Virus record (IMG/VR): IMGVR_UViG_3300028640_000004
Coordinates: 28,200-92,199 of that record
Reading direction: 5' to 3' (one strand)
DNA from: a virus
Lineage: Duplodnaviria; Caudoviricetes
DNA length: 64,000 nucleotides
Shown one piece after another: positions 1 to 64,000 of the stretch. The notes beneath the pieces were generated by a model. It was not told where the DNA came from. It searched no databases and saw nothing but the letters and a program-made list of their open reading frames with translations. Numbering within the stretch: the first letter of the stretch is position 1; each line of letters opens with the position of its first letter. A program made the translations under genes and the position numbers.

Positions 1-2
1 AG

Positions 3-3000
3 ATGCCGTTCTGGATGAGAGGTACTATAAACGACTTTATAGATAAAGCTGGGTTTTCTGCTATTCAAAAAGCATTTTTAAAGTCAGAGGAATTATATTC
101 TTACTTCGGTAAGTTATACGACGATATTAATTATGAACCCTTAAAAAGAAAAGAGTGGAGTATTAAAGATAATGAATATAAAACTCTTGACTGGAATCAA
201 TACCTAGATGAGAAAGGTGAAGTACAACTTAAAACCAGTGTAACTAAAGAAGAAGTTATTAAGAACAAGATTAAATCATTAATCGTATCGCCACATACAG
301 CTACTGATGCAGACTGGGATGCACTTAAGAAGTTTGATATATATCCAGCCGACTTAAAGGATGCGATTAATAAGTTATTCATTAGAATTGCTAGAGGGGA
401 TGATGTATCCAAGCTTATTATAGAGCGAAATGATATTCTGTCTGAGCTTGTAGGTATAATAGATCCTAATACCGTACACGAAAAAGCCTTAAGGAATGCT
501 GGGATGTTTTCTATTGAGAAGGAGAAGTTATTAAAGCATCTACCTAATGATTTAAAAGAGAAAGTAATTAATTGCTCTGAAGAATATCATAAACTTATAG
601 CTAATAGGGAGTTTGATGAAATTACAAAGAATTATGCAGTAGCAGAATTAATAAGTAGAGGTTATTCTACTGAGATAATTAATGAGGCTGAAAAAGTAAT
701 ACACCTTTATGATAAGTTTATTCATCAGATGCGTGAGAAGGCCTTATCTATTAAGGATGTTATTACTATTCATATATCTAATGCTATAGATATAAGACTC
801 GATGATACTGTAAAGGAACTTAACCTGGAGCTTATAGACGAGAAGGTTATTCCTAGACATCTACAAGTTGTAATAGACGATAAGGTTGTTATGGAATTTG
901 AACCCGGAACACAAAAGACTGAGATAATAGAATATCTTGGAAGACTTAACTTTAATCAAAAGAAAGGTACTGTTAATAGTGAAGAAATATTAGATGGTAA
1001 CGATACTGTTGATCTATTAAGAAAACTTTATAAGGAAAAAATAAACTCTAAGGGTTCTTCTGATATAGCAAGTTTATTCGAGGAGTTTAGGTTATTATCA
1101 GAGAACGAAAAGATTGTTGGAGATGAACTATTAGATAGGTTCATAGCTTATATAGAAACATACAGAAGTTTACTATCATCTGACATCAATAACTTTAGTG
1201 AGCTATTGGCTATTTCTAATAAGTTAATAGAGTCTCAAAAAACAAATGCTAAGAACGACTTTAGGAACAGGGTATTAAATAAGCTTAATAACACAACTAA
1301 AGGAGGGGCTGGTGTATTTGGTGATATTAAAAATATCGATGAGAATCTAGCTAAGGACCTATATAGAGTAACAGAGCTTGACGATATAGGATTAGAACAT
1401 CTAACAAACTCTCTTATTAAGAAGTTTAATAACAAGAAGTATCTTAAAGTTAAAGAACACAATAAGATACTTGTTCTTGATATAGAAACTACAGGACTTG
1501 ATGTAGGTAAAGATAGGATGTTAAGTATTGGCTGGAGCATCATAGATAAGGATGGAAACATTATAAAGGATTCAACTAAGTCATATCTTATAAAGCCTGA
1601 TGAAGATACTAGAGAGATCGTAACTTCAGGAGCAGCTGATGCTGCTTTAGCAAAAAATGGATTAAGTTTAGATAAGTTAGACGTTGAAGGCAATCCTGAT
1701 TTATCTACAGTTTTAAAAGAACTTAATAACGATATTAAAGATTGTGAAGCCGTTATGGGTCACAATTTAAAAGAGTTTGATCTTCAAGTACTTAGGAACG
1801 AATACTCAAAGGCAGAAATGAAGAATAACTTTGAGAATAAAGATGTCTTAGATACTTTACATATAATCAATCCAGCTAAAGCTAAAGGAAAGAAAAGTCT
1901 TGAAGAACTTTACCGTGCTTATATTAGAGATGACTATGTAGAGACACATGATTCTAAGCAAGATGTATTAGATCTTATTGATCTGTATAAGAGAGCTAAA
2001 GAAACTGGTGATCTATCTAAGTCTGTTACGTCTGAGGTATCTAATACTATTAGAAATAACGTTAGTAAACTTAGTCTAGTAGTAAGAAGCCTTGATATAG
2101 AAGGCGGTCTTCCTGTTGGAAACATTGGACACTATGCAGCTACTACTTCTAAGAAGAATATAGAAGAGATAAGAAAAGTTAAGGCTGATAATCTATTCAC
2201 ACAAGTACAAGAATTCTTATCTCAAGATATAGTTAGCGTTGTTAAAGAGCTTAACAGAAGTAGAAAGATGATGTCTGATATCTTTAATAAGCAAAAGCAT
2301 TATAAGAAGAGAGATAGTCTTAAGAACTTTCCTAATTCAGATGTATCGCTTAAGGACTTAATGTACGAGAAGACATCTATAATTAGGGAAAAGAAAGCTG
2401 AATTAGATGAGCTTAACGAAGGACTTAAGGTTGCTAAACCTAACGACAAAGAAGCTTTAGGACTTAAGATAAAACAACTTAAGGAAGAATTAAACAAACT
2501 ATTAGATGAAAGAGTTGAAAGCAAACTCTTTAAAGAATCTGATGGTATTGTTTCTGTTCCTATGAATTATGGAACTACTGCTGAAGAGGTAGCTAAACTT
2601 AAAGAGTTATACGATCAAGGAAATAGATTTATAGTATTAGTTCCATATGCATTTAGAAGATTTCAAGGAGTTAGAATACCTGCCATAGATGCACTTAATA
2701 CAATTGGGGCAGTAGAAGAGTTTAGTATGTCTAAGAAAGGCGGTAAGGCATATGACTTTTATGTAGCTGATATAAAGAACAACTTACTTATGCCAGGTGA
2801 CTATGCTGAACTAGATAAAGTATTAGCTAGTATGGCAGAAGCAGACATAAAGAAGTTAGATCTTCTAACTAAAGCATATGTATTGGCTAGGCCTAGTAAA
2901 AGAACAGCTCTTATAAAAATATATAGAGCATATTTTGAAGACTTAAAAGCATTAAGAGCTAGAGGCGTGCTTGATACTAGTGACAATAAACTTAAAGCAT

Positions 3001-6000
3001 ACAATAAGATTATTGGAAAATTAGAGAATGATGCAGAAGATTTCTTTGGTGTTAATGCTGACGAGATAGTTGGAGAGCATAGGTTATTACAGAACCTAGA
3101 AGATGCAGACGAAATGATTATGCGTATTACAGATAAGGATAATATAAATAAGGATTCATATGCTTTAGATTTAAAGAAACTAGCTATGCTTCAGGATATA
3201 GAAGAAGTCTTTAATATAAATGAACTATATAGTCTTAGCGATATCTTAGAAGTTAAAAATAAAACAGATGTTCATAGCGCATTAACATTACTGAATGAGG
3301 TAGTTACTTCAAACGATGAGGCAAAACTAGAAATGTTACATAACAATCTTCTTGAGTTCCTTAAGCCTGAAAGTATGGAGGTTGATCAAGTAAAGGATAT
3401 TAGCTTTAAGGTATGGTACAATAGACACGGTAAAAAACTATTTAAGGATGAAGTAACCTTTGAAGATCTAAATAAGGAAAAGAACTTAAAGAAATTAGAT
3501 AAAGCTAGAGATAATTATGCTAAGTTCAGAGACCTTAATATTCCTAAACCTAAAGAAGTATGGTTTGAGTTTATGAAGGAAAACAATAAAGCCTTCAATA
3601 ACCAGTTTGGAAGCAAGAGCATTAAAGATCCTGAAGTAAATGAAGCTTATCTTGATTACATAAAAGGTGACCCTAGTGGGGTAGGTAAGGCTTATGAGAA
3701 AAGTTCTGAACTTACGGTTGGAGCTGAAGAAGTAGGCCCTCAATACAATGAAGATGGAATTGAAAAAGGACGTGGTCAATTAGAAGAAGCTTATCTTATT
3801 AAAAGAATTAAGGAGATTTTAGATACCACCAAGGAAACAACTAGCTTAGATGTATTGGGAGATATAGGAATTAAGATAGGACATAAGACATCTAAAAGAA
3901 TTAGTAAAGATGGCTTTCTTGGTAGGGAGCACAAGGTTGATCTTGCTGCTGTCTATGACAATAGAGTAAATTCAATAAGTGAATTATCTTTAGTTGCAAA
4001 GAAACCTCTTGAAGATATTCAATTCAAGTCTACTTTAGAAGGTGGTCAGATTTATAATTCTGTATATGGAAAAGATAAGACGGATAATGTTATTTACATA
4101 GTTCCTACTATAAAAGATAAGATTACTGAGGTCGGAGAATTAAAACCAAGACAAGACTTTAAAGAAGGTGACCTTGTTATAGTTAATGAGACTAGAGAGA
4201 AATTAATACCAGAGAAAGTTGATTGGGAGGATTATGAGTTTGATAATGAAGAAATAAAACTAGAGGTTATTAGAACTGGAAGAATGTCTTATACTGAACT
4301 TAATGATGTTTATTATAAGATTCCATATACAGATGCTATTAAGCTTAATACTATAGATAAACTCAAAGAAAGGTTAAGTAATATATATAACAAAATATCT
4401 TCTGGAAAAAAGCCATTACCATTAGATTTTAAGTTTATAAAAACAGGAACAAAGGCAGAAATGGATTATGTTAATAGCGTTATTACAGACATTAAGAAGT
4501 TGTATTATTCTGATATATACGTAAAAGGAAAATCTGACAAAGAAATACAAGAAGGACTTTCTAATATTTCTAAGAACGTTAATCAAAAGATTAATGACTG
4601 GTCTTATATGAAGAAAGATATTCTTAAAAAGAATAAGAAGAATCTTCTTAAATTAACTGATCCTAACATTGAAAAGAAAAAGGAAGTTATTGATAACGAA
4701 ATAAATGAATCATTATCAAAAGAAAGAAATAAGGATGATTTATATAATCTATACAAAGTAGATAAACAAGGAAACTTAGAACATCTTAACAAGGCTACAA
4801 TTAAAGACATTAATTCATTAGTAAAAGAAAATATTGATGAAACAAAGTCTTATCAGGTTATAGACAGTCTCTATGACGAGAGAAGTAAGCCTGAAAATAT
4901 CTTTGGTGATGCTCCTGTAATAGAAACTATTAAGCCTCCTAAGTGGGATTATAAGAGTGATATTATTACAGATGAGTTGCCTATTACTAATGAGTTATCT
5001 TTCCTTAAGATTACTGATAAAGGAAACGAATTAATTACTATACAAGGAAGAGATAAGATCTTCTTTAAGAATACCGTGGAATCTGATAGAGCTGCTGGTA
5101 ATAACAGAGGTTTTGGAAAACCTAAGATAGAGAATACTTCGTATAGATTTGAAACTGTTAAAAGTCCTGATGGTTCAAAAGAAGTACATGTTGAGAAGTA
5201 TATAATTATAGATGTTATATCTGAGACACGAGAAAAGGAATTGATTGCAAGTATTAATAAACTTAAAAAAAGGCCGAAGAGTAATAAGAAAGAGATAAGT
5301 AGATTAGAGCGTGATCTTAAAGCTGAATTAGAATGGCGGGATGCGATCAGAGAAAAGGTTGATGGGTTAACTATACCTACGTATGAAGTTGATTCATTAT
5401 CAGATGTAAGCATAAACGACATTGATACTATTAAGGGAATAAGAGGACACTTCTTCAATAGAGAAAAAGGAGTTACCTTTAGTAATAACAAGAAGTTTAA
5501 TTCATCATTCTTTAATCGCAACATTTTAACTGAGGTTGAATCACAGACAATAAGGGGAATAAATAAGACATATAAAGTAATTCAAGATACTCTTAGGGCT
5601 AAGAGAACTCCTGGTTATGCCGGTATATTCCCTAAGGCTGATCCTGCTTTTACAGATGTGCTTGGTATGGAAGATAGTATTAAGAAACTTACTAGTTCCA
5701 TCTTAAAGTATGAACAGAAAGTTAATCTAGAAGATGTGCTAGTTGGTTTGATGTTTGAAGAAAAGAACTTTGTTAAACCTTGGAAAGATAAAGAGGTATT
5801 GGTACTGGTTAACAAAGAACAAAGAGGAATTACAAAAGAGTTTAGAGATGCAGTTGATGAACTTGAAGGTACCGATACAGTGTTTATATTTCCTACAGGA
5901 GAGCTATCTAATATAGAGATAGCAATGCAGGAGTATATTGTAAACAAAGGACTTAAAGTAGAGAGGCGAGCTATAGAAGATAGACCAATTATAAAACCGA

Positions 6001-9000
6001 AAGAAGAACCTATTGAAGGAACTCCAGATGTAATAAAGCAACAAGATGAAGTACTTGCCAGGGCTAGTTATGTTCTATATATGGGTAATCCTTATAAGGA
6101 TTTACAGTCTATATCAGAAGTATCTAAAGTACTTAAAGATGCAAGAGAAGCTGGTACTATAGTCTACTCTACCAATAAAGCAAAGAAAGAACAGCTTAAA
6201 GCTATCAAGGCTTTCTTTGGAGATCCAGAGACAACTAGAGCAGCCTATAAGATGCCAAGCCTTCCATTAAGATTAGAGCTTAAGGAAGGAATGAGATCTG
6301 TAGAAGAGGCTACTAGAAAGATTATTCTTGCTTCGATGAGAAGAGAATTTAGGGAGGAGTGGTATAAATGGAAGCAAGCTGCAATAGATCAATATAGAGA
6401 AGAGTTGGTAAACAGGTTTAGACAGACCGGAGCTTTCTCTGATAATAAAAGGAATCTTGCTATAGCCGAACAGATAGTAGAACTCAAAGTCAAAGAGCTT
6501 GAGAAACAACTTAAGGGTATTGAAGATAATATACTTAAATGGAAAGGGTCTCAACCTATAACAGATAAGATACTTATCAAGACAAAGAAAAATATCTTAC
6601 AAAATTTATATAAGGATATAGCTAGAGAGAAGAAAGATATATCTGCATTTAATGGTTATCTTAAGACTGGTGTACTTCCATCGAAGAAATATGGACTTGT
6701 AAGAGATTCTATTCTATTAATGAGAAAGGCATTGGGTATACCAGGACATCTACAGAAAGCATTTATTACTTTCGTCTTAGTATTAAGACCGGCTTGGTAT
6801 ATAAACAATGCTAACGAAGATCACTTCAAACAGTTCATTATAGAAAAAGATCTTAAATCATTAGCTAAATCTTACTCATTGACAGTTAAGCTATATGCTA
6901 AGTTCGGTAAGTTAATAACTAAGAACGCCTTAAAGGATACTGCAAATCTTAAGAAAATATTAGCAGATGATCTTAAGAAACAGTATAAGCTAGGCTTAAT
7001 AAGCAAGGAACAATTCAAGCTTATGACAAAGCAACTTGAAGGTGATTCCTTTGATGCATTACAAATATTAAGAGCAGAGACGGGGAAAGAAGCTAAAGAT
7101 GTTGCTGACTTAATAGATAAGCAGAAAGATTTTATAGTCATTAATGGTGTTACAATTACTAGGAGTGATATAGAATATATGCTTAACTCTGGTGTTATGG
7201 AAACATTTACCAGTGCATCTGAAGCTAAGTTAAAAAAGAACATTGCTTCTGATCAAAGAAGTGGATTTGGAAATGTGATAGCTAAAGCTAGTGAGTATCA
7301 GGATAATCTTAAGTTCTTTGCTAGTGAAACAGAAAGAATGAGAAGAGGAGTCGTATTACTTAGGATATTACAGAAACAAACACAAGATATGGTTGCTGGC
7401 GCAGTCTTTGATCCTACTACAGGAAGATCTATTATTAAAGATTTCTTCTTTGATTATAGAGATCTTAATAGGGCAGGAATGTTATTCAGAAAGATATTTC
7501 CATTCTTTAGTTATAGTTACTTCTCAGTAGTATTGTACCTTAAACTGCTTTATAAATATGAGGGGATCAGAGCCTTTAATGCTGGTGTTGCTTTACTTGA
7601 GGTATGGGAAGCTAATACACAAGAACTCTCAGATGAATATAAGGATAGATGGGCTATGCAGTTAGGTGGTAAAACTTACTTAGTTAAGATTCCTTTATCT
7701 GCTTTCGAAGTAGTTAAGTTATTCCAAGATCCAGTAGGAGCTATAGAGAAGTCTGTTGAGAATCCATTTAAGAGTCTGATGGGATTATCATTCGGTCCAT
7801 TCGTTGGAACTGCCGTTGAAGAGATAACAGGTAAAGATTACTTTACTCCGAGTAGGATACAATTAAGAAAACTTGGATGGTCTCATGATGAGATAGAGGA
7901 AGAGATTAAGAAATATAATAAAGAGAAGAAGGATGAATCTTTAATTGATAAGAGTTGGAACTTAATGAGTTCTATAGTTCCACAAGCTTCGTTAATTAAT
8001 GACCTGTTCTTTAGAGCTGATGTAGGATATGAGCAAACAGGCAATCCTTTAAAGAGTAAGAAGTTTAGAGAACTTACTAAGTTCTTCGGTATAAATATCA
8101 TGACACTTACAGACGTAGATAAGCTTAGGAATAAGATATATTCTATGCCACCTTCTGTAAGGAACTTCTACTTAGATAAAATAAAGAAAGAAGATCCTGA
8201 ATTATATGATGAGTTCAATAGGCAATCTAGAATTGGATTCGAATTAAATCTTTATAATGAAGGTAAATCACCTAATGAGATTAGAGCGGCTGTTATGAAG
8301 AGAGATGTACAGACTAAGTACTATGAAAAAGAAGCAGAGAAGAATGGCTCTGGTGATGAATGGTTAAGAACTAACAGTCAAGCTAGGGATATAATGGAAG
8401 AGGTTTGGAAAAGTTCACCTACTAATACTCGTAAGGAGTTCAAAGAAAAAGAACGACAGGCTAAGGAAACTCAGAGAATGATTACTGAGATTATCGAAGA
8501 GACCTTACCCAGTAATATAACTGAAAAGAATCTAAGGAAGTATCAGGCATTAGGCGCTGAGTATACTGAACCTATTAATAAGGAAGAGTTGATTAGAGAT
8601 GTTACTAATAAAGGATTAGATGTCGATCAGATAAATAATTTAATAACTTATAAGTGGAAAGATAAAGGAGTTTCTCTTATTAGGAAAGACTTATTAGAAC
8701 ATAAGAAGCAAGAACTTGAACAATACAGAAGCTTAAGTCTTAGTGAAAAGGAAGCATTGAGCTCTGAAGACAAGTCTTACTATACTACTAAAGCTGTCAT
8801 AGATAAGTATTTACCTAAGGAAGGTGACTCAGAAGAAGAGCAAAAGAAAGCATTTGAGAAATACAGAGAGGCTTTTAATAAATACTTTACTCCTGAACAG
8901 AAAGAAAGATATCTAGCATCATTACCAGAAGCCCAGAGGATTCTTAGAGAAGCTAATGAAGCTTATATAAATGCATGGGGTGAACTTCTGAGTGGAGAAG

Positions 9001-11204
9001 GTAATGGAGCTGATTACTATGATGTATTCAATGCAATGCCACAATGGTTTAAAGCATTCTATTTTTCAGCACATCCAGATGCTGCAATATATTATCCTTT
9101 AGCTTCAGAAAGACAGAAGAGATTCAATGAGATATACGAGAAGGAGTCTCAGGGGTTTAATATGTCTAAGGAAAGAAAGGCTTTGAATGATTGGTTCTGG
9201 TCTAATTCAGCTCAAGTAAAAGCATGGGAAAGGGATAAGCCTGATAAGATCAAATACTTAAGAATGCAAGAGAAGTTTATGGATTCTGTTGATCCTGATA
9301 AATATTATTCTTCTCTACTTAAGACTGATCCATGGTACTTGAATGAATACTTTAAGAAGAATCCTGATGCTAAAAAGTTTGCATACATCCTAGCTACATT
9401 AGAAGAATATATGGAAGATAGTGATGATGAGAAGTACTCTAAGCTATTAGAAGAGTTTGCTAATAGTGAAGCTGGTAAGTTATACGCAGAGAATCATCCT
9501 ATTGCCGGAGGACATAATAAGCTTGAGTATAGATTGATGTGGAATAACCTGATTAAGAACTCTCAACCAGGAGAGTACTATCAAGGATTCTATAATCAAC
9601 CAGATTGGTTCAAGAGATATTGGTTCAATGGTAACCCAGAGGCTGAAAAGTATTATGGATTCAGGGCTGAACTAGCGAAGAAAGAAGGCGCTGCTTATGA
9701 TGAATACTTATGGGCTGATTATAATAAAGAAGCAAGAGAAGCTTGGTTCAATCATAAACCTGAAGATAGAGACTATTATACTAACTTTAAAAAAACTCTA
9801 AGTACATTCAGGAACACTAACAACATGTTCGGGTATTATGATTTCATACTCAATCCTAAGAATTCTAAGTATCTAGTTAGATGGTCTAATAATGACCCTA
9901 AGAAAATTAAAGCGGCTCAATATTCCAAACAGTACTATGCACTACCTGCTAAGACATGGGAAGATCAAAAGGCTAGAATAGCTTGGATAGATAATAATAA
10001 ATTCTTAAGGGAATGGTGGGATAAAGATAAGACTCCAGAAGAAATAGAGTTATCTAAGAAGGCAGATATCTATAGAAGAATGAAGTATGATATTGAATCA
10101 ATAGGATCTGGTTCTGATTACTATATGAAGTGGAGAGAATTATCTGCTAAGAGAGAGCAATATCTTAAGAACAATCCAGACCTTAATGAATACCTCAATA
10201 AGTCGTATGAAGATAATAACTTAGAGCCGACTAATATCCAGAAGAAGTTAGCTATCTATAATAAGATTAAGGATGATGATAAGAAGCGGGAATATCTTAA
10301 GGAGAACAAGGATCTATCGGATTACTTCTTAGATGGAGTTCCTGAGGGTATTAGACAGATAAGAAAATTACAAGAGAAGTACTTTGCTATAACACAGGAT
10401 AAGTATTCTAATGCAGATGATTACTACGTAGCAAGAAATAGATTCCTTAGTAAGCATAGAGAATTACAGGAGTATTGGGATGCTATGTCACTACCCCCTT
10501 CCGCATTCATACATAAGGAGAAGTTTGATGAATGGCAGAAGAAGCTTAATAAAGTACTGAGGTATTATGACGGTGTTACTTCTGATAGTCTTAATGATTC
10601 TATGAGGTTATCTATCCAGAGAATCAATTCGTACATGGGGGTAGAGAATTCTCCAGAGGCTGAGTGGTTCTGTAACAAAGTGTACAATGCAGCTATGAGT
10701 AAGTGGATAGATTTAATGGGATCTAATAAGTCTATAGGCATGTTCTTCTTTAGACAATTGCCTTCATGGATTAGAGCAAGATACTTTGAAAAGAATCCTA
10801 ACTCTAAGATGTTAAAAGGATACTCATTAGGAGATTGGTTTGCTACTGGTATTTCTAAATACAACAGTAGTAATCCAGGAGTTAAGTGGGCCTTAGAACA
10901 ACAGAAGAAATATGGAGCTGGAGGTATTCCATTCTCTATAAAGAAACAAGTAGAGAGGTATCTTAAGGGAGCTGGTATATGGGAAGACAGGAGCGGGTGG
11001 GATTCTGCTAAGTGGAATAAATGGCAGATTTCTAGAGCCGCATATCTTAATGGATTAAAGGAAAAGGATATAGAGAATAATCCATTGATAAGAAAGGAGT
11101 TATATAGGGCGATCACAGGAACGATAAGGCCTATTAACCCTAAGGTGTATAATAAGAAAGTAAGGTGGGAGCAAGTAGTAGACGTGTCTTTGACACGTCT
11201 ATGA
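3..11204 (+). CDS. Giant polyvalent virion/ejection-type protein (probably 5'-truncated) with DEDDh exonuclease and SLOG-like domains and C-terminal helical repeats
   Basis: 3733-aa ORF running from the window edge. Motifs VLDIETTG / GHNLKEFD / HDSKQD (~1464-1995); SLOG-like pattern ~5790-6175; repeated F..P.W...YF..NP motifs near the C-terminus; lies upstream of tail genes. Confidence 0.7.
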   Translation: MPFWMRGTINDFIDKAGFSAIQKAFLKSEELYSYFGKLYDDINYEPLKRKEWSIKDNEYKTLDWNQYLDEKGEVQLKTSVTKEEVIKNKIKSLIVSPHTATDADWDALKKFDIYPADLKDAINKLFIRIARGDDVSKLIIERNDILSELVGIIDPNTVHEKALRNAGMFSIEKEKLLKHLPNDLKEKVINCSEEYHKLIANREFDEITKNYAVAELISRGYSTEIINEAEKVIHLYDKFIHQMREKALSIKDVITIHISNAIDIRLDDTVKELNLELIDEKVIPRHLQVVIDDKVVMEFEPGTQKTEIIEYLGRLNFNQKKGTVNSEEILDGNDTVDLLRKLYKEKINSKGSSDIASLFEEFRLLSENEKIVGDELLDRFIAYIETYRSLLSSDINNFSELLAISNKLIESQKTNAKNDFRNRVLNKLNNTTKGGAGVFGDIKNIDENLAKDLYRVTELDDIGLEHLTNSLIKKFNNKKYLKVKEHNKILVLDIETTGLDVGKDRMLSIGWSIIDKDGNIIKDSTKSYLIKPDEDTREIVTSGAADAALAKNGLSLDKLDVEGNPDLSTVLKELNNDIKDCEAVMGHNLKEFDLQVLRNEYSKAEMKNNFENKDVLDTLHIINPAKAKGKKSLEELYRAYIRDDYVETHDSKQDVLDLIDLYKRAKETGDLSKSVTSEVSNTIRNNVSKLSLVVRSLDIEGGLPVGNIGHYAATTSKKNIEEIRKVKADNLFTQVQEFLSQDIVSVVKELNRSRKMMSDIFNKQKHYKKRDSLKNFPNSDVSLKDLMYEKTSIIREKKAELDELNEGLKVAKPNDKEALGLKIKQLKEELNKLLDERVESKLFKESDGIVSVPMNYGTTAEEVAKLKELYDQGNRFIVLVPYAFRRFQGVRIPAIDALNTIGAVEEFSMSKKGGKAYDFYVADIKNNLLMPGDYAELDKVLASMAEADIKKLDLLTKAYVLARPSKRTALIKIYRAYFEDLKALRARGVLDTSDNKLKAYNKIIGKLENDAEDFFGVNADEIVGEHRLLQNLEDADEMIMRITDKDNINKDSYALDLKKLAMLQDIEEVFNINELYSLSDILEVKNKTDVHSALTLLNEVVTSNDEAKLEMLHNNLLEFLKPESMEVDQVKDISFKVWYNRHGKKLFKDEVTFEDLNKEKNLKKLDKARDNYAKFRDLNIPKPKEVWFEFMKENNKAFNNQFGSKSIKDPEVNEAYLDYIKGDPSGVGKAYEKSSELTVGAEEVGPQYNEDGIEKGRGQLEEAYLIKRIKEILDTTKETTSLDVLGDIGIKIGHKTSKRISKDGFLGREHKVDLAAVYDNRVNSISELSLVAKKPLEDIQFKSTLEGGQIYNSVYGKDKTDNVIYIVPTIKDKITEVGELKPRQDFKEGDLVIVNETREKLIPEKVDWEDYEFDNEEIKLEVIRTGRMSYTELNDVYYKIPYTDAIKLNTIDKLKERLSNIYNKISSGKKPLPLDFKFIKTGTKAEMDYVNSVITDIKKLYYSDIYVKGKSDKEIQEGLSNISKNVNQKINDWSYMKKDILKKNKKNLLKLTDPNIEKKKEVIDNEINESLSKERNKDDLYNLYKVDKQGNLEHLNKATIKDINSLVKENIDETKSYQVIDSLYDERSKPENIFGDAPVIETIKPPKWDYKSDIITDELPITNELSFLKITDKGNELITIQGRDKIFFKNTVESDRAAGNNRGFGKPKIENTSYRFETVKSPDGSKEVHVEKYIIIDVISETREKELIASINKLKKRPKSNKKEISRLERDLKAELEWRDAIREKVDGLTIPTYEVDSLSDVSINDIDTIKGIRGHFFNREKGVTFSNNKKFNSSFFNRNILTEVESQTIRGINKTYKVIQDTLRAKRTPGYAGIFPKADPAFTDVLGMEDSIKKLTSSILKYEQKVNLEDVLVGLMFEEKNFVKPWKDKEVLVLVNKEQRGITKEFRDAVDELEGTDTVFIFPTGELSNIEIAMQEYIVNKGLKVERRAIEDRPIIKPKEEPIEGTPDVIKQQDEVLARASYVLYMGNPYKDLQSISEVSKVLKDAREAGTIVYSTNKAKKEQLKAIKAFFGDPETTRAAYKMPSLPLRLELKEGMRSVEEATRKIILASMRREFREEWYKWKQAAIDQYREELVNRFRQTGAFSDNKRNLAIAEQIVELKVKELEKQLKGIEDNILKWKGSQPITDKILIKTKKNILQNLYKDIAREKKDISAFNGYLKTGVLPSKKYGLVRDSILLMRKALGIPGHLQKAFITFVLVLRPAWYINNANEDHFKQFIIEKDLKSLAKSYSLTVKLYAKFGKLITKNALKDTANLKKILADDLKKQYKLGLISKEQFKLMTKQLEGDSFDALQILRAETGKEAKDVADLIDKQKDFIVINGVTITRSDIEYMLNSGVMETFTSASEAKLKKNIASDQRSGFGNVIAKASEYQDNLKFFASETERMRRGVVLLRILQKQTQDMVAGAVFDPTTGRSIIKDFFFDYRDLNRAGMLFRKIFPFFSYSYFSVVLYLKLLYKYEGIRAFNAGVALLEVWEANTQELSDEYKDRWAMQLGGKTYLVKIPLSAFEVVKLFQDPVGAIEKSVENPFKSLMGLSFGPFVGTAVEEITGKDYFTPSRIQLRKLGWSHDEIEEEIKKYNKEKKDESLIDKSWNLMSSIVPQASLINDLFFRADVGYEQTGNPLKSKKFRELTKFFGINIMTLTDVDKLRNKIYSMPPSVRNFYLDKIKKEDPELYDEFNRQSRIGFELNLYNEGKSPNEIRAAVMKRDVQTKYYEKEAEKNGSGDEWLRTNSQARDIMEEVWKSSPTNTRKEFKEKERQAKETQRMITEIIEETLPSNITEKNLRKYQALGAEYTEPINKEELIRDVTNKGLDVDQINNLITYKWKDKGVSLIRKDLLEHKKQELEQYRSLSLSEKEALSSEDKSYYTTKAVIDKYLPKEGDSEEEQKKAFEKYREAFNKYFTPEQKERYLASLPEAQRILREANEAYINAWGELLSGEGNGADYYDVFNAMPQWFKAFYFSAHPDAAIYYPLASERQKRFNEIYEKESQGFNMSKERKALNDWFWSNSAQVKAWERDKPDKIKYLRMQEKFMDSVDPDKYYSSLLKTDPWYLNEYFKKNPDAKKFAYILATLEEYMEDSDDEKYSKLLEEFANSEAGKLYAENHPIAGGHNKLEYRLMWNNLIKNSQPGEYYQGFYNQPDWFKRYWFNGNPEAEKYYGFRAELAKKEGAAYDEYLWADYNKEAREAWFNHKPEDRDYYTNFKKTLSTFRNTNNMFGYYDFILNPKNSKYLVRWSNNDPKKIKAAQYSKQYYALPAKTWEDQKARIAWIDNNKFLREWWDKDKTPEEIELSKKADIYRRMKYDIESIGSGSDYYMKWRELSAKREQYLKNNPDLNEYLNKSYEDNNLEPTNIQKKLAIYNKIKDDDKKREYLKENKDLSDYFLDGVPEGIRQIRKLQEKYFAITQDKYSNADDYYVARNRFLSKHRELQEYWDAMSLPPSAFIHKEKFDEWQKKLNKVLRYYDGVTSDSLNDSMRLSIQRINSYMGVENSPEAEWFCNKVYNAAMSKWIDLMGSNKSIGMFFFRQLPSWIRARYFEKNPNSKMLKGYSLGDWFATGISKYNSSNPGVKWALEQQKKYGAGGIPFSIKKQVERYLKGAGIWEDRSGWDSAKWNKWQISRAAYLNGLKEKDIENNPLIRKELYRAITGTIRPINPKVYNKKVRWEQVVDVSLTRL

Positions 11205-11218
11205 TACCCCGCTATAAT
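11190..11218 (+). promoter_or_regulatory. Consensus sigma70 promoter overlapped by a 10-bp inverted repeat
   Basis: TTGACA-17-TATAAT; TAGACGTGTC-TTT-GACACGTCTA at 11179-11201. Confidence 0.85.
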
Positions 11219-11226
11219 AAAAACAA

Positions 11227-11877
11227 ATGAACATAGAGAAATTCATAAAACTATGTGGAGCATCTCTTAAGGATTCTACATTCATAGTTGTAAAACAAAT
11301 TGAATGGTTAGAGATATTAAACACACAAATCAGTGAGTTGTTTCCTGATATCGCAATCTTACATAACTCAACTATCTCATTAGCTACTATGGATCCGGCT
11401 CTAATGTATATAGATATGTCAGAGTTAAATGAAGATCTTACAGAGAAGTATCCTAATCTAATAGGTATTAAGAATCTCTACTTAGTAAGATCAGATGATT
11501 CTAAAGTACCTTTCAGTAATTGGAGTTTTGATTCTGATATCAAACTGCTCAAACTAAACGTATCGTCTAGAGATGATGAAGAGATAGCTAGTATTGATGA
11601 TTCAATACAAGTAGTCTGGTATGGTGAAATGGAACTTAAGACTACGTATGATCAAGATATAGAGCTTAACAATGCTCAGACTCAATTACTTAAGAAGGCT
11701 TGTTTAAAGGAAATGATAAGCCGTGTCTTATTAGATAAGACAAAGCTTGATAGATATAAGACCTTAGTAGGTTCAGCGAATGAGTATGTTCTTATCGCAC
11801 TACAGAAGACGCTTAATGATGAAGTAGAATTCTCAAAGAGAAAGAGAAATAACACACTTCCTGTTAGGTCATTCTAA
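11227..11877 (+). CDS. Putative head-tail adaptor / tail tubular A-like protein
   Basis: 216 aa; size and position before an 875-aa beta-rich gene. Confidence 0.4.
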   Translation: MNIEKFIKLCGASLKDSTFIVVKQIEWLEILNTQISELFPDIAILHNSTISLATMDPALMYIDMSELNEDLTEKYPNLIGIKNLYLVRSDDSKVPFSNWSFDSDIKLLKLNVSSRDDEEIASIDDSIQVVWYGEMELKTTYDQDIELNNAQTQLLKKACLKEMISRVLLDKTKLDRYKTLVGSANEYVLIALQKTLNDEVEFSKRKRNNTLPVRSF

Positions 11878-11879
11878 CA

Positions 11880-11893
11880 CGAAGATATCTTCG
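11880..11893. promoter_or_regulatory. Dispersed palindrome CGAAGATATCTTCG (copy 1 of 10)
   Basis: Perfect 14-bp palindrome, intergenic. Confidence 0.8.
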
Positions 11894-11896
11894 CTT

Positions 11897-14524
11897 ATGC
11901 AAATAGAAAATAGATTCCATATACAATTAGACTATAAGGGATATATGATAGAGCCAAAGACCGCTAGAGTTCTACCAGCACCTCTTATGGGAAGTAAGTT
12001 CAGTACGGGTAGGACTAGCTATTCTGATTTTGATTTCTGGCAATCAGATGCAATGACTAATTTTTCTAGAGGAATCAATCAGAAGTTCTTATCAGATACT
12101 AATGCTTATTGGTTCTCTAATGGTATAGATGTTTCTTATCCAGGAGAATTCAAATTAGAGAAAGATATAGTAACTGAAACAAGTAGTGTTCTTACTAGTG
12201 CTCATGGACAAGTTACTGCTACTTATAGATCTAGTGATAGGATTTATGTAGGAACTTCTAAAGGATATGTATTCTATAGACTTACTAATGCTAGTGAATG
12301 GGTCTTAATAAGTAGTATTACACATGATGATCATCCTGTTACATGTTTCTTTGAAGTAGTAGATAGCAATGCTGCTGACTATCAAAAAGTATTATATGTA
12401 TGTAAGGGGGATTATAAGGGATGGATACTCATTGATGGAACATGGGAGCAGGTTGGTCCAATAATACAATGGGCCCCTAGTCTTAGTAGAGTAGAAGGAG
12501 TTCCAGTAGCAGTATCTGGATTACTACATAATAGGAAGATTGCACAGTCTATAATACTTAACTCTAGTGAAAAGGCTAGAAGGATTTCTGTTCTATATAA
12601 AACAGTAGGGGGATTTAATGGAAGAGTGATATTAAGGTTCCATTATTCAGATATGACAACTGGAGGAATTGCTCCTAGTTCTATAATAAAGGAATATCAA
12701 ATAACATTACCAACAGCTACCGATTGGACATGGTATCATTATAATATTACTAATGATGATGACCGTGTAGTTCTTAGTAGGTGTGATAAATACTTCCTTG
12801 AGATAGAGGCGCTTGATGGTAATGATACTGTATATCCAGAGTTTGCATGCTCTGTCGGTAGAGATTCTACTTATGATGGAGATGTATTAATAGAGATGGA
12901 AAATGGTGCAACGGAGTATAGCTTTGCAGCAAGAGGACAACAATTAGCTTTTAAGATCTGGTCAGATCTTCCAGATAAGGTTTACTATGTAAGCTCACAA
13001 GGTCATTATGCATTTGGTTATGTTGATAACGGTATTAAGACTACTAGTAACGGAGTCTTATGGTCACCTGATTCCACTAGGGGATTATGGACATTACCAG
13101 CTCAGCAAGGTAGACCACTGGCAATGGGAAGAACGGCAGGTGGAACCATCATTGGTGGAGAAAGTTCTCTTTGGAAATATGTAGGAAGTACCAGTGCTAT
13201 GAGTCTATGGGACTTCCCTGATTATATCAATGCAAATAATTTCAAGGGATTCTGTGAATGGAACAATAAGATTATCTTCTCTGTAGAGAATCAAGGCATC
13301 TATATGACAGATGGTACTGGTACTATTCATACCAATATGCAGGCTGACAGAGAGGCTTTTCAATTCGAAAGCTGTGCCGGTATCACAACGTGTGGATGGC
13401 AGGCATTTGCTTTAGTAAAGAGAAAGAATGACAGTGAGTGGTACTTAGCTAAGAGTACTGCGCTATATGATCAGTTCTTTACATACTGGTGGATAGTAAA
13501 AGGATTTGGTAATAAGATACCAGTAGGAATAATCTCACTAAATATTAACGATGTAATTATATTCCATTCAGACGGAACAATACAGAAGTATTCTTATAGT
13601 GGACCATATCAAGACTCTGGATATATAGAGACATCTTTAATAGATGCTGGATTAGTTAAGCTAGATAAACTATATAAGAATATAGAGGCGATCTTTGAAG
13701 AGTTTGAAGAGGGGACTAAGTGCAAGTTATCTATAAGAAATTCCTTAGAAGGAACTTATATAGACTCTAATGAATTTGATGGAGGCTCTACAGAATCTGC
13801 TTTATTCAGATTACCAAATCCTACTAGTGGAAATAGATTACAGATCAAGACAACTATATACTCTAATAGTATTAATACTAGAACTCCAGTATGTACTGAT
13901 ATTGTATGGACATACATACTACAGAGAAGTATTAATGAGCGCAATGTATTGAAGAGTGTGAATATGTCTATCATATGTGAGAATTCATTAGAAGATAATT
14001 TAGGAGACGTAGAGTTTGAAACAGATCCAGATGCAAGAACTAGAGCCGGACTAGTTAAAGATTTATGGGATACTGTAGAAAAGAGAGAGACTCTTAACTA
14101 CATAGGATTTGAGAACGTATCAACTCCGGCATTTCATATATCTTATGCTGGCACTCATATCTATACTATAAAGATAGATAGAACAAATTATCTATTTAGT
14201 ATATATGAAGGTAGTACATTGAAGTATTCATATAATTACCAAGGAGCTACTGCTGCAAACTTAATAGCAGAACTTAATGAGAAGATCATAACAGGTGATA
14301 CAGAAAAATTATATTGCACTTTAGTTGATCCAATAACCGAAACTGATTCTATAGAAGGATTAGAGCCGGTCATTGATTACTATATAAAGCAAGATACTTA
14401 TCTTAATCTAGGTACAGATGTTAAGGCTGTCATTATAACTAATAGCAGTCCTAACCAGATAAAGATGGCTTTAGATGGTAGAGGAAGTGATAGGGTTATG
14501 TTAAGTCTTAGAGAAGCTGACTAA
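11897..14524 (+). CDS. Putative tail tubular B / nozzle-like beta-propeller structural protein
   Basis: 875 aa, beta-rich with W/G motifs, follows the adaptor-like gene. Confidence 0.45.
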   Translation: MQIENRFHIQLDYKGYMIEPKTARVLPAPLMGSKFSTGRTSYSDFDFWQSDAMTNFSRGINQKFLSDTNAYWFSNGIDVSYPGEFKLEKDIVTETSSVLTSAHGQVTATYRSSDRIYVGTSKGYVFYRLTNASEWVLISSITHDDHPVTCFFEVVDSNAADYQKVLYVCKGDYKGWILIDGTWEQVGPIIQWAPSLSRVEGVPVAVSGLLHNRKIAQSIILNSSEKARRISVLYKTVGGFNGRVILRFHYSDMTTGGIAPSSIIKEYQITLPTATDWTWYHYNITNDDDRVVLSRCDKYFLEIEALDGNDTVYPEFACSVGRDSTYDGDVLIEMENGATEYSFAARGQQLAFKIWSDLPDKVYYVSSQGHYAFGYVDNGIKTTSNGVLWSPDSTRGLWTLPAQQGRPLAMGRTAGGTIIGGESSLWKYVGSTSAMSLWDFPDYINANNFKGFCEWNNKIIFSVENQGIYMTDGTGTIHTNMQADREAFQFESCAGITTCGWQAFALVKRKNDSEWYLAKSTALYDQFFTYWWIVKGFGNKIPVGIISLNINDVIIFHSDGTIQKYSYSGPYQDSGYIETSLIDAGLVKLDKLYKNIEAIFEEFEEGTKCKLSIRNSLEGTYIDSNEFDGGSTESALFRLPNPTSGNRLQIKTTIYSNSINTRTPVCTDIVWTYILQRSINERNVLKSVNMSIICENSLEDNLGDVEFETDPDARTRAGLVKDLWDTVEKRETLNYIGFENVSTPAFHISYAGTHIYTIKIDRTNYLFSIYEGSTLKYSYNYQGATAANLIAELNEKIITGDTEKLYCTLVDPITETDSIEGLEPVIDYYIKQDTYLNLGTDVKAVIITNSSPNQIKMALDGRGSDRVMLSLREAD

Positions 14525-14527
14525 TCC

Positions 14528-14620
14528 TTTGGAGCTTAGTGGGGCGGAGTACCACTCTTAATCTCTATATAAAGAACTTATATACAGGAAAGCAATCGGG
14601 TTCGACTCCCGACTCCAAGC
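14528..14620 (+). ncRNA. tRNA-like element with non-canonical extended anticodon arm
   Basis: Acceptor TTTGGAG/CTCCAAG; T-arm TCGGG-TTCGACT-CCCGA; D-like stem AGTGG/CCACT. Confidence 0.6.
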
Positions 14621-15367
14621 ATGGCAAAAAGAAAGACATCAGAACAGGTACTGGTAGAGAATATATTAGACGGTAGAGAGGTAGAAGTCTTAAGTAGTAA
14701 GATGATTAGAAAGACTAAGTATACCCAAGAAGCTTATGACATGAGTGTTGGGATACCAGGAACTGTACCAGAAAAGATTATTTATAACTACTTAACTGCT
14801 TCAGAAGTAGAGTTTTTCTTTCAGTATAATTATGCAGATAATAGAGTAACCGCATTACCAGAAGGTATGTGGATAGCAGACTTTTATTTACCGGCATATA
14901 ATATATATATAGAAGTATATGGAAATTATTGGCATTCAATAGATGAAACAGTTGATAAGGATTATCAGAAGAAGGCATTCTGGAATGCTATGGGACTAGA
15001 GGTTATTGATTCTTCTAGAGCAGAAGATCTAGTCCCATCAAAGACAGCACAAGTAGGTAAGGTTGTTATATGGTGGGAGAAAGATATCTATGCAGATGTG
15101 AGCGGTTTATTTGCTAGAGATTTACCAGAGATATCTGTTAGAAAGATTCCTGGTAAAGCTCATGAAGTAGGTTTTGATGCGATAGCAGAGATGGAAAAAC
15201 GAGAACTTAATAGCAAGATACTTAAGCTTAGGAAGAGTAAGGCTCAGATTAAACCATTGAGACTAGAAGTTAAGAAGCTTAAGAAGAAGGCGATTAGTGC
15301 TAATTTCTTTGAAAGGAATATAGAGTTAATTAACACTACAAGAAAGATAAAAAGAAATGATTACTAA
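14621..15367 (+). CDS. DUF559/Vsr-like PD-(D/E)XK endonuclease-domain protein
   Basis: WIADFYLP..NIYIEVYGNYWH motif. Confidence 0.6.
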   Translation: MAKRKTSEQVLVENILDGREVEVLSSKMIRKTKYTQEAYDMSVGIPGTVPEKIIYNYLTASEVEFFFQYNYADNRVTALPEGMWIADFYLPAYNIYIEVYGNYWHSIDETVDKDYQKKAFWNAMGLEVIDSSRAEDLVPSKTAQVGKVVIWWEKDIYADVSGLFARDLPEISVRKIPGKAHEVGFDAIAEMEKRELNSKILKLRKSKAQIKPLRLEVKKLKKKAISANFFERNIELINTTRKIKRNDY

Positions 15368-15378
15368 ATACAAAAGAT

Positions 15379-17271
15379 ATGAGCAGTAAATCATATAGAT
15401 CATTAGAAGAACTAAACAAGATAGCGGCTATAGGAGTAGTCGAAGATTCTGGTGTAGATTCTTCTAGTAAATACATAAAAGTATTTCCAGGTAAGGTTGA
15501 ATATTCTACAGTCAACGCTCTTTGTGATGGACAAGCAGGACAAAGCTCTGGGAGTAAAAGTACTACTAATGATAATGTTATTAGTATAGCTAATATAGGA
15601 AGCGGCTATGTAGCTGGTAACTTTAGAATAGGAGAGCTTATTAACTTAAGCGGGCCTGGTGGAATGATTACATTTGGTATTCCATCTAGTGGTATAGTTG
15701 GTAGTCAACCTTATATGGTGATGGATAGATATGGTTTATATGGTGGAATTGGAGATAGTGACGATCGTTGGTTCTATGTAAACTATAGCGGAGAATCTGT
15801 TACAGCTAATGGAAAGGTTATATCAGGTGGAGATCTATTTATAGGAAGTGCGTTATCTTATTTATTCTGGGATCATTCAAAAAGTAAGTTAACTCTCTAT
15901 GGAGATTTTGATATAGCTGGTAATATCACTTCGGTAAATTGGAATCCAGACTGGTTAACCGACCCTCCAATGACAGGATATAAATTAGACTGGACTAGTG
16001 GCAATGCTTATTTTGCAGGAGCAGTAGTATCCGGTAGCTCTACAATAGGAGGGAGATTAGCTACTACAGTTGGGGGAGCTATAAATGTAGATGGAAACTT
16101 TACTAATGACGTCATTAATACATCATTAAATACACAGTCTAGATATATTCTTAAGCTATTTGATGTTAAGAATACTACACAAACATTATCTGGATTTAGG
16201 TCTGGTACACTAGAGTGGAACTCTAGTGGAGAAATAATAAGTGGATATGGAGTAGCCATGACTCCATTTGGGTTGGTTGGTGGAGTTACAGTTGGAGGAA
16301 TTCCAAAGACAACTTTTAGTATTAGTGCATTAAATGGTGATGCTACTTTTGGTGGAATTCTTGTAGCTGCTTCTGGAACATTTGGAACTATTACAGCAGG
16401 AAGTCTTGGTGGTAGTCTTACTGTTGGAAATAGACTAGCTACTACCATAGGAGGAGCCATTGATGCTGATGGGAAGTTTATAAATGACATTGATATACCA
16501 GGAAAACTTAAAACTTCTACTGGTGAAATATTAAAAGTGTTTGATGTTAAAGCAACAACACAAGCGCTTTCTGGATTTAGAGCTGGAGATCTTGTATGGA
16601 ATAGTTCTGGGGTAAGAACTAGCGGTAAAGGAATTGCCATGACACCATATGGAATCATTGGACATGATGGAACAAATCCAACATTCTCGATAAATATAGA
16701 TGGCACGGCAACGTTTGCCGGAACATTATCTGCTGGTATTTCTATATCCTCTCCAATAATTACCGGAGGAAAGATGATATTAAATAATGAAACAGAAAAA
16801 TTCATACAACTAAGAAGGTGGAATGGAAGTAGTTGGTATGATGTTGTAGGATTTAATTATGCTTATGCGGCAGCAGGTGGAACATTTTCTATAGATACAG
16901 ATAGTGGAGGTCTATCTATAACTGATAGTGCTGGTCCATATGGCCCGGCCGGAAGTTTTTCTGCTGGAGCATGTAGCCTTAATATGAGGTCAAATATATT
17001 AACACTTACATCTAACGTTTTGATACATGCAGAAGCACCAATTACTCAGACTAAATTACTAATACCTTATACTGATAACTCTTATAATCTAGGAAGCCCT
17101 TCATATAGATGGAGCACTTTATACACAGGTCATATACAATTTTCATCATACTCAACTAATCCTTCTGGGGCTATAGGTAAGATGTGGCATTTTGATAATG
17201 GATCAGTACAACAATTTAGAGGATGTCCATGGAATACTAGTATTTATTCGTTTGATATGACAGCAATATAA
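15379..17271 (+). CDS. Tail spike/fibre-like protein with internal duplication
   Basis: Gly/Thr-rich; segment RLATT.GGAI..DG.F.ND...LSGFR.G.L.WNSSG...G.AMTP.G occurs twice. Confidence 0.6.
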   Translation: MSSKSYRSLEELNKIAAIGVVEDSGVDSSSKYIKVFPGKVEYSTVNALCDGQAGQSSGSKSTTNDNVISIANIGSGYVAGNFRIGELINLSGPGGMITFGIPSSGIVGSQPYMVMDRYGLYGGIGDSDDRWFYVNYSGESVTANGKVISGGDLFIGSALSYLFWDHSKSKLTLYGDFDIAGNITSVNWNPDWLTDPPMTGYKLDWTSGNAYFAGAVVSGSSTIGGRLATTVGGAINVDGNFTNDVINTSLNTQSRYILKLFDVKNTTQTLSGFRSGTLEWNSSGEIISGYGVAMTPFGLVGGVTVGGIPKTTFSISALNGDATFGGILVAASGTFGTITAGSLGGSLTVGNRLATTIGGAIDADGKFINDIDIPGKLKTSTGEILKVFDVKATTQALSGFRAGDLVWNSSGVRTSGKGIAMTPYGIIGHDGTNPTFSINIDGTATFAGTLSAGISISSPIITGGKMILNNETEKFIQLRRWNGSSWYDVVGFNYAYAAAGGTFSIDTDSGGLSITDSAGPYGPAGSFSAGACSLNMRSNILTLTSNVLIHAEAPITQTKLLIPYTDNSYNLGSPSYRWSTLYTGHIQFSSYSTNPSGAIGKMWHFDNGSVQQFRGCPWNTSIYSFDMTAI

Positions 17272-17287
17272 TAAATATATAAATAAT

Positions 17288-17620
17288 ATGAAAGACTACA
17301 AAGACACATCGTTACCATTAGAAGAAAGAAAACAATTATTTAAGATAGCGCAAAACAAAATGATGAATCCGTTTAGTTCTTTTGATCCAAATGACTTTGA
17401 ACCATTAGCTACTCCAGACGAAAGAGCTTTATGTTCTAGGAAAAGAAAAGAAATTCCAGACATACTTCCTACTTATGGATTAAAACCTAAGGAAGTATTA
17501 GAAGGACAAATGATTGGAATGTATGAATCTAAACAAGACTTATACTTACTCATAGCTGCAGTAAACAATAAGCTATTAAAAAGAATAAAAAAACTAGAAG
17601 CTCTGTTAAAATCTAAGTAA
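17288..17620 (+). CDS. Hypothetical protein (possible fibre chaperone; C-terminal coiled coil)
   Basis: 110 aa after the fibre gene; ends in LLKRIKKLEALL. Confidence 0.45.
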   Translation: MKDYKDTSLPLEERKQLFKIAQNKMMNPFSSFDPNDFEPLATPDERALCSRKRKEIPDILPTYGLKPKEVLEGQMIGMYESKQDLYLLIAAVNNKLLKRIKKLEALLKSK

Positions 17621-17621
17621 C

Positions 17622-17650
17622 TTTACAAGTACCCACTCGTAAGATATAAT
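17622..17650 (+). promoter_or_regulatory. Sigma70-like promoter
   Basis: TTTACA-17-TATAAT. Confidence 0.7.
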
Positions 17651-17680
17651 TAACGTAATAATTAATAATAAAAAATAAAT

Positions 17681-17980
17681 ATGATCATAAATATCAAAGA
17701 AGAATTAAGGACAATATCAGGTGAAGTTTATTCAGATAAAGGTAATAAGCCTCTAACGTTTAAAGATGTTCTAATTAATTGTTGTGAGATGTATAGACCA
17801 GAACCTGGTGTAACTGGTATGATAATTAAAGTGTATGCACTAGGAACTAAGACTTTCCAAGGAAAAGATAAGGTAGATTATACTGATGAAGAAGTAGAAT
17901 TAATTAAGAAAGTCTGTGAGGCTAACCCTATGTATGTTACAGGTGTTCTTGGTGCCATGATTACCATAGTAAATAAATAA
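17681..17980 (+). CDS. Hypothetical phage protein
   Basis: 99-aa ORF with A-rich leader. Confidence 0.6.
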   Translation: MIINIKEELRTISGEVYSDKGNKPLTFKDVLINCCEMYRPEPGVTGMIIKVYALGTKTFQGKDKVDYTDEEVELIKKVCEANPMYVTGVLGAMITIVNK

Positions 17981-17981
17981 T

Positions 17982-19037
17982 ATGTTTAACATATTTGCAA
18001 CAAAAAGTCCGACAATAGGTGCCAATATCTCTACAAGAGATAGGGAACTTGATTACTCTGTAAAGGAAATTAAGATAGCTAGTGGTATGATACTACCTAA
18101 GACTGAAGAAGAGTGGCGGAAGTATCCTATTAGAAATCAATTAAGTACAAGTAGTTGTGTCGCTCATTCAGTAGCTAAGTCTTTAGGAGTTAATAATTAC
18201 ATAGAAGAAGGTAAGTACCTTGATCTATCTCCTAGATTTATTTATGCAAATAGATCCAATAAACCAGGATTAGGTATGATTGCAGAGAACTCTGCTAAGA
18301 TAGTTAATACATTAGGTTGTCCTTTAGAGGTTCAAGTACCCTTTATTAACAGTGAAGATGAGATGAATCACATAGATGACGTGACTGAGTATGATAAACA
18401 GACAGCTCTTATTGCAAAATCTAAAGGCGTGATACACTTTAATGTAAGAGATATAGATACGATAGCAAATTATATAGAATCAACTGGAAGATGTGTTAAT
18501 GTCTTTGTCCAATTCCATTATAACGAATGGACTGATGTCCCAGTATTAAAGAGTGGATTACCAATGAATTGTAGGCATTGTATACCGTTAACTAATGGGA
18601 TACTATATAATAAAGATATAGCCACAACAGCAGAAGATAGTTGGGGGCCAGCATATGGAAGGGGAGGAAGAAGGATTCTTACTAGAGAGTGGTTTGAATC
18701 AGGCAGAGTATATGAGGCATATGCTTTTGAAGATGTGCAAAACAACTGGAGAGATGTCGACTTATCTTCAGTCATAAAACCTAAATATAAGTTTAATAAC
18801 GTCATGAAGTTAGGAGAAAGAAGTGATGACGTTCTTAACTTACAAAAATGTCTTAAGTCTGTTGGATTTTTTCCAGAGACTCAAGAACCAACTGGATACT
18901 ATGGAGGTATTACAGCTAATGCAGTTTTACAATTCGCTCTTAAACATTTACCAGAGCACAAACAAGAAGTACTCTTGGTAAATGGTAAGAGTGTCGGAAG
19001 GAAAACATTAAGTAAGTTAAATGAAATTTTTAATTAA
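17982..19037 (+). CDS. Putative endolysin: papain-like C1 peptidase plus C-terminal peptidoglycan-binding domain
   Basis: NQLSTSSCVAHS (Gln/Cys), RHCI (His), EDSWG; PG_binding_1-like GERSDDVLNLQKCL...TGYYGGIT..AV..F. Confidence 0.75.
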   Translation: MFNIFATKSPTIGANISTRDRELDYSVKEIKIASGMILPKTEEEWRKYPIRNQLSTSSCVAHSVAKSLGVNNYIEEGKYLDLSPRFIYANRSNKPGLGMIAENSAKIVNTLGCPLEVQVPFINSEDEMNHIDDVTEYDKQTALIAKSKGVIHFNVRDIDTIANYIESTGRCVNVFVQFHYNEWTDVPVLKSGLPMNCRHCIPLTNGILYNKDIATTAEDSWGPAYGRGGRRILTREWFESGRVYEAYAFEDVQNNWRDVDLSSVIKPKYKFNNVMKLGERSDDVLNLQKCLKSVGFFPETQEPTGYYGGITANAVLQFALKHLPEHKQEVLLVNGKSVGRKTLSKLNEIFN

Positions 19038-19039
19038 AA

Positions 19040-19681
19040 ATGATACCAAACAAAGCAACCGGAGCTGGTAACAATAATGCTACTATGGTCTATAAGGCTG
19101 TATTTAGCGAAGCGTTATCATCAGCTCCTAGACTAGAGGCTTGGGATAATAGTGAAACCTTTCCAGTAGTACCTGCTATTGGAGTAACTACTAATAAGGA
19201 GATATTTACCGGTACTGCAGGTAACGGAAATAAGCCAATGTTAGCTGGGTACATAGGTGGAAAGTCTGGATCAGCTGTATTACCTGGTGCTAGTTGGCAT
19301 CCAAGCAGTGCTACTGCAGGATATGCTAATCCTAACCTTTTAAAAGGACAGACAAATTATGTTAGAGCGGCAGTGACTCCAGACGCAGATGAAGATATTG
19401 TATTCAATATTTCTTCACGAGTTCCGGCAGATGCTACTGTTCCTAGTGTTAGTAGCATGAATGCAATTATACAAATCAGATATAATTACATTGATGCTGA
19501 ACCAACGGTAAGCCTTTACTTTAATGAGGGCACTGAAGGATCTCCTTCATGGACAGCTATTACACCGGGAACACACGGAGTTCGTTTCTGTAATGCTGGT
19601 ACAGTATCAGGAGGTCCATATAAATTAACACTTGCAGAATCTGGAACAGTAGATGCTGCTGAGCAATGGATAACTGAATAA
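19040..19681 (+). CDS. Putative structural protein
   Basis: 213 aa, Ala/Gly/Thr-rich beta protein. Confidence 0.5.
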   Translation: MIPNKATGAGNNNATMVYKAVFSEALSSAPRLEAWDNSETFPVVPAIGVTTNKEIFTGTAGNGNKPMLAGYIGGKSGSAVLPGASWHPSSATAGYANPNLLKGQTNYVRAAVTPDADEDIVFNISSRVPADATVPSVSSMNAIIQIRYNYIDAEPTVSLYFNEGTEGSPSWTAITPGTHGVRFCNAGTVSGGPYKLTLAESGTVDAAEQWITE

Positions 19682-19689
19682 AACAAACT

Positions 19690-20061
19690 ATGAAAATACG
19701 ATGTACAACATGTGGAGCAGCTCATCTTGTTGGAGGTATTGATGCTACAGCTCCTAATGCAGTAACAGCTACAGTAACAGCTATTACAGGAGATGCTTTA
19801 TCAAGAGTGGCAGCTGCTGATGTAGATGGAGATGTGGTAAGGTTAACTGCTAAACAGTTCGGTGATTATGCTAATGTAATACCAACAAGTACTACGTGTG
19901 AGAATGCATCATTTACCACTACCTACTTAGCTGGAGGTGTTAATGGTACTCCTGGTTTCAATGATCAGATACTGTCAGATGATACTTATATGTATATCTC
20001 TACAGATAAAAGTACCGTTACTACGAGTAACTGGATAAAGAAAGAATTAGAAGAGCTTTAA
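19690..20061 (+). CDS. Putative structural protein with N-terminal CxxC
   Basis: 123 aa, starts MKIRCTTCG. Confidence 0.5.
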   Translation: MKIRCTTCGAAHLVGGIDATAPNAVTATVTAITGDALSRVAAADVDGDVVRLTAKQFGDYANVIPTSTTCENASFTTTYLAGGVNGTPGFNDQILSDDTYMYISTDKSTVTTSNWIKKELEEL

Positions 20062-20074
20062 TAAATAAAGAAAT

Positions 20075-20452
20075 ATGAAGATAACCTGTAAACAATGTGG
20101 TATTGTGCTTACTGTAGATGCACAAGATGCAGAATTACATCCAGGACTTTGCGATGTATGTATCAATACAGTACCTGCCACAGTAGAGTTCGTTCAAGAT
20201 AATCAACCTAATATAGAAACACAAATGGAACCACAAGAAACACAGGAGCCTATTGCTCCAGAAGAAGTAGTAGAATCTATAGAAGAAGAAGTGATTGCAG
20301 AAGAGGCTGAAGCTCTTATGGAAGAGATCGCATTACCTCAATCTGCTGGTGAGGTATTAGAAGTTCCAGAAGAACAAAAAGAAGAACAGCCAGAAGAAGT
20401 TCCTGTCACAGAAGAAGTTCCAGTTGTGGAACCTACTCCAGTACAGGAATAA
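20075..20452 (+). CDS. Zn-ribbon protein with Glu/Pro-rich acidic tail
   Basis: CKQC...CDVC followed by an E/P/V-rich region. Confidence 0.55.
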   Translation: MKITCKQCGIVLTVDAQDAELHPGLCDVCINTVPATVEFVQDNQPNIETQMEPQETQEPIAPEEVVESIEEEVIAEEAEALMEEIALPQSAGEVLEVPEEQKEEQPEEVPVTEEVPVVEPTPVQE

Positions 20453-20492
20453 GAACTACTAAATAATCCAATTAATAATAACAATAAAGATT

Positions 20493-20906
20493 ATGTTCAT
20501 AGTTCAAACATCAACAGGAGAAACTTACACTGAAAAGAATGGGTTTTATTGGAATCATATTCCAAAGGAGGCGAAGATATCTTCGCTTTCCTTAACCCAT
20601 CCTTTCAAAATTACGTTCCAATCTACACCAGAACCAGTATCAATCATTCCTAAGTTCGTGCTTAAAGGATATGATGAGTACTATTTCTCTAATGAGCAGA
20701 CTGTTTCATTAATGTCTTGTAATGGTAAGCTTACACAAAGAGCTAAAACTCTTACAGCAAAGATAGTAGCAGGAATAAAAGGAGATATAGTATCAGAGTT
20801 CAGAATGGATAAGAGTGGAAATATAGTAAGCCGAGTCTTTAACAAAAGAGAGTTAGAAGACGGAAGCTTTGATCTAAGCTCGATAAGGAAAGGTTTGACT
20901 GCTTAG
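20493..20906 (+). CDS. Hypothetical protein (contains palindrome copy at 20572-20585)
   Basis: 137-aa ORF. Confidence 0.6.
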   Translation: MFIVQTSTGETYTEKNGFYWNHIPKEAKISSLSLTHPFKITFQSTPEPVSIIPKFVLKGYDEYYFSNEQTVSLMSCNGKLTQRAKTLTAKIVAGIKGDIVSEFRMDKSGNIVSRVFNKRELEDGSFDLSSIRKGLTA

Positions 20907-21023
20907 TCTTATTGAGCTAATATAAAGATAAGAACAGCCGTGAGGTTGCCACAGTACTAATAGGAAACTCCTATTTGCTATGGCATAAGAGCTACCTATT
21001 AGATAATTAATGGGTAGTTTTTT
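20895..21023 (+). promoter_or_regulatory. Promoter, structured leader and intrinsic terminator upstream of the fibre cluster
   Basis: TTGACT-17-TAATAT; hairpins CAGCC-GTGA-GGTTG and TGCCACAG...CTATGGCA; CTACCTATTA...TAATGGGTAG-TTTTTT. Confidence 0.6.
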
Positions 21024-21032
21024 ATTATTTAA

Positions 21033-21974
21033 ATGACATACGATCCAATTAAGAATAATGTAATCGTTTCTGTCAGCGGTTTATACAATGCAAGTGCAGT
21101 AACAATCACATTAGTCTCTGGAGAAAGAGCAAAACTCTTAGATCCGGCTACCCATGGAGAGTATAACCTTGGGTGGTTTAACATAACAGATTATGCTAGC
21201 CCTCATGAAGATCCTTATGTTGAGTATGTAAGAGTTAAATCATTCTCTGCCACACCAGATGTTATAACTATTCAGAGACCTAGTATATCTAACAACTATA
21301 ATGATGAGGGCACCGAGAATGTTCCAACTACTAAGAATATTACAGGTAAAGAATATGCTATGGGCATGTTCGTTACAAAGAAAATACTACAAGATATCAT
21401 AGATGATAAGGCCGATCTTGTAAGTCCATCATTTACAACACCTGATTTAGGAGTAGCTACAGCTGATAGTATTAATGGAGTAGATATAAATAGTTCCATT
21501 AGTGGCTTCGATATAGAAAAAGCTGGGGAAAGCAAGCTATCTGTAATAGAAGGTGAGGTGATTATACAAGGAGGCGGATCATTTACTTATGAGTTTCCAG
21601 AGAAAAATGGAACAGTAGCAATGCTAGATGATATAGGGGGTACAGGAATATCTTGGGAAGTAACAGGAACACCTACTAAACAGATGGTTATTAACAAGGG
21701 ATATATACCAACTAGTTCTAGCCAAGTAGTATTCACTCTACCAGAACTAGCATCGGTTGGGAGTGTATTAAGAGTATCTGGTTTTGGAGAAGGTGGTTGG
21801 AAAATATTACAACATAATGCCGTTGAAGTATTCATAGGGGATACTAGTACAACAGAAGGAACTTCAGGGTCCCTAGAATCTACACATAAAAGGGATAGTG
21901 TGGAGCTAGTATGTGTAGTAGAAGATTTAAAATGGAATGTGGTGAGTTCCATTGGTAACATAAAGATAAACTAA
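21033..21974 (+). CDS. Tail fibre/appendage protein with C-terminal SSxGNI module
   Basis: Ends GGWKI...DSVELVC...WNVVSSIGNIKIN. Confidence 0.6.
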   Translation: MTYDPIKNNVIVSVSGLYNASAVTITLVSGERAKLLDPATHGEYNLGWFNITDYASPHEDPYVEYVRVKSFSATPDVITIQRPSISNNYNDEGTENVPTTKNITGKEYAMGMFVTKKILQDIIDDKADLVSPSFTTPDLGVATADSINGVDINSSISGFDIEKAGESKLSVIEGEVIIQGGGSFTYEFPEKNGTVAMLDDIGGTGISWEVTGTPTKQMVINKGYIPTSSSQVVFTLPELASVGSVLRVSGFGEGGWKILQHNAVEVFIGDTSTTEGTSGSLESTHKRDSVELVCVVEDLKWNVVSSIGNIKIN

Positions 21975-22043
21975 TATGCCAACAATAACAGGAGTTACAT
22001 CGATAACAATAATAATTCCAGAAGAATAATTAATTAAATTAAT

Positions 22044-23660
22044 ATGGTAAAAACAAGAAACAATTCAGTAAACCTTGAGGTAAAGAATAATGCCGATGGG
22101 TTTGAATTAGGTGGTGGTAGTACTAAACGAGTACTTGGAGTTACTGGTGGTAATGTTACTATTACAGGAGGCGGTGCATATACATACACATTCCCCTCTG
22201 CTAGTGGAACACTTGCTCTTACCACAGACATACCAACATTATCTAGTAAGTTCATAGTACAAGGAACGACAGATGCCAATCTTCCTAATGCACAGTTCTT
22301 AGGAGCTCTTACAACAGGCTTAGTTAAGAACACAACTACTACCGGAGTGTTAAGTATTGCAGTAGCTGGTACTGATTATGTTGCACCTAATGCAGCAATA
22401 ACAGGAGCAACTAAGACTAAGGTTACTTATGATGCAAAAGGATTAGTAACAAGTGGAGCAGACGCTACTACTGCTGATATAGCAGATAGTGCAAACAAGA
22501 GATATTGTACAGATGCACAAAAGGCAGTGATAGATAATACTAGTGGAACCAACTCAGGAGATGAAACAACTTCTACTATTAAGACTAAGTTAGGTGCTGC
22601 TGATACTGATAGTGATGGTTACCTTACTAGTACAGACTGGAATACTTTCAACGGAAAGCAGGCAGCTCTTGGATTTACTCCAGAGAATTCAGCTAATAAG
22701 AATCAGGCTAGTGGATATGTTGGTCTTGAAGCTGATGGAAAGATTAGTTCTAGTTACTTACCAGCTATAGCTATTACAGATACATTTGTAGTAGCCAGTC
22801 AAGCAGCTATGCTTGCACTATCTGCAGCAGATAAAGGAGATATCGCTGTAAGAACTGATGAGAATAAGACTTATATCTTAACAGCATTACCTTATTCTAC
22901 ATTAGCTAATTGGCAATTACTCTTATCTCCAACAGATACAGTCACTAGTGTCTTTGGAAGAACAGGGGCTGTTACAGCTACTAGTGGAGATTATACAGCA
23001 GATCAGATTACAGAGACTGCAACCAGAGTGTTCTTAACTCCAGCACAAAAGACAGTTGCTACACAAGCAGCTTCTGGAAGTCAGAATGGATATTTATCTA
23101 GTACAGATTGGACAACCTTTAATAGTAAACAAGCTGCTTTATCTATAGCTTCTGCTGCTGATCTAAGAACAGGAACAGATAACGCTAAGTTAGTTACTTG
23201 TAAGACTATTAAAGATTCCCTTAATGTACCTAATGTAGCTCCAGGAGCAGCAGGAAATGTAATGACATCTGATGGAACCAACTGGACAAGCAGCGCTCCT
23301 TCTAATAGTACAGATGATATTACTACTGATTCAACTCTTACAGCTAGGGATAGTATTACATTAGTTAGAGCGAACAAAGCTTCTACACTTTTGACTATAA
23401 CGCTACCATCAGCCAGTGGTTTGACAGTAGGTAAATCAATCTATAAAATAGTAGGTATAGGAACAGGCGGATGGAAGATCGCACAGAACGCAGCTGATAC
23501 TATTATCTTTGGAGATACAAGCACTACCAAAGGGACAGGTGGATATATCTCAAGTACAGATAACAGGGATTGTGTAGAGCTTGCGCTAGTATATAAGAAC
23601 GGAACTAGTGATTATCATTGGCAAGTAATAAGTTCAGTAGGTAACATAACAATGGCATAG
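22044..23660 (+). CDS. Tail fibre protein
   Basis: Fibre motifs (TKVTYDAKGLVTSG, GYLTSTDW.TFN.KQ twice, VTSVFGRTGAVT); C-terminal SSVGNITMA module. Confidence 0.7.
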   Translation: MVKTRNNSVNLEVKNNADGFELGGGSTKRVLGVTGGNVTITGGGAYTYTFPSASGTLALTTDIPTLSSKFIVQGTTDANLPNAQFLGALTTGLVKNTTTTGVLSIAVAGTDYVAPNAAITGATKTKVTYDAKGLVTSGADATTADIADSANKRYCTDAQKAVIDNTSGTNSGDETTSTIKTKLGAADTDSDGYLTSTDWNTFNGKQAALGFTPENSANKNQASGYVGLEADGKISSSYLPAIAITDTFVVASQAAMLALSAADKGDIAVRTDENKTYILTALPYSTLANWQLLLSPTDTVTSVFGRTGAVTATSGDYTADQITETATRVFLTPAQKTVATQAASGSQNGYLSSTDWTTFNSKQAALSIASAADLRTGTDNAKLVTCKTIKDSLNVPNVAPGAAGNVMTSDGTNWTSSAPSNSTDDITTDSTLTARDSITLVRANKASTLLTITLPSASGLTVGKSIYKIVGIGTGGWKIAQNAADTIIFGDTSTTKGTGGYISSTDNRDCVELALVYKNGTSDYHWQVISSVGNITMA

Positions 23661-23662
23661 TC

Positions 23663-24088
23663 ATGGTAAAACAAAATAGCATAAATAAAGCAAGTGAAGA
23701 ACTAGAGATTGATAACAGTCAGTGGCTTAAGTCCACTGACTCTAGTGGCACTGGAGAGATCAATGTAATCAGAGTTAACTCAGATGATGAGATTGATATA
23801 GGAGCCAAACTTAACATTGGAGAAATAGAGGCTTATCCAGACTCTGGACTTGTTGTGCTATGTGATTTACCTGTTACCTCTAACTCTCCAGATGGTACTG
23901 AGATGTCTTGGACTATAAAGGTCGGAGCAACGAACATATTAAAAATCTATGCTGAATCTAATGGAGCTGGCGGAGTTGATACTTTCAAAGTAAGACTGCT
24001 TAATAAAGCAGTTCTTACTATGGAAGATAGTGCAGGTACAACTCATACATACACATCAGATACAGATGGTAGTTTAATAGTATCATAA
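23663..24088 (+). CDS. Fibre-associated protein (MVKQNS N-terminus)
   Basis: 141 aa, beta-rich. Confidence 0.55.
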   Translation: MVKQNSINKASEELEIDNSQWLKSTDSSGTGEINVIRVNSDDEIDIGAKLNIGEIEAYPDSGLVVLCDLPVTSNSPDGTEMSWTIKVGATNILKIYAESNGAGGVDTFKVRLLNKAVLTMEDSAGTTHTYTSDTDGSLIVS

Positions 24089-24089
24089 G

Positions 24090-27000
24090 ATGGCAAATAG
24101 ATATTGGAGAGGTGGATCAGGAAACATAAATGATACAGCACATTGGGCAGAAACAGACGGAGGTGCTGGAGGTTTTTCTGTACCAACTCGTTCTGATAAT
24201 GCATTCTTCACAAGCCTTTCTCATACTACAGACTATACAGTTACTATTAATGCGGCATTCGAATGCTTAGATTTTAATATGGACGGGCCAGCTAGTGGAA
24301 AAGTAACTTGGGCTGGTACATCTACAATGGGAGTATATGGAAATCTAAATCTTACAGGTGGATCCTCTAAGATTACACGAACATATTCAGGAACTCTTTC
24401 TATGAAGGCTACTTCTGGTACTAAGAACATTACTACTAATGGAGCTACCTTAAGAAACTTTACTATGAATGGATCAGGAGGGACTTTTCAATTGCAAGAT
24501 GATCTATGGATAGATGCTAACGCAGCAACCTTTACATTGTCTAGATCAGCTGGAACATTTAATGCAAATGGAAAAGTTGTTTATATAAGGAATTGTTATG
24601 CTGGAACAATCTCAGGATTCACTGGAACATCTACAAATAGATTCTATGATCTAGATATCTTAGGACTTGCTTCTCAACAAACTAGGATATCTATGGGAGA
24701 TAGACAAGGAATGAATATAGCTAATAAGCTTACAGCTAAAGGACAAGCTCCTGGAAGTACTTATGATAATAGCAGGTTACTTATTCATACATCTAAAATC
24801 GGAACAATCTCTGGTCCATATACATTAAATGCTGCAATAGTAGAGGCAGAGTATTTAGATATTGGAGGATTTAAAGTAGGAGGCGGAGCTGATTGGGATC
24901 TATCTGATATTCCTGGAGGATGTGGAGATGTTGGTGGCAATGTAGGGATTACATTTACAACAGGAGTCACTAGGACATGGACTAATGCCGATGGTGGATC
25001 ATGGAATAAATTATCTAATTGGAATACAGGAGTGCCATTACCTCAAGACAATTGTAATATGGGAATTGCTTATAATGCAGGTGCAGTAATAACTACAGAA
25101 AAAACAGTAATGGGAAAGAATATAGATTTTTCTGGAGCAACTGGTAATCCAACACTTACAATGGGTAATTGTAATTACGGTTCTAACAATATTATATGTG
25201 GGAACCTTACCCTTATAGAGGGAATGACATTTAACCATTCTAAAAGGAGGTTAATATTTCTAGGAACAGATCCTATATATATTACTAGTGCAGGCAAAAG
25301 GTTCTATCATATTGGTGGTAATCAGAATACCATACACCTACAAGACGCTTTATATGCAGAAGGAAGTACATATATGGGGTGTGGATTTGATTCACATGGA
25401 TATCAGATCAATGCTTTATCATGGAGATCAGATAATGGACAGCTCTCTTCTGCCATGAGTAACAATACATGGAATTTTAGAGATAGTAAGATCTATGTTA
25501 TAGGTGTTAATAATAGTGATGCTTATTATAATCTACATGTAAATACTGTAGCATCTGAAGACGCTTACTTAGAAATATCAGGACCACATGAAGGTGCTTA
25601 TTATAGATGTTTATTTCGTAGTTATGGAACATCATTCAAAGGAAAGATCTTTATAAATACATTGAATCCAACTATATTTTCATGGGCTACAACTAGTGGA
25701 TATAAATATGATTCATTTATAAATGAGGTTAAGGTGAAGGCAGGAGGTACATTGGGATTATGCGAAGGAAAGACCGCTACTATAAATAACATAATCTCTT
25801 TGGGGACGGCAACTAATCCAGTAAAACTAAGAAGCTCTACAGACGGGACTACAGCCAGTATGACATGTGGTAACCTTATCAATACACAACACTTAGATAT
25901 AAAAGACATAACATGCCTTACTCCTAATAAGATGTATGTTGGTAAAGATTCTGTTAATAGTGGTAATATTAGTGGCTTTACTTTTGGAAGCGCTGCTTTT
26001 GTTAAAACAAATAGTTTACAGAAAGGACTTATAAATAATTGGTATTTAGATTCTATCAATGAATCAAAGGATGTGACTCAATCAGGTAATAACGGAATAA
26101 AAACAGATATAACTTATACAACTGATAGATCTGGAAAAATAAATAATGCATACAGCTTCAATGGATCAACAAGCAATATAGAATTAACAAACACTGGCTT
26201 AATGGCCTCTGTCGCAAAATCGGTATCTTGTTGGATTAAAATAGATAGTGATTGCAGTGCCTTTGGAAGAATATTTAATCACAACATAACTGGAAGTCAA
26301 TGGGTTTTTACACTTGCAGGTCTTAGTGGGGGTTTATATAGAATAGGCGGTACTCCAGATAACAACTCTCATTATGGGGGAACTACTAATTACATTTTAG
26401 ATATTGACATTTGGTATCATGTTGTTATGACTTTCGATGAATCTACATATAAATTATATGTAGATGGGGTGGAATATACTCCATCTACAGTAACTGGTTC
26501 TTTTGGTTTTTCAGATACAGGAAAAGTATATATTGGAAGAGGAAGTATTTATCCATTTAAAGGGTCAATAAGTGATGTAAAAATTTACAACAGAGCTTTA
26601 AGTCTTAATGAGATATTATTCTTATATCAATCAAATAAACCTAATATATGTCTAAACTCTCTCAATAAAGGATTAGAAACATTTTTAAAATTAGATAAGA
26701 ATTTAAAAGATTCTAGTGCATATGAAAATGATGCGACTCAATATCTTACAAGTAATTTCCTTCCAAATGGAAAAGGTTTATTATTTAATGATTCGTATAT
26801 TACTACAAGTAAATTCTTTATAGGTTCTAAAAAGAAATTTAGTTTATCTTTCTGGGCGAAACCTTTTATAAAAAGAGCATTATTCTCATGTGAAGCAAGT
26901 AATTCTTTTAGGATAGATATTTGGGGAGATGCTTTTAACAGCAATATAGTTTCTCAGAATGGTACAGTTTATTATTATTATGGCATGCCAATACCACTAA

Positions 27001-27887
27001 ATGTAATGTCTTTAATAACTATTACTGTAGATAATGAGGTTGTTAAGTATTACATAGATAATGTTCTTAAAAGAACAACAACTATGGATAGTGTTATAGC
27101 TGATTCAATCAGTTCATATAAGATAGCCTTAGGTAGAAGCGTAGCAGGAACAGGACATTTTAACGGAGTAATGAAGAATGCGAGATTATTTAATAGAGCA
27201 ATAACACAAGAAGAAGTCAATTTAATATATAACACCGAGAAGAATTCTTATGAAAACGGTTTAATGGGTTTATATAAATTAGATAACATTACTGGTGCAA
27301 ATGATTTAAGTGAGTTTGGCTTAAATGGAGAAACAGTTGGAACCACATTAACAACAGATAAAGATGGCAACGCAGATAAGGCTTACGCCTTTAATGGTAC
27401 AAGTGATTATATAAGAGTTCTTTATAATGCAGCTCAAGCCCCTAGAGAAGGACTTACGGTAGGCGCTTGGATGTATAGACCAGTTTGGACAGAGTCTACA
27501 ACAAGATCAATCATATCTAAAACAGAAGGAGGAGGTTATTTAATACAGTGTGTAAGTGGATATTTAAGAGGGTTTATTTACGCAAATGGAGGATATAGAA
27601 ACCCCCAAGTAGCATTAAGTACATTATCAGCAGGATGGCATTCTATATACTTAACATACGACAAAAGATATGCAAGACTGTGGGTTGATGGAGTTAATGT
27701 AAATACAGTTGATTTAGGAGCAACTTATCCTATTGCATATTCATCAGCAAATGCTTTAGCTATAGGATGTGAAGCAACTGGAGGAGCGACTCCAAGTGGA
27801 CAATACTTTGACGGTTCTATATATGATGTTAGAATATATAATAGAGCCCTAACGGAAACAGAATTATTAGCAATATATAATCAATAA
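24090..27887 (+). CDS. Large adhesin: beta-helix-like N-terminus plus three LamG/concanavalin-like domains
   Basis: Three repeats ending ISDVKIYNRALS / MKNARLFNRAIT / IYDVRIYNRALT. Confidence 0.8.
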   Translation: MANRYWRGGSGNINDTAHWAETDGGAGGFSVPTRSDNAFFTSLSHTTDYTVTINAAFECLDFNMDGPASGKVTWAGTSTMGVYGNLNLTGGSSKITRTYSGTLSMKATSGTKNITTNGATLRNFTMNGSGGTFQLQDDLWIDANAATFTLSRSAGTFNANGKVVYIRNCYAGTISGFTGTSTNRFYDLDILGLASQQTRISMGDRQGMNIANKLTAKGQAPGSTYDNSRLLIHTSKIGTISGPYTLNAAIVEAEYLDIGGFKVGGGADWDLSDIPGGCGDVGGNVGITFTTGVTRTWTNADGGSWNKLSNWNTGVPLPQDNCNMGIAYNAGAVITTEKTVMGKNIDFSGATGNPTLTMGNCNYGSNNIICGNLTLIEGMTFNHSKRRLIFLGTDPIYITSAGKRFYHIGGNQNTIHLQDALYAEGSTYMGCGFDSHGYQINALSWRSDNGQLSSAMSNNTWNFRDSKIYVIGVNNSDAYYNLHVNTVASEDAYLEISGPHEGAYYRCLFRSYGTSFKGKIFINTLNPTIFSWATTSGYKYDSFINEVKVKAGGTLGLCEGKTATINNIISLGTATNPVKLRSSTDGTTASMTCGNLINTQHLDIKDITCLTPNKMYVGKDSVNSGNISGFTFGSAAFVKTNSLQKGLINNWYLDSINESKDVTQSGNNGIKTDITYTTDRSGKINNAYSFNGSTSNIELTNTGLMASVAKSVSCWIKIDSDCSAFGRIFNHNITGSQWVFTLAGLSGGLYRIGGTPDNNSHYGGTTNYILDIDIWYHVVMTFDESTYKLYVDGVEYTPSTVTGSFGFSDTGKVYIGRGSIYPFKGSISDVKIYNRALSLNEILFLYQSNKPNICLNSLNKGLETFLKLDKNLKDSSAYENDATQYLTSNFLPNGKGLLFNDSYITTSKFFIGSKKKFSLSFWAKPFIKRALFSCEASNSFRIDIWGDAFNSNIVSQNGTVYYYYGMPIPLNVMSLITITVDNEVVKYYIDNVLKRTTTMDSVIADSISSYKIALGRSVAGTGHFNGVMKNARLFNRAITQEEVNLIYNTEKNSYENGLMGLYKLDNITGANDLSEFGLNGETVGTTLTTDKDGNADKAYAFNGTSDYIRVLYNAAQAPREGLTVGAWMYRPVWTESTTRSIISKTEGGGYLIQCVSGYLRGFIYANGGYRNPQVALSTLSAGWHSIYLTYDKRYARLWVDGVNVNTVDLGATYPIAYSSANALAIGCEATGGATPSGQYFDGSIYDVRIYNRALTETELLAIYNQ

Positions 27888-27888
27888 T

Positions 27889-28977
27889 ATGAGTGATAAA
27901 CTAAGAGTATCAAAGTCAGGAACAGGTGCACCTACATCTGTTACTCCTAATTTCATTGGACAGTTCTATCTCAATGAAACTAATGGAGATGTATACAAAG
28001 CATTCGGAACTAGTTCCGGTAATTGGTATAAGATACCGGTACTAGATGCTTCTGGAAATATATCAGCTACTAATCTATCTGGTACAAATACAGGAGATCA
28101 AACAAATGTAAGTGGATCCTCTGGATCCTGTACTGGTAATGCAGCTACTGCTACTAAGTTAGCAGCCACAAAGAATATTAACGGAGTGGCATTTGATGGA
28201 AGTGCTGATATAACAATACCTACCGGAACACTACCAGTTACATCCATTAATACTAGTACATCGGCTGCGGTTAATAATGCTTATGTAATCACAGGTGGTA
28301 CAACAGTTGTTACATTACCAGCAGTATGTGCAGTAGGAGACAAGGTTATTGTGATCAATCAAGCTAATGCAAATCCAACAGCAGCTAAAGTAGTTCCAGC
28401 TTCAGGAGATACAATAGCAAGAGTAACTTATGGGTTTGCTAACGTTGACTCAACTGGATATATTGGACTAATGAGATATGCATCTATAGAGCTAACATGT
28501 ATAGTTGCTAATAGCGAATGGACAATAACAGGAGGTGGAAGTTCTTACAGCGTAAAACCAACTAGTACCTCTTCGATAGAGACTAGTGATATAACTAGAG
28601 GAATTGGATACAACGCAGTTAAACCTTTAATATTAGCAGTAGATACAACACTAGACAGTAGCAATACTTCTAGTAGCGGTATTACAGTTATTAAAGCAAA
28701 TAAAGAAACGTTATTGGTCTTAACATTATCAGAATCAGGATCTGAAGCAGGACAGATAATTAAAGTAGTTGGAGTTGGAGCAGGTGGTTGGAAGATCGCG
28801 CAACCTGCTGCTGATTGTCAGATCTTCTTTGGAAGTAAAGCAACTACACCAGGTACTGGAGGATATCTTCAAAGTACAGAAGCTCATAATTGCATAGAAC
28901 TATATTGCAATGCATGCAATGGGATATCGTCCCAGTGGACAGTTATTAGTTCAGTTGGTAATATAACTATAGTATAA
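27889..28977 (+). CDS. Tail fibre protein with SSVGNITIV C-terminal module
   Basis: GNAATATKLAA..INGVAFDGSADITI fibre motif; one complete and one degenerate module. Confidence 0.7.
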   Translation: MSDKLRVSKSGTGAPTSVTPNFIGQFYLNETNGDVYKAFGTSSGNWYKIPVLDASGNISATNLSGTNTGDQTNVSGSSGSCTGNAATATKLAATKNINGVAFDGSADITIPTGTLPVTSINTSTSAAVNNAYVITGGTTVVTLPAVCAVGDKVIVINQANANPTAAKVVPASGDTIARVTYGFANVDSTGYIGLMRYASIELTCIVANSEWTITGGGSSYSVKPTSTSSIETSDITRGIGYNAVKPLILAVDTTLDSSNTSSSGITVIKANKETLLVLTLSESGSEAGQIIKVVGVGAGGWKIAQPAADCQIFFGSKATTPGTGGYLQSTEAHNCIELYCNACNGISSQWTVISSVGNITIV

Positions 28978-28981
28978 ACAT

Positions 28982-29347
28982 ATGGCAAAACAAAATTCCG
29001 TAGACACAGACATAGATGTTATTGTTACCAAGAGTACTACTACAACTACTAGTGCGGCAGCTCCTGCACCAGTAGGAAGTAGTATGAGTAACGATTACTT
29101 CCTTACAGCATTAGCAGAGGGCGCTACGTTCGCTGCTCCTTCTGGTACATTAGTTAATGGGAACAAGCTTTTAATAAGAATAAAAGATAACGGAACAGCC
29201 AGAGCGTTAGCCTGGAATGCTGTCTACAGGTCGGTAGGCGCAGTTCTACCAACTACAACCGTCATTAATAAGACACTATATGTAGGCTTTGTTTACAATA
29301 GTGCCGCATCTAAATGGGATTGTATTGGAGTAAATCAAGAAGTATAA
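28982..29347 (+). CDS. Fibre adaptor-like protein (MAKQNS N-terminus)
   Basis: 121 aa; ..LLIRIKDNGTARALAWN..Y....KWDC module. Confidence 0.55.
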   Translation: MAKQNSVDTDIDVIVTKSTTTTTSAAAPAPVGSSMSNDYFLTALAEGATFAAPSGTLVNGNKLLIRIKDNGTARALAWNAVYRSVGAVLPTTTVINKTLYVGFVYNSAASKWDCIGVNQEV

Positions 29348-29351
29348 ATAT

Positions 29352-30569
29352 ATGGCAATAGATTGGAAACAAAAAGCGTCTAATATTAGATGGACCAGTG
29401 TATGTAGTTCTTCAACTGGACAAATAATATACGCATCATCAGCATTAGATAATTTATATAAATCAACTGATTATGGAGAAAGTTTTTCTAAATTAACAAA
29501 CTCACCACAATACGGAAGTGCATGTACCTGTAGTAGTGATGGTTCTAAAGTTATAGCTTATGATAATTCTGGAGGATATTATTTATATATATCAACAGAT
29601 GGTGGAAGTTCTTGGACAAGTAAAGGTAGTTTAAATCAGTTCGCTAATACTTGTGCTATAAAAACTAGTAACAATTTTCAATATATAGTATTAGTTGTTA
29701 ATAATGGATATATATGGATATCTACTGATTATGGAGACACCTGGACACAAAAAGGAGAATCAAGAGGTTGGAGAGGTTGCACAGTATCTGATGATGGTAG
29801 CAAGATGATAGCAGTAGAAGCGGGAGGGAGGATATGGGCATCTACAGACTATGGCTCAACATGGTCACAAAAAAGTTCTGGAAATGGTCCACTAACTGCT
29901 ATTTGCGGGAATAGTGATTTGTCTAAATGTTACATTTGTAAGTATGGAGGAAAGATTTTTACAACAACAGACCTAGGAGTTAACCTTTCTGAAATATCTT
30001 CATCTTCAACAGCTAATTATCTTACAATTAGCTGTGATTCTGATAGCAGAAAAATACTAGCAGGATTAGGGGATAATGGTGTTATTGTATCAGAGGATGA
30101 AGGATCCTCATGGACAGCTTATAATACCTACGGAAAATGTTATGTAAGTGTTTCTAATAATGAAGAAGTTTTAATACTAGCACAAGACAGTAGTAATGGA
30201 TATGTTTACATATCAAGAGAATCCACTCCAGTAGCACCAACAGTAACTACTCAAGACTGTACTAGTATAGGATCTACAGGAGCTACAGGTAACGGAAACA
30301 TTACAGCAACAGGAGGAGCGGATTGTACTAGAAGAGGATTCTGTTATATGACAGGAACATCAGGTGATCCTACCACTGCTAATAGCGTGGCTTATGATGA
30401 TGGTACATTTGGTACAGGCGCATATACTAAGGCTATTACTGGATTATCAGCCAGTACCGGATATAGAGTTAGGGCTTATGCTGTTAATACTGAAGGAACT
30501 TCTTATGGAACAACAGTACAACTAACGACAGCAGCACCAGCAGCAGGATTAATAATGATGTTCGAATAA
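29352..30569 (+). CDS. BNR/Asp-box beta-propeller plus Fn3-like domain
   Basis: Repeated STDYG..W Asp-boxes; C-terminal PTVTT...YRVRAYAVN..G..YG. Confidence 0.75.
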   Translation: MAIDWKQKASNIRWTSVCSSSTGQIIYASSALDNLYKSTDYGESFSKLTNSPQYGSACTCSSDGSKVIAYDNSGGYYLYISTDGGSSWTSKGSLNQFANTCAIKTSNNFQYIVLVVNNGYIWISTDYGDTWTQKGESRGWRGCTVSDDGSKMIAVEAGGRIWASTDYGSTWSQKSSGNGPLTAICGNSDLSKCYICKYGGKIFTTTDLGVNLSEISSSSTANYLTISCDSDSRKILAGLGDNGVIVSEDEGSSWTAYNTYGKCYVSVSNNEEVLILAQDSSNGYVYISRESTPVAPTVTTQDCTSIGSTGATGNGNITATGGADCTRRGFCYMTGTSGDPTTANSVAYDDGTFGTGAYTKAITGLSASTGYRVRAYAVNTEGTSYGTTVQLTTAAPAAGLIMMFE

Positions 30570-30577
30570 TATAACAG

Positions 30578-30599
30578 AGGGGCTTTATAGCCCCTTTAT
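30578..30599 (+). terminator. Putative intrinsic terminator
   Basis: AGGGGCT-TTAT-AGCCCCT-TTTA. Confidence 0.5.
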
Positions 30600-30603
30600 A
30601 TCT

Positions 30604-32043
30604 ATGGCAAATAACATACTTATTAAAGATACAATTTATATAGCCGGTGATATAGTTAGAAGTTCTACCGGCAAGATGTATGCCGTTTATGCTAGAGACT
30701 TAAATGGTTTTTCTCAGATATATTATGCAACATCTTTAGATGATGGACTTACTTGGACAGAGACCGGGCGTCTTAGTAATGTTAATAACTACAACCACCA
30801 TGATCCTAGAATGACTATAGACCCTAGTGATAATTGGCATGTTACTTGGGCTGGTCAATATTCAACAAATTACACTACAGATCAAATAATATACACAAGA
30901 TCTGATGGTATCGTTAATGTAACATATGAATCAACAGCTCAAGCTAATCCAAGAATAGTATCAGACTCTCAAGGGAACCTAAGCTTCTTGTGGGAGGGGC
31001 CATCTGGTGGGAGTCAGACCATATGGTTTAGACAACTTTTAGTGTCCGGAGGATGGCAAACAGCACAGAACATAGCATCAGTCTATGGTTATAATGATCA
31101 TGTTGGAGATCTTTGTGTGGGGCCCGATGACAGTATTCATGCTGTGTGGTCTGGAGTAATGTATGGTTATGCCCCATATCATGCTATTCATTATAGAAAG
31201 TATAGTAATTCAACCTGGGGACAAACTCAATATTGTAAAGTTGATTATACAGATTGCATCTCTCCTTCTATTGTAGTAGATTTTAATTCAATTGCTCATA
31301 TAGTTTTTGCAGCATCTAATGAATTAAAGTACTTCTATTATCCAGGCCCTCCAAACATAACAGCATTAGGTAGTGTTGGAACACTTGATCCCACTACCAT
31401 TACTCCAGACATTTCTTTATATAGGAACGGAGATCTTATAGTTTCATGGTCAGATGATGCTAGTCAGAATATCTGTTATAGGAAATATACAGGATCTTGG
31501 GAAAGCAAACAAACTATAGATGTTTCTAGTTTATCTACTGGAGCGCAAAAAGGTCCTGTGTTCTTATGTGGTAGTATCGTTCCATATATCAATGGTCATT
31601 ATACAAATCTTGTAACAGGCGGGGTTGGATTAGCTATTAGTCTATGGAAAACAACTAGTGGTAAGTCAGCTGTATTTCATGAGAATGCTTTGACTTGGGA
31701 CTCTATTCCAGTTATCCCAACAGTAACAACTGGAAGCCTAGGAACTAAGACGTCTTATTCCTTTAATATCACAGGAGAAGTAACTAAGGATGGTAACTCT
31801 ACAATTATAAGTAGAGGATTTTGCATGATAGAAGGTGACATTGAAACCCCTACAATATATGATAAAATAGATCTTAATAGTGGTGTACCTGGTGTTGGAG
31901 CTTTCTCAAACAATGTTAGTGGAGTTAAAGCTAATACTAGTTACCGAGTTAGGGCGTTTGCTATCAATGACATTGGAGTTGGCTATGGAGAAACCATAAC
32001 AATTACAACTAATAATATAAAAGGATTACTAATAAAATTCTAA
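30604..32043 (+). CDS. Sialidase-like beta-propeller plus Fn3-like domain
   Basis: SLDDGLTW Asp-box, D..HV.W blades; C-terminal domain paralogous to that of 29352. Confidence 0.7.
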   Translation: MANNILIKDTIYIAGDIVRSSTGKMYAVYARDLNGFSQIYYATSLDDGLTWTETGRLSNVNNYNHHDPRMTIDPSDNWHVTWAGQYSTNYTTDQIIYTRSDGIVNVTYESTAQANPRIVSDSQGNLSFLWEGPSGGSQTIWFRQLLVSGGWQTAQNIASVYGYNDHVGDLCVGPDDSIHAVWSGVMYGYAPYHAIHYRKYSNSTWGQTQYCKVDYTDCISPSIVVDFNSIAHIVFAASNELKYFYYPGPPNITALGSVGTLDPTTITPDISLYRNGDLIVSWSDDASQNICYRKYTGSWESKQTIDVSSLSTGAQKGPVFLCGSIVPYINGHYTNLVTGGVGLAISLWKTTSGKSAVFHENALTWDSIPVIPTVTTGSLGTKTSYSFNITGEVTKDGNSTIISRGFCMIEGDIETPTIYDKIDLNSGVPGVGAFSNNVSGVKANTSYRVRAFAINDIGVGYGETITITTNNIKGLLIKF

Positions 32044-32047
32044 ATAA

Positions 32048-32308
32048 ATGGAACAACTAGATGTCATAGTAAACATCATCTCCAATTTTGGGTTCCCTAT
32101 CTTTTTGTCTTGTTGGTTGCTTATCAAAACCGAAAGCTCTCTTGTTAGGATAGCAAGTAATGTAAAGGAAATGCAGGATATATTAGCTTCATGTAAAGAT
32201 AGCTCAACAAGAGTTGAATCTAAAATAGAGAATATGGAGAACATGTTAAGTAGATTAGAAACCAAAATAGAAATATCAAATGCAAGATCTAATAATAGAA
32301 ATAATTAA
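32048..32308 (+). CDS. YvrJ-like / holin-like membrane protein
   Basis: ISNFGFPIFLSCWLL TM segment followed by coiled coil. Confidence 0.55.
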   Translation: MEQLDVIVNIISNFGFPIFLSCWLLIKTESSLVRIASNVKEMQDILASCKDSSTRVESKIENMENMLSRLETKIEISNARSNNRNN

Positions 32309-32609
32309 AAGCGAGCAGTCCATAAGAGTATTGGGCTTAATAACTACGTCAGGTATATTTATTAGTCCATTCTTTTATAATGGAGACTATAGCAAGCCAA
32401 TAAGAGCGGTTGTTATTTCGTTAACTGCATTTATATGCGCCGCATTATTGTTTAATGATAACACAATAGCAGGACTATACCCTACTATTAAACTAGCACT
32501 AGTGCTAATATTCCTCATAGTGGGATTATATATGGGGGTGTTTATATATAACGTGACACATGGTTATTGTAAGTGTCACTGGTTAAAAACTTTATTTAGT
32601 AAACTATGA
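32280..32609 (+). CDS. Three-TM membrane protein
   Basis: Three hydrophobic segments. Confidence 0.5.
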   Translation: MQDLIIEIIKSEQSIRVLGLITTSGIFISPFFYNGDYSKPIRAVVISLTAFICAALLFNDNTIAGLYPTIKLALVLIFLIVGLYMGVFIYNVTHGYCKCHWLKTLFSKL

Positions 32610-33541
32610 TAGGAAATAGCCTCATAGGATCAATGATAATAGGTAGCTCTTATGCTAATACTTTAAAGTATTATGAAGCAATAGCTACCACACACTTATT
32701 GGAAGCTGTGAGGAACAGAGGCCTGTCTTTGAGTTCGTTCTTAGAAGGAACATTAAAAGAAGTATTAGCTACTAACACCATCCTAGAGGCCACAGACATG
32801 GGGGTCTTTGCTACTTATACAGGCCTAGAAGGAGTCGACATGGAAGTAATTGGAGTAACAACAGAGTTAGATTATGAAAAGATAGCAGGACAAATAGCAG
32901 CATTAACAGATGCTTATAGGGATTATGATATTGATATACTAGGACTTAAGAGTTCTTTGGAAAAAGATATAGCACATAGACTAGCTTTCTTATCTACACT
33001 AGAAACTGCTGATCTAGTTAATATAGCAGCAGACACTTTAATAGAAGCAGTTAAGACTAAGGGATTTGTTACATGCGCGCGATTAGAGAAGACTAATGCA
33101 GTAAGAAGATTCTCTATACAGACACTATTAGAAACAAAAGACGAAAGACTATTAGGACTATCTACCGAATTAGATTACTTAGTAATAGAAACATTAGCTG
33201 CTAATGTAATACTAGAAGCAGATAGGAGAAGACTTATCGGATTAATAACTGCCTTGGAAAAGATAGATGGCCAAGTATTAGGACTGAACATCTTAACAGA
33301 AGCTACAGGAAAGGTTACATTAGCTATAGAAAGCATATTAGAGGGAACAAGCACAAAGACATTTGGGTTATATACTAAGATAACTGGAGATGAGATATTC
33401 CCATTCGGTATGACCATAGAACTTAATAGGGGAATATTTGGATACTTCGATATACAACCTATGGATATAGAACACCTTGATCATCCGTTTGATTCTGACA
33501 CGTTATCATCACCAATGTCTTTAGATGCTGATTCGTTTTAA
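32606..33541 (+). CDS. Repetitive putative structural protein
   Basis: Degenerate short repeats (...L.T.LE); starts MIGNSLIGSMIIG. Confidence 0.5.
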   Translation: MIGNSLIGSMIIGSSYANTLKYYEAIATTHLLEAVRNRGLSLSSFLEGTLKEVLATNTILEATDMGVFATYTGLEGVDMEVIGVTTELDYEKIAGQIAALTDAYRDYDIDILGLKSSLEKDIAHRLAFLSTLETADLVNIAADTLIEAVKTKGFVTCARLEKTNAVRRFSIQTLLETKDERLLGLSTELDYLVIETLAANVILEADRRRLIGLITALEKIDGQVLGLNILTEATGKVTLAIESILEGTSTKTFGLYTKITGDEIFPFGMTIELNRGIFGYFDIQPMDIEHLDHPFDSDTLSSPMSLDADSF

Positions 33542-33568
33542 TTTTAAAAAATAAATAAAAATAAAGAT

Positions 33569-33871
33569 ATGTTACATACAACGAAATCAATGCAACTTGG
33601 TAATACTACATACTTAGAATGTACATTCTATAGTATGAATGGACTACCAACTGATCCGAGCGGGACACCTACTTATACGATATATAAAGAATCTGGAGTA
33701 GTAGCTACTTCTGGTAACCTAGTAAAAAGAAGAGATGGGCAATGGGGAACGTATTATACCCCTTCCGAGATAGGAGAATATAGTATAGAATATAGAGGAG
33801 AAGTAGAATCAAAGGTCGCAATAATTAAGAGTAATTTCAAAGTGGTCTCAGACATGAGAGCACGATCATAA
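33569..33871 (+). CDS. Ig-like small structural protein
   Basis: G.W.TYYTP...GEY.IEY.G beta-sandwich pattern. Confidence 0.5.
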   Translation: MLHTTKSMQLGNTTYLECTFYSMNGLPTDPSGTPTYTIYKESGVVATSGNLVKRRDGQWGTYYTPSEIGEYSIEYRGEVESKVAIIKSNFKVVSDMRARS

Positions 33872-33873
33872 AC

Positions 33874-34137
33874 ATGATTGAATTAATAGATATACTTAAT
33901 ATAGCTGTCGTTGGAAGTGCAGTCTCTCTCTTTATAGAATACATAAAGAATAAGACTGGCAACAATCCTTTCTACATAAAGCTATTCACAATAATCTTAT
34001 CTATTATATTAGGAGCAGTATATTACTTTTACTCTGGTACTGAACTCTTTATAAGTATCATAGGAGTATTAAGCGCAGCTTCTACTATATGGGCATTGAT
34101 TATTAAAGGATCCGGCTTGTTTGAAGGTGCTGAATAA
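33874..34137 (+). CDS. Putative holin
   Basis: 87 aa, three TM segments, at the end of the structural operon. Confidence 0.6.
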   Translation: MIELIDILNIAVVGSAVSLFIEYIKNKTGNNPFYIKLFTIILSIILGAVYYFYSGTELFISIIGVLSAASTIWALIIKGSGLFEGAE

Positions 34138-34253
34138 ACGAAGATATCTTCGCTTTTGTGCATAACTCTATTTACAAATACAAGTAAATATATTATACAT
34201 ACTACTAAGGTTCGATACTGATCTCATTGAATCAAGGTATAAAGAAGCGCTCA

Positions 34254-34290
34254 CCTCCCTGTATCCAATTTGGTAGGGAGGTTTTTGTTT
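34254..34290 (+). terminator. Intrinsic terminator at the end of the late module
   Basis: CCTCCCT...AGGGAGG-TTTTTGTTT. Confidence 0.65.
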
Positions 34291-34340
34291 ATATAATAAG
34301 TATATATTAGTATAGATTAGTATAGATTATACCTATTCAT

Positions 34341-34375
34341 GGGTACTTGACTTATATATATAACAGTGATAATAT
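34341..34375 (+). promoter_or_regulatory. Promoter of the replication module (leaderless first gene)
   Basis: GGGTAC-TTGACT-17-TAATAT with TG extended -10; ATG at 34382. Confidence 0.7.
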
Positions 34376-34381
34376 AGGTAT

Positions 34382-34711
34382 ATGAAAGTTGCAGATACTA
34401 TAGTTTCATTTAAATGGCTTAGATCGAATGACAATGGCTTAGTAATGATAGATTCATTCTATAAGGCCGGACTCAGACCGACTAAGATGTATATAGGTGA
34501 GGCTATACAAGTAGGTCGAGAAGTTAGAATAATTAGACCAGGAACCAAGTTCTTTGTAGGAGAGTATGATATAAAGAACTTTGAGAATAAGTGGGAAGAA
34601 GACAAGATTTATTTCATAGAAGAGAAGGATATTGCCATAGTCTTATTAGAAGACTTCAAAAAAGAGATCAGGATAATACCTTCAGAGGAATGGAATAATG
34701 TAAAGAATTAA
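34382..34711 (+). CDS. Hypothetical protein
   Basis: 109-aa ORF directly after the promoter. Confidence 0.6.
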   Translation: MKVADTIVSFKWLRSNDNGLVMIDSFYKAGLRPTKMYIGEAIQVGREVRIIRPGTKFFVGEYDIKNFENKWEEDKIYFIEEKDIAIVLLEDFKKEIRIIPSEEWNNVKN

Positions 34712-34713
34712 TT

Positions 34714-34956
34714 ATGGATAATAATACAGATGCGTTTAAGGCTTTAGTGTTAGTAGGAAAAGCCTTTGCACCTTTAACAGAAGATGAGAAGAACATTCTG
34801 TTAAAGCGATATGGATTCCTTGGCGATAAGATAACTCTTGAAGCAATAGGTAAAGAGCTTGATGTTACCAAGGAGAGGGTTAGACAGAAACAAGAAAGAG
34901 CAATAGATAAATTTAATATTGCATATAATGCACTTACTAAGAACAACGAAGTATAA
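34714..34956 (+). CDS. Sigma70 region-4-like HTH protein
   Basis: LTEDEKNIL.KRYG.....TLEAIGKELDVTKERVRQKQERA. Confidence 0.8.
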   Translation: MDNNTDAFKALVLVGKAFAPLTEDEKNILLKRYGFLGDKITLEAIGKELDVTKERVRQKQERAIDKFNIAYNALTKNNEV

Positions 34957-35731
34957 TACAGTTGATGAAGCCCTATTAGATCACTTCAAGTCAGAACAAG
35001 AAAAGCAAAGGCTTATTAGAAAAGATAGAAAGCCTGAGGATACTTACTGGAGTCCATCATCTATGGGGTTATGTAAGAGGTCTCATTACTTTAAAAGAAT
35101 GAGCTATGCAGAAAATGATAGAGAAGATAGAGATAACTTTGTAACAGAGCTTGGCAATATGACACATGAGTATGTGGCAAAAGCTTGCTCAGAGTGTGGG
35201 ATACTAATATGTTCTGAGAAGACTATAGTAGATGAAGAGACCAAATTAAGAGGAAGATTCGATAACTTAGTTCGTTTAGCCAGGGGCATCGCGATGGTCG
35301 ATGTTAAATCGCAAAGGCCAGAGGCATTCTTTAAACGAGCTAAGGACACAGATAAAGTAAAGCCACACCAAAAAGTACAGTTAGCTTGTTATGATTATCT
35401 AGCTAATAAGTTTCTACCACACATTTTTCCAGAGTTAGTTAATCCAGAAACTGGGAAGGTAGTAGATTACTCTGTCATATATTATGTTGATAGAGGAGGC
35501 GGATGTCGTGATGAGATACCTTTAAAGTTTAGTGACGGCTTTATAAAGAAGAATGTATTAGGAGAGTTAGAGGTGCTTAACAATCACTTCAATAATAAAA
35601 CAATTCCACCTGCTGAAGCTTGGGGTACATGGCAATGTAAGTACTGTAATTACAAAGATACATGTGCATCTCTAAGAAATAAGCAAAAGGAATTAACTAA
35701 GGCATCGTCTTTAAAGACAAAGCCAAAATAA
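34919..35731 (+). CDS. Cas4-like PD-(D/E)XK exonuclease with Fe-S cysteines
   Basis: SPSSMGLCKR, GRFD...DVKS, Q...Y, CKYCNYKDTC. Confidence 0.8.
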   Translation: MHIMHLLRTTKYNTVDEALLDHFKSEQEKQRLIRKDRKPEDTYWSPSSMGLCKRSHYFKRMSYAENDREDRDNFVTELGNMTHEYVAKACSECGILICSEKTIVDEETKLRGRFDNLVRLARGIAMVDVKSQRPEAFFKRAKDTDKVKPHQKVQLACYDYLANKFLPHIFPELVNPETGKVVDYSVIYYVDRGGGCRDEIPLKFSDGFIKKNVLGELEVLNNHFNNKTIPPAEAWGTWQCKYCNYKDTCASLRNKQKELTKASSLKTKPK

Positions 35732-35739
35732 AAACACAC

Positions 35740-36300
35740 ATGAAATTAAACGAATACGAACCAAAAGAATCACTAGGTTACTTTAAACCACAACCAGGAG
35801 CAAATAAGTTAAGGATTGTTTCAGAGATCCATGATTTCGGATCACACTTCAGTAAGAGATTCAATAAGAGTTTCATCTGTCCAGGTGATGATACTTGTAT
35901 CTTCTGTAAAGATCCAGCTGAAGAGAAGCCAAAGCTTAGATATATGACATGGGTAATTGATAGGACTGATGGAGAAATAAAGCTTTACGAGTTCGGTCAT
36001 TCAATCTTCAAGCAGTTAGTTGCTCTAGCAAAAGATCCAGACTATGCTTTCGAATACACCCCAGACTATGATATTACTATTACTAGATCTGGTAGTGGTA
36101 TGGATACTGAGTATTCAGTAGTGGCTGCTAGGTCTAATACCCCATTAACCGAAGAAGAGAAGACTAAGATTGAAGAGAATCCTAGCATTGGAGAAATCTT
36201 AGCTAAAAGACTTGAAGCACTTAAAGATGTAGAGACTGAGTTCTCTCCTAGTTTCAAAGAGCAACTGGATGAATTAGAGGTTCCAACAGTTGAAGAATAA
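35740..36300 (+). CDS. gp32-like single-stranded DNA-binding protein
   Basis: C....CIFC, VIDR.DG, DYDITITRSG.G..TEY, acidic tail. Confidence 0.7.
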   Translation: MKLNEYEPKESLGYFKPQPGANKLRIVSEIHDFGSHFSKRFNKSFICPGDDTCIFCKDPAEEKPKLRYMTWVIDRTDGEIKLYEFGHSIFKQLVALAKDPDYAFEYTPDYDITITRSGSGMDTEYSVVAARSNTPLTEEEKTKIEENPSIGEILAKRLEALKDVETEFSPSFKEQLDELEVPTVEE

Positions 36301-36341
36301 TAATTGGGAGGATTAATTTCCTCCCTTTGTCTTAAATCAAT

Positions 36342-36944
36342 ATGGATAATACAAGCATTCTAAAACAAAATGAAACAGCTGAGGTCCATGCAGAGCTTAA
36401 AGCAGAACTTAGGAACAGCTTACTAATGGGTCAACTTAGCTTTCTAAATGCAGGTAAGTTACTTACAGAGATTAAGAAGAAGAGAACATTTCTAGCAGAG
36501 CGCCATGATATGACAGGGACTTGGACTGATTTCATAAGAAGTACAGAGCTACCAATACCAGGAGATACATTAAGTTCTAAGATTAGAACAGCGCAAGTAT
36601 TAATGAAAGTGTATGATTTCTTTATTGCATCTGGTACGGTTGATTATAGTAACGAGACATTTGCAGAGATAGGCTATTCTAAGCTAAACTTAATTATATC
36701 CCCTATTACATCTAAGCCAGAAGAGGCACAGGAATGGATAGAGAGGGCAAAGGAAATGTCTTATAAAGAGCTTCAGTTAGCTATTAAGAATAATGGCTTA
36801 ACAATAGAAGAAGAGGCGGATTGTAAGCATGACAATATAAAAAAAGTAAGCTTCTGGAAATGTGAAGATTGTGGTCAAATCTTCCATGAGGATCCTAATT
36901 CCTCTGATGCAGAAGAATTAAATACAAGCCAATATGACAATTAA
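36342..36944 (+). CDS. Hypothetical helical protein with C-terminal Zn ribbon
   Basis: CKH...CEDCG. Confidence 0.55.
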   Translation: MDNTSILKQNETAEVHAELKAELRNSLLMGQLSFLNAGKLLTEIKKKRTFLAERHDMTGTWTDFIRSTELPIPGDTLSSKIRTAQVLMKVYDFFIASGTVDYSNETFAEIGYSKLNLIISPITSKPEEAQEWIERAKEMSYKELQLAIKNNGLTIEEEADCKHDNIKKVSFWKCEDCGQIFHEDPNSSDAEELNTSQYDN

Positions 36945-37182
36945 AGTTTTAACATCACCATCTTGCCATGTGTGTAAGAGTCTTAAAGATTATCTTAAGA
37001 TGAACAATATTCCATTTGAGGAAATAGATGTTACAGAAAATGTAGTAGAGAGAGATGCAATGGAAGTAATGACATTACCTCAGGTTAAAGTAGAGGGAAG
37101 AGAAACAATCATTAGTTTTAATAAAAGTAAGATTGATGAACTGATTAAGGATTATGAAGATCTTAATAAAGGCAGTAACTAA
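36934..37182 (+). CDS. Glutaredoxin/NrdH-like redoxin
   Basis: CHVC, IPFEEIDV, TLP. Confidence 0.8.
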   Translation: MTIKVLTSPSCHVCKSLKDYLKMNNIPFEEIDVTENVVERDAMEVMTLPQVKVEGRETIISFNKSKIDELIKDYEDLNKGSN

Positions 37183-37408
37183 GGAAGACTTTAAGAAGAT
37201 AATCGATCATGCTGCTAAGTTCAAGATATTCTCTATAATGAATAGGAAGATTCCATTAGATTATTGGACTGACAATGAATCAGATACCGTTGTAGTTATA
37301 GAAGACGATGTTATCTCTTATGGAAAATCGAGGAAGAATGACGAATATGTAGATATAAACACATTCCTAAAAACTAATTATGGCAATACAAAAGAAACCA
37401 GAAAATAA
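37154..37408 (+). CDS. Hypothetical protein
   Basis: 84-aa ORF overlapping its neighbours. Confidence 0.5.
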   Translation: MKILIKAVTKEDFKKIIDHAAKFKIFSIMNRKIPLDYWTDNESDTVVVIEDDVISYGKSRKNDEYVDINTFLKTNYGNTKETRK

Positions 37409-38393
37409 AACTATTGAAGAAACAATAGCAAGTATACAAGATAAGTTTGGAATAGGTTCTATAATGAGATTGGATAGTGATTCTCATCTAGAGATAGAAT
37501 CAATTCCAACAGGATCTATTAAGATAGATAATATACTTGGGGTTGGTGGAGTTCCAAAAGGTAGAATCATTGAAATATATGGAGGCCCTAGTTGTGGAAA
37601 GACTTCACTTGCATTACATGTAATACAGCAAACACAAAGTCTGGGTGGAATAGCGGCTATTGTAGATACAGAACATGCTCTTGATAAGACGTATGCAGAA
37701 AAATTAGGAGTTGATCTACATAACTTATTGATTGCGCAGCCAGATACAGCTGAACAAGCCCTACAGATAGTAGAGCAATTAGTAAGAGATGGTAATGTAT
37801 CAGTAGTAGTATTAGATTCTGTAGCGGCTTTATTACCAAGAGCAGAGTCTATTGGAGAGATAGGAGAAACACAGATAGGATTACAAGCTAGATTAATGAG
37901 TTCAGCTCTTAGAAAGTTAGTTGGCATCATATCCAAGTCTAATACTGTAGCTATATTTATTAATCAGACTAGGGCAAATATCTCAACTGGACCATTTAGC
38001 TTCGGACCAAAAAGTACTACTTCGGGAGGAAACGCTTTAGCTTTCTATAGCTCAGTAAGAATAGAACTAATAAGAACACAGAACATTAAAGCAGGTGATG
38101 AGATAGTTGGATCAAGAGTAAAAGTAAAAACAGTTAAGAATAAAGTAGCGGCTCCTTATAAGGAATGTGAGGTGGATATATATTATGGAGAAGGAATTTC
38201 AAAGGGGCACGAGCTACTTGAAATCGCTATTAAATTAGGTATAATAGTAACAAAGGGTGCCTGGTATTACTATGGAGATATGTCAATCGGACATGGTTCC
38301 AATGAGGCAAAACAATGGTTATCAAACAACGAACAAGTTAAGGAGGAAATCAAAGAAGCAATAATAAATAAGAATAAACCTAAAAATGAATAG
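37380..38393 (+). CDS. recA: Recombinase RecA
   Basis: GGVPKGRIIEIYG..SCGKTS, DSVAAL, QARLMS, IFINQ, GGNALAFYSSVR. Confidence 0.97.
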   Translation: MAIQKKPENKTIEETIASIQDKFGIGSIMRLDSDSHLEIESIPTGSIKIDNILGVGGVPKGRIIEIYGGPSCGKTSLALHVIQQTQSLGGIAAIVDTEHALDKTYAEKLGVDLHNLLIAQPDTAEQALQIVEQLVRDGNVSVVVLDSVAALLPRAESIGEIGETQIGLQARLMSSALRKLVGIISKSNTVAIFINQTRANISTGPFSFGPKSTTSGGNALAFYSSVRIELIRTQNIKAGDEIVGSRVKVKTVKNKVAAPYKECEVDIYYGEGISKGHELLEIAIKLGIIVTKGAWYYYGDMSIGHGSNEAKQWLSNNEQVKEEIKEAIINKNKPKNE

Positions 38394-38577
38394 AATACTT
38401 TCATTTAATTTAGAAGATGCTTTTGAAGAAGACTACGAGGATATAGATGAAGAAGAGGAAGAGTATGACGATGAGGATGAAGAAGAGGAAGAGTATGACG
38501 ATGAGGATGAAGAAGAGGAAGAGTATGACGATGAGGATGAAGACTTGTTTGGCGATGAAGATGACGAAGATGAATAG
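38386..38577 (+). CDS. Highly acidic small protein (possible DNA mimic)
   Basis: Mostly D/E; contains a 30-nt unit repeated three times. Confidence 0.55.
   Translation: MNRILSFNLEDAFEEDYEDIDEEEEEYDDEDEEEEEYDDEDEEEEEYDDEDEDLFGDEDDEDE
38446..38535 (+). repeat. 3 x 30-nt tandem repeat (DEEEEEYDDE)
   Basis: GATGAAGAAGAGGAAGAGTATGACGATGAG x3. Confidence 0.9.
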
Positions 38578-38636
38578 ATTATTAATGACAATTAAATAAT
38601 GACACTAGGGGATTTTTAGGTCCCCTTTTCTATAGA

Positions 38637-39131
38637 ATGAATGCAGATGTAATAAGCAGAGAAAAATCTTCGAACGGAAGATACAGAGTCTTAATCAGAT
38701 GCCTTTACTGTGGCAAAGAGAGGTGGGTTAAAGAATCAATCATCTCTAAAGGTAATGGTAAGTTCTGCTGTCCTCAATGTAGCAATTCATATAGAAAAGA
38801 ACATAATAGTGAGTACAACAAGCCTAAAGTAATCGCCAACAAATGTATTAATTGCGGTATAAGCTTATGTAATGAACATCATGGATTATATAGTATCTGT
38901 TATACTATGTATCATGAAGGATCTAATATGTGTTACGTATGCCAGATAAAGCAATTAATAAAAGAGTGTCATGAAGAAGAGGCGCTTTTATTAACACAAG
39001 AGTTTAAAGACAACGGACTACGAACTCTTGATATTAAGATGCAAATAGAAATATTAAATAGATTATGGAATTATCAAATAGATTTCCGGACGAAGTATTT
39101 AGATACTGGGTCGGATGGACAATTGACTTAA
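38637..39131 (+). CDS. Multi-Zn-finger protein
   Basis: CLYCG...KFCCPQC, CINC, CYVC. Confidence 0.6.
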   Translation: MNADVISREKSSNGRYRVLIRCLYCGKERWVKESIISKGNGKFCCPQCSNSYRKEHNSEYNKPKVIANKCINCGISLCNEHHGLYSICYTMYHEGSNMCYVCQIKQLIKECHEEEALLLTQEFKDNGLRTLDIKMQIEILNRLWNYQIDFRTKYLDTGSDGQLT

Positions 39132-39526
39132 GCAATTTAAAACATAGAGGCTGCGATGCATTACATCATATCATAAGTCCAGGAAGCAATAGGTATAAGG
39201 AAGGTAAGTTCAATGAAAGCATATTCAATAGTTGCCCTATAGATAATTTAAAGCATCATATTGGTCAAGCTATGCATAATAAAGATAAGGAAGATATGTT
39301 ACTGGATAGAGTTATGATCGTTTTAGTAGATAAAGAGTACGAATTAAAAAGAGTAGATATTGATTTTTTAAACGAATATGAACTCTTCGAGAGATACATC
39401 AAAACAAGAGAAGACAAACGACTCCACTGTCTTGGTAGAAAAAAAGAAAAAGAAAATAAACACATATGCCAAGGGACAGAGGAGCAAGGCAAAAACGAGG
39501 AAGTACTTCGAAGCCAGGGGATATAA
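39065..39526 (+). CDS. Possible HNH-like nuclease
   Basis: ALHHI...NSCPI...HH pattern. Confidence 0.35.
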   Translation: MELSNRFPDEVFRYWVGWTIDLSNLKHRGCDALHHIISPGSNRYKEGKFNESIFNSCPIDNLKHHIGQAMHNKDKEDMLLDRVMIVLVDKEYELKRVDIDFLNEYELFERYIKTREDKRLHCLGRKKEKENKHICQGTEEQGKNEEVLRSQGI

Positions 39527-39767
39527 ATGTGAGTACTCTGAGTTCTTTGTAAGTAGGGGAAAAGTAAAGATCAAGAAAGACCTTTTCTTTAGTGATATGA
39601 TTGCAGTAAGAAAAGACCGTATATTATTCATACAGATAAAGTCGAATAAAAAACACATAAGCTCTGCTATAAAAGAATTTGAGGGTTTTGAAATTCCATC
39701 AAACTCTTATAAGATAGTAGTAACATGGGAGGACAGAGCTAAGAAACCTATAATAAGAAAAGCATGA
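39378..39767 (+). CDS. Hjc-like PD-(D/E)XK Holliday junction resolvase
   Basis: KG...K.....FE.RGY, DMIAV....LFIQIKSN; true start may be downstream. Confidence 0.7.
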   Translation: MNSSRDTSKQEKTNDSTVLVEKKKKKINTYAKGQRSKAKTRKYFEARGYKCEYSEFFVSRGKVKIKKDLFFSDMIAVRKDRILFIQIKSNKKHISSAIKEFEGFEIPSNSYKIVVTWEDRAKKPIIRKA

Positions 39768-39828
39768 AAAGCTATACAGCAGTACAGGTAATAATATTCA
39801 TAATAATTATCATATTAGTAATAAGTCT

Positions 39829-40098
39829 ATGCCAAAGTTAAAAGTATTAGGGAAGTTCATATTAGCTAAACCGATAGAGATTTCAAAAAAAGAGGTGACT
39901 GGTGGATTCATCCTAACAACAAATACTGATAAGGTTAAAAAGAACTATGGGGTTGTAGAATATATAGGACAGGAAGTTACCTCAGTTAAGATTGGTGATA
40001 CTATCATCTTTGAAACAAAAGAGATCAATCAACTAGAGATCGGTGATGATAGATACTTCCTTATAATAGAAAGTGAAGTAATAGCTATAGATGAATAA
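39829..40098 (+). CDS. groES: Co-chaperonin GroES
   Basis: LKVLG..IL.KP, T.GGFIL, G.V..IG..V..VKIGD.IIF, E.EVIA. Confidence 0.85.
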   Translation: MPKLKVLGKFILAKPIEISKKEVTGGFILTTNTDKVKKNYGVVEYIGQEVTSVKIGDTIIFETKEINQLEIGDDRYFLIIESEVIAIDE

Positions 40099-40300
40099 GA
40101 TAATAACTATAGGATTCTTTGCAGTAGTAGAAGTTGGGTGGGGTCGTAAATTTATTCCATGGAGTGAAGTTAAAAGAGTAATGCCAACTGCTATGCAAAA
40201 AGCCCTGATGGAATTCATTATGGGAAAGAAGATAGAGAAAGCAGGCGTTCCATATAACACGATGAAAGAATTTATTAATAATTATTACAATATTAAATGA
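40091..40300 (+). CDS. Hypothetical protein
   Basis: 69-aa coupled ORF. Confidence 0.5.
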   Translation: MNKIITIGFFAVVEVGWGRKFIPWSEVKRVMPTAMQKALMEFIMGKKIEKAGVPYNTMKEFINNYYNIK

Positions 40301-40587
40301 ACATTATAGAGGATAGAATTATAGCAATATTACTATGCATCATGAGTACATTGTTAGTAGTAATACTCTTCGCTATATATGGACTAGAAAGAGAGTTAAT
40401 TAAACTCACAACAAAAACAACTGAAGAGGTTAAGGCAGTAACAGTTAATGCCTGTACATTAGACGATCTTAATATCGGTAAAGAAATCTCTTACAAGGGA
40501 AGAGTATATAAAATCAACGGAATATCCTTTAATGAATACAAGGGATTAGACGAAATCTCTATCGATATTGAAGGTAAAAAGAACTAG
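40297..40587 (+). CDS. Hypothetical protein with N-terminal TM segment
   Basis: Hydrophobic N-terminus. Confidence 0.5.
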   Translation: MNIIEDRIIAILLCIMSTLLVVILFAIYGLERELIKLTTKTTEEVKAVTVNACTLDDLNIGKEISYKGRVYKINGISFNEYKGLDEISIDIEGKKN

Positions 40588-40608
40588 ACTTTGTGTCTAG
40601 TTTTTTTT
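40582..40608 (+). terminator. Intrinsic terminator
   Basis: AACTAGAC-TTTGT-GTCTAGTT followed by a T run. Confidence 0.65.
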
Positions 40609-40611
40609 AAT

Positions 40612-40655
40612 AGACTAGTTAAAGTATTCGCTGGGAGCATTACCCAGCTAGTCGC
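40612..40655 (+). ncRNA. tRNA minihelix-like element (acceptor stem plus T-arm only)
   Basis: GACTAG/CTAGTC stacked on CTGGG-AGCATTA-CCCAG. Confidence 0.4.
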
Positions 40656-40796
40656 AGCACTGTTTTATCTACCGATTGGTAGGGTGCTAGTTCTTTAACA
40701 AATTAGGTGTTATATGAATCGAGAAGAAATAGAACAAGAGACATCTAAAGTATTGAAAAGTGACTATCCTGTTGAACAAAAAGTGTTTTATCTTGA

Positions 40797-40985
40797 ATGT
40801 GGCATACTGTTACTGGAGAGTATATCATGACTGATGAAATCAATTTTCCTCAAAAGTTAGCAATTGAACAGCAAAGATTGGCAGACCTTGAAACAATGCC
40901 AATGAATGAAAGTGTAGAGATATCTATACGTATGTGTCTTGCAGCTATTGAGTTCTATGAAGAGAGGGTTAGAAAATGGCAATAA
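40797..40985 (+). CDS. Hypothetical protein (likely start at MTDEIN, 40828 region)
   Basis: Short ORF. Confidence 0.4.
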   Translation: MWHTVTGEYIMTDEINFPQKLAIEQQRLADLETMPMNESVEISIRMCLAAIEFYEERVRKWQ

Positions 40986-41242
40986 GCGAAGAGTATGGAA
41001 TATGTCCAGTCTGTCACAAGAAGAAAGCTCTGACTAAACATCATATGTTTAAGAAGGCAATATTCAAAGATGATACACATATTATCCTATTATGTAAGAC
41101 TTGTCATAATCAAGGCCCGTATTGTCTAGAAGAATTGATAAGAGAAAGAGAGAATGATGTACTTAGGAATAAGCCAGAACTTTACACAAAGGCTTTAGCT
41201 GATTACATGAAAGGTGTTAGACCTAAGAAGAAAAGGAGGTGA
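40976..41242 (+). CDS. Small HNH-motif protein
   Basis: CPVC....LTKHH......LLCKTCH. Confidence 0.65.
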   Translation: MAISEEYGICPVCHKKKALTKHHMFKKAIFKDDTHIILLCKTCHNQGPYCLEELIRERENDVLRNKPELYTKALADYMKGVRPKKKRR

Positions 41243-41546
41243 TCATGTCGCAAGAAGAATTGCTTAATAATATGGAACAGCTGATCGAACAAATGAATGA
41301 TAATTGCAAACGTATTAGAGAAGCTCTGAAACGAAACGAGGAAACATTATGTACGAAAACGAACCAATGATCACAAGGATTAATAGACTCATGCAGAAGC
41401 TTGAGGATTGTACTATTACTATCCAATGGATAAGCAATGAGCTTGTACGGATTGTTGAAGAAGAACAGAAGGAACAGAATGATTGGAAATGAGTTATTGG
41501 TGGGACGAATTGATCTACGAAGACGACCCAGAAAGGGTGAGGGCTT

Positions 41547-42224
41547 ATGACAATGACGACTGAACTAGTACCATTCTTTTTAGTGGAATCAAATGATTTC
41601 CATGATGCTTGGGTACAAGCTATCAGTAATGTACTGTATGCAGACTATGAAATAGAGTTCAATGGGAAGAAAGCTTATGATACGTGTCAAACTATCATTC
41701 TCAATCGGGCAGCCGTCATGCAAATTGAAAAATTTGAGATACACAAGCTGTTTCCGTTTAAGAAAGTCGCTCTATATGCGAGAGAATTCACGAGAGATTA
41801 TCTTGATGATTATATGTTTCTACCGAGAGATAGGCAATTTAGTTATCTCTATTTCGAAAGAATAGTAAACTATCATGGCTTTGATCAGATTAAAAGGATC
41901 AATGTAAATGATTGTACTAATAGAAACAATATAATCATATGGCAGGTTGAAGATCAACAGATCAAAGACCCTCCGTGTTTACAAAGAATCTGGTTAAGAA
42001 AAGCAGGTAGATATGTAGATGTCCATTTAAACTGGAGATCAAGAGATCTATTTGCAGCTTGGCAGGTTAATCTTATAGGCATAGTACATATGCTATATAG
42101 AGAAACACTTAGGCGGAATGGCCTAAGGATCGGAAGGATCATTGATCACAGCGATTCATTACACTTATATAGGCATTGGTTAAAAGATGCTGAAGGAGTT
42201 GAACATGATTCAAAAAAGGTTTAA
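41547..42224 (+). CDS. Thymidylate synthase ThyA-superfamily enzyme (short, archaeal-like)
   Basis: DPPCLQ, WRSRD, WQVN, DSLHLY. Confidence 0.85.
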   Translation: MTMTTELVPFFLVESNDFHDAWVQAISNVLYADYEIEFNGKKAYDTCQTIILNRAAVMQIEKFEIHKLFPFKKVALYAREFTRDYLDDYMFLPRDRQFSYLYFERIVNYHGFDQIKRINVNDCTNRNNIIIWQVEDQQIKDPPCLQRIWLRKAGRYVDVHLNWRSRDLFAAWQVNLIGIVHMLYRETLRRNGLRIGRIIDHSDSLHLYRHWLKDAEGVEHDSKKV

Positions 42225-42467
42225 TCCATATAGCGGACTACAAAATGTCCGCTCTATTCTTGAACTGACAGAAGAACAATCTTTCTATATCGAAGATAAT
42301 GGAGAGATCTTTCGGAGAAAACAAAATGGTGTACAAGATAGACGAAGTACCTAAATGTCAGAAAAGACTCAATGACTTTTTCGAACAATCAAAGTTATTT
42401 TATTTTATAACTGAAGACGTTAACGAGTTGGAAACCCAACTAGCAAAAAAGCATTACAAAACCACCT

Positions 42468-42707
42468 TTAATTAGGTGGTCTTTTTATTGCTAATACTAG
42501 CAATGCAATCCATCCAGATAGATTAAACATATTAGAAGTTGATGCTAACATCCATCCGTTTAAGAAATAAGCTGTTACGAATGTACTAGCAACAAGAACT
42601 TGTAATATGCAAGTGCTTCTGGCTGGTGGTTTACGCTGTACTATACTTGGTACTAAGGATACGAATAATACAAAGTTAGCAACTGCTATTATTATTTCAC
42701 TGTTCAT
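42468..42707 (-). CDS. Small three-TM membrane protein (PQ-loop-like)
   Basis: Start re-assigned to MNSEIII downstream of tRNA-Pro; SLVPSI motif. Confidence 0.5.
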   Translation of the reverse strand: MNSEIIIAVANFVLFVSLVPSIVQRKPPARSTCILQVLVASTFVTAYFLNGWMLASTSNMFNLSGWIALLVLAIKRPPN

Positions 42708-42709
42708 AG

Positions 42710-42780
42710 TCGGAATACCAGGAATCGAACCTGGGCCGCAGGTACCCAAGACCTGAATACTGCCGTAACACTTTATTCCG
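42710..42780 (-). tRNA. tRNA-Pro(TGG)
   Basis: CGGAATA/TATTCCG; CAGGT-CTTGGGT-ACCTG; CCAGG-TTCGATT-CCTGG. Confidence 0.9.
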
Positions 42781-42781
42781 G

Positions 42782-42890
42782 CATAGGAGGTAGGATTCGA
42801 ACCTACAAATCAATAAGGCATAGGAACTAAGACTTGCACTTAGATCAATCGTTTTGGAGACTGTTGCTTAGCCAATTAAGCTACTCCCAT
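42782..42890 (-). tRNA. tRNA-Trp(CCA)-like gene with degenerate anticodon stem and duplicated 3' half
   Basis: ATGGGAG, D-arm GCTT/AAGC, loop CTCCAAA; two tandem T-arm plus acceptor segments. Confidence 0.6.
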
Positions 42891-43004
42891 GTACTTCTTC
42901 AACTCTATCTTACACCATCTTTTCTTAGAATAATATAGACGGAAGTGTAATTTACTTCCTTTCCATTTCTTCATTCTTAATTTATTTCTATTTCGTTTAG
43001 TCAT
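42876..43004 (-). CDS. Small basic protein MTKRNRNK... (42 aa)
   Basis: Fills the gap in the RNA operon; K/R-rich. Confidence 0.3.
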   Translation of the reverse strand: MTKRNRNKLRMKKWKGSKLHFRLYYSKKRWCKIELKKYMGVA

Positions 43005-43091
43005 ATACACCATGTGGGTATCGCTAATCCACTCATCTACTAGAGACGCTACGAGCAGGTGACGCTGCGTAGTAATGCACCTAGGCATATG
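43001..43091 (-). ncRNA. Unidentified four-way-junction RNA between tRNA genes
   Basis: Three hairpins closed by a terminal stem; G-U pairs favour the minus strand. Confidence 0.45.
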
Positions 43092-43163
43092 CTTCAGATG
43101 ATGGGCTCGAACCACCGACATCCTCCTTAACAGGGAGGCGTTCTACCACTGAACTAATCTGAA
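43092..43163 (-). tRNA. tRNA-Asn(GTT)
   Basis: TTCAGAT/ATCTGAA; CCTCC-CTGTTAA-GGAGG; GGTTCGAG T-loop. Confidence 0.92.
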
Positions 43164-43169
43164 AGAATG

Positions 43170-43488
43170 TGGACATGATGGGATTGAACCCATGTCCAGT
43201 ATCTACTCATACAAGAATCTACATAGCATAGATTGTTTTAAGAAACAAACAAAAGATTTTCACTACTATACCTCCACCAGCTTTTTACAGCATGTGATCT
43301 TTTTATGATACCAACCTAATCGATCACTAACTAGGTCAGCACAACTTAAGCAGCTACTGTCTGAAATAAAGAATCAACAGTAACGTTAGTTGGAGCGAAA
43401 TGGTTGTTTACACCTATGGTTTCACCTTAAGGAAGTGAGCCTTGCTATGCACTTATACTCATATAATACTGTCGAAACTTACATGCCC
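43170..43488 (-). ncRNA. ssrA: tmRNA; tag (A)VNNHFAPTNVTVDSLFQTVAA
   Basis: 5' GGGCATG..TTCGAC; 3' GAC-ATGGG-TTCAAT-CCCAT-CATGTCC-A with G3-U70; tag frame 43411-43346 after ATAGGT, ending VAA-stop. Confidence 0.9.
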
Positions 43489-43516
43489 TTCAATACGAAG
43501 ATATCTTCGTATTTCA

Positions 43517-43551
43517 ATACTACATTAATATTAATAAGAAATCAAGTACCC
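43517..43551 (-). promoter_or_regulatory. Promoter of the tmRNA/tRNA operon
   Basis: GGGTAC-TTGATT-17-TAGTAT on minus; palindrome 43496-43509 just downstream. Confidence 0.7.
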
Positions 43552-43553
43552 AC

Positions 43554-43582
43554 TTGACTTTAGTGTTTAACTGGAATATAAT
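43554..43582 (+). promoter_or_regulatory. Divergent sigma70 promoter of the groEL operon
   Basis: TTGACT-17-TATAAT; ATG at 43589. Confidence 0.8.
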
Positions 43583-43588
43583 TAGTCT

Positions 43589-43759
43589 ATGGAAAAAAAG
43601 AAGTTTGAACCATCTCCTGTAATATATGAATTCAATTATACTTACAAGAGAATTAATAAAAAGAAAAAAAGGAAAGAACTTATATTCACGAACAAGTTAT
43701 TATATGGTAGAAACTATACCTTACTTAACTTTAGGTTTAAGGAATATCATGTAAATTAA
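43589..43759 (+). CDS. Small basic leaderless protein (56 aa, not in ORF track)
   Basis: MEKKKFEPSPVIYEF...; begins at the predicted transcription start. Confidence 0.45.
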   Translation: MEKKKFEPSPVIYEFNYTYKRINKKKKRKELIFTNKLLYGRNYTLLNFRFKEYHVN

Positions 43760-43765
43760 AATCTT

Positions 43766-45358
43766 ATGAGTAAAAAAGTTTATCATGGCCAAGAGGCTAG
43801 AGAAAAATTAAGGGAGGGGGTTAATATTCTTGCAGATTCAGTAGCAGCAACCATAGGTCCTAGAGGAAGGAACGCTGTACTAGACACTCCTTTCGGATCT
43901 CCTACTATTACTAACGATGGAGTATCTATTGCTAGTGATATAGACATAGAAGATAGGGCGGCTAACCTAGGATGTCGAATTATTAAGCAAGCGGCAGAGA
44001 AATCTAATGGAGAAGTTGGTGATGGAACTACAACAAGTACAGTAATTGCACAAACATTGATCAATACTGGACTAGATATGATTAATGAGGGTGCAGACCC
44101 ACTCACGATCAAGAGAGAGTTAGATAAAGGACTACCAATAATACAGGAATACCTAAAGAATAGAGCAAAACCAGTGGAATCTTATGAAGATACCCTAAAC
44201 ATTGCTACTATTTCTGCAGAATCCAGGGAACTTGGTACCATTATCGCTAATATTATCAAGGAAGTTGGTAAGGATGGTGTAATTACAGTAGAAGACTCAC
44301 CATTTACTGAGACAACCACTGATACATTAGAAGGATTTCAGTTTAATCGAGGGTATATGTCACCATATTTCGTAACTTCTATAGAAGATATGACAGCAGA
44401 ACTTATAGATGCATATGTTTTGGTGATAGATAAGAAGATAAATGAATTCCAAGAGATTTCTAAGGCGCTTCAAGCATGTATCGCGAACAATTGCAATAAA
44501 GTTTTAGTAATGTGTCACGATGCAACAGAAGAAGTGATAGCAACCACCATATTAAACAACCAAAAGAATGGATTTAAGATAGTGTTAGTCAAGAATCCTA
44601 CTATGGGAAAGAATAGAAACGATGTACTTGATGATATTGCTATACTTACAGGTGGAAAGTTACTATCAGAGGCGAATGGAATCTCTTTATCTAAAGTAGT
44701 AGACGTAGAAAACTTCGGAAAAGCTAAAAGAATCATAGTTACTAGTGATACTACCACAATTATAGACGGCCAAGGCAACAAGGACGCTATTGAAAATAGG
44801 ATAAAGGAGCTTGAAACTGTATATAACAACGATAAAAAACTACAAATTACCATAGCCGGACAAGAAATGAAGCAAAGGATTGGTAGATTAAGAGGTAAAG
44901 TTGGAGTTATAAAGGTCGGAGGAGCTACTCAAGTAGAGCAAATAGCTATAAGGCATAAGGTAGATGATGCATTAGCCGCAACTAAGGCCTCATTAGCCGA
45001 AGGAGTTGTACCTGGAGGTGGTATTACACTACTAGATTGTGCAAGACACGTGGATAAACTAGCAGAATCTGGGGAAAAAGGTGAAGGATTTAGACTTTTA
45101 GCCACAGCACTAGAGACTCCTATAAGAAAAATATGTGAAAATGCTGGAGTTAGTGCAGATGAAGTGATCAGTTATCTAGAAAAACAGGATAAAGATGTGG
45201 GGTTTAATGCACTTACATTGCAATATGAAAACTTTATAGAAAAAGGAATCATAGATCCAGTTAAAGTTACACGAATGGCAGTAGAAAGTGCGATCTCTGT
45301 GTCCGGAATCTTATTAACAACAGAAAGTTTAGTAGTAAATATTAATAATAAAGAATAA
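43766..45358 (+). CDS. groEL: Chaperonin GroEL
   Basis: TIGPRGRN, ITNDGVSIA, GDGTTTS, GVVPGGG, GIIDPVKV; lacks the GGM tail. Confidence 0.97.
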   Translation: MSKKVYHGQEAREKLREGVNILADSVAATIGPRGRNAVLDTPFGSPTITNDGVSIASDIDIEDRAANLGCRIIKQAAEKSNGEVGDGTTTSTVIAQTLINTGLDMINEGADPLTIKRELDKGLPIIQEYLKNRAKPVESYEDTLNIATISAESRELGTIIANIIKEVGKDGVITVEDSPFTETTTDTLEGFQFNRGYMSPYFVTSIEDMTAELIDAYVLVIDKKINEFQEISKALQACIANNCNKVLVMCHDATEEVIATTILNNQKNGFKIVLVKNPTMGKNRNDVLDDIAILTGGKLLSEANGISLSKVVDVENFGKAKRIIVTSDTTTIIDGQGNKDAIENRIKELETVYNNDKKLQITIAGQEMKQRIGRLRGKVGVIKVGGATQVEQIAIRHKVDDALAATKASLAEGVVPGGGITLLDCARHVDKLAESGEKGEGFRLLATALETPIRKICENAGVSADEVISYLEKQDKDVGFNALTLQYENFIEKGIIDPVKVTRMAVESAISVSGILLTTESLVVNINNKE

Positions 45359-45362
45359 AAAC

Positions 45363-45616
45363 ATGTTAGAAGAACTAACCACTCCTCCAAGAGAATTAAC
45401 TTTTGGAGAAAGAGCAGTAGGATTAACATTTAATCCTGGTAATAATCCAGAGGTAGATAAAGCAAAGAAGATTATGGCCAATGCTATTAATCAAATGCAT
45501 GAATTAAGAGAGGGGCTTCCACCACATGAAAGAGGTAGACTATAGCAAGTATTGCAATTACAGAATTGCAGTCAGCTCAAATGTGGATGGTTAAAGCATT
45601 AACATGGAAAGATTAA
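45363..45616 (+). pseudogene. Acb2/Tad1-like hairpin sponge protein, frameshifted at ~45543
   Basis: GLTFNP..NPEVDKAK...RL then, in a shifted frame, ASIAITELQSAQMWMVKALTWKD. Confidence 0.6.
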
Positions 45617-45635
45617 TAATTTAATATAAAATAAT

Positions 45636-45860
45636 ATGAGTTTTTCAGAAGCATTAAAGAGACTTAAAACAAAAGAAGGTTATAAGACTGCAAGAAAAGG
45701 ATGGAATGGGCAAGGTATGTACATTGCTCTCCAGACTCCAGATAAGAAAAGTAAAATGGGAGCACCTTATCTGTACATGTATACAGCAGACAAGATCATG
45801 GTTCCATGGTCAGCAAGTCAGACTTGCTTATTAGCAGATGATTGGTATGAAGTTAAATAA
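45636..45860 (+). CDS. DUF2829 / Tad2-like anti-defence sponge protein
   Basis: MSFSEAL..LK..G.K.ARKGWNG.GMYI...PYL...VPW.ASQT.LLADDW. Confidence 0.8.
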   Translation: MSFSEALKRLKTKEGYKTARKGWNGQGMYIALQTPDKKSKMGAPYLYMYTADKIMVPWSASQTCLLADDWYEVK

Positions 45861-46041
45861 TATGCCAGGCCAACCATGTGAATGTAATAACAAGCAAGAG
45901 CCACAGAAAGTTAGGGTGGAGGTAGACTTTAAGTTAGTATGGGGAATTATGTGGAGATGGATAATATTGATCTTTGCATTATACATTATCGCAATTGTTC
46001 TTGCTGGAATAATGATCGGTATCTCAAGTTTAATTAACTAG
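45838..46041 (+). CDS. Small membrane protein
   Basis: Hydrophobic C-terminal half. Confidence 0.45.
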   Translation: MIGMKLNNMPGQPCECNNKQEPQKVRVEVDFKLVWGIMWRWIILIFALYIIAIVLAGIMIGISSLIN

Positions 46042-46054
46042 ACGAAGGTATATA

Positions 46055-46140
46055 GCTAAGGTGGCGGAAATAGTAGACGCGTATACCCATGGTGGGGTAT
46101 ATGTCGAAAGACGTGTAGGGTGCAAATCCCTCTCTTAGCA
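46055..46140 (+). tRNA. tRNA-Leu-like body without a canonical anticodon loop
   Basis: GCTAAGG/TCTTAGC-A73, Leu-type D-arm, GAAA variable arm; anticodon arm TATACCC-ATGGTG-GGGTATA. Confidence 0.6.
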
Positions 46141-46143
46141 CTT

Positions 46144-46216
46144 GTCTAAGTAACCAAGTTGGTCACGGTGGGCGACTGAAAATCGTCATATCTCTGTTCG
46201 ATTCAGAACTTAGACA
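46144..46216 (+). tRNA. tRNA-Phe(GAA)
   Basis: GTCTAAG/CTTAGAC; GGCGA-CTGAAAA-TCGTC; TTCGATT T-loop. Confidence 0.88.
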
Positions 46217-46221
46217 CAAGG

Positions 46222-46325
46222 ATAGTACCTATAACGTAGGAGGAAACACAGGTTCGAATCCTGTCTCCTAGAATACTAGGACGTAATACAGCTGGCGAGT
46301 ACTCCTCCTGTGTTATGGGTATTAT
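46222..46325 (+). ncRNA. Circularly permuted tRNA-like RNA (YrlA/Y-RNA-like topology)
   Basis: 23-bp terminal stem enclosing a T-arm, a loop-closed acceptor stem and a D-arm, in that order. Confidence 0.75.
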
Positions 46326-46343
46326 TTAAAACAAACAAACAAT

Positions 46344-46589
46344 ATGCATATAGAAGTAGTAGTTAATCTAAGCAAGAGAGTAATGGATCAGCTTATTAGA
46401 GCGATAGACGATTCATGTAAAAGGGTTATAATAGATGAGTGGACTATAGATATAGAGCTTGGAGATACTAGTCCTGAGAATATTTCTGCGTGGATGTCAG
46501 AAGAAAGGAAGCTAGAGTTCAAGAAACGTATGGATGAGCAGTTTCCTGAATATCAGTTCGAAGTTGTAAGTATAAAGTTAAATATATAA
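46344..46589 (+). CDS. Hypothetical protein
   Basis: 81-aa ORF with A-rich leader. Confidence 0.55.
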   Translation: MHIEVVVNLSKRVMDQLIRAIDDSCKRVIIDEWTIDIELGDTSPENISAWMSEERKLEFKKRMDEQFPEYQFEVVSIKLNI

Positions 46590-46613
46590 CTAAATTAATT
46601 AACACAATTAAGT

Positions 46614-47159
46614 ATGATTCTTTCAGACAAATCAATAGAAGTAGCAATCAAAGATAAGAGTATCGTAATAAAACCATTCGACAAGGAGTCTATCGGATCT
46701 GCCTCTTTAGATCTTTCTCTCGATAATGTAGTACTATACTATATAAAAGATAATAAGGTTATTGATACTAAGAATGTAGAGAAGACCTGTACCTTAAGTA
46801 GGATAGAGTTTACTGATGAAGAGCAGATCATACTGCAACCAGGTCAATTCATTCTAGGCGCTACTAATGAAGAGGTTGAGTTACCTAATGATATTGCTGC
46901 TAGGATAGATGGTAGATCTAGCTTAGGAAGATTAGGATTAGCTATTCACTCTACAGCTGGACATATAGACCCAGGATTCAAAGGTAAGATCGTATTAGAA
47001 ATGAGCAATGTAGGAATCAAACCAATCGCTCTATATCCTAAGATGAAAATCTGTCAGTTGGTATTTGAGAAGTTAGATATACCTACTACTAATCCTTATA
47101 ACAAGAAGAAAGGTGCGAAGTATATTAATGTTAAGGAAGTAGAAGGTAGTAAGTTGTAA
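46614..47159 (+). CDS. dcd: dCTP deaminase
   Basis: MILSD, ASLDL, GRSSLGRLGL..H.TAG.IDPGFKG.I.LE. Confidence 0.93.
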   Translation: MILSDKSIEVAIKDKSIVIKPFDKESIGSASLDLSLDNVVLYYIKDNKVIDTKNVEKTCTLSRIEFTDEEQIILQPGQFILGATNEEVELPNDIAARIDGRSSLGRLGLAIHSTAGHIDPGFKGKIVLEMSNVGIKPIALYPKMKICQLVFEKLDIPTTNPYNKKKGAKYINVKEVEGSKL

Positions 47160-47180
47160 GCCACATTAGTGGCATTTCTT

Positions 47181-47344
47181 GGGGGGGAGTGAACTTGCAC
47201 AGAACAAGTCGACATTGGATTTGCTAATAATCTTAAGCTCTTATATAGTAAGCTTCTAGTGTCAGTGAACGTAAGGTAAGCGGATTATACTTAAGATATA
47301 TCCGAAAGAATAACGTTTAGGTGGCTCGAAGCCATACCCTCCCA
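47181..47344 (+). ncRNA. Oversized (164-nt) tRNA-like cloverleaf
   Basis: GGGGGGG/CCCTCCC-A acceptor, T-like arm GTGG-CTCGAAG-CCAT, two long internal arms. Confidence 0.6.
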
Positions 47345-47353
47345 CATTTATAT

Positions 47354-47425
47354 TTCAAGATCGTCTAATCGGCAGGACCAGAGCCTTTGAAGCTCTTAAT
47401 CTTGGTTCGAATCCAAGTCTCGAAA
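47354..47425 (+). tRNA. tRNA-Gln(TTG)
   Basis: AGAGC-CTTTGAA-GCTCT; CTTGG-TTCGAAT-CCAAG; one acceptor mismatch. Confidence 0.88.
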
Positions 47426-47437
47426 CAAAACAAACCT

Positions 47438-47519
47438 GGTGGCTTGCCAGATAAGATAATGGACCTGACTGTAAATCAGACGTCTTCGGACTTAGTAGGA
47501 GCGTTACCTACAGCCACCA
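47438..47519 (+). tRNA. tRNA-Tyr(GTA) with atypical T-loop
   Basis: GGTGGCT/AGCCACC-A; CTGTAAA loop; TTCG variable arm; T-loop AGCGTTA. Confidence 0.85.
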
Positions 47520-47700
47520 CATCAAGATAAGACCTCTTCTATATAGGTATATATTACTATAAAGATAACTATTACTACAAAGAATAAATCTGCTATTTTC
47601 ATATGATTTAAGTATGACATACTGAGCTTATCTGCCAATTAAGTTATCCACACGAAGACATCTTCGTAAGAAAGTGTTGTTCAAAGAAGACATCTCGCAG

Positions 47701-47820
47701 TTGACGACTGATATAGTTGTGAATTATAATTAAGACAAAAGCAGGGTTATATTTACTATGCGTCCGTCTACAACGCATTAACCTTCTCGTTCGGGGGTGA
47801 TATAAGATCTGCTTTTTTTG
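47701..47820 (+). ncRNA. Promoter-driven three-way-junction small RNA ending in a terminator
   Basis: TTGACG-18-TATAAT; AAAAGCAG...CTGC-TTTTTTT enclosing two hairpins. Confidence 0.55.
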
Positions 47821-47824
47821 TTAG

Positions 47825-47971
47825 GGGTACTTGACTTTTATCCTATTAGGTGCTATATAATAGATAAGATATTTAGCCAATGGACATAACTAAATATTTT
47901 AACAAAGAACGGTTCGTATAGTATCTTCGGATACAACCTGTCCAGGTGGCTAATATACGGGCCGTTTTTTG
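47825..47971 (+). promoter_or_regulatory. C4/CI-like antisense-attenuator leader with a 13-aa uORF (47880-47921)
   Basis: GGGTACTTGACT promoter; TTAGCC-AA-TGGACA complementary to loop TGTCCA and bulge GGCTAA of the downstream terminator structure. Confidence 0.65.
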
Positions 47972-48006
47972 TATAAATAATAATAAATAATAATAAATAA
48001 TAAACA

Positions 48007-48744
48007 ATGGAAACACCTAATTATTTTGCGATCATACCAGCAAATGTAAGGTATGATAAAGAGTTATCGTCATCAGCAAAATTATTATATGCGGAGATAA
48101 CTAGTCTTACAAATAAAGAAGGATATTGTTGGGCATCTAATAGTTACTTCGCTGAACTATATGGCACAGATGAAAGAACTGTTAGCAGATGGATATCATC
48201 ACTAGTAGATAAAGGGTATGTATCTTCTGAAGTAGAAGGATATAATAAAAGAAAAATATACATTTTAGATAGAGGGGGTATGACAAAAATGTCAGGGGGG
48301 GGTGACAAAAATGTCATAGAGGATAGACAAAAATGTCTACATAATAGTAAAGATAATAATAAAAATAATATACTAGAGCCTTCGCCTGCGGCTCCGGCTT
48401 GTGTGGAACCAGAATATATTCCATTAGAAGAAGAAATAAAAAGTCTTAGGAAAAAGGAAGTAAAGACGGATCCTAATATTACGATTAAGAAAGATATCAT
48501 TGGTTTCTTTATAAGGAAAAGTAAAGAGTATCATGCCGGGTATTGTCCTGTCATTCAGTTACCTGTTGCTCTTCGGTTAGTTAATGACTGCCTCAAGTTC
48601 AGTAACCCTGACGAGATTAAGGCCTGGATAGAATGGTATCTTCAAGGAGATCTGTATGAAGTACTAGGTTCCGATATTAAGACCTGCTTATGTACAGCTA
48701 GTTATAATAAGTATAAGGATTACAAAAGGAAGTATGGATCTTAA
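48007..48744 (+). CDS. Phage replication initiator (N-terminal wHTH, lambda O/DnaD-like)
   Basis: PNYFAIIPANVRYDKEL...AKLLYAEI..L....GYCWASN.YFAELY. Confidence 0.85.
   Translation: METPNYFAIIPANVRYDKELSSSAKLLYAEITSLTNKEGYCWASNSYFAELYGTDERTVSRWISSLVDKGYVSSEVEGYNKRKIYILDRGGMTKMSGGGDKNVIEDRQKCLHNSKDNNKNNILEPSPAAPACVEPEYIPLEEEIKSLRKKEVKTDPNITIKKDIIGFFIRKSKEYHAGYCPVIQLPVALRLVNDCLKFSNPDEIKAWIEWYLQGDLYEVLGSDIKTCLCTASYNKYKDYKRKYGS
48282..48337 (+). repeat. Iteron-like repeats within the initiator gene (putative ori)
   Basis: GACAAAAATGTC x3 at 22-bp spacing, followed by an AT-rich tract. Confidence 0.75.
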
Positions 48745-49024
48745 CAAGATATCAATGGATAAATTAATTGGATGCATAATAGAGTTTAGATTCAATAGAA
48801 CCTCTTTATATGATATTACTTCTATAAACATACGACCTCTTTCTACTTACTATGAAGGATGTAATTATACAGCATTAGTAGTAGCTGCTGATTTATAAAA
48901 TTGTGTGTTCGTAATATTAGAAGGAGTAGGTGGAGCGGCAGCTTATCATAGGGTATATCGTGATGATATAATATCTATAAGAGCGCCACTTACATCAACA
49001 GAACTATTAGTAGAAGAATTATAA
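48734..49024 (+). pseudogene. 96-codon gene with an in-frame TAA at 48896-48898
   Basis: Frame continues to TELLVEEL, similar to the C-termini of the neighbouring paralogues. Confidence 0.5.
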
Positions 49025-49191
49025 AATAAGCTTATGAAGAAAGACATAATATCAGTAATATTCATAATTGTATTATTCTTTATATGGGTAGTACAGTTAG
49101 TAATGTTTAGTATGAGTGGAGATATAAAGATGGGCATCAACATGCTAATGACATATCTCATGTTAATATACATAACTTTAATATACAAACT

Positions 49192-49542
49192 ATGAATGAA
49201 AGAAGAATAATCAATACAAATAATACTGGAGGACTTACTAGTTATGACCCTGAAAGAGTTTATTATAGCGATAAGCCATATATGGAGAATACTTATAAAG
49301 CAGTGAATCTTGGTACGTCTTACGATCCTGGAAGAGATACTTATAAGACTCCTCAATGGAAGATAGGTACACAAGTTACTTACTGGGATGATAGTAGTCG
49401 TTGCTATAGTTTAGGTCTTGTAATGTCCGCCTCCTTTATAAACAATATGTGGATATATATAATCAATAATACAAAGGTGTTAGAAAAAGATATAAAGGAG
49501 TTGATTGAAGTAGATAATCAAGCATTAATAAAAGACTTATGA
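49192..49542 (+). CDS. Hypothetical SH3-like protein (paralogue of the next gene)
   Basis: P.W.IGT.VTY....GL.M.AS; ends NQALIKDL. Confidence 0.55.
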   Translation: MNERRIINTNNTGGLTSYDPERVYYSDKPYMENTYKAVNLGTSYDPGRDTYKTPQWKIGTQVTYWDDSSRCYSLGLVMSASFINNMWIYIINNTKVLEKDIKELIEVDNQALIKDL

Positions 49543-49889
49543 GCGATGAAATGGATAAGTTAAAACTTCAGATTGATCATATGTTTCTGAAGAAGAGTGA
49601 GGCTACCTTATTTAACTCTAATAGTGTCTTAGACCGGATGGTTAAAGAACAATCAAAACATAAGCCAGCTCCCAATTATATGGTTGGTACAGTAGTAACA
49701 TATAACGTAAATGCTAAGTTGTATCAAGGATTAATAGTTGGAGCGTCGTATGAAAACGATGGTCCGTTTAGCGAACAAGCAACTTGGGTCTATGAAATAA
49801 AGAGGAATAAACGAATAGATGCAGTTCCGGAAAGATACATAATAGATATAATAGTAACTAATATGCAAGACTTAATAAAGAGATTATGA
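49539..49889 (+). CDS. Hypothetical SH3-like protein
   Basis: P.YMVGTVVTY....GLIVGAS; ends MQDLIKRL. Confidence 0.55.
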   Translation: MSDEMDKLKLQIDHMFLKKSEATLFNSNSVLDRMVKEQSKHKPAPNYMVGTVVTYNVNAKLYQGLIVGASYENDGPFSEQATWVYEIKRNKRIDAVPERYIIDIIVTNMQDLIKRL

Positions 49890-51799
49890 GTGACAATTAT
49901 TTAGAAGAGTCCGGTCTAATACTGTCAGCTAAAGAGGCTCTGGAAAGAGAAAGGGAATTAGCCTCTTATGATGGTGAGTATAGAGTAGTATCATCTACTG
50001 AACTACAATCTGATCTTAATAAGAAAGGTAAGATTGTAGTTAATGGATACGATTGCGGATTTCCTTATTTAGGAAGTAAGATAGGACAGTTCGAACCAGG
50101 AAACTTAATAACAGTAACAGGATACTCCGGTAATGGTAAGTGTCATGGAAAAGGGACAGAGATACTTATGTATGATGGCTCTATAAAGAAAGTAGAAGAT
50201 ATTGTTATTGGGGATATGGTTATGGGTGATGACTCTACCCCAAGAAAGGTATTATCTTTATGCAGAGGAGTAGATCAGCTTTATAAAGTAAATGGAGTAA
50301 AAGGTAATTCGTATATAGTTAACAGTGAGCATATTCTTAGTTTATATAACTCTTCTGGTACATCTTATGGCGGTCATAAATATATAGATATATCCGTAAA
50401 AGACTTTCTTAATAAACCAAAAGGATATCAAGATATGCATAAGGGATATAGAGCTACTGTAGAATTTAAGGAAAGAGAGGTTCCATTAGATCCATATCTA
50501 TTAGGGTTATGGTTAGGAGATGGTACTTGTTCTAAGCCAGAGATAACAACAAGAAAGAAAGATCTAATAGAATATATATATAATACCGCTCTAAACTTAA
50601 ATATAAGTACCTATAAAGAAGATACATATTCCTTAGTAAGAAAGAGAATTAATAAACCAAAAGATAAGAGGTGTAAGACCTGTTTCGATTCATCAAAGTC
50701 TTTTAAGGAGTATCTTAATGAATTAAACGTCTTAAATAATAAGCATATTCCAGATATATATAAGATAAACTCTAGAGAAAATAGGTTAAAGATATTAGCT
50801 GGACTTATAGATACAGGTGGTTATATTAATAATAATTGTTACGAAATAGTTTCTGCTTATAAATCACTAGCTAAAGATATAGTTTTTATAGCAAGATCTT
50901 TAGGATTTGCAGTAAACATCTCTATAAAGAAAGTAAAAGGATATACTAAAGATTATTATAGGATTAGTATATCTGGTGATTTATCTATACTACCTGTTTT
51001 AATTAAGAAGATACCTAAAAGAAGGCAAATAAAAAACGTCTTACATTATGGTATAACTATAGAAAACTTAGGTAAAGGAAACTATTATGGCTTTGAATTA
51101 GATGGAAACCATAGATACTTATTAGATGATTTTACAGTAACACACAACTCGAGTTTACTACATGCCCTTACGAGAAATATGGCTAAAGTCCCGATTCTAT
51201 GGTTCTCATACGAGAATACACCAGCTCAATTCTTTAGAAAATTCGAAGATGTAGAGCTCCCACTATTTTATCTACCTCTAGCGAATAAGCCATATGACTT
51301 AGAGTGGTTCAAAGAAAGGGTAACAGAAGCTACCTTAAAGTATGGAGTAAAGATTATTATGATAGATCACCTCCACTATCTATTAGATTTATTCACTAGT
51401 AAGAATACATCTTTAGATATAGGTAATATGTTAAGGGCTCTTAAAGTATTAGCTGTAGAAAAAGAACTAGTTATTTTCTTAGTCGCCCATACCAAGCAGC
51501 CTAAAGCTTCAGAAGAACCAGACATGGGATCTCTGCGTGATAGTTCTTTCATAGTACAAGAGTCAGATAAAGTATTAGCAGTACATAGAGTAAGGAGTTC
51601 GGTAAATAGCCGCTCTAAAGTAATCATCTTAAAGGATAGAGATCATGGCGATGTATGGAATCAATACAGTGAATTCGTTATAGAGAACAGACTATTAAAA
51701 GAATTAGCTCCATGGAAACAAGGGGAGAATATTAAAGAAGCAATTAATAGTAGGGCGGAAGGCGAAGCTAATCTAGCCGCTCTAAAAGAAATACATTAA
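49886..51799 (+). CDS. DnaB-like replicative helicase containing an intein
   Basis: GYSGNGK|S Walker A, IMIDHLH, LVAH, LRDSS.I.QESD. Confidence 0.9.
   Translation: MSDNYLEESGLILSAKEALERERELASYDGEYRVVSSTELQSDLNKKGKIVVNGYDCGFPYLGSKIGQFEPGNLITVTGYSGNGKCHGKGTEILMYDGSIKKVEDIVIGDMVMGDDSTPRKVLSLCRGVDQLYKVNGVKGNSYIVNSEHILSLYNSSGTSYGGHKYIDISVKDFLNKPKGYQDMHKGYRATVEFKEREVPLDPYLLGLWLGDGTCSKPEITTRKKDLIEYIYNTALNLNISTYKEDTYSLVRKRINKPKDKRCKTCFDSSKSFKEYLNELNVLNNKHIPDIYKINSRENRLKILAGLIDTGGYINNNCYEIVSAYKSLAKDIVFIARSLGFAVNISIKKVKGYTKDYYRISISGDLSILPVLIKKIPKRRQIKNVLHYGITIENLGKGNYYGFELDGNHRYLLDDFTVTHNSSLLHALTRNMAKVPILWFSYENTPAQFFRKFEDVELPLFYLPLANKPYDLEWFKERVTEATLKYGVKIIMIDHLHYLLDLFTSKNTSLDIGNMLRALKVLAVEKELVIFLVAHTKQPKASEEPDMGSLRDSSFIVQESDKVLAVHRVRSSVNSRSKVIILKDRDHGDVWNQYSEFVIENRLLKELAPWKQGENIKEAINSRAEGEANLAALKEIH
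50141..51148 (+). mobile_element. Intein (336 aa) with LAGLIDADG domain in the helicase P-loop
   Basis: Starts CHGKGT, ends VTHN|S; LLGLWLGDG and LAGLIDTGG blocks. Confidence 0.92.
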
Positions 51800-51984
51800 T
51801 GGATAATAAGATTTATAGAGGAGAAGAATATTTCAAGAAGACATGCCGCGCTCTAGAAAGATTAAGATTCTGTTTAAAGAAAGGTATGAATTTAGATGAA
51901 TCATTAGAGAATATAAAGAAGAGTTATGGCGAATTCATCGCCGCTCAAGTATTATATGAATTATCAATAAGAATAAATAAATGA
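51799..51984 (+). CDS. Hypothetical protein
   Basis: Coupled ORF. Confidence 0.5.
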   Translation: MDNKIYRGEEYFKKTCRALERLRFCLKKGMNLDESLENIKKSYGEFIAAQVLYELSIRINK

Positions 51985-52208
51985 TAAACGACGAATCTTT
52001 AACTAATAGAACATATAAGGAGAATAATCCAAACGCCAATAAAGTATATAGCGTATGGTTTACTAAGAATGGGCGTAATAAGTACCAGAACTATGTAGGT
52101 ATGTCTGAGGAAGAAATACGAAAAGGATGGGAGAATATAACGAAACAAGATAAAAGATATAAACTAATGGGCGTGGTGGAGTATAACGATCCAGCCTCTG
52201 ATGAATAA
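51981..52208 (+). CDS. Hypothetical protein
   Basis: Coupled ORF. Confidence 0.5.
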   Translation: MINDESLTNRTYKENNPNANKVYSVWFTKNGRNKYQNYVGMSEEEIRKGWENITKQDKRYKLMGVVEYNDPASDE

Positions 52209-52455
52209 TATGATAAAAGAATATAGAGCAGTCTTATGTAAGACAATCACGCAATTAAACATTACGATAAATAATATGATAAAGGATGGATGGGAACCAT
52301 CAGGAGACCTGATCGCAGGGGAGTTTCCAGTCAAACACGTCCTAGAAGAAAGAGAGCCTTTAAAGAATAAACACACAGGCGAATACTACTCCCCATACGA
52401 AATACGTATGGTGAAAGGATACCTACAAGTAATGATCTTATTCGAAGAAGAATAA
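52201..52455 (+). CDS. Hypothetical protein (DUF1737-like pattern)
   Basis: L...IN.MIKDGWEP.G...Y.QVM. Confidence 0.5.
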   Translation: MNNMIKEYRAVLCKTITQLNITINNMIKDGWEPSGDLIAGEFPVKHVLEEREPLKNKHTGEYYSPYEIRMVKGYLQVMILFEEE

Positions 52456-52848
52456 AACGCGGAACGTTAAATGACTAACACGCAAGATCTTCTCTGTAAG
52501 AGAAAGAGCGGAACGTAAATGATTAAAGCGCAGAATGAATCCTAATATGTTACTTACTAACACGATCTGTGAGGTATACCAGGTATAGTGATTATACTAG
52601 GATAATAGATCTTTATAAAGAAAAGAAGAGGTTGATAGAGGCGCATGAGCTAGGCGCGAAGCGCAGCTGATTGGGACGTGCATTTAGTTGTACGTCCTTT
52701 CGTTGTAGGGCGACGGTGGGGTATATCCGGTTGTGATGAAGTTACTAGTTCATCGCTTTGTTGTGATGATTTGGCGAATTAGGCGGAATACTTCATGTTG
52801 GTTGGGTGTGTTGTTAGTTTTAGTTGGTGGTATTATACTTACTTAGGC

Positions 52849-53070
52849 GCGGGGATACCATACTATACTTATATATATACCCTATATGTACTCATATATG
52901 TGCGGATACCATACACTTCTTCGTGCCGGATATATGTACTCATATATGTACTCATATATGTGCGGATACCATACACTTCTTCGTGCAAATACCATACTAT
53001 AACAATATATATACCCCAACACTTCTTCGTGCAAATACCATACTATACTTATATATATACCCCCTTGGGG
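52849..53070. repeat. Complex nested direct repeats in the non-coding region
   Basis: ATACCATACTATACTTATATATATACCC x2, ATATGTACTCAT x3, CACTTCTTCGTGC x3. Confidence 0.8.
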
Positions 53071-53177
53071 GGAATGAGATAAGGATAGTTACTACTACTT
53101 GTCGTAGTAGCTACGTTCCTTATCCAGCCTATCTTACTTAGTCGATAAGATAGATATAATTAATTAATATAAAGACT

Positions 53178-53333
53178 ATGACACCATATATGATGGTGCT
53201 GATATTAGTAATCATACTAATAGCCGGCAATATATTTAGTCTATGTATTGCTAAGAACAGATCAGATAAGATCTTCTTAGTATGTATACTAGTACTTAAT
53301 ATATATATCTTAGTAACTATACTTAGTTATTAG
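53178..53333 (+). CDS. Small two-TM peptide (51 aa, not in ORF track)
   Basis: MTPYMMVLILVIILIAG...; AT-rich leader; TAG stop. Confidence 0.4.
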   Translation: MTPYMMVLILVIILIAGNIFSLCIAKNRSDKIFLVCILVLNIYILVTILSY

Positions 53334-54057
53334 GAGAGCGCCCAAGGACTATGCTTTAGTCGGAGCATAAGTCCTTGACAGAAGATTTATCTTCTATTAT
53401 TATTTAAGTAATAAATATGAAGAGACGAAGATATCTTCGTTATAGTAATCACAATGCTTACCGAAACGCCCGCAATTGGTCACCGGAATAGGGGCTAGTG
53501 ATATGTAATATAGTTATCAATTTCGCTTCTAGTATTTATATATATATAGACGTCTAGGAATGGATCCCCACTTTGGATAACATTTGTATCTATGTATATA
53601 TAACTTAATAGTTAGTAGAAGAGGCTGATACATATCAGTAATTTTTTGTCTTAATAAAAAGATATATTAATAGAGCGGCTTAGATCGTTCTTTATATCTT
53701 AATAATAAAAATAATAGCGGCTAAGTTTAGAGTAAAGAGCCGGGAACGTTGAGTTATCAACATAAACAGGCCTTTTAAGTACTCGGAAGTATGCAGTACT
53801 AATAGGGTGTTAGCCCGCTCTAGTCTTTCCTAAGCCGCCTCTAATAATATGATTATATATATATGTATATATATAGGTATATGTATAATGTTCACCTATA
53901 TATATAGTAAGATGCAGTCAGGCGGAAGCTTGATCAGTAGTTTGTGGGATGAAAATCCCAAGAAATAAGGCTTTGTAAGTAGTAAGGTTAGTGCCATTTA
54001 TGTTGATTTATCAACGTTTTAGCCTTGGCGTTATGTGTGCGTACGTTAGTGGACTAA

Positions 54058-54123
54058 CTGGACAGAAACTGGACAGAAACTGGACAGAAACTGGACAGAA
54101 ACTGGACAGAAACTGGACAGAAA
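54058..54123. repeat. 6 x 11-bp tandem repeat CTGGACAGAAA
   Basis: Six exact copies. Confidence 0.95.
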
Positions 54124-54398
54124 ATATAACTGAATAGCTATATAACCTATATATTCTATATATGTATGTACTGTATAGTATATTATATATATAAGAACCT
54201 TCTATTTAGAGGGTTTTTTGTTGATTAGAGGGCTTTTTAGGGCTTAATAATAGTAAGAATATAGAGGGGTTTTTATAGGCGCTTCTATATCTTGTTATAT
54301 AGTGGTTATACCGTAGGTTAACAGACACCTAAACAAAAGAGCTGGGCTTAGGACTTAGTCGAGTCCATATAAGCTATTATTAATTAATATATAATTAT

Positions 54399-54590
54399 AT
54401 GGAGACATATAAAAGTATAAAGAAGAGGGCCGCGAGGCTCTCTAAAGTTCTTTGTCCTGATTATAGAGGACAGAGAGAAGCTAGGCAGAGGCGAAGATAT
54501 CTTCGTTACTGCTTAGTAGTAATGATACTTAGTCTTGTACTAAGTATTGTTACTATAGGTATCCCATTTGTATGGGTGCCTAGTAAATAG
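54399..54590 (+). CDS. Early small protein with C-terminal TM segment
   Basis: 63 aa; TAG stop. Confidence 0.5.
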   Translation: METYKSIKKRAARLSKVLCPDYRGQREARQRRRYLRYCLVVMILSLVLSIVTIGIPFVWVPSK

Positions 54591-54648
54591 ATAGAGGCGG
54601 CCTTAGTTGGTCGAAGGCCGTCTTAATAATAAATATAAAATATAAAAA

Positions 54649-55041
54649 GTGAAAATTATTTCTTTTTATTCTGCATTACTTAGAGCGCAAGCTTGTAGTG
54701 ATGCGGGCAAAGACCTTAACTCTGTTAGAAATAATGGAGTTAAGTGCCTTGAGTTAGGTTACTCTCTCAAGGATAAATATATAAAAGAGGCGATTGCTAA
54801 TATTCCTAGCAATTGTTTCTTTTACATAGAAAGAACTATCGACTTTGGAGGGAGTCTCATTATTTATTTTGAGACCCCCCAAGGTCAGATAAGCTTTCAT
54901 AGCTTTGGAGAGTATTCTCCAAAGCTAGAGAAGCATTTCCAGTTCACTCATATTGAGTGGAATGGAGATGTGAATGGAAGCAGGAAGACCTGCAAGAGAA
55001 TAGAAAGAAGATTCAACTTGCAGGTCTTCAAAAGGTCCTAG
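54649..55041 (+). CDS. Hypothetical early protein (IYFETPQGQISFH motif)
   Basis: 130 aa; GTG start; TAG stop. Confidence 0.6.
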   Translation: MKIISFYSALLRAQACSDAGKDLNSVRNNGVKCLELGYSLKDKYIKEAIANIPSNCFFYIERTIDFGGSLIIYFETPQGQISFHSFGEYSPKLEKHFQFTHIEWNGDVNGSRKTCKRIERRFNLQVFKRS

Positions 55042-55394
55042 TGAAATTGTTACTAGGACTTATTGCTCTTTGACCCGTTGAGGTCTACCCTTTTTAAGGG
55101 CATTAGGATATTTAATATCCTTTTAAATAAAACTTAATATAAGTCAACGCTTCTATTGAGATGTGCCTCCCCTTTGGGGTTACCTAATAGGCTAGTGAAA
55201 GATATATTCTTTATAAGATATAGGCTTTCAAAAGATTAACAGGCTTAAGCTGTTGATTATAAATATAATAGAGTTGTACATACTCTATGTCGATTTAAAA
55301 TGTATATTAGAGGCGGCCTTACTCGCAAGTGAGGCTAGCTTCTTTATAAATAAATTAATAAGAGGCGAAAATATCTTCGTTTCTTTAAAGAAAA

Positions 55395-55871
55395 ATGCAA
55401 AACAAATTTTTTATTATCAATATTAACAACCAATGGGTTGTTAATGAAAAATTAATCTTTGAGGATAATTGCTTCAAAGATTATTGTATCTCTCTGGGGA
55501 ATGATTCCCCAGAGGGTGCTTTAAGGTTTAGCTATAAAGAGCTAAACCAATTTTTGGTAAACGTTAAAACGTTTACCAATCATTCAATAAATAGTTTTAA
55601 AATCTTCGAAGTTTATGGCTTCGAAGTAGATATTAGAGATGTTCCTATAAGGGACATCACTGACATAGACAACTTTATTAGAAGGAACTATCGCGAGGTT
55701 CCTAAAGGATCTGGATTAAATATCCAGATTACTGTCGTGAGTAATCGACCAGATTACGTAGGCAATATCAGTCTATACACTTCGGTGTATAGGCCTAAAG
55801 ACCTTTATAGGGTCTTTAAGAAAGAACTAAAGACATCAAATGTCTTTAGGATATTTTTCAAGATAGTTTAG
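55395..55871 (+). CDS. Hypothetical early protein
   Basis: 158 aa; TAG stop. Confidence 0.55.
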   Translation: MQNKFFIININNQWVVNEKLIFEDNCFKDYCISLGNDSPEGALRFSYKELNQFLVNVKTFTNHSINSFKIFEVYGFEVDIRDVPIRDITDIDNFIRRNYREVPKGSGLNIQITVVSNRPDYVGNISLYTSVYRPKDLYRVFKKELKTSNVFRIFFKIV

Positions 55872-55956
55872 TTTGTAGGTTAAACTACACCTATAAAAAA
55901 GAAAGTGAATAGCAACTGGTCGATGCTATTTTTTATTATAAATAATTGATAAAGAG

Positions 55957-56172
55957 ATGTTCTTTGTTGATCTAAAGCTTGTATCAGCTTGGATTAATGA
56001 GTATCAGTCAGGTCATATTGACTATATTCAACTTCAAGAAGAGCTGATAGAGCTTCTTAATACCGAGAAAGTTCTTATCGTTAGGAATGAGAGCGGTGTT
56101 AAGATAGATACAGCTATGTTTTACATAGTTGTTAGACCGACTAATACCTTTATAAAGACTAAAGTTTACTAG
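55957..56172 (+). CDS. Hypothetical early protein
   Basis: 71 aa; TAG stop. Confidence 0.55.
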   Translation: MFFVDLKLVSAWINEYQSGHIDYIQLQEELIELLNTEKVLIVRNESGVKIDTAMFYIVVRPTNTFIKTKVY

Positions 56173-56269
56173 TCTTATGAGGCATTCGGTGGAGTGTAGC
56201 TAGCTCTATTACTCAATAGCTATTATTAAATTAATTAGAGACGAAGATATCTTCGTCTCTTCACATATT

Positions 56270-56461
56270 ATGACAATAAAAATAAATAAGTTAGAAGACA
56301 ATAGAAGTGATGAGCAGATTAAACAAGATAATAGAGAAATCTTTGCTCTTGATTATATTACAGAGCGTCTTGAGCAAGAGGCGCTTAATCCAAATAAGGA
56401 GGAGTATCTGGAGAGATTAGAAAAAATAGCATCCTTATTAAGGGATTTTGAAAAGGAATAG
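56270..56461 (+). CDS. Hypothetical early protein (paralogue of 57212)
   Basis: EQIKQDNREIFALDYITERLEQEALN shared. Confidence 0.65.
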   Translation: MTIKINKLEDNRSDEQIKQDNREIFALDYITERLEQEALNPNKEEYLERLEKIASLLRDFEKE

Positions 56462-56466
56462 TATCC

Positions 56467-56500
56467 TGTCTTTAGAGCGGCAGACGTTAAAGAACCGCTC
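56467..56500 (+). promoter_or_regulatory. H-type pseudoknot 5 nt after a TAG stop (also 56773-56806, 57150-57184, 57550-57583)
   Basis: S1 TGTCT/AGACG, S2 GAGCGG/CCGCTC, L3 TTAAAGAA; covariation among copies. Confidence 0.7.
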
Positions 56501-56551
56501 AATTATAAATAGGGACCTGAAGGTCTAGCCAGAGGAATACTGGTATAAATT

Positions 56552-56767
56552 ATGTTAGTAGATAAAAATATTAATAGTGCTTTTAATCAAGCTAGATTAG
56601 CTTGGTCAAGAGTACAAGAAAAGAAAGAGGCTAAAGAATTAGAGCCTCTTTATCAATTGCGTGATAGGTATTACGCAATGAAAAATAATGTTAAGGTCGA
56701 CAATAAGAAAGAAATGCTAGAAGCTATGGCTGATAAGCTAGAGGCTAATGGCATTATAGTAGAATAG
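56552..56767 (+). CDS. Hypothetical early protein
   Basis: 71 aa; TAG stop. Confidence 0.55.
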   Translation: MLVDKNINSAFNQARLAWSRVQEKKEAKELEPLYQLRDRYYAMKNNVKVDNKKEMLEAMADKLEANGIIVE

Positions 56768-56832
56768 CTTATTGTCTTTTGAGCAGTAGACGTTAAAGAA
56801 CTGCTCAATAATTAAAGTAATATAAAAAGAAT

Positions 56833-57144
56833 ATGTCAAAAGAAAGATTTAGCTTGAGTTTTAGAGAAGATCATTATCTAATGTTAGATAATGATAGAGA
56901 AGTAACTCCATGCCTATGGTATGAGGCATTGGAGTTTATTATAAGCTTATCTCATAGAGGATTTAAATCTTCTAGTGAGAAATTAAACTCTCTCCTTGAG
57001 GACTATCAGAGGAGAGAGGTTGCTATTGAGCGTGACGAACTCAATGGTAATTACCTTGCTCGTGAAGAGCATGGTATTGATTTTCTCGAAAGAGAAATCA
57101 TTGAGCTAGTTGATAGTGAAGTTAATATAGACTTCACTAAATAG
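56833..57144 (+). CDS. Hypothetical early protein
   Basis: 103 aa; TAG stop. Confidence 0.55.
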   Translation: MSKERFSLSFREDHYLMLDNDREVTPCLWYEALEFIISLSHRGFKSSSEKLNSLLEDYQRREVAIERDELNGNYLAREEHGIDFLEREIIELVDSEVNIDFTK

Positions 57145-57211
57145 TAGATAGGCATTTGAAGCATTGGCCTTTAACTAATGCTTCATATAATAAGTTAATA
57201 TAAATAAATAT

Positions 57212-57544
57212 ATGACAAACGAAATTATAAAATCTTTAGAAGATAATAGAACTAATGAGCAGATTAAGCAAGATAATAGAGAAATCTTTGCTCTTGATTA
57301 TATTACAGAGCGTCTTGAACAAGAAGCGCTTAACGTTAATCGAGAACGATATATTAATAACTTAGAACGTATCGCTAAGTTATTGTCTGATATGGAAAAG
57401 GAATCTAATCCTTCCATATCTTGCTTTGTTGAAGAAGATGGAAAGCTTTTTGTTCCTAATAAGGATGGAAAGCTAGAAGAGTTTGTAGAGATGCTTGAAG
57501 AGTTTGAAGGAAATGAAGACGATATAAAGGATCTTCCTTTCTAG
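57212..57544 (+). CDS. Early protein with acidic SSB-like C-terminus (DDIKDLPF)
   Basis: Paralogue of 56270 with a C-terminal extension. Confidence 0.65.
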   Translation: MTNEIIKSLEDNRTNEQIKQDNREIFALDYITERLEQEALNVNRERYINNLERIAKLLSDMEKESNPSISCFVEEDGKLFVPNKDGKLEEFVEMLEEFEGNEDDIKDLPF

Positions 57545-57647
57545 TGATCTGTCTTTTGAGCAGCAGACATTAAAGAACTGCTCAATAATTAAATAAAGGC
57601 TTTATGCCTAGCCAGTAGAGAACTGGTATTATAAAAGTAATCCTAAA

Positions 57648-58301
57648 ATGATTATGAAAAATAAAATCGAAGAATTAAAAATAGAGTTAGCTGAGATGGA
57701 GGATCATTATGCTTTTGATCCTACTGATCAGGATTTACATGAGGATATAATAGCACTTCAGGCTCAGTTAAAAGAGCTTGAAGATAATAAATATAAAAAT
57801 AAGATTATGAAGAACAAATATATATTATTGAAAGATTTACCTAGATTAGGTAAAGAGATAGGTGATTATTACAATAATGAGTTTGTAGATTCACCTGCGG
57901 ATTTAATTAGGAGGGGTATTATTACTCCTGATAAAACAGATAAATGTTTTATCGTTAAAATTGCAGGAGAATATCTTGCAAAGATGAAAATAGAAAAAGA
58001 CTTCAATCCATTTACTGATGAAGTCATAGAGGCAAGTTTGCCAGAGCTTACAAAGAATAAAGATGAGGCTATAAAGCTTAATATGTATGAGGCTTTAGAG
58101 CAGATAAAAGAACTTTTTAGAGTGTTTGATCTGCATGTTAGGCAGTTCGATATAATCAATACGAATAATGATGTATCAATTGATTATATTAAAGCTCGCA
58201 TCTTATTAGATGTTGAGTTTTATTTAGAGGAAGTAGATCATAATGATCACCTCCGTGAGTTTGCATTAGAAAGTAACTTAGAATTTTTTAATGAAAACTA
58301 A
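57648..58301 (+). CDS. Hypothetical early protein (N-terminus shared with 58304)
   Basis: EELKIE.AE.E.H..FDP.D motif. Confidence 0.55.
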   Translation: MIMKNKIEELKIELAEMEDHYAFDPTDQDLHEDIIALQAQLKELEDNKYKNKIMKNKYILLKDLPRLGKEIGDYYNNEFVDSPADLIRRGIITPDKTDKCFIVKIAGEYLAKMKIEKDFNPFTDEVIEASLPELTKNKDEAIKLNMYEALEQIKELFRVFDLHVRQFDIINTNNDVSIDYIKARILLDVEFYLEEVDHNDHLREFALESNLEFFNEN

Positions 58302-58303
58302 TT

Positions 58304-58669
58304 ATGTTATATACTAAAGAAGAATTAAAGATAGAGATCGCTGAATTAGAAGCGCATCTTATCTTCGACCCATCTGATAAGCAGATGAGAGAAGATCTTA
58401 TACAACTTAAGCGTGATCTTAGAGAGCGCGATTATAAAACTTATAAAGCATACAGGGTTAAGCGGCATCTTAGAGATGCTGTCTTACTTCGACACCCTGT
58501 ACTTATAAGTGTTGCTGTACCACAACATGAGTTCATGTTTGGTTTAGCACAAGACGATTTTGGTATCATAGAATGTGATCACCATGGTCATGCTTATCAT
58601 ATCTTTAAGCATAGGATTAATGGATATGTTAAGCGTCATTACCCAGAAGGAATTTCTTGGGTATTATAA
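58304..58669 (+). CDS. Hypothetical early protein
   Basis: 121 aa. Confidence 0.55.
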   Translation: MLYTKEELKIEIAELEAHLIFDPSDKQMREDLIQLKRDLRERDYKTYKAYRVKRHLRDAVLLRHPVLISVAVPQHEFMFGLAQDDFGIIECDHHGHAYHIFKHRINGYVKRHYPEGISWVL

Positions 58670-58691
58670 ATTAATAATATAAATAAATATT

Positions 58692-58913
58692 ATGAAGAAA
58701 GAAACAAAAGAAAAAATTAAAAACATAAAGGAGAAGTATCCTGTTATCAGAGAACTTTTCCCTGTAGAAGTAGAGAGGATTGATCAAGGTCGATGTCCTT
58801 TTTGTAGTAAAGAAATAAATAAAGAAGAATTTCGTAATGAGATTAGTCTTAAGGAATTTAAGATCTCTGGCTTATGTCAGAAATGTCAGGACGATTTCTT
58901 CGGAATAGATTAA
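58692..58913 (+). CDS. Small Zn-finger protein
   Basis: CPFC...EFKISGLCQKCQDDFF. Confidence 0.65.
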   Translation: MKKETKEKIKNIKEKYPVIRELFPVEVERIDQGRCPFCSKEINKEEFRNEISLKEFKISGLCQKCQDDFFGID

Positions 58914-59140
58914 ACATGAAAGCAACAGATAAACAAAAGAAAGCCATAGCTAAAATGTATGCATGGCTTAAGGGTTACTGTGTTCCTCCCGAGGAAATCA
59001 GTAAGAAGAAAGATTTTATTGAGAGCTTAACTATTGAGGAGGCGAGCGCTGAGATTCAACGCTTGATTCCTAAGGTTAAGAACTGTGTATATATTGACGA
59101 TGACTATTGGAATCGTCAAGCATGGCTTTGGAAAGATTAA
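58874..59140 (+). CDS. Hypothetical protein (likely start MKATDKQ at 58916)
   Basis: ATDKQ...LT.EEAS.EI motif. Confidence 0.55.
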   Translation: MSEMSGRFLRNRLNMKATDKQKKAIAKMYAWLKGYCVPPEEISKKKDFIESLTIEEASAEIQRLIPKVKNCVYIDDDYWNRQAWLWKD

Positions 59141-59155
59141 TAATATATAATTAAA

Positions 59156-59362
59156 ATGCTTATAAAATATCCCGGTGTTTGTGATTGGTGTGGTAAGAAA
59201 GTTGAAGCTGGTAAAGGAGACTTTCAAGCTGTTGGTAGTTTACCTAAACACATTAGAGAAAAGTTTACCGGCAAGAATTATAAAGGGCGTTGGTTAATCC
59301 GATGCTTCAATTGTAAAGGTCGTCCTAATAAAGACTTATTAAAAAGATTTAATAATAAATAA
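59156..59362 (+). CDS. Small Zn-finger protein
   Basis: KYPGVCDWCG...CFNC. Confidence 0.6.
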   Translation: MLIKYPGVCDWCGKKVEAGKGDFQAVGSLPKHIREKFTGKNYKGRWLIRCFNCKGRPNKDLLKRFNNK

Positions 59363-59364
59363 AT

Positions 59365-59826
59365 ATGAAGTGCATAGTTTGTGGAGCGGATGTTCCTAAA
59401 GGTTATGTTAAATATTGTTCTAAGAAATGTAGGAACAAGTTTAATAGCAAGAAGTTCCAGAACAATACTGTTGAATGGAATAGAAAGAAGAGGGCGCAGT
59501 TAGCTAGTGTGCCCTCTCCTGATAAGAAACAGTGTGCTATTTGTGGTGGTTGGTATGTACAAGTTTGTACTCATGTTAGACTTGTACATAATATGACTGC
59601 TAGGGAATATAAAGAAGCCTATGGATTACCTGTTAAGCGTGGCATATCTCCTGCTTGGTATAGAAAACTTAAGGGTCAACAAGCTAAGGAGAATAAGACA
59701 TGTCTTAATCTTAAGAAGGGTAAGGTATATAGGTTCACTAAAGGTGATCCTAGAGCTGCCTTACCCAAAGGTTCTATAGGTTATAAGAGTAATCCATGTA
59801 AGCATAATAAAGATTACTATGAATAA
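59365..59826 (+). CDS. Zn-ribbon plus ROS/MucR-like DNA-binding protein
   Basis: CIVC..YCSKKC; CAICG....THVRLVHNMTAREYKEAYGLP. Confidence 0.7.
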   Translation: MKCIVCGADVPKGYVKYCSKKCRNKFNSKKFQNNTVEWNRKKRAQLASVPSPDKKQCAICGGWYVQVCTHVRLVHNMTAREYKEAYGLPVKRGISPAWYRKLKGQQAKENKTCLNLKKGKVYRFTKGDPRAALPKGSIGYKSNPCKHNKDYYE

Positions 59827-60084
59827 CACATGAATCCTTTTGAAGAAGTTTACTATGTTAATGTTAGGAGTTATTCTGATATGATAGATCTCCTAGAGTT
59901 CTGTCATAATAGAACTAAGTTACCTAGAAACTCCTACCTTAATAAGGTTGTATTGTATTTAAGATAGTTATGGATCCTTTTATGAGTAGTAGTATTCATG
60001 CTAGTCATATTGAATGGATCAGCTACATCAACGAAGGTATAGACTTGCCTATCCTACGGTTGATATTAGCTTTATAAAAGAATT

Positions 60085-60112
60085 GGAGGAGCTTTGTCTC
60101 CTCCTTTTTTTT
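60085..60112 (+). terminator. Intrinsic terminator
   Basis: GGAGGAG-CTTTGT-CTCCTCC followed by a T run. Confidence 0.75.
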
Positions 60113-60255
60113 ATTAGGGGAAGGGCTGCACTGTGTCCATCTACGATAGATAGACTATGATTAATCACTAAAGTGTATTTAATATATATTCTTTTGAATA
60201 TGTGTCGACAATATAAATACATAGTAGTTGTTATAAATTAATTATTTAAAATAAT

Positions 60256-60579
60256 ATGTTTAAAAAAATATCAGCAGTTAAAGCAATCGAAACTAAAGAG
60301 TACGAAGATAACGGAATCATTATTGGTTCCATTATCCAGAAAAAAGGTAATAATGGAAACACTTTCCAATCATTACAGTTAACAGTTAAAGATGAAAAAG
60401 ATGGCAAGTTTAAGGCCATCAAGAATCTTTATAATGTTGACCAGTTCTTCTTTAATGTGATCGAGTTAAAGAAACCAGTTGAGTTTAATTCTGGTGACAA
60501 AAAGATAGGCTTTCTAAAGATGGTTCCTAAGAAAGGAGTTAGTCTTGAGAATGCTTTCGATCAGTCAGAAGATGACTAG
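60256..60579 (+). CDS. Hypothetical protein
   Basis: 107 aa, between two terminators. Confidence 0.6.
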   Translation: MFKKISAVKAIETKEYEDNGIIIGSIIQKKGNNGNTFQSLQLTVKDEKDGKFKAIKNLYNVDQFFFNVIELKKPVEFNSGDKKIGFLKMVPKKGVSLENAFDQSEDD

Positions 60580-60588
60580 TCGCAGAGA

Positions 60589-60620
60589 GGGGAGGGGCTT
60601 CGGCCTCTCTCCTTTTTTTT
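60589..60620 (+). terminator. Intrinsic terminator
   Basis: G-rich stem with TTCG loop followed by T8. Confidence 0.75.
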
Positions 60621-60966
60621 GTTTCCGCGTTAGTAAGTGTTGGGTCCATCTACGATAGATATACTGCAACTAATGGTGCCAATGTGTTGTATCTTGGTCT
60701 TCCCGCTGTATAGTGGTGATACAACAATAATAAAATAAAGAGCTAACGCTCTGCCTAGTAGAGAACTAGGATTATATATGAAGAATAGATTACCTAATGA
60801 GGATGGAGACTCATAAAGCAGACGGGACTGTAGAAGAGTGGTGGTTTCACAACATAGATCATAGCTTAAAGAGCTTCTTAGATATGGCCGACAATCTTAC
60901 AGAAGACGAAGTTAATATCATCGCTGCTAATACAGCGCTTATTAAAATGAAAAGAGATAGGATCAT

Positions 60967-61221
60967 ATGAAGTCTATAAATGTATTAATATATACACAAG
61001 AAGATTTTGCATATGTGCAAAAGCTTCTTAAGAAATACAATAAGAAATGTGATAGCATAATAAATAATAAAGGACATTATGTAATTAGCATTATCTTAGA
61101 GCAGTCTGAACCTAGATGGTTGAATAAGGATGCTTGTGAAGATAATGTTGAAGAGCATATTTCTTATGGTAATATTTCTGTGAGTGAATTAGAAAGCTAT
61201 TTAATAATAGAATTATTATGA
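60967..61221 (+). CDS. Hypothetical protein (paralogous family with 61218 and 62261)
   Basis: Ends SELESYLIIELL. Confidence 0.55.
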   Translation: MKSINVLIYTQEDFAYVQKLLKKYNKKCDSIINNKGHYVISIILEQSEPRWLNKDACEDNVEEHISYGNISVSELESYLIIELL

Positions 61222-61454
61222 TTTTTGTAATAATAAAAGATGAAGTGCAATATAAGAATGCTATGGATATATTAAATAAGTATGGTTTTGAAATAAGAAA
61301 CTTAGAAACAAATACATCTATTATATTTCCGTTAACCATAGTTATCTCTATATCATTTAAGTATTTTTGGATGCATCCGAATTCAATAATAGAGTCGCCT
61401 GATATAATTAACTTAGATGATCTTGATGCTTACTTATTATTGGAAACAATATGA
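61218..61454 (+). CDS. Hypothetical protein (same family)
   Basis: Ends DDLDAYLLLETI. Confidence 0.55.
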   Translation: MIFVIIKDEVQYKNAMDILNKYGFEIRNLETNTSIIFPLTIVISISFKYFWMHPNSIIESPDIINLDDLDAYLLLETI

Positions 61455-61529
61455 GCGCTCCGAAGCCCTCCCCCCCTCAGCGAGGAGGGCTTCTTCTCTA
61501 TAATTAATTAATGAGCATAGCTCAACTGG

Positions 61530-61913
61530 TTGATAACCAGTATTAGTATGGTTAGTAGAAAAATAAAATTCGAGATACAAAGAGGTAGTTTGAGAATGAT
61601 ATATGGTGGACTCTACTTAGTAGAGAATACCTTAGACGAGAACTACAATCTTATTAAGAGCGAAGTGATTGAAACTTTACATGAGATAAAGTTTAATTAC
61701 GAATGGATTAACCGGGAGAAGACAGAATTGTTTCGTGAAGTGGAAACTTGGAAGAAAGCTTTTGAGAATGTTAAACATAAATTAGAGGCTAAAGAGATAC
61801 GAAGTAATGAGATATGTTTAGTATTCAAACCAAAGCATGAGATTGAACTTAAAGAATTATGTATTAAGATACAACGAGAACTTAATAAGCAAGCTAATGC
61901 TGAAGCTCTATGA
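61530..61913 (+). CDS. Hypothetical protein (likely start ATG 61548)
   Basis: 127-aa ORF. Confidence 0.5.
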   Translation: MITSISMVSRKIKFEIQRGSLRMIYGGLYLVENTLDENYNLIKSEVIETLHEIKFNYEWINREKTELFREVETWKKAFENVKHKLEAKEIRSNEICLVFKPKHEIELKELCIKIQRELNKQANAEAL

Positions 61914-62086
61914 TGTGGTGGGGGTACTTACATATTAATGGAAGCATACAAGTAAAGAGGTTCTTTGATCAGTTAGATATAGATGATGCAGAAAAATCTC
62001 CATTTGTAGAAAAAATAACTAGTGTATTTGAAGCTAGCAATAGAGATGAAGCAATAAGAATAGCTAAGCAAAGCCTTGGATTATGA
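61910..62086 (+). CDS. Small phage protein MMWWGYLHINGSIQVKRFF... (58 aa, not in ORF track)
   Basis: ATGA overlaps at both ends. Confidence 0.55.
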   Translation: MMWWGYLHINGSIQVKRFFDQLDIDDAEKSPFVEKITSVFEASNRDEAIRIAKQSLGL

Positions 62087-62268
62087 AAATAGATATAAGA
62101 ATTACTTCAGGTTATCATAATGAAATAAAGATACATGCAAAAATAGAAAATGAAGTGCATGTTATTCCATTAGATGTAGCTGAAGAGATAATAAAAAGAT
62201 ATCTTGAAACTAATGGTTTCAATACTGAGCTTAAAGGTAAGCAAGTCTATAAAAGAATAGTTGTGTAA
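62083..62268 (+). CDS. Hypothetical protein
   Basis: Coupled ORF. Confidence 0.5.
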   Translation: MKIDIRITSGYHNEIKIHAKIENEVHVIPLDVAEEIIKRYLETNGFNTELKGKQVYKRIVV

Positions 62269-62494
62269 TGTGTGGGTTGAAATAAATAATAAAGAAGAGT
62301 TTAATGTTCTTAAGAAGATAATATATAAATACTATAATGTACCAATACATTATAGTACTAATTCAAAATTCTTCTTTATTAGAGTTATCAATAAGAAAAT
62401 TGCTGTACTTGGATACAGAGATAAGCCTTGGTATGCAGTTAAACTACTTACCTTAAAAGAATTAGATAATAAATTATTATTAGAATTATTATGA
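62261..62494 (+). CDS. Hypothetical protein (same family as 60967)
   Basis: Ends KELDNKLLLELL. Confidence 0.5.
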   Translation: MCNVWVEINNKEEFNVLKKIIYKYYNVPIHYSTNSKFFFIRVINKKIAVLGYRDKPWYAVKLLTLKELDNKLLLELL

Positions 62495-62724
62495 ACACAA
62501 TATGCAAAAGAATATAAAAGACTTGATGGTGTTGTTAATAAAATAACTATTTCAGGTACTTTAAATCCTTCTGATGGTACTTTTTATTTAAATAACCCAG
62601 CTGATACTGGATCTTTAGAAGATTGGACTGCTTACTCTGAAGCTATTCTAGAGTTAGTAGATATTTTTAAGAAGGATAGTGATTATAAACTTAAGAAAAC
62701 GAAGACATCTTCGCATTTAAAAAT

Positions 62725-62955
62725 ATGATACAAGAAATATTATTTATCTTATTGTTAACATACCTAGTCATAGTTTTGATTAGAATATTAATTCTTTATA
62801 GTAAGATAACTAAAGAACTTAATAGATTCGAAAGAGGTATGGGTCTTATTAGAACTAGAGAAGAATCTGATAATTTCTATGATAAGTTTGATGACTATGT
62901 TCTTCATTGTAAGGATGATCTATTTAAAAAGATATTCTTATTTAAAAAGCTATGA
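62725..62955 (+). CDS. Hypothetical membrane-anchored protein
   Basis: N-terminal TM segment. Confidence 0.5.
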   Translation: MIQEILFILLLTYLVIVLIRILILYSKITKELNRFERGMGLIRTREESDNFYDKFDDYVLHCKDDLFKKIFLFKKL

Positions 62956-63153
62956 GCTGGTATGATGATCCTATAACAGATAGGCAAATTGAATCTATAG
63001 AAGAACTTGAAGCCATGATTAGTGGCTTTGATAATATCAAAGTTATTAAAGCTGAACCTAAAACAAAAGGTGAGGCAGGTAAGTATATTAATTATTTATT
63101 AGCATTAATTAATAGTCTTTAGACTAGCGGGTTGATAACCCGTATTAAAATAT

Positions 63154-63525
63154 ATGACAATAGAGACATTAAACGGAATGAAACTTCATTATGGTAATGT
63201 TGATGCCTTCACTGGCAAAAGATTAAAAGGTCTTAATAATGTAGCAGTGTATATAGAAACTGGCTCAGACTATGAAAGGTTTTGGATCAGTGAAGAATCA
63301 TTCTTCGTAGCAGTTAATTGTTTTAACTTGCATCAAGCAAGACCAGTAGAATTATATTTCAATTTCAGTGATGTACAGAATATGAAACATAATTTAGGTT
63401 TACCTACTGATAAGCAATGTATTGATGCAGAGCTAGAAGAAATGTTCGGTGAACCATTTAGAAATCCTTGGTGGGATAACATGGAGAACTGGAGTAGTGA
63501 AGAGAATAATTTATACGAAGACTAA
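63154..63525 (+). CDS. Hypothetical protein
   Basis: 123 aa. Confidence 0.55.
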   Translation: MTIETLNGMKLHYGNVDAFTGKRLKGLNNVAVYIETGSDYERFWISEESFFVAVNCFNLHQARPVELYFNFSDVQNMKHNLGLPTDKQCIDAELEEMFGEPFRNPWWDNMENWSSEENNLYED

Positions 63526-63805
63526 TATGGTAGAATTTATAATTATATTCATAATAAGTACAGTGTTTTCATTCTTGTTCTTTAATAATATTCTTTTAAG
63601 AAGTGAGAAATTAAAATTAGAAGAACAATTATTAAGAGCAGATATAGAAAAGACTCAACTTAAGATAGAAATTAATACAGTTAAGTTAGAGTTTAATTCT
63701 TATAAGCAAAAGACTTATAAATATTCTATAGATCTGCTTACTAAAATTAAAGATGGTAAGCTTATTACATTAGAAGATTTATTAGAGTTCGATCCTAGTA
63801 AGTAA
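63449..63805 (+). CDS. TM plus coiled-coil protein (likely start MVEFII at 63527)
   Basis: TM segment followed by a heptad-rich region. Confidence 0.5.
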   Translation: MNHLEILGGITWRTGVVKRIIYTKTNMVEFIIIFIISTVFSFLFFNNILLRSEKLKLEEQLLRADIEKTQLKIEINTVKLEFNSYKQKTYKYSIDLLTKIKDGKLITLEDLLEFDPSK

Positions 63806-64000
63806 TATGACTTATTATTATATAGTTAAAGGTCGAGAAGATATGGTTGCTTTTGAATATTATCTTGGAATGGTTTACTATCCTTCATTCGTTACTGAAA
63901 TAGATGAAGATAATATAAAAGATTCTATAGTATTAATAAATGAGAATTTTAATACTATAGATGATTTATATTGGTGTGCTGATATAAATCAACTTAACTA

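Follow-up and report, generated by a model that had tools for sequence, protein, structure and literature searches.

A C4/CI-like leader with complementary box pairs and a predicted terminator ahead of a phage replication-initiator operon

What stands between the promoter of a phage replication initiator and the gene itself, and by what means could it control the gene? The question is raised by a locus in the final 64 kb (hereafter, the window, i.e., the whole stretch of DNA that was analyzed) of a 92,199-bp IMG/VR phage record, which has a G+C content of 33% and an estimated completeness of 69%. A first-pass annotation had read this locus as an antisense attenuator resembling the C4 RNA of phages P1 and P7 and the CI RNA of P4, acting on the initiator operon through a leader peptide. 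We find that the leader is C4/CI-like by design, that it is not a detectable member of the C4 family, and that it needs no leader peptide.

The replication-initiator gene (48007..48744, + strand), whose product has an N-terminal HTH_36 domain by Pfam match, opens an operon that extends past small genes to a DnaB-type helicase with an intein (49886-51799; the intein region carries Hint and LAGLIDADG homing endonuclease domains). Upstream of the leader are groEL, small genes, a dCTP deaminase gene (dcd), tRNA-Gln, and a second unit composed of a promoter, a small RNA, and a terminator. The regulatory DNA upstream of the initiator promoter region contains a perfect DnaA-box-like nonamer (47644-52, + strand) followed directly by a 14-bp palindrome (47653-66, + strand); nonamer and palindrome lie beside the orthologous promoter in all relatives, their order being reversed in the distant clade. 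Within the initiator ORF, three exact 12-bp repeats spaced at 22 bp (48282-48337) separate the N- and C-terminal domains, an arrangement that looks like a putative iteron-type origin inside the initiator gene, as in lambda O. Of 81 long ORFs, only 3 have a Shine-Dalgarno core. At 11190 and 43554 of the window, as well as 12,878 and 6,234 bases ahead of its first position, consensus TTGACA/TATAAT promoters are placed such that only 7 to 14 nt separate the −10 box from a following ATG; such distances imply mRNAs that would be leaderless or have very short leaders.

The unit directly upstream of the leader (47701-47820) has a TTGACG/TATAAT promoter with an 18-nt spacer, an RNA of ~85 nt folding into a three-way junction, and a T7 tract. 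Its first inner hairpin is identical in one syntenic contig (L056, from L056:511), and the unit is missing from six others (L057-L061 and L237). No target was found for its 9-nt loop, and the pairing predicted between this small RNA (47733-47822) and the leader is not above that of shuffled sequences.

All of the elements that the first-pass annotation had listed in the leader were found on the + strand, to which the coordinates that follow refer. The predicted leader RNA is ~105 nt long, promoter-proximal, and terminator-ended, and it lies ahead of the initiator operon. Its sigma-70-type promoter, recognized from sequence, consists of TTGACT (47831-36), a 17-nt spacer, and TATATA (47854-59) preceded by TG (47851-52, in TGcTATATA), with a predicted transcription start at ~47866. 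This site was skipped by our simple promoter scan, which requires the final T of the −10 hexamer, but it is kept in L056-L061 and L237. The transcript would begin with an AU-rich 5′ hairpin (HP1, 47866..47900, with arms 47866-76 and 47890-900), identified by both fold prediction and inverted-repeat search, whose loop and upper stem carry two target boxes: a 5′ box of 7 nt (TTAGCCA, 47873..47879) and a 3′ box of 6 nt (TGGACA, 47881..47886).

Downstream of HP1 is a three-way-junction domain (47908..47966), delineated by fold energies and by covariation in its closing stem. It comprises the closing stem of 13 bp (47908-20 with 47954-66), hairpin 1 with a UUCG loop (47921-34), a small hairpin 2 (47937-46) that exposes the anti-box TGTCCA (47939-44), and a single-stranded junction strand that forms the second anti-box (TGGCTAA, 47947-53). 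Together with a T6 tract (47965-70), the closing stem constitutes a predicted intrinsic terminator: as in other intrinsic terminators, a G+C-rich stem is followed by a U tract on the transcribed strand, and the U-G pairs within the stem fit the + strand. A scan for terminator-like structures flagged the T6 tract, but with a weaker, alternative hairpin of 8 pairs (47944-67) rather than with the closing stem. The remaining distance to the initiator start is occupied by an AT-only spacer with 10-nt repeats (47971..48006, + strand), in which the promoter scan listed no consensus promoter; a TATAAA at 47972-77 has no −35 partner. The spacers of the other variants likewise show no consensus promoter, although this AT-rich stretch may contain a weak one.

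The two boxes are exactly complementary to the two anti-boxes, as the first-pass annotation had pointed out, and this complementarity goes far beyond chance. The 5′ box pairs with the junction strand over 7 bp and the 3′ box with the loop of hairpin 2 over 6 bp. The window contains this split pattern once per strand, against an expectation of 0.02, and the remainder of the 92-kb genome does not contain it at all. Pairing of the 5′ region with the interior of the terminator has a predicted energy of −18.5 kcal/mol, a value reached by 0 to 3 of 2,000 shuffles. Across both strands of the 92-kb genome, the best partner of the box is the anti-box of the same leader; with the anti-box as the query, many G-U-rich sites outscore the true box, such that energy scans alone are uninformative. 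No second exact copy of the target exists downstream or elsewhere in the genome, a relaxed pattern search of the genome allowing G-U pairs returned 11 matches (the number expected by chance), and pairing of the anti-boxes with gene start regions is not consistently above that of shuffles.

The three-way junction has a predicted energy of −19.7 kcal/mol, or −22.6 kcal/mol when the second hairpin has 4 bp, and a rod-like fold that buries both anti-boxes has −22.7 kcal/mol. The junction thus lies 0.1 to 3 kcal/mol above the minimum and is one of several near-isoenergetic folds; that it is the unique minimum was rejected, the rod-like fold being slightly lower in energy. A classical antiterminator was likewise rejected: in the leaders of the near clade that have the three-way junction and in L244, a nested fold with the long-range helix alone is 11 to 16 kcal/mol worse than the combination of hairpin and terminator, and in the simple leaders of L238 and L239 it is 3 to 9 kcal/mol worse. 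In L244, moreover, the terminator stem that holds the anti-box in its loop is a perfect helix of 13 bp, which pairing could not open. Given that the leader is not a classical antiterminator, the pairing must be intermolecular unless both helices form together in a pseudoknot. Between the end of the anti-box and the terminator's 3′ strand there are 0 to 1 nt in each of the seven intact variants, so that a single uninterrupted 3′ strand runs through the long-range helix and the terminator stem.

Relatives of the locus were obtained as syntenic metagenome contigs, by exact-protein look-ups that followed a homologue search; no close relatives were found among cultured phages or in IMG/VR. Exact-pattern scans for further members in IMG/VR, a metagenome sample, and genome contigs gave nothing or chance matches in AT-rich sequence, and a protein-based scan of IMG/VR returned only loci that have the generic HTH_36 domain in common. 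Four of the contigs (L246-L249) proved to be unrelated contexts, and only 7 to 8 independent sequences underlie the comparison. Leaders of the window and its near relatives were aligned with MAFFT; this alignment fails to keep the boxes in register, and covariation in them was therefore tabulated locus by locus through duplex prediction.

The leader is common to five near relatives, and complementarity is kept with different letters in all but one of them. In L058-L061, the 5′ box shows one exchange of an A-U for a G-C pair plus a U-G pair; in L057, which has lost hairpin 1, compensatory exchanges affect both boxes; and in L237, both boxes (7 and 8 nt) are wholly different, yet complementary to their anti-boxes. 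The exception is L056, in which most of the complementarity is lost and the rest of the leader is kept. Two more distant pairs have simpler leaders: L238 and L239 display CCCC in the loop of the 5′ hairpin and have a plain terminator with a GGGG(G) loop, and L244 and L245 have an 8-nt box whose complement is in the loop of the perfect 13-bp terminator. Duplex energies were reached by 0 to 14 of 2,000 shuffles for the window, L058-L061, L057, L237, and L244/L245 and by 72 to 192 of 2,000 for L238/L239. When boxes and anti-boxes from different loci were matched in all combinations, the cognate pairs were the strongest or near-strongest. In L238, a CCCC-containing stretch within the initiator-coding sequence (L238:1986-2000), with an equivalent in L239, shows complementarity to the loop of the terminator (energies of −14.8 and −11.2 kcal/mol, reached by 18 and 26 of 1,000 shuffles; p about 0.02), and this weak signal may mark a downstream second target in the simple leaders.

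Other parts of the leader are conserved in ways that differ from element to element. Of the 12 pairs of the closing stem that were compared, 6 show changes in both partners, with 96.6% of cells paired, and a tract of five to six T's follows the stem in every leader-bearing relative. The nine lower pairs of HP1 are invariant in five sequences and are thus uninformative on covariation. All four elements of the three-way junction are present, in the same order, in the window, L058, L237, and L056; the C4-like shape is not group-wide, given that L057 is without hairpin 1 and that L238, L239, and L244 have plain hairpins. In two relatives, a small ORF that overlaps the initiator start is present between the terminator and the initiator (L056:708-871 and L057:2809-3011; 57 aa in L057).

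The reading we favor, in which our confidence is evenly balanced, is that the leader is a transcription attenuator controlled by RNA-RNA pairing, of the same kind as P1 C4 and P4 CI. The transcript from the initiator promoter would first form the 5′ hairpin displaying the two boxes and next the three-way-junction RNA, whose closing stem and U tract would act as an intrinsic terminator; most transcripts would be expected to stop at this terminator, yielding a small RNA. Read-through into the initiator would then be set by pairing between boxes and anti-boxes, either in the nascent chain or by the accumulated small RNA, with the boxes serving as the specificity determinant that diverges quickly between related phages. 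Promoter use, termination, action in trans, and the sign of the effect are all what we infer from the sequence.

The same helix could instead be purely structural, i.e., a pseudoknot contact that shapes a constitutive terminator or stabilizes the RNA, with no switching and no action in trans; we consider this unlikely, although it fares best among the alternatives. A pseudoknot that keeps the terminator would be energetically competitive (approximately −18 kcal/mol for the stem and hairpin 1, and approximately −15 kcal/mol net for the duplex), the terminator stem is intact in every variant, and no second target was found in the genome. A structural contact, however, should not outpace the other helices of its RNA, and this is what the boxes do: among the five close relatives in the MAFFT alignment, identity is 46% in the boxes and 37% in the anti-boxes but 65 to 73% in the closing stem, 92% in the linker, and 100% in the hairpin arms. 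The flanking dcd genes of L057, L059, and L237 are 95 to 98% identical in DNA, and yet these three contigs have three different box sets. Also at odds with a structural requirement are the retention of the rest of the leader in L056, where the pairing is gone, and the existence of relatives that do without the entire leader. By analogy, rapid change of the boxes with pairing retained would be the pattern of immunity or incompatibility determinants, which argues against a merely structural contact.

In four relatives (L240-L243), which have no leader, the same DnaA-box-like nonamer is present and the same promoter is ~35 nt from the initiator ATG. The promoter at 47831 is hence the initiator's own, into which leader and terminator have been interposed, and the proposed wiring of the module to the initiator operon holds: it sits between the promoter of the initiator and the gene. 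In L244 and L238, the distance from terminator to ATG is only ~20 nt, leaving no room for another promoter. This arrangement bears on the possibility, which we regard as decidedly improbable, of a stand-alone small RNA acting in trans on a target that belongs to the host or to the 31% of the genome not in the record, the boxes then being a decoy or auto-inhibitor in cis like a1/b1 of P1. Its own promoter and terminator, its C4-like architecture, the presence of a second promoter-small RNA-terminator unit directly upstream, and a genome that is just 69% complete would all suit such an RNA. Against it, in L240-L243 the orthologous promoter drives the initiator with no leader interposed, the best partner of the box in the genome is the anti-box, and the G-U search yielded a chance number of matches.

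The leader-peptide mechanism is made unlikely by comparison among relatives. The window contains a 13-codon uORF (47880..47921, + strand) whose ATG is within the 3′ box and whose TAG falls where the 5′ arm of the closing stem ends, and the first-pass annotation had proposed that its translation decides termination and that antisense pairing blocks this translation. The uORF is open in L058-L061 as well, and small-ORF translation is used in this kind of control in both P1 and P4 (P1 annotation; PMC5320573). Nonetheless, the uORF is present in just two of seven leader variants (the window and the L058-L061 type): the ATG is missing from L056, L057 combines ATC with a frameshift, L237 has an ORF of 3 codons, and L238, L239, and L244 have none. 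Blocking the translation of a uORF that most variants lack cannot be the conserved mechanism, and the mark of ribosome-mediated attenuators, a conserved leader ORF over alternative structures, is not found here. The segment from 47878 to 47900 repeats that from 48005 to 48027 (23 nt, 83% identity; 0 of 500 shuffles), and the encoded peptides are MDITKYF in the uORF and METPNYF in the initiator. A significant repeat of the box region at the start of the initiator was seen in the window alone, and this copy pairs weakly with the anti-box. The uORF thus appears to be a relic duplicate of the codons with which the initiator begins, and the repeat suggests that the 5′ hairpin may have arisen by duplication of the 5′ end of the initiator gene. 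We view ribosome-dependent attenuation as very improbable.

The initiator proteins themselves are mosaic: in the window, L057, L058, L059, and L237, the C-terminal ~120 aa are 75 to 96% identical, and the N-terminal DNA-binding domains are unrelated. Such swapping of DNA-binding domains between close relatives, and similar duplex energies computed for the opposite strand (asymmetry between strands does not decide the matter for the box helix), would be compatible with the box pairs being inverted repeats bound at the DNA level by a protein such as the initiator and changing with its specificity, but we judge this the least probable explanation of all because the spacing between half-boxes differs between the copies in every variant (1 versus 2 to 3 nt, tolerable for RNA and not for a DNA site), because the boxes contain G-U pairs and the closing stem U-G pairs, because the anti-box is always in the terminator loop or junction and flush with the 3′ strand, and because L058 and L059 have the leader in common but not the initiator N-domain.

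A further proposal can be advanced tentatively, at a probability we would place clearly below even: that the leader is a sense-encoded, self-targeting antisense module that arose outside the proteobacterial C4 family, provides strain-specific incompatibility or dosage control of the initiator in a large phage, and is one of a wider class of leaders that has escaped cataloguing, located ahead of phage replication genes and built on pairing of a 5′ box to a terminator loop. Should the RNA act in trans, it would amount to RNA-based control of copy number or superinfection in a phage not known as temperate, and the relatives would supply RNA-RNA attenuator pairs that are naturally orthogonal to one another. 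The temperate or plasmid-like state suggested by the first-pass annotation is unsupported, as no integrase, resolvase, or ParB domain (PF00589, PF00239, and PF02195) was found in the 92 kb, which represent ~69% of a complete genome. Because covariance-model searches miss modules of this sort, they could be much commoner than databases suggest.

The likeness to C4 and CI, as first proposed, stands with respect to architecture and pairing topology and fails with respect to a covariance-model match and to the downstream a2/b2 site. Rfam 15 contains both C4 (RF01695) and c4-a1b1 (RF03163), in clan CL00128; neither model had a match at an E value of ≤10 in positions 46500-49000 of the window, the 92-kb genome, or seven relatives, although the same models detected P1 (68.8 bits for C4 and 51 bits for c4-a1b1) and P4 CI (74.9 bits) as positive controls. 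A permissive Rfam search of the window, genome, and relatives recovered only tRNA and tmRNA.

Element by element, the correspondence is nevertheless close. The order in the Rfam C4 consensus is that of the window, namely, closing stem, UUCG hairpin (5 bp in C4), loop box, and 7-nt junction strand. The second hairpin of C4 has a large loop; hairpin 2 of the window is shorter, with only 2 to 4 bp. The topology of pairing in P1 C4 is also identical (5′ target box with junction strand, and 3′ target box with loop), and the boxes are of similar size (7 and 6 nt in the window, and 7 and 8 nt in P1). As in P1 and P7, the RNA is encoded on the sense strand, directly after the promoter of its own operon; as in c4-a1b1, an upstream target is in the hairpin loop of the same transcript; and as in C4, the letters of the boxes differ between related phages and the pairing is kept. 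Dissimilarities are equally specific. The closing stem of the window has 12 to 13 bp, versus 17 in C4, and it doubles as the predicted terminator; whereas P1 C4 has a CCACC tail and undergoes RNase P processing, the 3′ end in the window is a U tract; and the window has no a2/b2 site over a ribosome-binding site, as P1 does. The gene downstream is a replication initiator rather than icd/ant. The known C4 family is proteobacterial, and the window phage has a G+C content of 33% and does not make use of Shine-Dalgarno sequences. Finally, the window has simpler relatives with one box and a plain hairpin, and this makes convergence at least as likely as remote homology.

In terms of function, the closest analogue is P4 CI, a C4-family RNA (seqB, with targets seqA and seqC) that, by analogy, would correspond to the predicted RNA of the window. 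CI is in the leader of an operon that includes the replication gene alpha, as the window leader likewise precedes a replication gene, and an a1b1/isrK-type hairpin-plus-terminator element is upstream of it. As reportedly described by Sabbattini et al. in 1995 and Forti et al. in 1999, pairing of CI with flanking sites leads to premature termination of the replication-operon transcript. The two systems differ in that CI of P4 has a target on each side, upstream as well as downstream, whereas no downstream target was found in the window phage; in that termination in P4 needs a block of the translation of nested small genes and the CI RNA is excised by processing; and in that P4 is temperate or plasmid-like, whereas the window phage has no detected lysogeny genes in 92 kb.

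A second comparison is with the plasmids pT181, pIP501, and pAMbeta1, in which an intrinsic terminator is located in the rep leader, read-through is set by contact between RNA loops, and the specificity loops define incompatibility. The window leader resembles these systems in combining RNA-RNA pairing with a predicted terminator ahead of an initiator gene. The regulators of the plasmids, however, are countertranscripts from the opposite strand, whereas regulator and target in the window are on the same strand, and the plasmid leaders alternate between mutually exclusive preemptor and terminator folds, for which no counterpart was found in the window leader. To our knowledge, P1, P7, P4, and their relatives in proteobacteria are the only known bearers of C4/CI-type RNA immunity, which in them protects the lysogenic state; in the window, this design precedes the initiator of an AT-rich phage without detected lysogeny genes and is fused to a predicted terminator.

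Follow-up and report, generated by a model that had tools for sequence, protein, structure and literature searches.

Pseudoknots in the small-gene spacers of a 92-kb phage: six elements, three of them members of a widespread phage family with a coremin-like core

Background

To our knowledge, eukaryotic RNA viruses are the only source from which pseudoknots that resist exoribonucleases have been described. Other viral knots are known as stimulators of recoding, such as those of MMTV and SRV-1 gag-pro (-1 frameshifting) and of MuLV gag-pol (read-through), and structured spacers of a different kind occur in T4-like phages as PeSL (promoter-early stem-loop) cassettes. The closest described elements are coremin (xrRNA-C) and its Watson-Crick variant, xrRNA-WCC, from beny-, cucumo- and other RNA viruses of plants and fungi. 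Coremin is modelled as an H-type knot in which adenosines of the GUUAAA spacer lie on the minor groove of the first stem (S1); it stalls Xrn1 as well as scanning ribosomes, and a screen done in E. coli concerned its stimulation of -1 frameshifting (PMC6546385, PMC10520033, PMC10321173). Its S1 and S2 pairs were proven by disrupt-and-restore mutations, and its Xrn1 resistance requires a second hairpin directly 3' of the knot (PMC6546385, PMC10520033, PMC10321173).

Position and layout of the elements

Six short H-type RNA pseudoknots lie in the spacers between small genes at one end of the phage genome, exclusively on the coding (+) strand, and we regard them as real. They had been proposed in a preliminary description of the window (the whole 64,000-nucleotide stretch analysed here), with which the sequence agrees at every position: the knots starting at 56467, 56773, 57150 and 57550 each stand exactly 5 nt past a UAG stop, and the knot at 55876 stands 4 nt past one. 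They fall into three types, A, B and C, which are alike in their H-type topology and in having an A-rich third loop and differ in their stems. Over the six elements, S1 has 4-5 bp and S2 has 3-8 bp; L1 is U-rich and 3-4 nt long, the junction takes 1-2 bases, and the A-rich L3 measures 6-10 nt. The features are as follows, with letters in the order stop, spacer, S1, L1, S2, L2, S1', L3, S2'.

53178-57544, + strand: block of 9-10 consecutive small ORFs, all ending in TAG, with structured spacers between them
54314-54344, + strand: type C knot C1, TAGGT TAA CAG AC ACCTA AACAAAAGAG CTG (S1 TAGGT/ACCTA, S2 CAG/CTG); no ORF ahead of it; in the leader, 54 nt 5' of ATG 54399 of the block's first gene; hairpin GGACT-TAGTCG-AGTCC (54351-54366) downstream
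55876-55906, + strand: type C knot C2, TAG(55869-71) TTTG TAGGT TAA ACT AC ACCTA TAAAAAAGAA AGT (S1 TAGGT/ACCTA, S2 ACT/AGT); hairpin and T-run downstream, about 55908-55935
56467-56500, + strand: type A knot A1, TAG(56459-61) TATCC TGTCT TTA GAGCGG C AGACG TTAAAGAA CCGCTC (S1 56467-71/56482-86; S2 56475-80/56495-500; L3 TTAAAGAA); upstream ORF 56270-56461, 63 aa
56773-56806, + strand: type A knot A2, TAG(56765-67) CTTAT TGTCT TTT GAGCAG T AGACG TTAAAGAA CTGCTC; upstream ORF 56552-56767, 71 aa; 26 nt from knot end to ATG 56833
57150-57184, + strand: type B knot, TAG(57142-44) TAGAT AGGC ATTT GAAGCATT G GCCT TTAACT AATGCTTC (S1 AGGC/GCCT, S2 GAAGCATT/AATGCTTC, L3 TTAACT); upstream ORF of 103 aa; 27 nt from knot end to ATG 57212
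57550-57583, + strand: type A knot A3, TAG(57542-44) TGATC TGTCT TTT GAGCAG C AGACA TTAAAGAA CTGCTC; upstream ORF of 110 aa; 64 nt from knot end to ATG 57648

Every copy in this phage is followed by a gene, the distance to the next ATG being 26-64 nt in the window, and about half of the copies are separated from the ATG by 24-29 nt of unstructured A/U. Type C is accompanied by a hairpin 1-7 nt downstream in 4/5 copies. Intrinsic termination by types A and B was considered and rejected, since the A/U-rich sequence downstream of them, AATAATTAAA, has no T-run and is absent from the terminator scan; the hairpin behind type C at 55909-55935 does carry a T-run.

Rarity and covariation within the lineage

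A descriptor combining the H-type topology with the L3 motif matches four times in the 92-kb genome, each time on the + strand and all within 1.1 kb, versus three unique matches on both strands of 1.16 Mb of distant phage DNA. H-type descriptors lacking these constraints match about 170 times per strand. The type A copies are mutually 78-81% identical; they are repeats and hence not independent evidence within the window, and their pair counts, taken alone, are no higher than those of shuffles.

The compensatory changes that the preliminary description had taken as support for a real structure are borne out and extended by the comparison of types and by relatives of the phage, in which further compensatory changes affect both S1 and S2. 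When types A and B are aligned column by column, S1 is 93% paired and two pairs are altered on both sides; across A, B and C, three distinct S1 helices occupy the same columns. The S2 of type C has all three pairs altered on both sides (CAG/CTG, ACT/AGT, ACG/CGT) with every cell pairing, which 9 of 500 shuffles equalled, and the S2 of type B is wholly swapped in relatives (GAAGCATT/AATGCTTC versus GGTAGTT/AACTACC). Other S2 variants are kept by G.U pairs (GGGCGG/CTGCTC, GAGTGG/CCGCTC). As these would be C.A on the opposite strand, they support an RNA of the + strand.

A widespread family of phage pseudoknots

Judged by their letters, the type A knots (56467, 56773, 57550) are members of a widespread and uncatalogued family of phage pseudoknots with the pattern GUCU, U-rich loop, variable S2, AGACR-UUAAAGAA, S2'. 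All three copies have an S1 of GUCU/AGAC with R-UUAAAGAA directly 3', and they agree with the family in every conserved letter, in loop lengths, in a covarying S2 and in their intergenic position on the gene strand. Types B and C fall outside this family by the letters of S1 and represent local variants whose stems differ; in pattern searches their S1 variants did not prove widespread. No match to the elements was obtained in Rfam 15 (3.6 kb searched, and also 91 bases around 55876 at E<=10), and neither Rfam 15 nor the literature searched yielded a report of coremin-like elements in phages.

The pattern GTCT-N8-13-AGACRTTAAAGAA is present at no fewer than 111 IMG/VR loci, and 23 unique copies have an S2 of at least 5 bp, where 6.5 would be expected. 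Of 115 matches to AGACGTTAAAGAAC, 33 have GTCT 8-13 nt upstream, where about 3 are expected (12-fold). In a set of 57 distinct copies from IMG/VR and local sequences, S2 is 75% paired compared to 43% after shuffling (0/500), with 111 doubly changed cells compared to 45 in shuffles; its 5' strand is located within the S1 loop, its partner comes directly after UUAAAGAA, and the window copies are in register with this arrangement. S1, by contrast with the variable S2, is invariant throughout the wide family. Because it never varies there, the case for its pairing is made by comparing A, B and C within one lineage, by the co-occurrence of the two motifs and by the coremin mutagenesis, and the three S1 variants in a single genome supply the covariation that the family itself cannot.

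The family is intergenic in 41 of 45 copies and followed by the start of a same-strand ORF within 250 nt in 38 of 45, mostly 40-65 nt away. It is carried by unrelated phages with unrelated neighbour genes, a Geobacillus phage among them.

These data also bear on the possibility that only the S2 hairpins form and act as ordinary intercistronic stabilisers or attenuators, the S1 complementarity being a conserved motif with another role. The invariant S1 of the wide family and the unremarkable pair counts of type A would fit such a reading, as would a simple estimate of energies, according to which the type A knot is about equal to its plain S2 hairpin and the nested fold is at least as stable as the knot in types B and C: the extended hairpin of type B, which gains a G.U and a G-C pair, beats the knot, and the type C knot is unstable without tertiary contacts. 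We consider it improbable, as three different S1 helices share the same columns, GTCT and AGACGTTAAAGAAC co-occur far above chance, a plain stabiliser would not usually have a conserved loop of 14 nt, types A and B have no T-run, and both stems of coremin were confirmed by mutation.

Comparison with coremin

As far as sequence can tell, the invariant half of the family, GUC...GAC-G-UUAAA, coincides with the coremin core. The hp1 stem of coremin has 3-5 bp with GUC/GAC, and S1 of type A reads U-GUC-U/A-GAC-R (PMC6546385); G-UUAAA stands directly behind the 3' strand of S1 in both. Both are modelled as H-type knots with an A-rich loop on the S1 minor groove, in both S2 joins the S1 loop to the 3' side, and both are located in 3' UTRs or intergenic spacers right behind ORFs. 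The type A S2 begins with GAG/CUC, like the picorna-like virus variant of coremin. Neither the coremin core nor the wide spread of the element had figured in the preliminary description.

Other features differ. The phage S2 consists of 3-9 Watson-Crick pairs instead of three partly non-canonical ones, L1 of 3-5 U instead of 1 nt, and L3 (UUAAAGAA) is longer by 2-3 nt. The hp1 loop YGAD (or YGNNAD) of coremin is absent in type A, whose 10-nt loop (L1, 5' strand of S2 and L2) resembles xrRNA-WCC only in principle. Where coremin has a 10-nt spacer G-UUAAACUAC (A16-A20 essential), type A has G/A-UUAAAGAAC, which agrees with it in letters 1-6 and in the closing C and departs from it in the three letters preceding that C. 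The coremin hp2 (>=4 bp, directly 3') is missing after types A and B, while a hairpin is present after type C. The host of the phage elements is, unlike that of coremin, a bacterium without Xrn1.

Stop codons and translation

Stop usage across the genome is 78 TAA, 27 TGA and 28 TAG. The blocks after 53178-57544 use TAA stops and then TGA stops, and TAG also ends some late genes. A Shine-Dalgarno sequence is absent in 87 of 92 genes, and the host is probably a member of the Bacteroidota.

The geometry does resemble that of read-through and frameshift stimulators: as in the MMTV/SRV-1 and MuLV knots, there is an H-type fold with an S1 of 5 bp, an S2 of 6 bp, one junction base, an 8-nt A-rich loop and a similar spacer, 5 nt behind the A-site codon. 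UAG, a short spacer and an H-type knot indeed make up the retroviral read-through layout, and knots of the coremin type stimulate -1 frameshifting. Recoding that extends the upstream protein is nevertheless exceedingly improbable. The elements lack what the retroviral systems have, with neither a slippery heptamer (X XXY YYZ) before the TAG or spacer, nor an open alternative or -1 frame, nor a downstream or overlapping ORF; an ARAGORN scan of the genome detected no suppressor tRNA, and code 11 reads the long late ORFs without interruption. Productive read-through, already doubted in the preliminary description, is refuted by further in-frame stops after 0, 0, 4 and 16 codons (TAG-TAG, TAG-TGA, TGA after 4 codons, TAG after 16 codons).

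The knots might instead contact a ribosome with UAG in its A site and slow release or recycling, thereby tuning early-protein output, re-initiation, or A-site cleavage and tmRNA tagging, possibly by the phage's own tmRNA. The strict placement within this phage lineage speaks for such a device: each of the 10 type A/B copies with an ORF ahead begins exactly 5 nt past TAG, and the ORFs concerned come from no fewer than six unrelated families. Signals for -1 frameshifting use spacers in this range, a second stop stands directly behind the TAG in two copies, and a tmRNA gene is encoded in the window (43169-43488). Stem-loops <=15 nt 3' of stops reportedly trigger tmRNA action and mRNA decay (PMC5009743); the phage elements resemble these REP and stop-proximal structures in combining a stable structure a few nt past a stop with a tmRNA gene in the same phage, but those structures are plain hairpins of cellular genes, whereas the phage structure is a conserved knot that also occurs with no stop ahead.

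The wider family tells against coupling to termination, which we judge unlikely. Upstream stops there are TAA in 15 copies, TGA in 6 and TAG in 6, standing 3-40 nt away, no ORF ends within 45 nt of 20 of 47 copies, and a knot may be preceded by any stop codon, by a terminator T-run or by nothing. Since stop identity and spacing thus vary freely, a UAG-coupled function is not supported for the family; the UAG+5 rule of the preliminary description stands within the lineage and fails beyond it. Even close to home, the leader copy at 54314 and an orphan in a close relative (L073:1092) have no stop ahead. The orphan is an intact paired copy, with no ORF upstream, and sits 29 nt before the gene that in the window comes after A2. 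ORFs of the same block with other structures downstream end in TAG too, which ties TAG to the block and not to the knot, and its use by late genes likewise weakens the argument.

Directional roadblocks as a tentative reading

From the analysis as a whole, we tentatively read the knots as directional roadblocks or insulators that protect the downstream cistron, a reading we hold to be a good possibility though short of probable. The phage knots would work like coremin, with the A-rich loop docking on S1 to form a compact knot that could resist whatever travels 5'->3' on the RNA, be it a 5'-end-dependent nuclease, a ribosome running past its stop or possibly Rho. Within an early message that spans several genes, each knot would, by resisting such movers, insulate the leader and cistron that follow it and make them more stable. 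In this phage, the knot is packed against the preceding ORF and may start at the leading edge of the terminating ribosome, so that it would stay folded during translation. Of the functions suggested in the preliminary description, nuclease blocking at cistron borders thus comes near the best reading, and a device coupled to UAG and termination does not hold as the family function.

The roadblock model accounts for the close packing only, not for the strict UAG+5 of the lineage. Counting against it are the missing second 3' hairpin of types A and B, the energy estimates and the invariant S1 of the wide family. Bacteroidota have been reported to be without 5'-3' exonuclease activity (PMC10234816), and if the host belongs there, the blocked enzyme must be something else.

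If the elements work as coremin does, the occurrence of one conserved core in many DNA phages, with hosts as far apart as Geobacillus and a probable Bacteroidota member, would point to a general, hitherto unreported means by which phages shield or insulate single cistrons, and the question becomes which bacterial enzyme is blocked. The exact UAG+5 placement makes the interplay of terminating ribosome and knot directly testable. UAG is the only stop codon exclusive to RF1, and there is a slim chance that true roadblocks, the counterpart of xrRNAs in a DNA phage, are in this lineage also wired to termination: docking on the ribosome with UAG in the A site, they would leave RF1 and trans-translation by the phage tmRNA to set the output or lifetime of proteins from the early block, resulting in a timed early shut-off.

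Two further readings concern what the knots may recruit. The fold could direct a host RNase to cut at a fixed distance upstream and split the early message; the enzyme might be of the RNase Y type, or it might be RNase P, taking the stacked helices for a tRNA-like minihelix. UAG is the sole stop codon ending in G, and a study of S. aureus RNase Y reportedly found G preferred at -1. A double-stranded element 6 nt downstream can set an RNase Y cut, the known guide, however, being a 24-bp helix and not a knot (PMC5449607); RNase Y is described as the main driver of decay in Bacteroidota, where 5'P ends pile up at start and stop codons (PMC10234816). Although tRNA-like pieces exist in other spacers of the genome, such as a T-arm-like hairpin at 14596-14612, the knots have no tRNA-specific features (T loop, CCA), and no conserved base stands at a fixed distance 5' of type C or the orphan copy. 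The family member in a Geobacillus phage makes a Bacteroidota-specific reading unneeded, and we give guided cleavage little credence.

Comparably doubtful is a role in which a phage protein or small ligand binds the knot and translation of the following gene is thereby controlled, as with the T4 gene 32 operator, a pseudoknot in the leader, or, for type C with its terminator-like hairpin, a preQ1-I-like aptamer. S1 and both loops are conserved far beyond the needs of a passive structure, the unstructured A/U stretch before the ATG in about half of the copies would suit such control, and type C has the preQ1-I layout (5-bp P1, 3-bp P2, C before the P1 3' strand, A-rich tail). Yet the family occurs in unrelated phages beside unrelated genes, with no common candidate for a binding protein. 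A preQ1-I riboswitch was rejected for type C, as neither this nor any other Rfam covariance model matched (E<=10; 91 bases around 55876, and the 3.6 kb).

Joints in gene content

A search of the phage elements for a promoter consensus found none, and they are pseudoknots instead of the terminator-like stem-loops of PeSL cassettes. With these cassettes they share the occurrence of repeated structured spacers among small early ORFs at joints between relatives: in the relatives L073, L074, L103, L104 and L107, gene content differs from that of the window at the joints formed by structured spacers.

Pseudoknots of the presumed early genes

Re-inspection of the sequence recovered, arms included, every element that the preliminary description had reported. 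The six H-type pseudoknots (stems S1 and S2; first loop L1, third loop L3) are located in a block of small ORFs at 53.2-57.5 kb of the window, presumed to be early genes, with a repeat-rich non-coding stretch upstream.

Pseudoknots of the window (S1 arms in brackets)
54314, plus strand: type C (TAGGT/ACCTA), without a preceding ORF
55876, plus strand: type C (TAGGT/ACCTA), starting 4 nt 3' of a TAG
56467, plus strand: type A (TGTCT/AGACR), starting exactly 5 nt 3' of a TAG stop
56773, plus strand: type A (TGTCT/AGACR), copy A2, starting exactly 5 nt 3' of a TAG stop
57150, plus strand: type B (AGGC/GCCT), starting exactly 5 nt 3' of a TAG stop
57550, plus strand: type A (TGTCT/AGACR), starting exactly 5 nt 3' of a TAG stop

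All copies of the window phage precede a gene, separated from it by 24-29 nt of A/U-rich sequence or by 50-65 nt with further hairpins. Loose H-type descriptors are unspecific (~170 matches per strand). Once the shared third loop is added to the descriptor, a search of both strands of the genome matches just four copies (56467, 56773, 57150, 57550), compared with three unique matches in 1.16 Mb of DNA from distant phages.

Rfam searches at gathering and permissive thresholds returned no family, with preQ1-I, frameshift elements and ribozymes included, and we assign little probability to the knots being operators for a protein or ligand. Scans for sigma-70-type promoters and terminators gave nothing consistent within types A and B; a single TTGGCC-16-TATAAT match in type B is not conserved in the relatives. 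Integron attC-like or REP-like single-strand DNA was likewise rejected, because neither the size nor the core sites are suitable and there was no sign of a recombinase.

Comparative evidence for the fold

Homologues of the 110-, 103- and 217-aa proteins are confined to a set of about 12 near-identical contigs from metagenomes (L073, L074, L086, L103-L110), and through such small-protein look-ups these relatives were collected. Their type A variants (S2 GGGCGG/CTGCTC and GAGTGG/CCGCTC) keep the pairing via G.U, which is RNA-like behaviour on the plus strand. Among their type B copies are some in which S2 is entirely replaced, with GGTAGTT/AACTACC versus GAAGCATT/AATGCTTC, and three more type C copies have S2 ACG/CGT. 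Types A and B can be aligned column for column, with S1 93% paired and two S1 pairs changed on both sides; for type C the pair counts show two-sided changes at 3/3 S2 pairs. Variation in type A alone is too small, and its pair counts do not exceed those of shuffles. The three types have in common their topology, a first loop rich in U and the third loop U-W-A-A-M-K-A-A. Support for the knot is therefore comparative.

Type A is neutral in simple energy estimates; for type B an extended plain hairpin comes out ahead, and without tertiary contacts the type C knot is left unstable. Two type B copies in L073 (2342-2375 and 38-78) are decayed: one is without the 3' arm of S2, and in the other only the extended S1 hairpin is left, with UAGU paired with ACUA. 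That the elements are no more than plain hairpins appears improbable.

A widespread family of phage pseudoknots

The pattern GTCT-N8-13-AGACRTTAAAGAA matches no fewer than 111 loci in IMG/VR. Of 81 unique copies, 23 have an S2 of at least 5 bp, versus 6.5 expected. When 57 distinct copies, the window's included, were aligned without gaps, S2 was 75% paired (43% when shuffled) and had 111 doubly changed cells versus 45; shuffles and slid registers all fell far short. When S1 was not imposed, GTCT was present 8-13 nt upstream in 33/115 AGACGTTAAAGAAC matches versus ~3 expected. Pattern counts, S2 covariation and this co-occurrence of GTCT together indicate, at the level of sequence, that type A is a member of a widespread phage pseudoknot family, composed of GUCU, a U-rich loop, a variable S2 and AGACR. 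A GUCU/AGAC member in the cultured Geobacillus phage phiOH2 (NC_021784, 15727-15827), flanked by the scaffold gene and the next ribosome-binding site, implies that the family is not bound to one host group. In IMG/VR the patterns for types B and C match mostly by chance, so these types look like local, lineage-specific variants.

The family copies are intergenic in 41/45 cases, and in 38/45 an ORF starts on the same strand no more than 250 nt away, mostly at 40-65 nt. Upstream the context is looser: an ORF end within 45 nt is absent in 20/47 copies, and the remaining ones have a TAA (15), TGA (6) or TAG (6) 3-40 nt before them; an intrinsic terminator with its T-run often separates this stop from the knot.

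Type A also invites comparison with coremin, the xrRNA-C motif of plant and fungal RNA viruses, which has the sequence GUC-CGAA-GAC-G-UUAAACUAC and then a second hairpin. In the published model it is an H-type knot with the GUC/GAC hairpin as S1, an S2 in which three pairs join the loop to the spacer end, and spacer adenosines on the S1 minor groove; disrupt-and-restore mutations confirmed the S1 pairs and 2/3 S2 pairs (Watson-Crick variant of coremin). Coremin stalled Xrn1, blocked scanning ribosomes and stimulated -1 frameshifting, for which the screen was run in E. coli (PMC6546385, PMC10520033, PMC10321173). Type A has identical S1 letters and G-UUAAA after S1, but differs in its long Watson-Crick S2, its longer L1 and L3, and the lack of both a YGAD loop and an adjacent second hairpin. 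On paper it would act as coremin does, but it falls outside the coremin family as defined. Our literature search found no paper linking coremin with phages.

Stop codons and the position of the knots

The ORFs in window 53178-62086 use stop codons blockwise: 9-10 consecutive ORFs ending in TAG, with structured spacers, are followed by six ending in TAA, with short AT spacers, and these by five to six ending in TGA, with ATGA start/stop overlaps. Within the window lineage the UAG+5 placement is exact, and the ORFs in front of the knots belong to at least six unrelated families. Paralogy was rejected as the cause of the common TAG, since the only related ORFs are those of 63 and 110 aa. TAG was also rejected as a general motif, being only 1.7-fold enriched in the presumed early spacers. 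Inspection by eye for pairing of the UAG or spacer with the flanks gave nothing consistent, and UAG/CUA is possible only in type B and some other spacers. UAG is the sole RF1-exclusive stop and the sole stop ending in G; either property could be relevant.

A search for suppressor tRNAs found none, and recoding at these stops is very improbable. The preliminary description is supported in part: the pseudoknots are real and productive read-through does not take place, but the tie to UAG termination is local and not family-wide. An orphan copy (L073:1092) retains compensated pairing with no ORF or TAG before it; it is located 29 nt 5' of the gene which in the window follows A2.

Phage genome and probable host

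The phage contig is single and 92,199 bp long, the window being its final 64 kb, with a G+C content of 34% and nearly every gene on the plus strand. It encodes terminase, major head protein, GroEL, helicase, a tmRNA, five tRNAs and a giant ORF of ~4,940 aa (window 3-11204; beginning at genome position 24584), whose sole Pfam-recognisable domain is an RNase_T-type exonuclease. The tmRNA (tag VNNHFAPTNVTVDSLFQTVAA) and the tRNAs Pro, Trp and Asn are on the minus strand, against nearly all genes, and tRNAs Phe and Gln on the plus strand (window 42709-43488 and 46144-47426).

Comparison of the phage GroEL with GTDB genomes gave no relative and blastn against GenBank phages no match; a close relative is absent from GenBank phages and IMG/VR. 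Helicase relatives, Bacteroides phage BS162P1 among them, have at most 48% identity and no synteny with the window phage, and an exact 19-mer searched in metagenomes yielded 24 matches with one true relative. A Shine-Dalgarno-like word is found in 5/92 genes and the sequence 5' of the starts is A-rich and G-poor, which is the Bacteroidota pattern; we therefore infer a member of the Bacteroidota as host.

Possible function

The loose upstream positions, the gene that follows and the orphan copy make the downstream gene the constant partner of the knot, an indication that the knot acts for the benefit of the RNA that follows. A device coupled to termination or to tmRNA would need a terminating ribosome, and is unlikely because the gene, not the stop, is constant and the orphan has neither ORF nor TAG before it.

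We tentatively interpret the knots as directional roadblocks or insulators. Such a knot would halt something moving 5' to 3', and the next leader and cistron would thereby be protected and isolated. With a 5-nt spacer the first S1 base would come at roughly +12 relative to the P-site codon, at the entrance to the mRNA channel, which is the geometry of frameshift signals, and a terminating ribosome would not need to melt the knot. The 5-nt minimum could be held by close packing in a compact genome.

Bacteroidota reportedly lack 5'-3' exonuclease activity and depend instead on RNase Y and RNase E/G (PMC10234816), so candidates for what a roadblock would halt are 5'-end-dependent endonuclease scanning, ribosomes past the stop, and Rho. 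That the knots would guide an endonuclease is quite doubtful.

Gene order varies among the relatives with pseudoknots at the joints, so the knots may also be recombination joints, in likeness to PeSL cassettes, which have been proposed to act in this way.

Other repeats and hairpins

A second repeated leader module is located immediately before start codons (window 56509-56551, 57584-57647, 60754-60770; L073:3122-3169; L104:5438-5551). It starts with a covarying hairpin H1 (GGACC/GGTCT, AGGC/GCCT, GACC/GGTC or GGACTCT/AGAGTTC), followed by (T)AG, the conserved hairpin CCAG(T)-AGAGA-(A)CTGG and TAT(T)A. Hairpins 3' of type C knots or TAG stops have a conserved loop T(A/G)GTCG, and a T-run after some of them gives a terminator-like appearance. 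A palindrome, GACGAAGATATCTTCGTC, is repeated 25-35 nt 5' of presumed early start codons. The non-coding stretch before the gene block contains six tandem copies of an 11-nt unit and several direct repeats of 20-45 nt, which look like iterons or promoter repeats.

Repeats and hairpins (window coordinates unless stated)
52839-53063 and 54045-54132: tandem copies of AACTGGACAGA and direct repeats
53416-53442, 54482-54508, 55356-55382, 56232-56258: palindrome GACGAAGATATCTTCGTC
54351-54366, 54594-54624, 55909-55929; L073:958-980: T(A/G)GTCG-loop hairpins

A T-arm-like hairpin, GGGTTCGACTCCC, at window 14596-14612, immediately 5' of the ATG at 14621, weakly matches both the 3' end of tmRNA and the tRNA-like element of tymoviruses.
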